Source: Octopus sinensis
Taxonomy: Eukaryota
DNA: 50,999 nucleotides
NCBI RefSeq assembly: GCF_006345805.1
Contig: NW_021834972.1
Span: 1 to 50,999, forward strand
Direction: 5' to 3'
Both the position numbers and the translations under genes were made by a program. The notes under the pieces are model-generated. The model had not been told where the DNA came from. It searched no databases and was given only the letters and a program-made list of their open reading frames with translations. Below are positions 1-50,999 of the stretch, piece by piece; positions within the stretch are counted from its first letter, which is position 1; the number at the start of each line of letters is the position of its first letter.

Positions 1-65
1 AACAGTGGGGACTGACCCCGGAACCACGTGGTTGGGAAGCAAGCTTCTTACAATCATCTACGCCT
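1..65 (-). mobile_element. 5' head of tRNA-derived SINE family 1, cut by the window edge
   Basis: Matches the head of the full copies (reverse complement of ...accacatggttccgggttcagtcccactg...). Confidence 0.65.
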
Positions 66-75
66 TGCGCGCTAT

Positions 76-135
<60 letters not shown>

Positions 136-169
136 CATTATCATTAACTATATATATGTGTGTGTGTGA

Positions 170-2100
170 CCGCATGTGTTATAACACAAGTCAAACCCAA
201 AGGCTTTCATTATGCCAAAGAAACGGCCTCAGTACACTGCAAAATAGGTCCCCTCTTCCAAAAAGACGGCTCCCTCACAGATAACCCAACCAGGATCAGT
301 GAAGTATTGAATGACCAGTTCAAAAGTGTCTTTACTACCCCGATGGAACACAGATAAGTGAACGAACCACTGGATCTCTTTGCCGCCTCATCTACAACCA
401 GGGAGCCAGTTACGATAGATTTCATCGACATTGGGGAAAAAGATATAACACTAGCTAACACTAGCCATAGATGAGTTGGACACAAACTGAACTGCTTTCT
501 CTGAGGGTTTCCCAGCAATCCTCTTCAAATCGTGCAAACGCACCCTGGTAAAACGACTACAGATTTTCTTCCACAGTTTTCTTACGAATGGCAAGCTGCA
601 ATGCAAACTGAAGGAGGGAATATGCCTAATCCACAAAGGAGGAAGCAGAGTTGAAGCCAAAACCTAAAGGCCTATCTCTCTGACTTCACATATCAGCAAA
701 GTCAAGGAACGAATAGCCAGAGGGAAACTCATCACATTCCTTGAAGAAAACGACAAGCTGAGTGATATCCAGCATGGTTTTGGACCACGTAGGAGCCGCT
801 TGAACCAGCTCCTATAGCACTATGACTGGGCGTTGAAGCAGATATTCCACAACTCAAATGTGGAAGTAATATACCTTGATTTTGAAAAGGCTTTTGACGA
901 AGTTGATCATGGTGTGATATGCCACAAACTGCGAGATCCTTGAATTAGCTAGAAAACTTGGAGAATGGTTACATGTCTTTCTGAAAGGCAGAAGTCAGGC
1001 AGTCGTGGCCAATGGTGCTACCCCAAAGGAAACACAAATAGTAATTGGTGTTCCACATGGCACTGTCTTACCACGACTGCTTTTCATAGTGGCCCTCTCA
1101 GATAAGACATCAGCTTCCCTTGCTAGCAACACAGAAGACAAAAAGTCTCGCAGAAAGTACAAAACCCTAGCGCTGTTGCATACCTGCAGCAGGAGTTGGG
1201 CGCAATTTACCGACAGGCTGATGTCAATAGTATGCAGTTTGATGCTGGGAAATTCCAAGCCCTGCGCTACCAGCCCCCAATATTGAGCGAAAAACATACA
1301 AGGTACACTGACCCGAGGGGATTACAATCCCAGAACCTAAATCAGTGCAAGGTCTGGGTATCGACATGGGTGATGATACCTCTTTCAAAGTGCATATTAC
1401 CAAGATAGCAACAAAGTGCAGGCGGCTGGCTGGCTGGATCCTGAGAACCTTCAGAACCAAAGAGAAAGAAATCATGATGATCCTCTGGAGGATATTCGTC
1501 TTCAGTTGCCTGGATTATTGCTCCCAACTATGGTCAACCTACAGTGTAAAATTTAGAGCGGATCTTGAAGCAATTCATCGAATCTACACAAAAATGAACA
1601 TCCCACTGCAACAGCTCAGCTCCTGGGATAGACTGAAACAGCTAAAACTCTGGAGCGAAGGTGGGAGAGATATTAAGTATTATATATCTGGAAGTTGTGG
1701 GAAGAGATTGTACCAAATTTTGGCATTGAAAGCTACACAAAAAACAAGAAAGGGTCGCCACTGCACAGTGACAAAGATCCCAACACCGTTGTCGCGTTTC
1801 AAGACCAGTTATTGCAACAGCCTAGATTTAGGGGGCCCACAGCTTTTTAACATTCTCCCAAAGAGCCTGATGGATCAACACAAAGTGGATATAGGTGTTC
1901 TGAAAACAAAACTGGATCGGTTCCTGTCGAGAGTTCCAGATGATCTCACCACGCGGGAGGGAGCGCAAATGAGGGCAGCGACGTTAAACTCCCTCATTCA
2001 CCAAGTGCCACGTATCAGAGAAGGCTGTCAATAATAATAATGAAGCAAAACGGCGATGCCCCAGCATGGCCGCAGCTTTGAGCTGAAACCGATAAAAAAT
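170..2100 (+). mobile_element. Decayed, 5'-truncated CR1/L2-type (Jockey group) LINE; RT pseudogene with 3' UTR
   Basis: Frameshifted RT motifs: RPISLTSHISKV, QHGF, IYLDFEKAFDEVDHG, GVPHGTVLPRLLF, RTFRTKEKE..LDYCSQLWS. Stop at 2034, then a short 3' stem-loop tail. Confidence 0.9.
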
Positions 2101-2164
2101 ATACGAATAAAATACAAGCATGCATATATATATATGTATATGTATGTATACATATATATATATA

Positions 2165-2369
2165 AATGTGACCTCGTGTGTACCGTTGGCGATTTTTTTT
2201 CCCTCTGTTTTCTCTTCTCTGGATCTTTCCCTCTCCTATGTTTCCGATGAAGAGCTCCGCTCGAAAGGTTAAACCCTCCTTCTTTCCTTCTTTCCTGAGC
2301 GTCCAATAATACTATACTTGTCCCACCGTCTTCGCGTTGTTGTGTTTTTTTTTGTGCTTTCTTGTTTGG

Positions 2370-2375
<6 letters not shown>
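2165..2375 (+). mobile_element. Short interspersed element with a hammerhead-like core (Penelope-related); further copies at 31920-32020 and 32220-32390 in opposite orientation
   Basis: GTTT-CCGATGA-A-GAGC(tcc)GCTC-GAAAGGTT-AAAC at 2240-2274; homolog on the minus strand at 32322-32356 has GAAACGTT. Confidence 0.55.
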
Positions 2376-2413
<38 letters not shown>

Positions 2414-2475
2414 TACATACACACATATATATAAATATGTATATATATATACATATTATATATATATATATATAT

Positions 2476-2534
<59 letters not shown>

Positions 2535-2933
2535 GAATACAAGATCGATAAATATGAGTCCTGGAAAGCCATTATAAGGTATCAAAAGCATTTATTCATT
2601 GGAGTAATTACTTCATTTCATTGTTTCATTTAAAACATCAACACTTCTAACAATTTACAAGGGGAATAAAAAAATATATTATATGAAATATATTTATGTG
2701 TAATATTTTTATATAGACACGTATATGTAAATATATATGTGTATATATACATATATACATTTATATTTATATCTAAGTATTTGATTATGTATATGTATTT
2801 ATACGTATTTATATTTTATATACAAAACGACAGACACATTCACGCATACTCTCACATTATTCTCATATATACACACAACACATACACACATATATTATAA
2901 CATATATACATACATTATATATATATATATATA

Positions 2934-3031
<98 letters not shown>

Positions 3032-3336
3032 TATATATATATTCGCCATGCTGAACCGCTGAAATCTACACGACTTTTTCATTCTCTCTTTGTTTATTTT
3101 CTCATTCCTTTCTGTTGAAGAGCGTAGGTCGAAATGTAAAAGACTTTTCATTTCCCAGGCGTCAAACTAATACACTTACTTGTTCATACACCTAGCTTCG
3201 TGTTTTTTGTTTTCAACTATATATACATACATATATATTATATTTATATGTATATATACATTATATATATACATGCATATATATACATAATATATATCTT
3301 ACATACACACTCACACACACACACACACCCACACAC

Positions 3337-3386
<50 letters not shown>

Positions 3387-4504
3387 ATATATGTATATAT
3401 ATATTTGTGTGTATAATATATATGCACATATATGCACGAATAATTTAATGAGAACTCAATAAAGTAATATATTCTGTTTTAGTTCCTCCGCCTTTACAAC
3501 CCGTAACACTATATGTGTGTATGAGTGCGTATGTATGCCTCTTTGTGTGTGTTTACTTTTGTTGTGCGCGTGTGTATGTATACTTTAACTAATGATTAGC
3601 TTTATGTTATTCATAGTGTCTCGCCAGGTACGATTCTTCAGGCAACATGACTTTTCTGAAGAAAATCGCAACTGTTTGAGTTGATACATCAGTAGGGAGC
3701 AGTGTGTGGATATATCTCGATACCCCTATCATTAGACTAAACACCAATAACTTATACTTGCAACACAGAGAAGTCTCTGATACAGGTACACAGAGTTTAG
3801 CCAGTTACGCTAAACTAGGATGATGGTGTGATCAGTAAGTGAGTCAGTCGCGGTTATATTTCGATAAACATAAATGAGCTCTATTCTTATGGAGACCAGA
3901 AACAAGAGGAGTGTACATATAAGTGAAGTAGATTAATCTTGGAATCGAAAGCGTGTCGCCGAATAAGCGAAAATGTATCTTAACCGTTGCTGGATGGTCC
4001 TCATAATACAAGTTTATTTAAATAATTTTGTTGAATAGTTGTTATGTTTTGTTTTGTGCTAAATCCAAATTAATCCTTATAGAGTTCACCTATGATCAAA
4101 GGCATTCCAGCCGTGAGCATCCAGCATATTTTCTATGTGCAAGGAACCTTGGTCAGCAATGAATAGTCTTCGGATCCCCTTTCAAAGGCGCTAGGCTGGA
4201 TGTGAATGGAGGCTAGTAAGACTATTATTTCTAGCAAGTCAGGCGAACAAGTACAGTCCCCTACGTTCACTTTATTTGGTGAAGTTCAATGGTTCTATAG
4301 ATAATTAAGAGGAAACCCCTAAGATATCCGGTCCCTATTTACATACCACTGAGGTGGAATAACATTTTACACTAAACCTGATACAGTCTACTCAGAACGT
4401 AGAAAGGAAAATAATTGACTACTGTAACGGATATAGCACGGTGCTCTACCATTTTTTCTCTTTTTTTTTTCCTGAGGCCGGTATCCGATTTCCATGGTGT
4501 ATAA

Positions 4505-4825
4505 GCGAGTGAGATCACTGCAATCTCCTAGTCGATTCACATCGAATCCAGTACATTACTGGTACTTTATTTCATCGATCTCGTAGGGATGAAAAGCAAA
4601 GTCGATCTCGGCGGCATTTGAAGCCAGAACATAAAGAAAATGTCCAAAGAAATGCTGTTATACATTTCTGTGTGCGATATTAACAATCCTGTCTATTCAT
4701 CGTCTTACTTAAGACACAAGGCCTGAAATTTTAGGGGACGGGCCTAATCGATTACGTCGACCCCAGTATTTCACTGGTACTTAATTGATCGACCCCGAAA
4801 GGAGGAAAGGCAAAATCGACCACAC
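4505..4825 (-). mobile_element. Two degenerate SINE family 3 copies
   Basis: gtcgat..catcgaa..cag..ctggtac...gatcgacccc gaaaggatgaaaggcaaagtcga-like blocks. Confidence 0.6.
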
Positions 4826-5263
4826 CGTCTAAAATAATAACTAAAATATCTATTTACCCGGACTAAGATACAGAACCACGTTTATACGGGTGGCTGATAG
4901 AAGAGGCTGATTGATTGACATGCCATATATGAACGAGAAAGTGTTACTTTAAATTCGGAAAAAAAACCTTGGTCATGGAAATACGTCCAAAGGAGTTGAT
5001 TAATTAACTTGTTATTTTAATTAGAAATCCCATTTTTCCCAACTCTTTTCTTTGTTCGTAAGTTTGGTATAATTATGTTTATACGTGCATATATAATAAA
5101 AACACATACACACTCACACACACAATACATATATCTCTACATGTATTTATATGTACACAAATTATAGATATGCATGAATATTATATATATATATATATAT
5201 ATCTATGTATATATATATATGTATATATATAATAATATATATATATATATATTATATTATATA

Positions 5264-5298
<35 letters not shown>

Positions 5299-5301
5299 AA
5301 T

Positions 5302-5334
<33 letters not shown>

Positions 5335-5455
5335 TATATAATATTAATAATATAAGGGTAAATAATTATCAATTTTAAAAATTAATAATTATTACCGAGC
5401 AGTTTCGGTATGGAAATATAACCATTATCGGTAGGAACTTTTACAAAAAGTTCTT

Positions 5456-5489
<34 letters not shown>

Positions 5490-6857
5490 TAAATCTATAG
5501 ATATATATAAATATTATATATAAATATATAGTTTATATAATTATTATATATAAATGTATATATATATATATATATAAATATATATATATGCATTGTTTAT
5601 TAGTTTCATCAGAATTCATTAATAAAATAGAAAAACTCAATTAAGCAATTACAATTACAATAATTAATTGTCAAACATAAATAATAGTAAAAAAAATCAA
5701 ATTATTGATTTTGCACACAATTATATCGTTAGCTGTTAAAAACATATATATATTTCTCTGCATGTGTGTGAGTGTGTGTGTGCGTGTGTGTGAAAGAAAA
5801 AGAGAGAAAGGGGGAGGGAGAGAGAGAGTATGTATGTATTAACGGCTGTGTTTACATAAACAAAAACATAAACAAAAACACAAAATACAAGAGGTCCATT
5901 TGCATGGGGCACGAAATAATTAGCTACTTCTTCCCGGAGAACCCGTGTTACCTATTAATTACCGAAGGACTTTGGGAGCAAATTTAGTTCGATTTTCTTA
6001 AATTAAGTACGATAAAACGATAAATAATACTGTTATATTATTCATTTGCTTGCTTTTCTCCGTTTTTCCTTCCGATTTCTGGGTCGTTTTCATTCTTTTC
6101 TTCTTTTGACAAGATTTAATTAACGATGAATTTTATGCATAAAGACACAAAATTAAAATTTACATGAAGGATTCTACATTGAAAGCAGGCAATGTAGAGC
6201 ATGTGCGTGCGTGTGTGTGTGTGTGTGTGTTTGTGTGAGTGTATGTGTGTGTGCGTGCATGTGTATGTATATGTGTGTGTATGTGTGTGTATGCATGTGT
6301 ATGTGTGTGTTTTGAGGAGTTCTTTTGCTGAAGGTCTCTATCAATTCTGTCAGCGTTTTCTCTGTTTGAAGCAGATCGAGAAAAGTTGCAGTATTTGGTT
6401 AAATGAATCGCATATCTTAACTCCTTGTTGTATTTTTTTTCTATCCTTTCAGTGCGTCTCAAATACTAAGCTCAGGCTGGAGCATTTATTTGTGCGTTGA
6501 ATGTTTACTGTCTTTCATTTCGTCTTTAGATTTTCTATCGTTTCTGTGTACATCTAAAAGAGAATACATTTTTACGATTTTTATAACTTGACTTAGACGT
6601 TAGAGAGCGACCGTGCAGGGACACTACTCTGAAAGGGTTTTGGCCGAGCAAAACGAACGCAGTACTTGCGTTCCACGTTTTCTGGGTTTTTTTTTTCCTT
6701 AATTCTGATACTTATTGTATCAATTTCATTTTTTGGACAGCCGGTTTACAGGAGGCCTAAAGAAACCAACACCGGTTGTCAGGCATTATAGTGAAGTGAT
6801 AACACAGAAAGAGGACAAACGCAGAAAGACATACGTAAAGACAGATATAAAATTTCA

Positions 6858-6861
<4 letters not shown>

Positions 6862-6940
<79 letters not shown>
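6862..6940. repeat. (GT)n microsatellite
   Basis: Perfect dinucleotide run. Confidence 0.98.
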
Positions 6941-6941
<1 letters not shown>

Positions 6942-7167
6942 GGGGTGTGTGCATATGATATGTGTATATACAAAAACAGGTGAACTGATACAGAAATAGA
7001 TATGCATACGCATACGTTTACTTATATAATATTATACATGCATGTAAACATATCTATGTATATACACATATATATATATACACACACATATATATACATA
7101 TAAATGTACATAAATACATTATATATATATATATATACATACGCATATATATATTAAATATATATGT

Positions 7168-7233
<66 letters not shown>

Positions 7234-7237
<4 letters not shown>

Positions 7238-7341
7238 CAAAATGGGACAAGAATGCAAAACATCCGGACAACTAAGTGATAAAAAAGGGACAACAACATC
7301 TAGTTGTCCGGATGTTTTGCGTTCTTGTCCCATTTTGTATT
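7234..7341. repeat. Small inverted repeat (41-nt arms) embedded in (TA)n
   Basis: aatacaaaatgggacaagaatgcaaaacatccggacaacta / tagttgtccggatgttttgcgttcttgtcccattttgtatt. Confidence 0.9.
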
Positions 7342-7463
7342 TTATATATATATATATATATTTATTATATATATATATAAATATTACATATGTATATATA
7401 TACATATATATGTATATATATATATGTATATATGTATATATGTATAGTTATATAATATATATG

Positions 7464-7533
<70 letters not shown>

Positions 7534-7557
7534 TATAATACATTATATATATATATG

Positions 7558-7617
<60 letters not shown>

Positions 7618-8147
7618 TATATAATATATATATATATATTATATATATAATATATATATATATATACATACATATGTGATCATGAAGATTGTCAGTAATG
7701 AGTTTCGCTGCATGGCTCTTCCACATCATGTATATACTTCTACATAGGTTTTACTGTAAAATATACACTCATATATGTTAAACATCCATGGCATTACTAT
7801 ATATACACACGTATACATGAATGCACGGCTGCATATATGTACGTACTTTATGTATAAGCGCAGTATAATTTGCGTGAGTGAGTTTATGCTAAATACCGTT
7901 CGTTTTTCTTGTTTGTCTGTTATTGGTTTTGTTTTGCTTTGTTTTTTGCTTTTGTTGTTTTTTTTTTGGGGGGGGGTGTAGTTCATACCAAAGGTTTCTT
8001 CTTTTACGGAGAGAATTATTGTCGCAGTTTGTGGATGATTATGAAAAATGATTATGATAATGTCGATTAGAAGAAGGGAGAACGTTGGATTAGGAATAGA
8101 AGAAGCTTGTTATGAGTTCGGTTAAGGTTCTTCGTTGTTTCTATTCC

Positions 8148-9125
8148 TTAAAGTCTGATAGAATCATACACAGGGTTAGTGGCTCCCCATGAATCTCTTT
8201 GTGAGTCATCTAGAAGCGGTGCATAAGCTATTTCATTGTTTTGTGGCAAAGGACTCTGCTGCGGCGATTCTTCATCTGTCGCTTGATCAGTATCTTCTTG
8301 GCCAAGTTGACTGCCATCGTTGTCAGCAACAACCCACGTCATTTCTTCATCATTTGGTTTATCTGAAGAATCGGAATGGTTATCGTCGTCATCGTTGTTG
8401 CCATCATTGTCAATATGGTCGACGTATGAAAGACCATCCGTCTGGTTATCGTCTTGGCCATCGCTGTCAGGTTTCAACAAATTGTCGTCATCAGCAAAAC
8501 TGACGCTATTATTCTTGCCTAAATCAGCAAATGTCATGGTTACTGGAACTTCTAAAGATTGTTGAGATGCTACATCTGTGTTTGCATCCGTATCTTCCTG
8601 AGTAGGAACGCTTTCCAAGGGATCAGGAGATGCCACCTCTGTGTTGTCAGGGATTCCCTCCATATCTTCCAGAGTAGGAACACTTTCCAAGTTGTCATAT
8701 ACTATAGTATGGATTGGAGGCTCTTCAGCTGGTAAAGAATCTCCAGCTGCGTTGTCGGGAATTCTTGGCTTAAGACTAGTATACAGGTTTTCATTTTCTA
8801 TTTTTTCAACAACGTCGCTTTTCAGGGGAGGCACCTGCGACTCACTGTCGTAGTCTTCTTTTGGAAGATCACCGCTCTCTAGTAAGCCTGATAAATTTGC
8901 AGCATTGTTTTCAATGCCGTTCATCTTGGAAGAATTCTTCGAAAGATTGTCGTACTCTGCGATGGCTGACGGCTTCGTCGCTAAGTTCGCCTCACTATCA
9001 CCGTCGTCGTTATCTCTTTGCTTTCGCCACCAACAATAACCCAAAATTATTACTACTATCAAAATTATTATTATGAACAGCAACACTCCGACGGCACCGA
9101 AAAACTCGCCATTTGAATAGGGATT
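8148..9125 (-). CDS. Terminal exon 2: transmembrane helix plus ~290-aa acidic cytoplasmic tail (325 aa)
   Basis: The 312-aa ORF extends in frame up to acceptor ttttttttctatatttttcag|AAT (phase 0). Starts NPYSNGEFFGAVGVLLFIIIILIVVIILGYCWWRKQR. Tail has IVYDNL and IAYAPL and ends NPVYDSIRL-stop. Confidence 0.85.
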   Translation of the reverse strand, partial: NPYSNGEFFGAVGVLLFIIIILIVVIILGYCWWRKQRDNDDGDSEANLATKPSAIAEYDNLSKNSSKMNGIENNAANLSGLLESGDLPKEDYDSESQVPPLKSDVVEKIENENLYTSLKPRIPDNAAGDSLPAEEPPIHTIVYDNLESVPTLEDMEGIPDNTEVASPDPLESVPTQEDTDANTDVASQQSLEVPVTMTFADLGKNNSVSFADDDNLLKPDSDGQDDNQTDGLSYVDHIDNDGNNDDDDNHSDSSDKPNDEEMTWVVADNDGSQLGQEDTDQATDEESPQQSPLPQNNEIAYAPLLDDSQRDSWGATNPVYDSIRL

Positions 9126-9196
9126 CTGAAAAATATAGAAAAAAATTAATTAATAATTAGCAGTGGAGTAGCAACAGCAATATAGTGGTGAAAATA

Positions 9197-9216
9197 GTAG
9201 TAGTAGTAGTAGTAGC

Positions 9217-9293
<77 letters not shown>

Positions 9294-9305
9294 CAGCAGC
9301 AGCAG
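9197..9305. repeat. (TAG)n-(CAG)n microsatellite in the intron just upstream of terminal exon 2
   Basis: Directly visible. Confidence 0.95.
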
Positions 9306-9428
9306 TCATTGCTGCTGCTGTAGTAGAGATTTGCGCATATTTAAGTGACTGTACTGCATACTGCATACATACATACATATATATGTATGTATATACACAC
9401 ACACATATACATTCTGTATACATATATA

Positions 9429-9584
9429 GGTAAAGCAGTGGCTGTGTGGTAAGTAGTTTTGCTTACCAACCACATGGTTCCGGGTTTATTCCCACTGCGC
9501 GGCACCTTGGGCAAGTGTCTTCTACTCGGGCCGACCAAAGCCTTGTGAGTGCATTTGGTAAACGGGAACTGAAAGAAGCTTGTC

Positions 9585-9646
<62 letters not shown>

Positions 9647-9877
9647 GTGTGTGTATATGTTTGTGTGTCTGTGTTTCTCCCTTCAACATAACTTGACAAC
9701 CGATGCTGGTGTCTTTCCGTCCCCGTAACTTAGCGGCTCGGCAAAACAGACCGATAGAATGAGTACTAGGCTTACAAAGAATAAGTCCTGGGGTCGATTT
9801 GCTCGACTAAAGGCGGTGCTCCAGCATGGGCACACTCAAATGACTGAAACAAGTAAAAGAGTAAAGGGTAAAGAGTA
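9429..9877 (+). mobile_element. tRNA-derived SINE family 1, full length
   Basis: A/B-box-like head (tggctgtgtggt...ggtttattccc), internal (TA)/(TG) tract, tail ggcggtgctccagcatgg..caaatgactgaaac(aagtaaaagag)n. Confidence 0.9.
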
Positions 9878-9991
9878 TATGTATCAATTATACGTGCGTG
9901 TGGTGGGGGTGTTTCTCTGTATGTATGTACGAGCATCCGTGTTTGTGTATCTGTAGAGGATGCACTGATCTTATCTATCTATATTCGATAT

Positions 9992-10328
9992 GGATGGAAG
10001 CACTCCGTCGGTTACGACGACGAGGGTTCCGGTTGATCCGAATCAACGGAACAGCCTGCTCGTGAAATTAACGTGTAAGTGGCTGAGCACTCCACAGACA
10101 CGTGCACCCTTAACGTAGTTCTCGGGGATATTCAGCGTGTCACAGAGAGTGACAAGGCCGGAAGAAAGAGTGAGAGAAAGTTGTGGTGAAAGAGTACAGC
10201 AGGGATCACCACCATCCCCTGCCGGAGCCTCGTGGAGCTTTTGGGTGTTTTCGCTCAATAAACACTCACGGTCTGGGAATCGAAACCGCGAGTCCGCTGC
10301 CCTAACCACTGGGCCATTGCGCCTCCAC
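9992..10328 (-). mobile_element. tRNA-derived SINE family 2 with 11-bp target-site duplication
   Basis: Head gtggaggcgcaatggcccagtgg...gtttcgattccc; TSD atattcgatat at 9981-9991 and 10329-10339. Confidence 0.9.
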
Positions 10329-10945
10329 ATATTCGATATAAAGATCCCAGTTAATTATTTCAGAAATGAGTACGGATCATCGAGGTAAAAATCGTGTTAG
10401 TCTTTTTTAGACCTCCGATCATTTGCTGGCGTAAGTTCTTAGTCTGCCTCGTTGAACATATATAACAAACTACTACAAAATAAGTTACCACAATATGAAA
10501 CAAAGGATAGCATGCAGCATGCTATGCAACGGCGGTACATAAGTGTACACTTATATCAAGCAATATGTTCCGTTGCGTGTGCGATACGTGGGTTATGGGT
10601 TAGTCGTGTTTTGTGATTTTTTTAAATATTCTTTCGTCAGTTCTAGTTTCACTTTCAAATGTTGTGCTCAATGAATGATTTGTGCAACATAAAACTTAGC
10701 CGCAATGGACCACACACACACACACACACACACGCGTATGTGTGTGTGTATGTGCATGTATATATATATATATATTATTTTATAGAAGGAGCTTCTACAG
10801 GACTAGAACTGTTTCATTCAGAGCTTCCTGAAGCTCCTTCTATAAAATAAATTACTTTACTCTGCTATGTATTGAGTACCTTATTTACTGTGGTTAACCC
10901 CGACTCTACCCGGGACCTACATATATATATATATTATATATATAT

Positions 10946-10978
<33 letters not shown>

Positions 10979-11182
10979 GTATACACCCTTTCACAACTAA
11001 GTGATATGTTGCACACATCATATAATGTATACATGTTGCAAATGTGAAGCTGCTGTGATACATATTATTAAGGCTTTTCGGTGCAATTTTTAAACAAAAA
11101 GGTTTTAATTGTCTAAATTGACATGTAGGATTAGGTGGCGAGAAAGTGAGTGAAGGAGAGAGAGAGACCAATATACATCGGC

Positions 11183-11479
<297 letters not shown>

Positions 11480-11659
11480 GCACAGGCATACAGGCAGATA
11501 GACAGAGAATGAGACAGGTTAAAAAATAGATGTCGGTGGTACGTGAGGAAGTCAAAGACATGCATTTTCCTACATTTATGATGGTGGTCCACTGACGACT
11601 GTAACCGCACTTGAGAAACAGTCAATGGATTTAGTCGGTGAAATTCTGCCATATATATA

Positions 11660-12148
11660 TTAAGGGCATTACTACACATAAATGCCTCACGCTTTTAGGG
11701 GCTCTTAAAGTCAAAACTACTATAATAAACACCTTTTACCAAACGCGAGTGAATGCAACTCTCGAAGCGAGCATCTTAAAACACAGATACGGGATACATT
11801 TGGTGTTCGTCTGGTATGTTGGGTTTTTTTTTCATTTTTTTAATGTGTCTTGATTATGCTGCACTGACGATTAAAAAGTGAATTTTGTGCACTAATTATA
11901 AAATCATACGATCTGCGGCTGAATCTGTTTTTAAGATGCTCGCTTCGAGAGAGGCATTCCCTCGCCATCGGTAAAATATGTTTATTATGATAGTTTTAAC
12001 TTTAAGAGTCCCTCGTAGCGTGAGGCATTTATGTATAGCAGTGCCCTTAATGTAAATAAATATATTTTTAAAGGGAATAATTAATAATTTTTCCCTTATA
12101 AGGTTTTTCACGCTGATTACTTAATAAATTCTTATAAAGATTTTATCC
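11660..12148. mobile_element. Foldback element with ~130-nt inverted arms plus a one-sided ~100-nt extension; shorter copy at 34638-34871
   Basis: ttaagggcatt...gtgcccttaa arms (11660-11790 / 11923-12050). The 12051-12148 flank is homologous to 34638-34730 in reverse. Confidence 0.7.
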
Positions 12149-12666
12149 TATATCAAAATTTCATATGTATATATATATATATATATACAGTGTTTTGTGC
12201 ATCATGCTTGTTTTGTCATTCTTCTATTTTGCTGTCTACCAGTGCTAATATTTGGTGAACTTCAGTGAACTTTGGAAGAATTTTGGTGAAGTTTAAGGCG
12301 GTGAAAATATAATTGAAAAGGATCATACTCGTTTCGTTTCGTCATTTTGCTTCAGGGGTCTCTCACAGGTTCACGTAGTTTCCTTTTCGGCCTCGCAATA
12401 AATAGCAGATTTATTTATATTTTTTTTTTATGCGTATTGGTTTCTTTAAGAATTTGCAGATACATTACCAGAATTTTGGAAATGATATTATATAATTACA
12501 AGCAAAATACTCTGGCTGTGTGTATATATACGTGCATATGTATATATATATGTATATATATATATATATATATATAACTTGTATATAATATATAATGTAT
12601 AATAATATATATATACTAGATATATGTGTGTATACATACATATATGCACACACACATATGTATATG

Positions 12667-12701
<35 letters not shown>

Positions 12702-12716
12702 TTATATATATATATA

Positions 12717-12792
<76 letters not shown>

Positions 12793-13139
12793 TGCATGTA
12801 TGTATATATATATGTATATATAAAAATGTGGATTATGAACACAAATATGCGTAATGTTAACGGTTTCATTCTCGTTTCTTGTTGGGTTTTTTTTTCTGGA
12901 GTGTTTTCTTTTTTGGTGGGGGGCGGATTTTCATCCTTCCGTTTTCATTGTTCCTCTTCTCTGAATTAATATGTGCAGATATAGGATCAAAAGAGCGCGG
13001 AATGTCTTCAAAAGTATCACATATGGTATCGGCAGATTCATAGGCCGTAACAATAGCAATAATTACAACCACCTGAAGTATTCCATAGATTAATTGTCAC
13101 CTTGATTACTAAAGCCTTCTTGCAGACAGGATCAATAGG

Positions 13140-13840
13140 TTACCTGAAAGCTGATAGAATCGCTAACAAATTGGACAACGTGCTTAACGTCATTTCGTCC
13201 GGCTTTACGGCCTGGGTTGAAATTCTGCTGAGGTCAAGTTTGTCTTTCATCCTTTCGGGGTCGACGAAGTAAATACCATTTGAGTACTGGAGTCGATGTA
13301 ATCGACTAGCCCTCTCCCCTAAAATTCCAGGTCTTGGAATGCTGCCTTTAGTACAAATTGTATTAATTTTATAAACGTATGGCATTTTTGTATAGTGATC
13401 TGCCGATTCTTTTGCCTGCCAACCTAATAAGTCTTTTCTGAAAATTCAATAGAAAGTCAGAAATTTTAGAGGAAAGGTAGGTTGATTACATCGACCACAG
13501 TACTTGACCGGTAATTTATTTTATTGGCTCCGAAAGGATGAAAGGTAAAGTCGACCACGGTGGAATTTGAACTCAGAAGGTGAAGACGGAAAAATACGCT
13601 CCTAGTCTTGTCCAGCGCATTAAGGATTCTGGTCGCTCTTCGCCTTCTTCATAATGGTTTCAAATTTTGGCACAAAGCCAACAATTTCAGGGGAGGATGA
13701 AGTCGATTACGTTGACCCCAGTGTTCAACTGGTACGTATTTTAGCGACCCCGAACGGATGAAAGGGCAAGTCGACCTCAGCAACAAAATACTGCTAAGCA
13801 TTTCGCCCGGCGTGCTAACGATTCTGCCAGCTCATCACAA
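13140..13840. mobile_element. Cluster of three degenerate SINE family 3 copies (one plus, two minus)
   Basis: Recurring tttcatcctttcggggtcga motif or its reverse complement near 13245, 13535 and 13745. Confidence 0.7.
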
Positions 13841-14724
13841 TATAATGATTTCTAATAACACTTTTTACTATTGTTTGAATCTTTGATGCCAGCAGATGGG
13901 GAAGATTCGAGATTCACAAATTCGGTTGATTCTTCTTCTCCATATTAGAGGGCAATAACAAGCCTGTTTTTAACGCCAGATATGAGAAAGCAGCAAACTG
14001 TCCATGCACAACTATCTGCCAAGCGCAACAGGAATATCCAGTCTTTCCGTGCGAGATAAATATATAACTATAATCTGTTAATGATTTCGATTATTCTGAC
14101 AGCCTACAAGACAGGCATGGCTGTGTGATGAAGAAGTTCGCTTCGAAACTACTTGGCTTGAAGTTCAATCTTAGAGTGCAGTACCTTGTGTATATTTCAT
14201 CTACCATAGTTCCAAGTGGAGCAAAGTTGTGAGATCGAAATTCAGTGGAAGGAAACCATGTGGATTCCTGCCGGAGAGAACGTCTCTGATTCATCACCCA
14301 GTTTAATACCATCTTCTGATCCCTAGATGCCTTTAGCAGGGACAACTGTATAGCAAACGCTTGGGCCAGATTGCCACTCTGGGCATAATTTTCCCTCTGT
14401 TCCTTTACTCAATTATGGAACCCTTATGATAGGTTATGTATTTTATCTGTCCGCTGATTAAGTCCTTTGAAATAAATCGCGAGAGGGGGTTTAAATCAAT
14501 TCATGGTAATCGATGAAATACATTGCATCTTTATATTGTTGTTGTCATTGTTGCTTAGCCCCGGTGAACTATGACCGAACAAGCTATTGATCAAAAGTGT
14601 TCCAGCATCGAAGGAAATTGTCAACCCCTTTTATTCTACGGTTCAATAAAGTATCGCGCAGTTCGATAAATGATCAGTTCTCATTCCAAATTTCCGTTAA
14701 AATAAAAGTAAAACGCTTCTTACA

Positions 14725-14730
14725 ATTTAT
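14725..14730 (-). terminator. Candidate polyadenylation signal for terminal exon 1
   Basis: AATAAA on the minus strand 55 nt after the stop, with a second at 14630-14635. Hexamers are common in AT-rich DNA. Confidence 0.35.
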
Positions 14731-14784
14731 TGAAATATCGCTCAAGGTTAAATATGTCCGACTTGCTTCGTTCAGAACATACGT

Positions 14785-19236
<4,452 letters not shown>

Positions 19237-19957
19237 CTGAAATTAGAGAAAAGAAATAAATAGATATAAGCATATATATTAAAAGAAAAAGTATTTCTTG
19301 AATTAAAATAATATACAATTAATAATTCACACAAAGATTATAATTTTTAAGACCTTGAACATTAACTTTTGTTAAATATTTTCATTATGCATATCTATAG
19401 AACAAGATCCCCGTGTCCTAACTCTTAGGTGTTGGACTCGGAATTCCAAGTCCGTATGTTCGATTCTCTGACCGAGGTGCATTTTGCATCTTTGAGCAAG
19501 GCATTGCATCGTTCATCATCCAAATCAATCTATTCAGCTAGAAGGGAGCAGCACAAACAGCAGTTGGGGTTAAATTTGGGAAGGACCGGCTTCCGAATCA
19601 AAAGGGAAAAGTAACCAACGACAGCCGTTTCATTTTCCACTATAGAAATACCATTATGATAACCCTTGCTGCTCATGGACTCGAACTCACACAGTTAATA
19701 CATACACACACACATATATACATACATATATATATGCATATATATACATGTATATATGTGTGTATATATATATATGCATATATATGTATATATGCATATA
19801 TATGTATTTATACACATATATACATACATATTTATATATATACATAAAAACATATATATATATATATATATACATACAATATAAAATATATATACATATA
19901 TATATATGTATATCTATATCTATCTATATATATATATATATACATATGTATATATAT

Positions 19958-19992
<35 letters not shown>

Positions 19993-20443
19993 CATTATAT
20001 ATTATGTATGTATATATGTATGTATGTATGTATGTATAGGAGACTTGTACTCATCGCACAACAATTTTACACTTCATGTTTCGTCTTATATTGCTAAACT
20101 TCCAACGGTGCGGTCTGCGAGGGGGGGGGGCTGTAACGTAACATAAAGAACGCATCAATAATGATGCAGCGTTCGGTTTGATCACGTGTGCTGCTTTTTG
20201 AGGTGCATCTAAGGATCGCATTTGTGTGATATCATGTGCTGCGGAATACTGAAACATATGTAACATGAACTAAGGAATACGAAGTTCAAGCTCACGTTCT
20301 TTTCTCTTGTTTTATATACATATCAGCATCACGTTGATGCCATTAACCAAAATTACAGCATAGAATTTGTAAAAGCATATTATGAACAAGTTTATCATAT
20401 TTCTTAATTAATTGCAATCAAATATCTTATACAATAATGTCTT

Positions 20444-20481
<38 letters not shown>

Positions 20482-21025
20482 CTAGGGTGAAATAACAGCA
20501 GTAGCAACAACAACAACAACAACCACAACAACAACAACAGCAATTACAACAATGAGATTCCTCGTAAGGATTGTATGCCATGATTTCATAAACGGAAAAT
20601 ATATCTTTGAGGAGCTAAAAGAACGTTTCACAAATAAAAAAAAAACACACACACACAAGATTGAGTTATCCAACATAATTAAATTCTATATGCATGTATC
20701 ACTAGAAATGAAGACATATTTTGATACAGATTTGTCTGGATTAGACTTTTTACTGGCTTTATAGAACAGAGCATGACTCAAGGGTAAAATGTGATTCTTA
20801 GATTTTCTAAATAAGAAACAAAATGAAAAGTGTCACATTCAATTATATTATCATCATTTATTTATACATACATATTACAATATATATTATATTATAAGTG
20901 TATATGTGTGTGCATGCGTGTGTGTAGGTGTGTTTGTGGGTAGGTGTGACCTATCAGATATTTATATATATGTAATTATAAATATCTAAATAAAAACTAT
21001 ACAGAAATATGTATATAATTCGGTA

Positions 21026-21061
<36 letters not shown>

Positions 21062-21159
21062 ATATATATATATATAATATATATTATATATATATATATA
21101 TAATATATATGTTTATATATATATATATATATTTAATATAATATATATTATATATATAT

Positions 21160-21199
<40 letters not shown>

Positions 21200-21255
21200 T
21201 ATAATAATATATATATATATGTTTATATATATATATATTATATTATATATATATG

Positions 21256-21286
<31 letters not shown>

Positions 21287-21364
21287 GAAATACAGTTATA
21301 CATAACCACATATAAGTATACATAACAAAGAATTTGAGTAATTTTTCAATACAATATTATTATC

Positions 21365-21670
21365 ATTGTTTACACTATTTACATTTGACCGATATTTGCC
21401 CTCATCTTGTTTGATGTGAACACAACGTTTCGGCTGATATACCCTCCAGCCTTCATCAGGTGTCTTGGAGAAATTTCAAACCTTGGTTCTCATTCCTAAG
21501 GTATTTTTCGATGTTGTTATTAATACCTTAGGAATGAGAACCCAGGTTCAAAATTTCTCCTAGACACCCGATGAAGACTGGAGGTTATATCAACCGAAAC
21601 GTTGTGTTAACAACAAGCAAGACGAGGACAAATATCCGTCCACTGTAAATAATGTAAATAATGTACATAA
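21365..21670. repeat. Long inverted repeat (foldback), ~140-nt arms, 16-nt spacer; Penelope-like terminal repeat sequence
   Basis: ttctcattcctaaggtatt (ends 21505) faces aataccttaggaatgagaa (starts 21522); arm homology extends outward. Confidence 0.9.
21419..21464 (-). ncRNA. Minimal type I hammerhead ribozyme-like motif
   Basis: GACAC-CUGAUGA-A-GGCUG(loop)CAGCC-GAA-ACGU-U-GUGUU: stem I and stem II pair, and stem III is the palindrome ACGU. One extra A after the core. Confidence 0.55.
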
Positions 21671-21728
21671 TTCCTCATCTCTCAAATATAGAACTGTATC
21701 AATATATAATCAAACATATATATATATA

Positions 21729-21772
21729 ATGATATATATATATATATATATAATATATATATATATAGACAT

Positions 21773-21865
<93 letters not shown>

Positions 21866-21923
21866 CATATATATAATATATAATATATATATATATATTA
21901 TTATATATATATATATATTATTA

Positions 21924-21964
<41 letters not shown>

Positions 21965-22021
21965 TATATATATAATAATATATATATATATTATATATAT
22001 ATATGTATATATATATATATG

Positions 22022-22058
<37 letters not shown>
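21729..22058. repeat. Degenerate (TA)n tract, representative of dozens across the window
   Basis: Directly visible. Confidence 0.95.
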
Positions 22059-22681
22059 TAGAAACATTTATATTTATTAGACATAATATATTATAAAAAG
22101 AACATTTAACAATATACCAATATTAACAAAATGTACAAAAAAATATTTACTGCACAAACAATTTTCAAAACAAGACTCAGTCATTAACGATAATATTTAC
22201 ATTCAAATTATTTGCAATAAATATGATTAATTAAAACAAAAGAAAAAGACGATGATTGCACATTGGAATATAGAGACATTGCGATATCAAAACCAAAGCG
22301 ACAACAGGAAAATTTGTAATATTAGTAGAACTTCTTAATATTATTTAATATAATGTTATGAAATTCTATAAAGATGAGCATAAAAATAAGAAGTATTTTA
22401 TCAAACGTAGACTATTCACAGGTGTGTATAAAGGTAGTTTTCAATGGCATTATTCTAATAGAAGATCTCACCTCCAGGTACCGGCAGGAGATAACAAGCA
22501 ATAGTACTGATATACTGTTTGTGTGTGTGTGTGTTTGTGTGTTTGTGTATGTGTGTGTTTGAGTGCGTGTGGGTATCTATGTGTGTATACATATATGTAT
22601 ACACACACAGATACCCACTTATATATATATTATATATAATATATGCATAAATATGTGTACATATATACATTTATAAACATG

Positions 22682-22719
<38 letters not shown>

Positions 22720-22952
22720 GTGTGTGTGTGTGTGTTATATTATTCATTAGTCGTAACAAGGCCGCTTTCCTGTGCAATATTTTATGCATATACGTATTGT
22801 AAAGTCACTTTTCAAATATATATATATATATATATATAAATTAGAATATATATATATATATATATATATACGTACGTATGTATGTTATATATTATTTTAT
22901 TTTATATAGTATTGTATTGTATCATATTTGATATTACATTTTATTTTTATAT

Positions 22953-22986
<34 letters not shown>

Positions 22987-24479
22987 AAAGTAGATAATAT
23001 ATATAATATATTATATGTATGAATATTTATGTATGTATGAGAGTACGTATGCATGCATGTATGTATGTATGTGTATAAGCTGTAAGATATAAAAAATATA
23101 TAGTATACATTTTGACATGAAGCAATGTAGAGGTAAGCAATTTACGAAGCTCTACTCATTATTATTATTATTATAAGTATTAGTGTAGTCAGCTAAATTA
23201 TATAATATCTTGCGTTTTACAGCAGGTTTATGGGAAAATAATAGTTAGCTATATCTTGTAGTATGGTAAATTCCTGAAACGGCATTTTAATTAAAACGGT
23301 TTTACGTCTATAACCATTAATTCAAGAGAAGAATTCTGATAAATTTGGTTAGAAGAGTGAAGATTCTAGAGCTGCTGGTGCTTGGTCTTGAAAGAATGGT
23401 CGACTGAATTGAATTGGTTTGAGTGCTTGGGCAAAGTCCACTGATTATTTGAGTTTATTCTTTAAACCAATGATGATAATAGTATGGTCTAGCAATGCAA
23501 TGTTATCACTAATAATTCCACATACACACACACACAAACACACACACCACACACACACATGCATACATATATATATATATTATATTATATATATAATATA
23601 TATATATATAGAGGAGAGAGAGAGAGAGAGAGAGATGTAGCACGGAATTTTGTCAGTGAACAGGTTGCGGTCTCAGAGCAACGAAAATATTTTGACAAAT
23701 TAAATTTAAATGTTGACGTGAATCTAACGGTTTTTGTGCATTTCTTAAATACCTTATAAACACTTTCCACGCTGCAATTATATGCAAATATATATATATA
23801 TATATATATAATTTTCACTGCTACACGTTTCAAACAACGCTACGACAGTCGTATTCACACATTTCAAACTATCTATAAGAAAATACAATCCAAATTGTTG
23901 GGGAAGCAACAGCAGAAGAATTCAGTGTTCACACTGAGATGGAAAATCGTATTTGAGATTAAATCCTTTCTGTTTAAACGTAGGGCCTCAATATCCTCAC
24001 TGCTACAAACCCAGACGTTAGAACTTTATCCACTTTTACTCACGCCTGACGCAGGTTGCTGCAGAATCACTTATTCTGCGCATGTGTGTGTGTGTGTGTC
24101 TGTCTGTCTGTATGTATGTATGTTTGTTTGTGTCATGCACGCACGGAACAGTTAGTTGGTAATCCATTTTTCTAACAAGCAAGGCAGGTATAATTTTGTA
24201 TTTCAATTTTTACCAAGTTAACTAGAATATCTTAGAAATAAGCTTTGTACCGAACTATCAGTTGATTTTCCAGTTGTCTGACCTTCACCATTAGAGACTT
24301 CCGTTGAATTTTGTACAGATGACTACAACCAAAATACAGCATTATAGGAATATAAGATTAATTGCATTAATAAAATAAAGTGAACATTAAAATTCAATAA
24401 AAAATATTAAATAAAAAAATCAGATGAAGATTATATATGATTTATGACACAACAAATAGATAGACACATCATATATGAT

Positions 24480-24513
<34 letters not shown>

Positions 24514-24552
24514 TATATACATATATATATATACATATATATGTACATATAT

Positions 24553-24599
<47 letters not shown>

Positions 24600-24604
24600 A
24601 TATG

Positions 24605-24673
<69 letters not shown>

Positions 24674-24907
24674 AAAATAAGACAAGGTAGAAAATGCTAA
24701 CATAATTTTATCATGAAGAACATTTTAGTACGGTTTCAGTATTGAGGCGTTTCCAGCTTAGAGTAAAGTATAAAAAACGATTAAATTGTGGAAAGTTAAA
24801 TAAAAGTTTTTTTACAAAAATATTTCCATCGTATTCAAATACAAGGGGCATTTCTTTGTTTCTGCCTGTTCCTTTTCAATCTTCTACACACACACACACA
24901 CACACAC

Positions 24908-24958
<51 letters not shown>

Positions 24959-25074
24959 ATATATATATATATATATATAATATATATATATATATAGACA
25001 TATATATCAGCCGTACAGGTAAAATGTATACATACAATACAACTTATACTCATATATATATACTACTTTCAAAA

Positions 25075-25272
25075 TTTGACACAAGGCCAGCAATTTTTTT
25101 TAACGGGGTGTAAGTCGATTACATCGAACTCAGTGCTCAACTGGTATTTATTTTAACGACCCCGACATGATGAAAGGCAGAGTTGGCCTCTGTTGAATTT
25201 GAACTCAGAACGTAAAGACGGAAGAAATCCCGCTAATGATGTGCTAATGATTCAGTCAGCTTGCTGCCTTAA
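25075..25272 (-). mobile_element. Degenerate SINE family 3 copy
   Basis: Same block architecture as 33501-33897. Confidence 0.65.
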
Positions 25273-25906
25273 AGGATACAATAATATTAACATAATTAAC
25301 ATATTTTAAGTTAATTAAGGAAATGATAGATGAAATTCAGCTGGATGATTCCCTTATACAACGAATAAAAAATTATTAATGTTTTCTAATATATATAATA
25401 GGTTTAGAAGAATCATCCAGAACTAAGCTGAAATTGAACTCTTTCTGGTCATATCTTTGAAAATTAGATTAAAATAGATAAAAAATAAATATTAAAAATT
25501 TTAGTCAGAAGCAAGAAAAGAATGAAGATGTAAATACTGGAAGAACATTGGGGGTAAAATGGTGAGTAGAAATGGTATGAAATTTTCCTTAACTGCGCCA
25601 GGATTTTAAAAAATGGATGAGAAATTAAAGTAGCTGGTTGTAACACCTCAAGAAGAGATGAGAGTAGCATAGAGAAAATAGGGTTATGAATAAAAGCAAA
25701 GGAAATCGAGGTGAGATAAAGATAGGGAGGAGAGAATGAGGTAAGATAAAGAAGGTTAAGGAAGAGAGAAAGGAAATTAAAGCTTCTAATATTAGGGTAA
25801 ACTAATCACCAAAGGAAATCATTAGCTGTTACTTCTAATAAGTCAACGCTTATTTATATAGGTTCTACTTCCATATACTTTAAAATACGATAAAATATCA
25901 CTGTAA

Positions 25907-26300
25907 TCTTTATATATAAAAGTAAGGTTGTGTGCTGTCTGTCTCCTACGATTTACATTCCTAACTACTCCCAAATTTTGCGGTGCAGTTTAACCAAAAC
26001 CGGGTATCTTATAGTCGTGATTCATATCGAGCCCTTCTGGGTATTAGCGCGCGTCTACGATGAGTCTACGATTTAAAAAAAAATTACCATTAATTTTTCC
26101 CATTTTTAATGCATTTTTGGCATATATAAGGGAAGTAACTCTCTAAAAATTTATTATTAAATCTCAGAACGTAAAAAGCTACAGTACCCCCCCCCTTTGT
26201 GATTAGCTATATTGAGATGGCTATTATACTTTACATCTCTAAAAATGCTTATATAGTTATTTCCCTTACAAACCCGAGCAACGCCGGGCGATACTGCTAG
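25907..26300 (+). mobile_element. Non-autonomous Helitron
   Basis: A|TC 5' end, subterminal hairpin cccgagcaacgccggg, CTAG|T 3' end, no TSD; homologous to 28583-29098. Confidence 0.8.
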
Positions 26301-26309
26301 TACTTTTAT

Positions 26310-26710
26310 AAACCCAAATATATAAACGAAATAACGCTCCTTTATATAGGAGTTTAAGTAGAAAGCTAAGCCTTACGTAGGACATAGGAGACCTTTTAAT
26401 TTATGTTTGAGTGAAATCTTGACCTCTATATGTATATATATATTCTATATGCTAAGCGAAACAAGCTGCTGTTGAGCTTTCGTGTATCCTGGTCAGATGG
26501 TGTCTTCATCGTTCTGTATACATTTCTATTGCTTAACAGACTTTGTGCCTACCGCTGTAAATATATATATACCCAAATATATAAACGAAATAACGCTCCT
26601 TTATATAGGAGTTTAAGTAGAAAGCTAAGCCTTACGTAGGACATAGGAGACCTTTTAATTTATGTTTGAGTGAAATCAGACTTTGTGCCTACCGCTGTAA
26701 ATATATATAT
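26310..26710 (+). repeat. Local duplication (A-X-B-A-B) beside the Helitron 3' end
   Basis: ~108-nt block at 26310-26418 and 26571-26677; ~33-nt block at ~26537-26570 and ~26677-26710. Confidence 0.85.
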
Positions 26711-27134
26711 ATTCATGTATATGGTTGATATATTTGTACACAATTCAGTTTGGGTGCGCAAATATCGAAAAGAGTACCCATTTCTTAGCGGAGCATAGAT
26801 TCGATCCACGTACTCTTCTGGATTATAAAACAGCATGGTTCCTCTGTGACATTCTGCTCAATGAATGAATGAGCGAATATAGGGTGTTACATTTTTCATA
26901 GTCCGTTCTGTTACATTACTTCTATTTGTGTTATCTACAATGTGTTATTTCTATGCATTGGACTGCTTCAAATGTACAATGCATACCAAGTACGTAATAC
27001 ATTCGGCAACACTGGGATGTAAATTTACTGACTGAAAGATATTTCATTCTGCCGATACTCCGAGAGTCACATTTGACAAACCACATGGATAGGTCTATAC
27101 GTTGCCGATTTTGTTCTGTGGGGTGGGGGTCCCT

Positions 27135-27537
27135 TCTCTTTTACTCTTTTACTTGTTTCAGTCATTTGACTGCGGCCATGCTGGAGCACCGCCTTTAGTC
27201 GAGCAAATTGACCCCAGGACTTATTCTTTGTAAGCCTAGTACTTATTCTATCGGTCTCTTTTACGGAACCGCTAAGTTACGGGGACGCAAACACACCAGC
27301 ATCGGTTGTCAAGCGATGTTGGGGGGACAAACATAGACACACACACACACACACACACATACATATATATATACGATGGGCTTCTTTCAGTTTCCGTCTA
27401 CCAAATCCACTCACAAGGCTTTGGTCGACCCGAGGCTATAGTAGAAGACACTTGCCCAAGGTGCCACGCAGTGAAACTGAACCCGGAACCATGTGGTTGG
27501 TAAGCAAGCTACTTACCACACAGCCACTCCTATGCCT
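27135..27537 (-). mobile_element. tRNA-derived SINE family 1
   Basis: Colinear with the copies at 9429 and 50313. Confidence 0.9.
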
Positions 27538-28167
27538 ATTTGCTACTTTCAGACCAGCCGAAAGCAAATCAACTCTATAGATGTTTCCCCAGGGCAGCAT
27601 AGCAAGCAAGATCGCCACCTATGTTTTGCTAAGGAAACATAATGAAAGGATTTCTTGTTGTAAACACAGATCCTCTTCACCATTTAGCAAACATAAATTA
27701 TGCTTCTAACCTTTACTGATCTCACCTAAGCGTTTACGTATCGTACCACATGTTTGGTGTTTTATATTATTTTCTAATTTATTTTCAATAATTCAATCTA
27801 TATTTTAATTATTATCTACTTACTTAAGATGAGTTGTCTCCATTTTTAACCTTCAAAAATTTTATATGTATTTAAGATTTAAAGTTATACAAACTAACTT
27901 AAATATTTCGCTCCTTGATATATTTTATTTCTCTCCCATTAATTTTAGACAACTTTTTGAGCCGGAACGGTTGATTGTATGGCTTCTTTGTAGCATATAA
28001 TATATTTCCTATAATCCACAAGCGTCTTCTTCACTATCCCTGCTATTCTGTACGTATCTAAACTTTTGTACACTGTTATATAAACTGTTTTCTCTTCATA
28101 ACCGTTTCTTCTCATATCCCCAATATTTAATCTACTTTTCCCCGTCAAACTCCCATTTCGTTTAGAA

Positions 28168-28458
28168 CAGTGATTCTCAAGGTGGGGCCTGGGAAATTTG
28201 TGGTGGGCTGTTGGATCCAATGTTTTATCTTTTTTTTTTTTAGTGGGACATGGAATTGTGACAATCTTTTTTTTAAATCAATAACGTACTTTTTTGTACT
28301 CAGTACTTACTGAAAAGTTACCGGTAGATACTTTTGTATTAAACAATCGTGATAAAATGATAATAATCAAGTTGTTATTTTACTCCAGCCTCCGGTGGGG
28401 AATGCATTTTTCTGGAAAGTTATAGTGGGGTCTGCAGAAAAAAGGCTGGGAAACATTG
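28168..28458. mobile_element. Probable hAT (Charlie-like) MITE
   Basis: Termini cagtgattctcaa...tgggaaacattg; imperfect 8-bp TSD-like flanks gtttagaa / gcttagag. Confidence 0.5.
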
Positions 28459-28582
28459 CTTAGAGTTTGACTCCAAAGACCTCATATCTCCGCTTTACCG
28501 TCTTCTCATCATATATTCAACCCTTTCCCTCTAAAGTAACACTTCGGCAAGACCATTTAAATTTTAATTCTACCATTGCATA

Positions 28583-29098
28583 TCTATATATATAAAACTG
28601 TAGTTGTGTGAGTGTCTGTCTCCTACGATTTAGATTCCTAACTACTCCCACATTTTGCGGTGCAGTTTAACCAAATTCGGGTATCTTATAGTCGTGATTC
28701 ATATCAAGCCCGTCTGGGTATTAGCGCGCGTCTACGATGAGTCTACGATTTAAAAAATAATTTAACATCATTTTTTTATTCCATTTTAATGCATATTTTT
28801 TCGTGTGTCGATGGCGGCGGAGTTGGCGTCCATGGTCACACCTGCACCTGTGTTGCTTCTCCCCCTTCTTCCCTCCCTCGTGAAGCTGTGGGGAGGGAGA
28901 GTGTAAGGAAATCAACGTCGTAAAGCGTTGTCAAGGAGACCAGCGTTCTTTTAGAACAACGACTTCATGGCTTGAAGACACCAAAACAGAAATGGCTAAG
29001 AAAGCCCGAATTGGCATCTATAAGGGAGGTAACTCTCTAAAAATGCTTATATAGTTATTTCCCTTACAAACTCGAGCAACGCCGGGCGATACTGCTAG
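28583..29098 (+). mobile_element. Non-autonomous Helitron with a different internal segment
   Basis: A|TC...gagcaacgccgggcgatactgCTAG|T; shares the first ~200 nt and last ~70 nt with 25907-26300. Confidence 0.8.
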
Positions 29099-29266
29099 TT
29101 TTTATATAGTTTCTTTGTTTGGTATATTTTCATTGCAATCGTCTTAAATTTCTTACACTTAATTTCTGGTTTTAACTTAGGGACTAGACAGAAGGGTAGG
29201 CAGTCAGAAGATAGATAGATAAATGTAAAATAAAAGGCGTGAGAAGAAGATGATGTAGATATGTAC

Positions 29267-29353
29267 CAAAGTACTTTGTAAGGAATTGGCTGTGCTTTGG
29301 TTCAGTCCAGGTGTTACGGATGGTTGTGATAGTGGCAATGATGTTCCTGTTGG
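29267..29353 (-). CDS. Mucin-like stalk exon A (87 nt, phase 0-0)
   Basis: ttttgtttgtag|CCA...TTG|gtacat; PTGTSLPLSQPSVTPGLNQSTANSLQSTL. Most diverged copy, still open. Confidence 0.8.
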
Positions 29354-29713
29354 CTACAAACAAAATATGACATTGGGCAAATATATGTAAAAATATTCCT
29401 CAATGAAAATAGATAATTGCATTAAATTTAAATGAAATTATCATATAAATATTAAATGGAAATTATACAGCACGCATACGACCCAAGTACAAACACACAG
29501 AAACACACAGAAACACGCACAAACGCACATATACACACATACACACGCAAAGGAATACAAACACACACATAAAATATTGTGCGTATAATATAATATATAC
29601 ATATATACATGTATATATATATATACAAATATATATAGATATATTATATATATATATATATAATATATGTACATATATACATGTATTATATATATATATA
29701 TATAATATATATT

Positions 29714-29747
<34 letters not shown>

Positions 29748-29930
29748 CATATATACATATATTAATTCCTACACATTTTTTCTTTCTCTTTTTTGGGGAG
29801 TTTTCTTTTCGTTCGTCCTCCCATTTTCGAGTGTAGGCTCGAGACGTGAAGACTTTTCAGTTCTTCCGAGCTTTAATCTAATGCATCTGCTCGTCGTTCC
29901 TTCATCTGTCATCATTCTTTTGTTTTCTGT

Positions 29931-30795
29931 TACATACACACATACATGCATACATACGTATGTATATACATACATACATACATACATACATTCATACATG
30001 CATTCATACATACATACATACATACATGCATGCATACATACATGCATACATACATGCATACATACATACATACATACATGCATACATACATGCATACATA
30101 CATGCATACATAAATACATGCATACATGCATACATACATGCATACATACATGCATACATGCATACATACATACATGCATGCATGCATACATGCATACATA
30201 CATACATGCATGCATACATACATGCATACATACATGCATACATGCATGCATACAAGCAAACATACATACATGCATGCATGCATACATGCATACATACATA
30301 CATACATGCATGCATACAAGCATACATACATACATGCATGCATACATACATGCATACATACATACATGCATACATACATACATACATGCATGCATACATG
30401 CATACATACATACATGCATACATGCATACATACATGCATATATACATGCATACATGCATACATACATGCATACATGCATGCATACATGCATGCATACATA
30501 CATACATACATGCATACATACATGCATACATACATACATACATACATGCATATATACATGCATACATGCATACATACATACATGCATACGTGCATACATA
30601 CATGCATACATGCGTGCATACATGCATGCATACATACATACATACATGCATACATACATGCATACATACATACATACATACATGCATATATACATGCATA
30701 CATACATGCATACATACATGCATGCATACATACATACATATTTACTTACATACATACATACATACATACATACAAACATACATACACACATACAT
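29931..30795. repeat. Long compound (CATA)/(CATG) microsatellite
   Basis: Directly visible; source of the 230-340 aa spurious ORFs. Confidence 0.97.
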
Positions 30796-30843
30796 TCATT
30801 ACAAATTATTAGATTTTACATGAAGATTAAGGGTGATATGTAC

Positions 30844-30933
30844 CGAAGTACTTTGCGAAGAATCTGTTGCAGTTCCGTTCTCTCCAGATGTAACGGACGA
30901 TACCAGTGATGACGAAGATGTGGGTCCCGTTGG
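30844..30933 (-). CDS. Mucin-like stalk exon B (90 nt, phase 0-0)
   Basis: ttttggttgtag|CCA...TCG|gtacat; PTGPTSSSSLVSSVTSGENGTATDSSQSTS. Confidence 0.85.
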
Positions 30934-31315
30934 CTACAACCAAAATATGACATGGTACAAATAAATGTATACAAAACACATTACTGAATATAGAGAAAGG
31001 CATTAAATATTAACGAAAACATCATAGAATTATTATATACACAGATCGTGCGAATAGGTGATATACTGAAGGTAGGTGAGAACTATCTCAAAATGATATG
31101 CATTTTCAGAACTGAAGTAAAATTGGGAATTTTAAAAGAGAAAATGGCGTAGAACTGTACACTGTCAACAAACTAAATTCTCTAAAGTTTTTAATTTCTG
31201 TAACAGCAAAGCTGAGACTAAAGATCCCAATTAAACATTCAGAAATATATAATTATGAAATACATATACATGAAATATACATACATACAAATATAGTATA
31301 TATATATATATATAG

Positions 31316-31348
<33 letters not shown>

Positions 31349-31374
31349 TATATATATATATATTATATATATAT

Positions 31375-31475
<101 letters not shown>

Positions 31476-32052
31476 ATATATATTAATAATAAAAGGTAAT
31501 TTATTAATAAGTTAATTAATTAATCAAGCCATTATTCAATAATTTCACCAAGTATATCGGCACGTTAAAATAATCTTTATAGGTAAAATTATACAAATGT
31601 TTTATAATCATAAACATAATTATAATTAGGATTCAGCTAATTGCTTCACCACATAACGAATTTAGAAATAGGAGTTAAAATTCCTTTTCTACTACTATGA
31701 GAATCTCCATGATTCTTATAGTAACGTACTTTTTTTTTACGAAATCAAAGAGAAAAACAATGAATGAACACGACCAGGATTAACTATATACGCGTTTCGA
31801 AATTAAAGTGCAATTTTAAAGTACTTTAATCTGAACACTAATTATAATTATGTTTATAATTATAAGATATTTGTATATATATGTACATATATATATATAT
31901 ATATGTATATGTATATATATAGTTAATCCAAACAAGGAAACACAAAAAACAAAAAAACACAACAACGCGAGGACGTGGAACAAATAAAGTATTATTGGAC
32001 GCTCAGGAAAGAAGGGAGAAGGAGGTTATATATATATATATATATATACATC

Positions 32053-32098
<46 letters not shown>

Positions 32099-32101
32099 TA
32101 G

Positions 32102-32186
<85 letters not shown>

Positions 32187-32391
32187 TACATTATATATAT
32201 ATATATATATATATATGTATAAAGTTAATCCAAACATGAAAGCACAAAAAAACACAACAACGCGAGGACATGGAACAAATATAGTATTATTGGACGCTCA
32301 GGAAAGATGGGAAGAAGGAGGGTTTAACGTTTCGAGCGGAGATCTTCGTCGGAAACATAGGAGTAGGAAAGATCCAGAGAAGGGATGTATG

Positions 32392-32426
<35 letters not shown>

Positions 32427-32623
32427 GATGTAGATATACAGCTGGAGAGAGAGATTAAAAAGGGGAGCAAAAAGAAACAAAGAGCCATGTCCGAATCCGA
32501 TTATAGCCCTATTCAACTTTTCACACTGGCAAGTTCTTTAACAGGAAACCATTCAGGAACAAGAATTGGCTGCTATGACAGTATTGATGAAATTGTATAA
32601 ATACGTGAATCAATGCGCGCGCG

Positions 32624-32673
<50 letters not shown>

Positions 32674-33056
32674 CGTGCGCGCGTGTGTGTGTGTGTGTGT
32701 GAGCTGAGAGAGAAGTGAGATCGATAGATAAAGAGAGATACATAGACAGATACACAGAGTCTAAATAGAAATGGTGACAGAAATCCAGGCGTCCAAACAG
32801 ACAGACTGACGGGCGGGCAGACGGACGGATGGACTGGCTCGCAGGTAAATAGTCAGGTAGGCAGACAGACAAAACGACAGGGTAAAAAATATATAGACGA
32901 GCAAACAGACAGAAAGGTAGACAAAGATACATAGACTGACAGACAAAAATATTGATTCTGTGGGACAGAGAAAGCAGGGGAAGGTAGACAAACATACATA
33001 CAGACAGACAGACAGTTGTAGAAATTTAGCTTTAACAAGGTGAAATAAATATGTAC

Positions 33057-33149
33057 CGAAGTACTTGTCAGTGAATCTGTTGTGTTTTGGTTCTGTCCAG
33101 GTGTAAGAGAAGATGAGTTTGCTGATGACGAAGATGTGAGTCCTGTTGG
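33057..33149 (-). CDS. Mucin-like stalk exon C (93 nt, phase 0-0)
   Basis: ttttggttgtag|CCA...TCG|gtacat; PTGLTSSSSANSSSLTPGQNQNTTDSLTSTS. One nucleotide different from exon G. Confidence 0.85.
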
Positions 33150-33500
33150 CTACAACCAAAATATGACATTGTACAAACAAATATTGACAAAAACACATTC
33201 TACAAACAAAATATACAAAATCTTTCGTGAATATAGAGAATGGTGTTAAATGTAAATGGAAGCATGATATAAATATTATATAGAGATTGTATATACAAAA
33301 ATATTCAGAAGATAGGTGAGAGCTTTACCAGAACGATGTATATGTGCACAACTGCAGTAAAATTATATGATTTTCAAAACAGTAATTGACATAGAACTTA
33401 CCACTGTTAAGTTTCTGAGTTCGCTATTTTTACTTTATATTGGGTTGTCCGGAAAGTTGGTGCCGATTTATAGTAGCTTACCTTTCGACTTATTTTAGAA

Positions 33501-33897
33501 CAAGGGGCTAAACACAGAGACAAACAAGGACAGACAAACGGATTAAGTCGATTCTATCGACTTCAGTGCGTAACTGGCACTTATTTAATCGACCCCGAAA
33601 GGATAAAAGGCAAAGTCGACCTCGGCGGAATTTGAACTCAGAACGTAACGGCAGACGAAATACCTATTTCTTTACTACCCACAACGGGCTAAACACAGAG
33701 GGGACAAACAAGGACAGACAAACGGATTAAGTCGATTCTATCGACTCCTGTGCGTAACTGGTACTTAATTAATCGACCCCGAAAGGATGAAAGGCAAAGT
33801 CGACCTCGGCGGAATTTGAACTCAGAACGTAGCGGCAGACAAAATACCGTTAAGCATTTCGCCCGGCGTGCTAACGTTTCTGCCAGCTCGCCGCCTT
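33501..33897 (-). mobile_element. SINE family 3 with tandem duplication of its 3' ~170 nt
   Basis: Head aaggcggcgagctggcagaa...gagttcaaattcc; body ctttcatcctttcggggtcgat present twice. Confidence 0.8.
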
Positions 33898-33943
33898 AAT
33901 TAAGTATAATATTACATATATATAATGTGAGTAAATGTTTGTA

Positions 33944-34344
33944 TTACTCTTTAACTCTTTTACTTGTTTCAGTCATTTGACTGCGGCCATGCTGGAGCAC
34001 CGCCTTTAGTCGAGCAATTCGACCCCGGGACTTATTCTTTGTAAGCCCAGTACTTATTCTATCGGTCTCTTTTGCCGAACCGCTAAGTGACGGGGACGTA
34101 AACACACCAGCATTGGTTGTCAAGCAATGCTAGGGGGACAAACACAGACACACAAACACACATATATATATACATATATACGACAGGCTTCTTTCAGTTT
34201 CCGTCTACCAAATCCACTCACAAGGCATTGGTCGGCCCGGGGCTATAGCAGAAGACACTTGCCCAAGGTGCCACGCAGTGGGACTGAACCCGGAACCATG
34301 TGGTTGGTTAGCAAGCTACTTACCACACAGCCACTCCTGCGCCT
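33944..34344 (-). mobile_element. tRNA-derived SINE family 1
   Basis: Colinear full-length copy. Confidence 0.9.
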
Positions 34345-34962
34345 ATGCATATGTATCTGTGTGTTTGGGCATATTTATGTAGTGAGAGGGAAGTGAGATC
34401 GATAGTTTAAAAGAAACACGAAGACAGACAGGTCCACAGATTGCACACAGATATGGGGAGAGAAACTCAACCATGCAGGCAGACAAACAAATAGACGGAC
34501 GGACTGATAGACTCGCAGATAGACAGATGGACAAAAAGGCAGACAAACAGACAAACAGGCAAACAGACAGGTGGAGACACAGACACAGATAGACAAACAG
34601 GCAGGGAGGTAGACAGACAGTGAGAAATTTAAAAAGAGGATAAAATATTTATAAGAATTTATCAAGTAGTTAGCGTGAAAAACCTCATAAGAAAAACATC
34701 CATTAAATTTTCTCTTAAATATATTTATTTATATAGAGGGCATTACTATACATAAATGCCATACGCTAGGAGGGACTCTTAAAGTCAAATCTGCCAAATT
34801 ATTTTGGTAGTTTTGACTTTAAGCGTCCCTCCTAGCGTGTGGTAGTTATGTATAGAAATGCCCTCTATATAAATAGATAGTGAGGAAGATAGAAAGAGGG
34901 AAGAAGATAAATTCAGAGGTTTAGAATGTTAGCTTTATCAAGTAGGTGAAGTAGATATGTAC

Positions 34963-35079
34963 CGGAGTACTTTGCAAGGGATCTGTTGTGGTTTGGTTCT
35001 CTCCAAGCGTAACAGAGGATGACGAAGATGATGAAGATGACGAAGATGACGGAGGTGACGAAGTTGAGGGTCCCGTTGG
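34963..35079 (-). CDS. Mucin-like stalk exon D (117 nt, phase 0-0)
   Basis: tttcgtttgtag|CCA...CCG|gtacat; [11 protein letters not shown]12[17 protein letters not shown]. Differs from E by an in-frame 15-nt indel and one synonymous change. Confidence 0.85.
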
Positions 35080-35257
35080 CTACAAACGAAATATGACGTT
35101 GTACAAACAAATATATACTAAAATCACATTCTACAAACAAATATATACAAAAACACATTAATGGATACAGAGAATGGTATTAAATATAAAAGAAAGCATT
35201 ATTTAGAGATTGTATACATACATGATATACAGACGATAGGCGAGAACCATTGCCAAA

Positions 35258-35355
<98 letters not shown>

Positions 35356-35580
35356 ATATATATATATATATAAATTTTCAGAATGTGATAAAAATCCAAG
35401 GCTGTATTCTTATTTTATATGCATAGAACAATATGCTATATGTATGTATGTTATTATATTATCATTTTAATAAATAAATAAGTTAACATTTTTTATGAGC
35501 TAAAGTTGATGAACCAACTATTGTGCTCCTCCATTTTCTTATTTGCTATATATATATATACATACATACATACATACATA

Positions 35581-35615
<35 letters not shown>

Positions 35616-35616
35616 T

Positions 35617-35662
<46 letters not shown>

Positions 35663-36258
35663 CATATATATATATATATAATATATTCAGAATGTGATAA
35701 AAATCAAGGCTTTGAAAGATTCCATATATATATATATATATATATAACAGACAAATGCGGTAAAATGGTATGATTTCAGAACAGTAAGTCGTGCAGAATT
35801 GGCCACGATCAACGTACTGAATTCACACATATTTTTTATTGTACATAATCTCAAGTTGAGACTCAAAAGTTAATTAAATATCCAGAAAAATCTATATATT
35901 ATGTACGTGAATATATATAATTCTGATGAGTTCAGCTCCGCAGATCAACGCAAGAAAAAGGCAACCATCGACTTACAGTAAGAAGATAGGCCTTGATCAG
36001 ACGAAATAGAATTCACTAAAGTGTGACTAATACGCAGCATGGCTTCCATCCAATGAAAAGCTGTCTCAAACATCTAAAACCGTTTTTGGACTGGGAACTG
36101 AAGCAACAGCTTAACCACTGAAATGTAGGTGTGGTGTGTCTCGACTTTGCCAAGGCCTTCGTTAAACGGACTGATAGACTCGCAAATAAACAGATGGACA
36201 AAAAGTGTCATTTTGGTAATACTTGGAAACTATGGGTCTTGGTAGCATGACTTTTTAA

Positions 36259-36478
36259 CCCTTTAGCATTTAAACCGGTCACATCCGGCCCTGATATTCT
36301 ACTTGTTTTATGTTCAAACTGGCCAGATCTGGCTTATTACACCTACCCTACAATGTCATGCTAAAAATATACAATCACATCATTGAAATATCAAAGCCAC
36401 AAGATAATATACCATTAATTCAAAGCAATGTGAATAAATAAGTATTACACTTGACAAAGTAATCTGAATACCAAATGG
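36259..36478. mobile_element. piggyBac-like MITE nested in a LINE remnant
   Basis: TTAA on both sides (36255-36258, 36479-36482); termini CCCTTTAGCATT / AATACCAAATGG match at 9 of 12 positions as inverted repeats. Confidence 0.7.
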
Positions 36479-36495
36479 TTAAAGGTAGAATTCAG

Positions 36496-37185
36496 ACAAT
36501 GGGTTTCTCTCTAAGGTAGCGTGAATTCTCAGCCGAGGACATCAGGGAAATGTACTAAGGTCCGTTATTTGTGGTATCTCTGTCAGACATGACCCAGCTA
36601 TGCTGATGACACAATGGGTTTCTCTCTAAGGTAGCGTGAATTCTCAGCCGAGGACATCAGGGAAATGTACTAAGGTCCGTTATTTGTGATATCTCTGTCA
36701 GACATGACCCAGCTATGCTGATGACACAATGGGTTTCTCTCTAAGGTAGCGTGAATTCTCAGCCGAGGACATCAGGGAAATGTACTAAGGTCCGTTATTT
36801 GTGGTATCTCTGTGAGACATGACCCAGCTATGCTGATGACACAATGGGTTTCTCTCTAAGGTAGCGTGAATTCTCAGCCGAGGACATCAGGGAAATGTAC
36901 TAAGGTCCGTTATTTGTGGTATCTCTGTGAGACATGACCCAGCTATGCTGATGACACAGTGGGTTTCTCTCTAAGGTAGCGTGAATTCTCAGCCGAGGAC
37001 ATCAGGGAAATGTACTAAGGTCCGTTATTTGTGGTATCTCTGTGAGACATGACCCAGCTATGCTGATGACACAGTGGGTTTCTCTCTAAGGTAGCGTGAA
37101 TTCTCAGCCGAGGACATCAGGGAAATGTACTAAGGTCCGTTATTTGTGGTATCTCTGTGAGACATGACCCAGCTACGCTGATGAC
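36496..37185 (+). repeat. Minisatellite, 6 x 115 bp, near-identical
   Basis: Unit starts at 36496, 36611, 36726, 36841, 36956 and 37071. Confidence 0.97.
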
Positions 37186-37566
37186 ACGAGTGTACCACAG
37201 GAGGTAGCCAAGACCTCTGATAATAAACTAAAACTGCAGAATGGCTTAAATGTAATATACAAATGCGCTGATGAAAATATCATGGAGTTCAAAGCTGGGA
37301 AAGTTCAATAGAAAACAAGTCACACGGTGTTCCAGTGTGGTTGCAGAGTCTGGTTGGAACCAACAAAAGACATACATATACACAAATACACACATACACA
37401 CACACGCACAGGCACACTTGCACACACGCGTGTGTGTGTATATATGTGTGCGCGCGTGTGTGTGTGTGTAACAGGCGAACAAACAGGTGGGCAGGTAGAC
37501 AAAAAGACAGTCTCAGGTATCAGACAGACAGACAGACAGGTTGTTGGATGGATGGATGGAGGGATG

Positions 37567-37637
<71 letters not shown>

Positions 37638-37657
37638 GGATAGATGGATAGATAGAA

Positions 37658-37703
<46 letters not shown>

Positions 37704-37736
37704 GGATGGATGGATGGATGGATGGATGGATGGATG

Positions 37737-37821
<85 letters not shown>

Positions 37822-37885
37822 GCAGTCAGACAAAGAGGTAGATATAAAATTTTGGCTTAAACAAGTAGGTAAAGTAGGTATGTAC

Positions 37886-37987
37886 CGGAGTACTTGTGGT
37901 TTGGTTCTCTCCAAGCGTAACAGAGGATGACGAAGATGATGAAGATGACGAAGATGACGGAGGTGACGAAGTTGAGGGTCCCGTGGG
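37886..37987 (-). CDS. Mucin-like stalk exon E (102 nt, phase 0-0)
   Basis: tttcgtttgtag|CCC...CCG|gtacat; [11 protein letters not shown]12[12 protein letters not shown]. Tandem duplicate of F with its flanks, 812 nt apart. Confidence 0.85.
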
Positions 37988-38494
37988 CTACAAACGAAAT
38001 ATGACGTTGTACAAACAAATATATACTAAAACGCATTCTACAAACAAATATATATACAAAAACACCCACATTCATGAATATAGAGCAAAGTATTACATGT
38101 CAATGAAAGCATCGTATATACAGATTGTGTATACAAATTATATACAAACGAGACTAGGGTTTTCTTCGGCTCCGCAGACTCATTGGAGGCAAACTTCCAG
38201 TGGATCTGCAGTTGGTAGGTAGGTAGGTAGGTAGGTAGGTAAGTAGGTAGATGGATAGATAGATAGAAGGAGAGAGAGAGGGGCAGACAGACAGATACAA
38301 AGATAGATAGACAGACAAATAAACAAATTACCTTCATCCATTTAGTACACTCTGTAATGTAATTGCCATGCAATGGGAAAAACACCTGTGCATTAATAAT
38401 TGGGTATTCTACCAGCAGTATATTGGATAAATATTATCCCTTAGTTGGTTGGATTCACAACCTCTAGCTTTCTTGGAAATATATATATATATTT

Positions 38495-38544
<50 letters not shown>

Positions 38545-38697
38545 GACAGACAGATAGGCAGACAAACAGATAGATAGTTAGATAAATAGATAGATAGATA
38601 GAGTGAGAAAGAGACAGACAGACGGACAGGCTGACAGACAGACAGGCACCTAGATATAAAATTTTGGCTTAAACAAGTAGGTAAAGTAGGTATGTAC

Positions 38698-38799
38698 CGG
38701 AGTACTTGTGGTTTGGTTCTCTCCAAGCGTAACAGAGGATGACGAAGATGACGAAGATGACGGAGGTGACGGAGGTGACAAAGTTGAGGGTCCCGTGGG
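38698..38799 (-). CDS. Mucin-like stalk exon F (102 nt, phase 0-0)
   Basis: tttcgtttgtag|CCC...CCG|gtacat; [34 protein letters not shown]. Confidence 0.85.
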
Positions 38800-39026
38800 C
38801 TACAAACGAAATATGACGTTGTACAAACAAATATATACAAAAATCACATTCCACAAACAAATATATACAAAAACACCCACATTCATGAATATAGAGAAAA
38901 GTATTACATGTCAATGAAAGCATCGAATATACATTTATATAAAGATTGTGTATACAAATTATATACAAACGATAAGTGAAAGCTTTCTCAAAGTTATATA
39001 TATGTATATATATATATATATAATAT

Positions 39027-39058
<32 letters not shown>

Positions 39059-39545
39059 CATATATATAAAATGTTTGCTTCTTCCGTGGGTATAAGTAAG
39101 TATTTCATTTATTTCTTTGCCGCATTTATCACTGACGAAAGGGAAGGTTCTAACTCTGAAATCGGGTCCGATATGGTAATAACGGAATTTTTTTAGAAAT
39201 TTCTGTCGGTTTTCTTCGAGACACGGGCTTATAGTGATGAATTATATGGTTATGGACGTTGTGACTAGTTTCGGCATATTTGGTATTAGAAATTTTTTTT
39301 CTTTCGCCCTTGTTTATAAGTTGTTTATAAATTTAACCTTTAAAGGTATTTTTTGATATGCTGGCCATTGATAAAAAATTTTTTTTTCGAAACAGTTTTA
39401 TCCTATATTAGATATATATAAATATATATATATATGTAAAGCTGCAGCGAAATGATATGTTTAAATTGGCGTAGAGCTGGCCACTAATTCCGTAATACGT
39501 ACATAACCTCCAAGCTGAGACATCACTCAATTAAACGTTCAGATA

Positions 39546-39772
39546 TACTCTTTTACTTGTTTCAGTCATTTGACTGCGGCCATGCTGGAGCACCGCCTTT
39601 AGTCGAGCAAATCGACCCCAGGACTTATTCTTTGTAAGCCCAGTACTTATTTTATCGGTCTTTTTTTGCCGAACCGCTAAGTGACGGGGATGTAAACACA
39701 CCAGCATCGGTTGTCAAGCAATGCTAAGGGGACAAACACAGACACACAAACACAACACACACATATATATAT

Positions 39773-39828
<56 letters not shown>

Positions 39829-40016
39829 TATATATATATATATAGATATATACGACAGGCTTCTTTCAGTTTCCGTCTACCAAATCCACTCACAAGGCGT
39901 TGGTCGGCCCGGGGCTATAGCAGAAGACACTTGCCCAAGATGCCACGCAGTGGGACTGAACCCGGAACCATGTGGTTGGTTAGCAAGCTACTTACCACAC
40001 AGCCACTCCTGCGCCT
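39546..40016 (-). mobile_element. tRNA-derived SINE family 1
   Basis: Colinear full-length copy sharing subfamily variants with the 33944 and 50313 copies. Confidence 0.9.
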
Positions 40017-40319
40017 ATATATGTATATATCATGTACACATGTATACAGGTCCAGTGTGTTTTTCAGCTCCGCAGATCCACTGGAGGCAACTAATCGATT
40101 CAAAGAAAGAACATGAGTCTTTGAAGAAATGATGTCTAAATCACCAGAGTGTGATAAAAACTTTCCACGCCGTTCAAAGAAGGTATATCTGTTATCCATA
40201 TTGGAAGATGTAGAGCAGATTCCCAAAATTATAATCTGATCGTGCATGTTAGCTAAATCATGGATCTCATTATCAGCACGATCTGAACACTTGATAGACC
40301 ATAAAAGGATCTCTCTCAC

Positions 40320-41460
40320 AGACACGCAGCATGGCTTCCATCTACGGAAGAGTTGTCTCACACATCTACTAAATCATTATGACTCAAATGTAGATTTGAT
40401 ATATCTCGAATCCGCCCATGCCTTCCACAAAGTTAGTTAGTATACTTAATTGAAAGTATTATATAAATATTATATAATTGAGGAGGCAGACCAGGTTTCC
40501 ATGTCTACCAGCCTATATCGCTAAATCTTGCATAGCTTTATCAGACGGAGAGTGAATACTTTGTTAGATAACAGCAAGTGGAGGCGCAATGGCCCAGTGG
40601 TTAGGGCAGCGGACTCGCGGTCATAGGATCGCAGTTTCGATTCCCAGACCGGGCGTTGTGAGTGTTTATTGAGCGAAAACACCTAAAGCTCCACGAGGCT
40701 CCGGCAGGGGATGGTGGTGATCCCTGCTGTACTCTTTCACCACAACTTTCTCTCACTCTTACTTCCTGTTTCTGTTGTACCTGTATTTCAAGGGGCCGGC
40801 CTTGTCACTCTCTGTGTCACGCTGAATATCCCCGAGAACTACGTTAAGGGTACACGTGTCTGTGGAGTGCTCAGCCACTTACACGTTAATTTCACGAGCA
40901 GGCTGTTCCGTTGATTCGGATCAACCGGAATCCTCATCGTCGTAACCGACGGAGTGCTTCCATATCAAGATAACAGCAAACGTATATCTCATACATCTAC
41001 ATCAGCGTTATGACTGAGTAATGAAACAACAGCTCGACCAATCAAATGTAGATATGATGTATCGTGACTTTGTCAGTGGCTTCAACAAAGTTAGTCATGA
41101 CATGTGTCATAAACAGAATGATCTTGGTGGTCCTGGAAAAGTAGGCAAGTAGTGGCATGGCTTTTTTGAAGGGAGAATTAAAGCAGAAGCACAGCCAATA
41201 GTCGACTCTCAGAGATGTGCCTCATGGATCTCTACAAGGGCCATTGTTATTTCTGGTGCTCTGTGAGAAATAACTTCAGTCAGACACTCTCTCCAGCTGT
41301 TCAGAGGACATAATTGTACCACAAGTAGCCAAAGCCTTTGGTGACAACCTAAAACTACATAGATCTAAATAAACTACATAGATCTAACTATATAGATCTA
41401 ATGAAAATATCATGAAGTTGAAAGCTGGGAAATTTAAAGCACTCAACTATCGGCCCTCAA
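40320..41460 (+). mobile_element. Decayed CR1-like RT remnants (partly duplicated), hosting the SINE family 2 insertion
   Basis: QHGFHLRKSCLTHLL..NVDLIYL..AFHKVS at 40320-40440; a second copy continues to DVPHGSLQGPLLF at ~41215-41255. Confidence 0.7.
40578..40967 (+). mobile_element. tRNA-derived SINE family 2 with 12-bp target-site duplication, inserted in a LINE remnant
   Basis: Homologous to 9992-10328; TSD agataacagcaa at 40566-40577 and 40968-40979. Confidence 0.9.
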
Positions 41461-41696
41461 ACAGACAATCGCAAAGGATTCCGATATATATGTACCGGAC
41501 ACACGAACAGACAGGAAGACGTGTAGACAAACAGGTAGATATTTAGACAAAATGACAGAGTAACAGACAAATAGACGGGAAGTTAAACAGAGTGATAAAT
41601 AGATGGATGGGCGGATGGAAGGTCGGATGGATGGATGGAGGGAGCGAGGGATGGATGGAGGGTGGTAGAAATGAGCGGACGGGCGGAGAGATGGAG

Positions 41697-41758
<62 letters not shown>

Positions 41759-41799
41759 GTACAGATAGACAGATAGATAGATAGATGGATGGATGGATG

Positions 41800-42672
<873 letters not shown>

Positions 42673-42725
42673 ATAGATAGATATATAATTTTAGCTTAAA
42701 CAAGAACTTGCTGGTAGATATGTAC

Positions 42726-42818
42726 CGAAGTACTTGTCAGTGAATCTGTTGTGTTTTGGTTCTGTCCAGGTGTAAGAGAAGATGAGTTTGCTGATGACGA
42801 AGGTGTGAGTCCTGTTGG
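42726..42818 (-). CDS. Mucin-like stalk exon G (93 nt, phase 0-0)
   Basis: ttttggttgtag|CCA...TCG|gtacat; PTGLTPSSSANSSSLTPGQNQNTTDSLTSTS. Confidence 0.85.
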
Positions 42819-43159
42819 CTACAACCAAAATATGACATTGTACAAGCAAATATTGCAAAAACACATTGACATTGAGAATTGTATACATATAACAGATCAG
42901 AATAAACAAATATTAAACAGACATTGAGAACACATGCTCAGTTAGTATGCACACACACAAACCACCAGTATAGCTGTGTGTGGTAACACTAGTTAATTAG
43001 GAATACTAAATCCATGTGATATTGTTTTTCTTACCTTACCAAACGTAATCATAAACCAAAGATTAGAATTATATGGCATCAACATACATACATACATATA
43101 TTATATATGTATATATATATATTATATATTATATATAATATATAATATATATATATATA

Positions 43160-43308
43160 AAACATTATTAGTATTGTTATCATTGTTATTATTGTCGTTG
43201 TTCTTGTTGCTGTTATTATTATTATTACCACTACTACTATTACTACTACTACTGATACTACTACTACTATTATTATTATTATTATCATTATCATATTATT
43301 ATTATATT

Positions 43309-43349
<41 letters not shown>

Positions 43350-43353
43350 TATC

Positions 43354-43385
<32 letters not shown>

Positions 43386-43460
43386 TATCTATTATCATTA
43401 TTATTATTATATTATTATCATTATCATTATTCTTATTATTATTATTATGATATTATTATC

Positions 43461-43513
<53 letters not shown>

Positions 43514-43514
43514 G

Positions 43515-43561
<47 letters not shown>

Positions 43562-43598
43562 CATCATCATCATTATCATTATTAGTTTCTTATTATCT

Positions 43599-43636
<38 letters not shown>

Positions 43637-43650
43637 CATCATTATCATTA

Positions 43651-43695
<45 letters not shown>

Positions 43696-43699
43696 CATC

Positions 43700-43734
<35 letters not shown>

Positions 43735-43738
43735 CATC

Positions 43739-43789
<51 letters not shown>

Positions 43790-43808
43790 TATTATTATTA
43801 TTATCATC

Positions 43809-43852
<44 letters not shown>

Positions 43853-43864
43853 TATATATCATCA

Positions 43865-43900
<36 letters not shown>

Positions 43901-43965
43901 TATTATTATCATTATTATTATTATTATTATTATTAATATTATTATTATTATTATTATTATTATAA
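43160..43965. repeat. Long compound (ATT)/(ATC) trinucleotide microsatellite
   Basis: Directly visible; source of the poly-I/L/N ORFs. Confidence 0.97.
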
Positions 43966-44189
43966 TGTACATATACTTCACAGTAATGTATGAATATAGA
44001 TCTTGTCGAATCTGCAACAAGTTCTGTAAGTCTGTGACAGGATTCATGAGCGATCGTCTCTCGCACACCATGTAATGCTGTTATATTTTATTTAATCAGC
44101 CATGATAATACTTGCGTAACGAAGCGACAGCCATCATATATATGTGTATATATATGTGTGTGTATGTGTGCATGTGTGTGTATATATAT

Positions 44190-44585
44190 GTATGTATGTT
44201 TCCTTATACATACACACTTACATACACACATACACACATACATACATATATACATACATACATACATACATACATACATTCATACATACATACATGCATG
44301 CATGCATACATACATACATGCATACATACATAAATACATACATACATACGTACATGCATGCATGCATACATACATGCATACATGCATGCATACATACATA
44401 CATACATACATACATACATACATACATGCATGCATTCATACATACATACATACATACATAAATACATACATACATTCATACATACATGCATGCATGCATA
44501 GTTACATACATACATACACACACATACATACATACATACATACATACATACATACATACATACATACATACATGCATACATACAT
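44190..44585. repeat. Compound (CATA)/(CATG) microsatellite
   Basis: Directly visible. Confidence 0.95.
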
Positions 44586-44720
44586 ATAAATATTCACAGA
44601 GACGTAGACAAACATCCACAGAGACTGACGGGTAAACAGACGGTAGACAGAGAAACGGAATAGACAGATAGACAGATGTAAAAAAACATTTAGCGTAAAG
44701 AAGATGAAGTAAATATGTAC

Positions 44721-44813
44721 CGAAGTACTTGTCATTGAATCTGATGAGCTTTGATTCTGTCCAGGTGTAACAGAGGATGAGTCTGCTGATGACGAAGGTG
44801 TGAGTCCTGTTGG
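44721..44813 (-). CDS. Mucin-like stalk exon H (93 nt, phase 0-0)
   Basis: ttttggttgtag|CCA...TCG|gtacat; PTGLTPSSSADSSSVTPGQNQSSSDSMTSTS, no stop. Confidence 0.85.
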
Positions 44814-44969
44814 CTACAACCAAAATATGACATTGTACAAACAAATATTGACAAAAACGCATTTAACGAAAATGGAGAATTGTATGAGATATAAACGAAA
44901 ACATCAAATAAATACATAAAGATTATACTGTGTGCGTATATGTATATGTTTACATGTATATATATGTAT

Positions 44970-45000
<31 letters not shown>

Positions 45001-45054
45001 GTATATATATGTATATATATATATATATATGTGTGTGTGTATATATATATATAT

Positions 45055-46323
45055 ATAATTTCAACAATTGAGGGTAAAATTAATTAATTAATCAATTTCA
45101 CCAAGTGTTCAGTATGCAAAGGGACCATTTAAGTATTAGAAATAGTTTTATAAATGTTTTTTTAGCTGCTATTTCTAATGAGTTCAGTATGCGGCAAAGT
45201 AATTTATTTTACTAAGCCCTTTTATGTAATGTAATAATTTGAATTCGCCTTAAATGGTCCCTTTGCATACTGAACACTTTGTGAAATTGATTATTAATTA
45301 ATTTTACCCTCAATTGTTGAAATTATAATTCATCTCTCTCTATTAAATGCCTCGGATTTTACCGAAAAAAATAGCATAGTGTTTGCTGATTTTAACCCAC
45401 GCTGGTGGAAAGGGGAGAGCAGAATTCTTCGCTTGCATTTTTGAGTTTGTTGGCACTGTTAGTTACGAGCGGATCTTCAGAAGCGATAGGAGGCCGAAGG
45501 GGATGCTCCTACTTTCAGTGTTTTCAAATCCAAACCAGGGAGTTCTGAGCTGATGATAGAAATGTCGATTTTGACTAATCTTGAACGTACGTTCTCAAAT
45601 AACCTTTGCATATGATTTTTTAATGTCTCTACCCCCCATACTTCCGTGAGTTGAATTGAGCAAACACTATATGAGAGAGTTTTCTTTAAGTATTAGAAAT
45701 AGTTTTATAAATGTTTTTTTAGCTGCTATTTCTAATGAGTTCAGTATGCGGCAAAGTAATTTATTTAATAAGCCCTTTTATATAATGTAATAATTTGAAT
45801 TCGCCTTTAATGGTCCCTTTGCATACTGAACACTTGGTGAAATTGATTAATTAATTAATTTTACCCTCAATTGTTGAAATTATAATTCATCTCTCTCTAT
45901 TTAAATGCCTCGGATTTTACCGAAAAAAGCATAGTGTTTGCTGATTTTAACCCACGCTGGTGGAAAGGGAGAGCAGAAATTCTTCGCTTGCATTTTTGAG
46001 TTTTGTGGCACTGTTAGTTACGAGCGGATCTTCAGAAGCGATAGGAGGCCGAAGGGGTATGCTCCTACTTTCAGTGTTTTCAAATCCAAACCAGGGAGTT
46101 CTGAGCTGATGATAGAAATGTCGATTTGGACTAATCTTGAAACGTACGTTCTCAAATAACCTTTGCATATGATTTTTTATGTCTCTACCCCCCATACTTC
46201 CGTGAGTTGAATTGAGCAAACCTATATGAGAGAGGTTTTCTTTAAGTATTAGAAATAGTTTTAAATGTTTTTTTAGCTGCTATTTCTAATGAGTTCAGTA
46301 TGCGGCAAAGTAATTTATTTTAC
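45055..46323. repeat. ~556-bp tandem repeat (about 2.15 copies) preceded by an ~80-nt inverted copy of part of the unit
   Basis: Unit starts (ttaagtattagaaatag) at 45129, 45686 and 46242; 45055-45133 is the reverse complement of 45249-45329. Confidence 0.9.
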
Positions 46324-46525
46324 TAAGCCCTTTTATATAATGTATATATATATATATATATAAATTTAGTTAGAGATAAAACCACTATTAAGCAACTCAA
46401 ACAGTGATTGATATAAACCAAACCATAAAAAAACAAAAAAATAATAATTAAATTAATACATAATATATATATAAAATATAAAATTAAAAAATTTAAATTA
46501 TTAAAATTTAAATTTTAAATTTTAA

Positions 46526-46562
<37 letters not shown>

Positions 46563-46899
46563 GTGTATGTGCGCGTGTGTGTGTATAAAGAGAGAGAGAC
46601 AGAGACAGACAGACAGACAGACAGAGACAGAGAAAACGGTGAGTTTACATGAAAATTTAGAAGCATACATATTTTATCCTAATACATGAATATATACTTG
46701 TTCTTTCGTTTGAGAATATAGATGCATAGGCATCCGGATACCTAATAAGTTCCTGTTACCTGTTTAGATGCAAAACAAAACACTTGTATATCAAGTAAAT
46801 TTATGACATTACATTATATGTAAAAGAGGTAAAAAAAATAATATTTGTTTTCATTTCAGCACATAAAACTGTTAATTTAAGAAGCGGAGATGAATACCA

Positions 46900-47095
46900 C
46901 AAAGCATTTCGCCCAGCGTGCTAACGTTTCTGCCCGCTCCCTGCCTTTAATAACTTGTCTTCTCTAGGCAAAAGGCCCGAAATTTTGGGTGAGGTGCTAA
47001 TCGATTAGATCGACCCCAGTACGTAACAGGTACTTAATTTATCCGAAAGGATGAAAGTCAAAGTCGACCTGGGCAGAATTTTAACATATATATTA
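46900..47095 (-). mobile_element. Rearranged SINE family 3 fragments
   Basis: aagcatttcgcccagcgtgctaacgtttctgcc and gaaaggatgaaagtcaaagtcgacct blocks. Confidence 0.6.
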
Positions 47096-47132
47096 ATATA
47101 TATATATATATATAATATATAAGGTGCATATA

Positions 47133-47166
<34 letters not shown>

Positions 47167-47353
47167 GTGGTGTGTGTATTATATATATATATATTGTGTG
47201 TGTATATATAATATATATGTATATATATATATTGTGTGTATGTATGTATATATATATATATGTATATATATATTATATATAATTACATTAGATTAGTTTG
47301 TTGAAGGCAAAGTCGACCTGGGCAGAATTTTAATATATATATAGAGAGAGAGA

Positions 47354-47391
<38 letters not shown>

Positions 47392-47808
47392 TTATATTAG
47401 ATAATTGTTAAAATGCATTATTTCTGGTAAGTAAATCATATATGTTACTTTTATTACAAACATTTTACTGCTACTGTTATTATTATCAACATCATCATTA
47501 TAGTTATATGAATGTCTGGACATAAACTATAAGCCCTTTCCTGTTATATTGCTTACTACGGCGTTAAACCTGGTACAATATCATATTACTCTAAACAATA
47601 AGAAAATGATTCGTTACATTTGGCCATACGTTTCGCTCTGCCTCGACTTATCAAGTAAGTATCATTTTTGGGTTAAATTAAGGAAGCTTTTAATATACAA
47701 TGTGAAAACATGATTTTCGGAGATATAAATATAGATATGTATATTTCATATTTTGTTTTGTACTGAGTAGAGTATCAAGGTTTAAAGAATTGTGAGATAT
47801 GTTATATA

Positions 47809-47852
<44 letters not shown>

Positions 47853-47861
47853 TTTGTATAC

Positions 47862-47907
<46 letters not shown>

Positions 47908-47913
47908 TATGTA

Positions 47914-47962
<49 letters not shown>

Positions 47963-48000
47963 ATATATGTATGTATACATATATATAATATATCTATATA

Positions 48001-48032
<32 letters not shown>

Positions 48033-48514
48033 TATATATGCTATATATATCTGCATGGCTGCACCTCAAGGCTGAATTACATGAAAGAATAAAAGAATAT
48101 TTCGTATATATATATCTATCTATATATATATATATATATATATGATATATATATATAATATATATAATATATTATTAGGCTTTCTCTGTTCGTGTCGCCC
48201 CTCTTCTTGTAGCGCAACACCCTCCTCTAATCCTGATACTCTCCCCCTCCTTTCAACTTAGAAATTTATTTATCCATATTTACAAAACCGATGCTTATGA
48301 GGAAATTCTTATATTTTAACGATAAATTCCATTAACAGTTCCCGCCGCCGCACTCACACACCTCATTATTCTTGAAGTAAGCTCGGACAGAGCAAAATGT
48401 GCAACCACTGGGACGAATCATTTTCGTTTTGTTTTAGCGTAAGAGATAAATACATATATACACATATACATATATATATATATATATATAATTAATGTGA
48501 TATATGTAGTATAC

Positions 48515-48591
48515 CGAAGTAGAAGTTGTATTTTCTGTGATCTTGCTCGGCTCCGTTGTAATGGTCGTTGGTCCCGCCGTTTTTGAATTGG
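48515..48591 (-). CDS. Internal exon X0 of minus-strand type I membrane protein gene; Ser/Thr-rich linker (phase 1 in, phase 0 out)
   Basis: Acceptor caattatag|CC, donor ACTTCG|gtatac; 77 nt read as (x)CC-NSKTAGPTTITTEPSKITENTTSTS, open. Ends in the same ACT TCG|gta as the downstream stalk exons and carries an N-T-T sequon. Confidence 0.7.
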
Positions 48592-48654
48592 CTATAATTG
48601 TTGACAAAACATTTATAAAATAAGATTATAATAGTGGTAAGACACATGCTAAGT

Positions 48655-48685
<31 letters not shown>

Positions 48686-48763
48686 ATATATATATATATC
48701 TATAATATCATATATATGTATATAAATATATATCTATAGATATATATACCTACATACATACTA

Positions 48764-48794
<31 letters not shown>

Positions 48795-48803
48795 ATATGT
48801 ATG

Positions 48804-48857
<54 letters not shown>

Positions 48858-48972
48858 ATATATATATTATATATATTTTAAAACCTTAGGGAATAATAGG
48901 TATTCCAGGTTAACAGGACATTTATTATTTTACACTTTACTAATGCAGCAATGTAAACAGTATCATTTACAA

Positions 48973-49683
48973 TATTATTACAAATTTGGGATTTTACCAA
49001 TAGAACCGCAGCTCCTATTTCAGGATAACCTTATTGTATGGAATACAAATAGAAAGTTATATCCAATAAAATAATAATTATAAGATGATATAAGCATTTA
49101 AAAAACCTACTAGAAAATACTACAAAATTATTTGAAAAAATATGTTATTAGTCTGTGGGGAAAGAAGATATTTTAAATCAAAGCGACACAAGTTTCTGCG
49201 CTGGGGGGTGTTTATTAAGGCTATACCTAATACATAAACCCACCAGTACGTCCTCAGGCTATTTATCTTACTGCTTTTATCATTAACGGACCAAAATTGA
49301 AAATACATATTATAAGTAATATTAAATAGAAAAATAAGAATAAAAATATAATAAAAATATATAAATTACAAATATATATTTAAAATTAAAAATTTTTAAT
49401 AATTAAAAAAAATTTTTTAATTCAGAAATTAAACACCTAAAATTACAATACCGATATATATAGAAAATATCGTCTTTCCCCCAGACTAATAACTAGTAAG
49501 CTATATATATTTTTTTCCAAATATTTTTCAAATAATTTTATAGTATTTTATAGTAGTTTTTTTTTAAATGCTTGTATATTTTATTATTATTATTTTATTG
49601 GATATAACTTTATATGTGTATTCCACAGAATAAGGTTATCCTGAGATAGGAGTTGCGGTTCTATTGGTAAAATGCCAATTTGT

Positions 49684-49690
<7 letters not shown>
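48973..49690. repeat. Long inverted repeat, ~200-220-nt arms, ~290-nt spacer
   Basis: ttttaccaatagaaccgcagctcctatttcaggataaccttatt versus aataaggttatcctgagataggagttgcggttctattggtaaaa. Confidence 0.85.
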
Positions 49691-49727
<37 letters not shown>

Positions 49728-49763
49728 TATATATATATAATATATATATTATATATATATATT

Positions 49764-49809
<46 letters not shown>

Positions 49810-50312
49810 TAAAACCCTTTATAGATTCAATAATGAAAATTTAAATTATACCATTTAGAAAAATTACATATTATACAAGATTAAATAAAAGATAAAACAT
49901 ATAACGATGATTAAGTAATGTGCAAAATAATAAATAAAACGTATATATTTGGTGTATATATATGCATTTAAATATACACAGATGGCAGGGTACACAAGTT
50001 CATTAAAAATTAATCTTTAACTGATTAGTATGTTGACATGTTCGATTTGCTTCGATCAAATGACTTTAGCCTGCTAAAAATAGCAGAGAAAAATTGTTTC
50101 TGTCTTTTGTATTATTTTTGGCTTATTTAAAAGAAAGATAAATAAAACATATTGCATGATGTACTCTTAGATACACATTGCCCGTGAAAAGAAAAAAAAA
50201 GAGATTGAAATGTCATGGACGTGATCTACTCTGCCAAGGATGTGCTTGATCAAAGGACTAAAAAAAACCAGCAACAATAAGAAGACACTGGATATTGTAA
50301 TTTTAAATGAAC

Positions 50313-50722
50313 AGGCGCAGGAGTGGCTGTGTGGTAAGTAGCTTGCTAACCAACCACATGGTTCCGGGTTCAGTCCCACTGCGTGGCATCTTGGGCAAGT
50401 GTCTTCTGCTATAGCCCCGGGCCGACCAATGCCTTGTGAGTGGATTTGGTAGACAGAAACTGAAAGAAGCCTGTCGTATATATGTATATATGTATGTGTG
50501 TGTGTTTGTGTGCCTGTATTTGTTCCCCTAGCATTGCTTGACAACCGATGCTGGTGTGTTTACGTCCCCGTCACTTAGCGGTTCGGCAAAAGAGACCGAT
50601 AGAATAAGTACTGGGCTTACAAAGAATAAGTCCTGGGGTCGATTTGCTCGACTAAAGGCGGTGCCCCAGTATGGCCGCAGTCAAATGACTGAAACAAGTA
50701 AAAGAGTAAAGAGTAAAGAGTA
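50313..50722 (+). mobile_element. tRNA-derived SINE family 1
   Basis: aggcgcaggagtggctgtgtggt...gggttcagtccc head; (gagtaaa)n tail. Confidence 0.9.
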
Positions 50723-50949
50723 TGTCAACAAAACCACGAGGAATTCATGGATCGGAATGTGGACGATGGGGTGTGGCCGTTTAGGCTGACTGGACATTGA
50801 ACCTGTTTTCACAACTGTACGTTTTTGCCGTGGGGTCAAAAACACACTAACACATACACACATGCACACACTCACACGAATAAACAAACATACAAACACG
50901 CACGCAGTGAAGAAATGTCTATCTATCTAGCTATACAGACAGATAGATG

Positions 50950-50999
<50 letters not shown>

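What the first reader, a model, noticed from the sequence alone, without database searches (positions are those of the whole stretch)
8166..8705. Short tail carries two canonical ITIMs and a C-terminal NPVY
Seen: IVYDNL (8688-8705) and IAYAPL (8214-8231) fit the ITIM consensus (I/V/L/S)xYxx(L/V/I). NPVY (8166-8177) lies five residues from the end; AEYDNL and NLYTSL are further YxxL motifs. An internal 72-nt duplication (LESVPT(L/Q)ED..NT(E/D)VAS) starts right after the first ITIM. Established: ITIMs recruit SHP1/SHP2/SHIP, and NPxY binds PTB adaptors and drives endocytosis (NPVY is the LDL receptor signal). Inference: this is an inhibitory or endocytic isoform.
Basis: partly seen in the sequence, partly recalled or inferred. 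Interest (0 to 1): 0.7.

Follow-up and report, generated by a model that had tools for sequence, protein, structure and literature searches.

The report
Alternative short tail of octopus cadherin
The flagged stretch is the cytoplasmic tail of an alternative last exon of an octopus cadherin-related adhesion gene; the tyrosine motifs are really there, but only some are conserved between octopus species, so an "inhibitory receptor" role is unproven and a trafficking or adaptor-docking tail is the more likely, fairly ordinary, reading.

Summary
OBSERVATION: confirmed. On the minus strand, IVYDNL (8688-8705), IAYAPL (8214-8231), NPVY (8166-8177, five residues from the stop), AEYDNL, NLYTSL and a real 72-nt tandem duplication are all present.

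WHAT IT IS: a terminal exon (9125-8148) encoding a short stub, a TM helix and a 292-aa very acidic, predicted-disordered tail. Orthologous Octopus bimaculoides models show the gene has cadherin repeats and a Ser/Thr mucin-like stalk. Eight stalk exons lie at 29-45 kb in the window. There are two alternative TM+tail exons: a long one (19236-14785) and this one. A 5' splice site 39 nt into the long exon (TCG|gtagtt) joins to this exon in phase 0.

CONSERVATION across three octopods:
- I(A/G)YAPL, EYDx(L/I/V), NLYTx(L/F) and an acidic dileucine FADDxNLL are invariant.
- The Tyr of "ITIM 1" is Asn in O. bimaculoides, while its flanking V, D and L are invariant.
- NPxY is missing in the third species, and the duplication is lineage-specific.
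- Tyrosines are not significantly better conserved than other residues.

VERDICT: the isoform idea is supported. The inhibitory/endocytic function is only partly supported; a sorting or adaptor-docking tail is most plausible. This is a new member of a known kind, of modest interest.

The parts
8148..9125 (-). Alternative last exon ('short tail' exon): 13-residue stub, TM helix, 292-aa tail, stop TAA 8148-8150. The acceptor tttttcag| is at 9127-9126, phase 0.
   Evidence: An orthologous exon exists in two other octopods. All 10 CDS indels against L001 are multiples of 3, and Ka/Ks is 0.44.
9027..9086 (-). Transmembrane helix VLLFIIIILIVVIILGYCWW, followed by basic RKQR (cytoplasmic side).
   Evidence: AlphaFold2 gives one confident helix, pLDDT 85-93 over residues 11-30. 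The sequence is shown.
8151..9026 (-). Cytoplasmic tail, 292 aa, 24% D+E, net charge -54, predicted disordered.
   Evidence: Composition. pLDDT is below 50 for 258 of 325 residues. No Pfam domain and no PDB relative.
8943..8960 (-). AEYDNL: Yxx(L/I/V), invariant as a motif (AEYDNL / AEYDSI / TEYDDV). Not an ITIM by consensus (A/T at -2).
8772..8789 (-). NLYTSL, inside the invariant block ENENLYT; the +3 residue is L/F/F.
8688..8705 (-). IVYDNL ('ITIM 1'): fits the consensus only in the window species. VVNDQL in O. bimaculoides, DVYDNL in the third species.
8556..8690 (-). Tandem duplication (copy 1 8690-8619, copy 2 8618-~8556) encoding LESVPT(L/Q)ED...NT(E/D)VAS. Present only in the window lineage.
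   Evidence: 83% identity, about 9 sd above shuffles. A single copy in both relatives.
8475..8498 (-). FADDDNLL: acidic dileucine [DE]xxxL[LI], invariant in three species (FADD(D/N/S)NLL). It follows the invariant PVTMTFADLGK.
8184..8243 (-). Most conserved block, QNNEI(A/G)YAPLLDDSQRDSWG, containing IAYAPL ('ITIM 2', 8214-8231).
8166..8177 (-). NPVY, five residues from the C-terminus. NPQY in O. bimaculoides; replaced by SEN in the third species. The C-terminus (S/N)(I/A)RL is conserved.
7990..8147 (-). Conserved proximal 3'UTR: 84% identity to the orthologous contig, against 50% for the intron and 72% for the CDS.
   Evidence: No Rfam match and no unusual fold.
14785..19236 (-). Alternative 'long tail' exon: acceptor tttcag| at 19238-19237 (phase 0), stub FVPTTTTLGGAVS, TM1, 1443-aa low-complexity tail, stop TGA 14787-14785, AATAAA at 14731.
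   Evidence: 83% and 68% identical to O. bimaculoides A0A0L8HCL0.
19198..19236 (-). 39-nt stub used as a mini-exon. The internal 5' splice site TCG|gtagtt lies at 19198|19197 and joins to the short-tail exon at 9125.
   Evidence: Inferred from the junction ...PLGVPAS|EAYTTGEFFG in XP_014773486 and the window sequence. It has the same TCG|gta form as all eight stalk-exon donors.
29267..44813 (-). Array of eight 87-117-nt Ser/Thr-rich stalk exons, all phase 0-0: 44813-44721, 42818-42726, 38799-38698, 37987-37886, 35079-34963, 33149-33057, 30933-30844, 29353-29267.
   Evidence: tblastn with the stalk of XP_014773486; boundaries.

Best explanation
The flagged region is the cytoplasmic part of an alternative last exon (9125-8148, minus strand) of an octopod cadherin-related gene. 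The ectodomain is cadherin repeats (upstream of the window) followed by a mucin-like stalk encoded by an array of about 90-nt exons (29-45 kb). The gene can end in either of two unrelated TM+tail exons. If the first exon (19236-14785) is used whole, the product has TM1 and a 1443-aa low-complexity tail. If a weak 5' splice site 39 nt into that exon is used instead, TM1 and the long tail are removed as an intron, and the stub is joined in phase 0 to this exon, giving TM2 and a 292-aa acidic, disordered tail. That tail is a string of short conserved linear motifs separated by fast-evolving acidic linkers. Three or four are Yxx-hydrophobic motifs (one, I-x-Y-A-P-L, also fits the ITIM consensus). 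There is also an acidic dileucine, a conserved C-terminus and, in two of three species, an NPxY. SHOWN: the exon structure, coding constraint, orthology, motif presence and the conservation pattern. INFERRED: the most likely role of the tail swap is to change which cytosolic adaptors the protein meets. Chiefly these would be clathrin-adaptor sorting or endocytosis via Yxx-phi and dileucine signals, possibly with phosphotyrosine docking at the conserved IxYAPL. A dedicated ITIM-type inhibitory receptor is less likely.
For: Exon anatomy and splice phases. Orthologous isoform model joining cadherin + stalk + stub to this tail (O. bimaculoides XP_014773486; Pfam Cadherin E=7.8e-10). Stalk exons of the same gene lie in the window. 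Coding constraint: all CDS indels are multiples of 3, Ka/Ks 0.44, dS 0.68, intron only 50% identical. Conserved 3'UTR. Predicted disorder outside the TM helix. YxxL enrichment p=0.0017, not seen in the long tail. Invariant blocks include EYDx(L/I/V), ENENLYT, FADDxNLL and QNNEIxYAPLLDDSQRDSWG. The roles of Yxx-phi and [DE]xxxL[LI] as AP-complex signals are established knowledge, not tested here.
Against: There is no transcript evidence for the window species itself. The only short-tail models (XP_014773486.1/.2) start inside a cadherin repeat without a signal peptide, so they may be 5'-incomplete. The internal donor is weak (G at +4, T at +5). No canonical AATAAA lies within 780 nt of the stop. 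Tyrosines are not significantly better conserved than other residues (5/7 against 47% background, p=0.18), and equally conserved blocks carry no recognisable motif, so the true partners may be unrelated to the named motifs. Only three species could be compared.
Confidence: 0.55

Rival explanations
1. The short tail is an ITIM-bearing inhibitory isoform: Src-family kinases phosphorylate IAYAPL (and IVYDNL), which recruit an SHP-2/Corkscrew- or SHIP-type SH2 phosphatase that dampens signalling by the long-tail isoform or neighbouring receptors, as Draper-II does in flies.
For: Two consensus matches in the window (p=0.033). IxYAPL is invariant in three species within the best-conserved block. Invertebrate precedents exist: the Draper-II ITIM binds Corkscrew (PMC8092387, PMC9008705), and oyster CgNCAM1 has two ITIMs and interacts with SHIP2 (PMC11841013). 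The tail is predicted disordered and so accessible.
Against: The consensus is degenerate. The second 'ITIM' is not conserved: the Tyr is Asn in O. bimaculoides while the flanks are invariant, and -2 is Asp in the third species. So at most one ITIM is ancestral, whereas tandem-SH2 phosphatases are usually engaged best by paired motifs (established knowledge). There is no evidence of phosphorylation or of expression in signalling-relevant cells. The conservation of the IxYAPL block extends 13 residues beyond the motif (LLDDSQRDSWG), which points to a larger interface.
Confidence: 0.12
2. An NPxY/PTB-driven endocytic or engulfment-type tail. The C-terminal NPVY binds a PTB adaptor (Dab/ARH/Numb/Ced-6-like) and drives internalisation, as in the LDL receptor or Draper/CED-1.
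For: NPVY in the window and NPQY in O. bimaculoides, five residues from the C-terminus. NPxY together with YxxL is the Draper/CED-1/MEGF10 tail grammar (PMC8092387).
Against: It is absent in the third octopod (GMSENESIRL) even though the preceding DSWG block and the terminal SIRL are conserved. Position -5 is Ala, not the aromatic of FxNPxY. A single occurrence has chance p of about 0.05.
Confidence: 0.1
3. The motif matches are incidental. The conserved blocks are binding sites for lineage-specific or non-SH2/non-AP partners (for example cytoskeletal or PDZ scaffolds through the conserved (I/A)RL C-terminus), and the tyrosines are ordinary hydrophobic anchor residues.
For: Tyr conservation is not above background. 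The blocks without a named motif (SSKMNG, PVTMTFADLGK, EEMTWVVADNDG, TDGLSYV) are as conserved as the Tyr blocks. The tail has no relatives outside octopods among 1.84 billion representatives.
Against: The +3 hydrophobic residue co-varies conservatively with three invariant Tyr (L/I/V, L/F/F, L/L/L). YxxL enrichment is significant and is absent from the sister tail.
Confidence: 0.18
4. Not an alternative isoform. The exon is appended after the long tail, as in the older JGI model A0A0L8HCL0, which splices ...KNVSLK|EAYTTGEFFG. That gives a two-TM protein in which this 'tail' would be extracellular. Alternatively, it belongs to a separate gene.
For: P0003 has exactly this junction. A phase-0 AAG|gtcagc donor exists five codons before the long exon's stop in the window.
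Against: The later NCBI annotation gives the short tail as a separate isoform. The long exon keeps its own in-frame stop and an AATAAA 54 nt downstream. RKQR after TM2 fits a cytoplasmic tail. No upstream exons of another gene were found between 9126 and 14785.
Confidence: 0.05

Closest known systems
Draper-I / Draper-II (Drosophila; CED-1/MEGF10 family)
   Same: An invertebrate single-pass receptor whose alternative splicing changes the tyrosine-motif content of the tail. The tail grammar is NPxY plus YxxL. The Draper-II ITIM binds Corkscrew/SHP-2 (PMC8092387, PMC9008705).
   Different: Draper has an EMI/EGF ectodomain, not a cadherin one. Its isoforms differ by a small insertion in a shared tail, whereas here the whole TM + tail is swapped. 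Draper's motifs have been tested experimentally; these have not.
CEACAM1-L / CEACAM1-S (recalled from memory, not tested)
   Same: An adhesion molecule with long- and short-tail splice isoforms, one of which carries two ITIMs.
   Different: Ig superfamily. The ITIMs sit in the long tail, the TM is shared, and it is vertebrate only.
Mucin-like protocadherin CDHR5 and other cadherin-related proteins (recalled from memory; CDHR2 and CDH23 appear among the PDB hits)
   Same: Cadherin repeats followed by a Ser/Thr-rich mucin-like tandem-repeat stalk, one TM, a non-classical tail and splice isoforms.
   Different: No sequence similarity in the tail. No orthology shown. The octopus tail has no catenin-binding domain (no Pfam hit).
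Oyster CgNCAM1 (PMC11841013)
   Same: A molluscan adhesion-type receptor with two tail ITIMs, reported to interact with SHIP2.
   Different: Ig/FN3 ectodomain, studied in haemocytes. No homology to this tail.
LDL receptor FDNPVY internalisation signal (established knowledge)
   Same: The identical NPVY tetrapeptide in a cytoplasmic tail.
   Different: Here -5 is Ala, not Phe. The motif is at the extreme C-terminus and is not conserved in one of three octopods.

Membership tests
ITIM-bearing inhibitory receptor | Cytoplasmic (I/V/L/S)xYxx(L/V/I) sequence | tested here: met
   IVYDNL and IAYAPL lie in the tail C-terminal to the TM helix. Chance p=0.033 for two or more.
ITIM-bearing inhibitory receptor | Motif (Tyr, -2 and +3) conserved in orthologues: ITIM 2 (IAYAPL) | tested here: met
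   IAYAPL / IAYAPL / IGYAPL in three octopods.
ITIM-bearing inhibitory receptor | Motif (Tyr, -2 and +3) conserved in orthologues: ITIM 1 (IVYDNL) | tested here: not met
   VVNDQL in O. bimaculoides (Tyr lost; V, D and L invariant) and DVYDNL in the third species.
ITIM-bearing inhibitory receptor | Tyr phosphorylation and recruitment of SHP-1/2 or SHIP, with an inhibitory output | not testable with these tools
   Needs phosphopeptide pull-down and cell assays.
NPxY / PTB internalisation signal (LDLR type) | NPxY in the cytoplasmic tail | tested here: met
   NPVY 8166-8177; NPQY in O. bimaculoides.
NPxY / PTB internalisation signal (LDLR type) | Aromatic or hydrophobic residue at -5 (FxNPxY) | tested here: not met
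   The sequence is W-G-A-T-N-P-V-Y, so -5 is Ala. The defining feature is taken from established knowledge.
NPxY / PTB internalisation signal (LDLR type) | Conservation in orthologues | tested here: inconclusive
   Present in 2 of 3 species. Replaced by S-E-N with a 6-nt deletion in L001.
AP-complex sorting signals (Yxx-phi, [DE]xxxL[LI]) | Motif present in a disordered cytoplasmic tail and conserved | tested here: met
   EYDx(L/I/V), NLYTx(L/F), YAPL and DDxNLL are invariant as motifs. Tail pLDDT is below 50.
AP-complex sorting signals (Yxx-phi, [DE]xxxL[LI]) | Binding to AP-2 mu2 / sigma2-alpha and motif-dependent internalisation | not testable with these tools
   Needs binding and uptake assays.
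Cadherin superfamily | Extracellular cadherin repeats | tested here: inconclusive
   Not in the window. Present in the orthologous O. bimaculoides model that carries this tail (Pfam PF00028, E=7.8e-10; PDB hits to CELSR1, protocadherins, CDH23 and CDHR2).
Classical cadherin | Catenin-binding cytoplasmic domain | tested here: not met
   No Pfam domain in the tail. No PDB relative.
Alternative last exon (tail-swap isoform) | Own acceptor and stop; phase compatible with upstream donors | tested here: met
   Acceptors at 19237|19236 and 9126|9125, the internal donor at 19198|19197 and all stalk exons are phase 0.
Alternative last exon (tail-swap isoform) | Transcript evidence for both junctions | not testable with these tools
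   Only the NCBI isoform model in O. bimaculoides is available. No spliced contig was found for the window species.

The most novel reading that the evidence does not exclude
An octopod-specific cadherin-related receptor toggles, through an intra-exonic 5' splice site, between a very long tail and a short tail whose conserved IxYAPL is a true ITIM. That would be a Draper-II-like inhibitory switch operating on a cadherin in cephalopods, with lineage-specific gain and loss of extra Tyr motifs (IVYDNL, NPxY, the 72-nt duplication) tuning its strength.
Probability: 0.1. Interest if true: 0.55.

Novelty: new member of a known kind. Interest (0 to 1): 0.3.

Why it matters
If the tail swap is real and functional, it would be a clear case in a cephalopod of an adhesion molecule changing its whole membrane anchor and cytoplasmic adaptor code by alternative splicing. 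It would also give a small, testable set of conserved linear motifs (IxYAPL, EYDx-phi, ENENLYT, FADDxNLL) in a lineage where receptor signalling is almost unstudied. As it stands, it is a motif-level prediction on an uncharacterised gene that NCBI has already annotated as isoforms in O. bimaculoides. That makes it useful for annotation but not surprising.

Tried and rejected
- **Word-index protein searches.** They found only one Logan fragment or nothing. They missed the O. bimaculoides models that the exhaustive HMMER search found, so their negatives carry no weight.
- **Fetching the O. bimaculoides locus, or contigs or transcripts of the window species, by exact product.** Nothing is on record, so splice sites could not be compared at the DNA level in O. 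bimaculoides and the window species stays unidentified.
- **TRF.** It did not report the 72-nt duplication; a direct alignment did.
- **ITAM reading.** YAPL and YDSI are 13 residues apart and the second is not conserved. Rejected.
- **Exon-duplication origin of the two tails.** No similarity.
- **Structural or domain homology of the tail.** None in Pfam or PDB.
- **Rfam and folding of the conserved 3'UTR.** Nothing found.
- **Literature on the gene name and on the sequencing run.** Nothing found.
- **A hydrophobic ORF at 12869-13096, considered as a third TM exon.** It has no support from the orthologous models and is followed by acidic residues. Not pursued.

Full report
**1. What is in the sequence**

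The finding lies on the minus strand. A polypyrimidine tract and AG (tttttcag|AAT, 9127-9126|9125) open an exon that runs in one frame to TAA at 8148-8150. Its 325-residue product has three parts:
- a 13-residue stub (NPYSNGEFFGAVG);
- a hydrophobic helix (VLLFIIIILIVVIILGYCWW) followed by RKQR;
- a 292-residue tail that is 24% Asp+Glu, with net charge -54.

The 72-nt duplication is real. Copy 1 is 8690-8619 and copy 2 starts at 8618. The copies are 83% identical with one 9-nt indel, and the alignment score is about 9 sd above shuffles. TRF missed it. It starts at the Leu codon that ends IVYDNL.

**2. Is it more than chance?**

I ran 200,000 shuffles of the tail:

| Test | Result |
|---|---|
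| Two or more ITIM-consensus matches | p=0.033 (0.31 expected) |
| One or more NPxY | p=0.048 |
| Five of seven Tyr with L/I/V at +3 | p=0.0017 |

The sister long tail has 32 Tyr but only one ITIM-like match (1.3 expected) and no NPxY. So the YxxL enrichment is a genuine property of this tail. The individual ITIM and NPxY matches are only marginally unusual, and these tests are post hoc.

**3. What gene is this?**

The window is eukaryotic and repeat-rich. Word-index protein searches were uninformative. An exhaustive HMMER search of 1.84 billion representatives found exactly three relatives:
- P0001, a Logan genomic contig product from runs SRR11869390 and SRR11869384, 58-60% identical;
- P0002, from Octopus bimaculoides, 67% identical: XP_014773486 'serine-rich adhesin for platelets-like isoform X5/X6';
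- P0003, also from O. bimaculoides: A0A0L8HCL0, an older JGI model.

The window therefore comes from another octopod, which I could not identify.

P0002/P0004 consist of cadherin repeats (Pfam PF00028, E=7.8e-10), then about 30-residue Ser/Thr-rich mucin-like repeats, then '...LIPSSTTPLGVPAS|EAYTTGEFFGAVG...', which is the orthologue of this TM + tail. The cadherin part gives generic PDB hits to CELSR1, protocadherins, CDH23 and CDHR2.

tblastn places eight stalk exons of this gene in the window at 29.3-44.8 kb. All are phase 0-0 with almost identical splice contexts, tgtag|CCAAC...ACTTCG|gtacat. No cadherin exon is in the window, so those exons lie upstream of 50999.

**4. The two tails**

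A second large exon (19236-14785) also begins in phase 0 behind tttcag. It encodes FVPTTTTLGGAVS, another TM helix and a 1443-residue low-complexity tail. It has its own stop and an AATAAA 54 nt downstream. It is 83% and 68% identical to P0003. It has no Pfam domain and no similarity to the short tail.

In XP_014773486 the peptide equivalent to the first 13-14 residues of this exon is joined directly to the short-tail exon. In the window that corresponds to a 5' splice site TCG|gtagtt at 19198|19197. This donor has the same TCG|gta form as the stalk-exon donors. Using it removes TM1 + long tail and installs TM2 + short tail in frame.

The older model P0003 instead splices the end of the long tail (KNVSLK|) to the short exon, giving a two-TM protein. 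A matching AAG|gtcagc exists in the window. I regard this as a probable model artefact, but I cannot exclude it.

**5. Is the exon a real coding exon?**

Against the orthologous genomic contig L001:
- the intron is 50% identical, the CDS 72% and the first 158 nt of the 3'UTR 84%;
- all ten CDS indels are multiples of three;
- Ka/Ks is 0.44 (dS 0.68), with marked block-to-block variation.

AlphaFold2 on the three-species alignment gives a confident TM helix (pLDDT 85-93) and pLDDT below 50 for 258 residues. The tail is therefore probably disordered. No PDB or Pfam relative exists.

**6.

Three species are compared:

| Motif | Window | O. bimaculoides | Third octopod |
|---|---|---|---|
| AEYDNL | AEYDNL | AEYDSI | TEYDDV |
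| EDY | EDYDSE | EDYDSV | EDYGSV |
| NLYTSL | NLYTSL | NLYTTF | NLYTSF |
| ITIM 1 | IVYDNL | VVNDQL | DVYDNL |
| LSYVDH | LSYVDH | LSYVEH | LSYVDH |
| ITIM 2 | IAYAPL | IAYAPL | IGYAPL |
| NPxY | NPVYDSI | NPQYENA | SEN-ESI |

- ITIM 2 is conserved and sits in the best-conserved block of the tail (QNNEIxYAPLLDDSQRDSWG).
V, D and L are invariant, but the Tyr is Asn in O. bimaculoides, and -2 is Asp in the third species.
- NPxY is present in two of three species. It also lacks the -5 aromatic of the LDLR signal.
- The duplication is specific to the window lineage.
- Five of seven Tyr are invariant against 47% of all tail positions. This is not significant (p=0.18).

Blocks without any named motif are equally conserved: SSKMNG, PVTMTFADLGK, TDGLSYV and EEMTWVVADNDG. 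I also noticed an invariant acidic dileucine, FADD(D/N/S)NLL, which fits [DE]xxxL[LI], and a conserved (S/N)(I/A)RL C-terminus.

**7. Mechanism**

*Shown:* an alternative TM + tail exon under coding constraint, carrying a conserved set of short linear motifs in a disordered acidic tail.

*Inferred:* the tail swap changes which adaptors the protein engages. The conserved set is three Yxx-hydrophobic motifs, an acidic dileucine and acidic clusters. This is the grammar of clathrin-adaptor sorting and endocytosis signals (established knowledge), so I rank a trafficking or adaptor-docking role first.

A single conserved ITIM-like IxYAPL keeps the inhibitory model alive. Invertebrate precedents exist: Draper-II and Corkscrew (PMC8092387, PMC9008705), and oyster CgNCAM1 and SHIP2 (PMC11841013). 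But one degenerate motif, embedded in a longer conserved interface, is weak evidence. NPxY-driven uptake is weakened by the motif's absence from one species.

**8. Comparison and novelty**

In function it resembles tail-swap isoforms such as Draper-I/II or CEACAM1-L/S. In architecture it resembles mucin-like cadherin-related proteins such as CDHR5. Both of the latter comparisons are from memory.

It is not a classical cadherin, because it has no catenin-binding domain.

The isoform already exists as an NCBI prediction in O. bimaculoides, and no paper discusses the gene. I rate it a new member of a known kind, with interest 0.3.

**9. Caveats**

- Only three species could be compared.
- There is no transcript evidence for the window species.
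- The short-tail NCBI models start within a cadherin repeat, without a signal peptide.
- The internal donor is weak.
- No canonical poly(A) signal lies within about 780 nt of the stop.

Noticed in passing
window 7990-8147 (minus strand): The proximal 3'UTR of the short-tail exon is 84% identical to the orthologous contig of a species whose CDS is only 72% identical and whose intron is about 50% identical (dS 0.68). It is therefore under stronger constraint than much of the coding sequence. There is no Rfam match and no unusual fold, so it is presumably a regulatory (miRNA or RNA-binding-protein) target region.
   Followed up: partly
window ~9190-9300 (minus strand); L001 1-160: A long (TAC)n microsatellite sits just upstream of the short-exon acceptor, in the same position in the orthologous contig L001. 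L001 also carries a tandem duplication of about 63 nt covering the acceptor plus the first 29 nt of the exon.
   Followed up: no
window 29267-44813 (minus strand): The mucin-like stalk is encoded by an array of eight exons of about 90-117 nt, all phase 0-0 with nearly identical splice sites, embedded in repeated intron units. This implies tandem exon-intron duplication and probably variable copy number or cassette splicing. Exon types alternate (PTGLTPSSSA...TPGQNQ and PTGPST...VTLGENQ).
   Followed up: partly
window 14785-19236 (minus strand): The long-tail exon contains long homopolymer tracts (poly-Thr/Ala, poly-Pro, poly-Asp, poly-His, poly-Gln) yet is 83% identical to O. bimaculoides over its first 790 residues. 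The older JGI model A0A0L8HCL0 fuses it to the short-tail exon and begins with a repeat-derived segment that matches window 27116-27003.
   Followed up: partly
window 36558-37279 (minus-strand frames): A tandem array of about six 115-nt units, each giving the same 33-residue open frame (CPRLRIHATLERNPLCHQHSWVMS.RDTTNNGP), lies inside an intron of the gene.
   Followed up: no
window ~9430-9700, 27210-27580, 34090-34390, 39685-40130, 50170-50570: Multiple copies, in both orientations, of a SINE-like dispersed repeat. They share translated strings such as CPRCHAVGLNPEPCGW and LTKNKSWGRFARLKAVLQHG.
   Followed up: no
window 1-2031 (plus strand): A GC-richer segment (44% against about 30% elsewhere) with overlapping long ORFs, including a 240-aa frame at 1312-2031. 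It may be a retroelement fragment. Not analysed.
   Followed up: no
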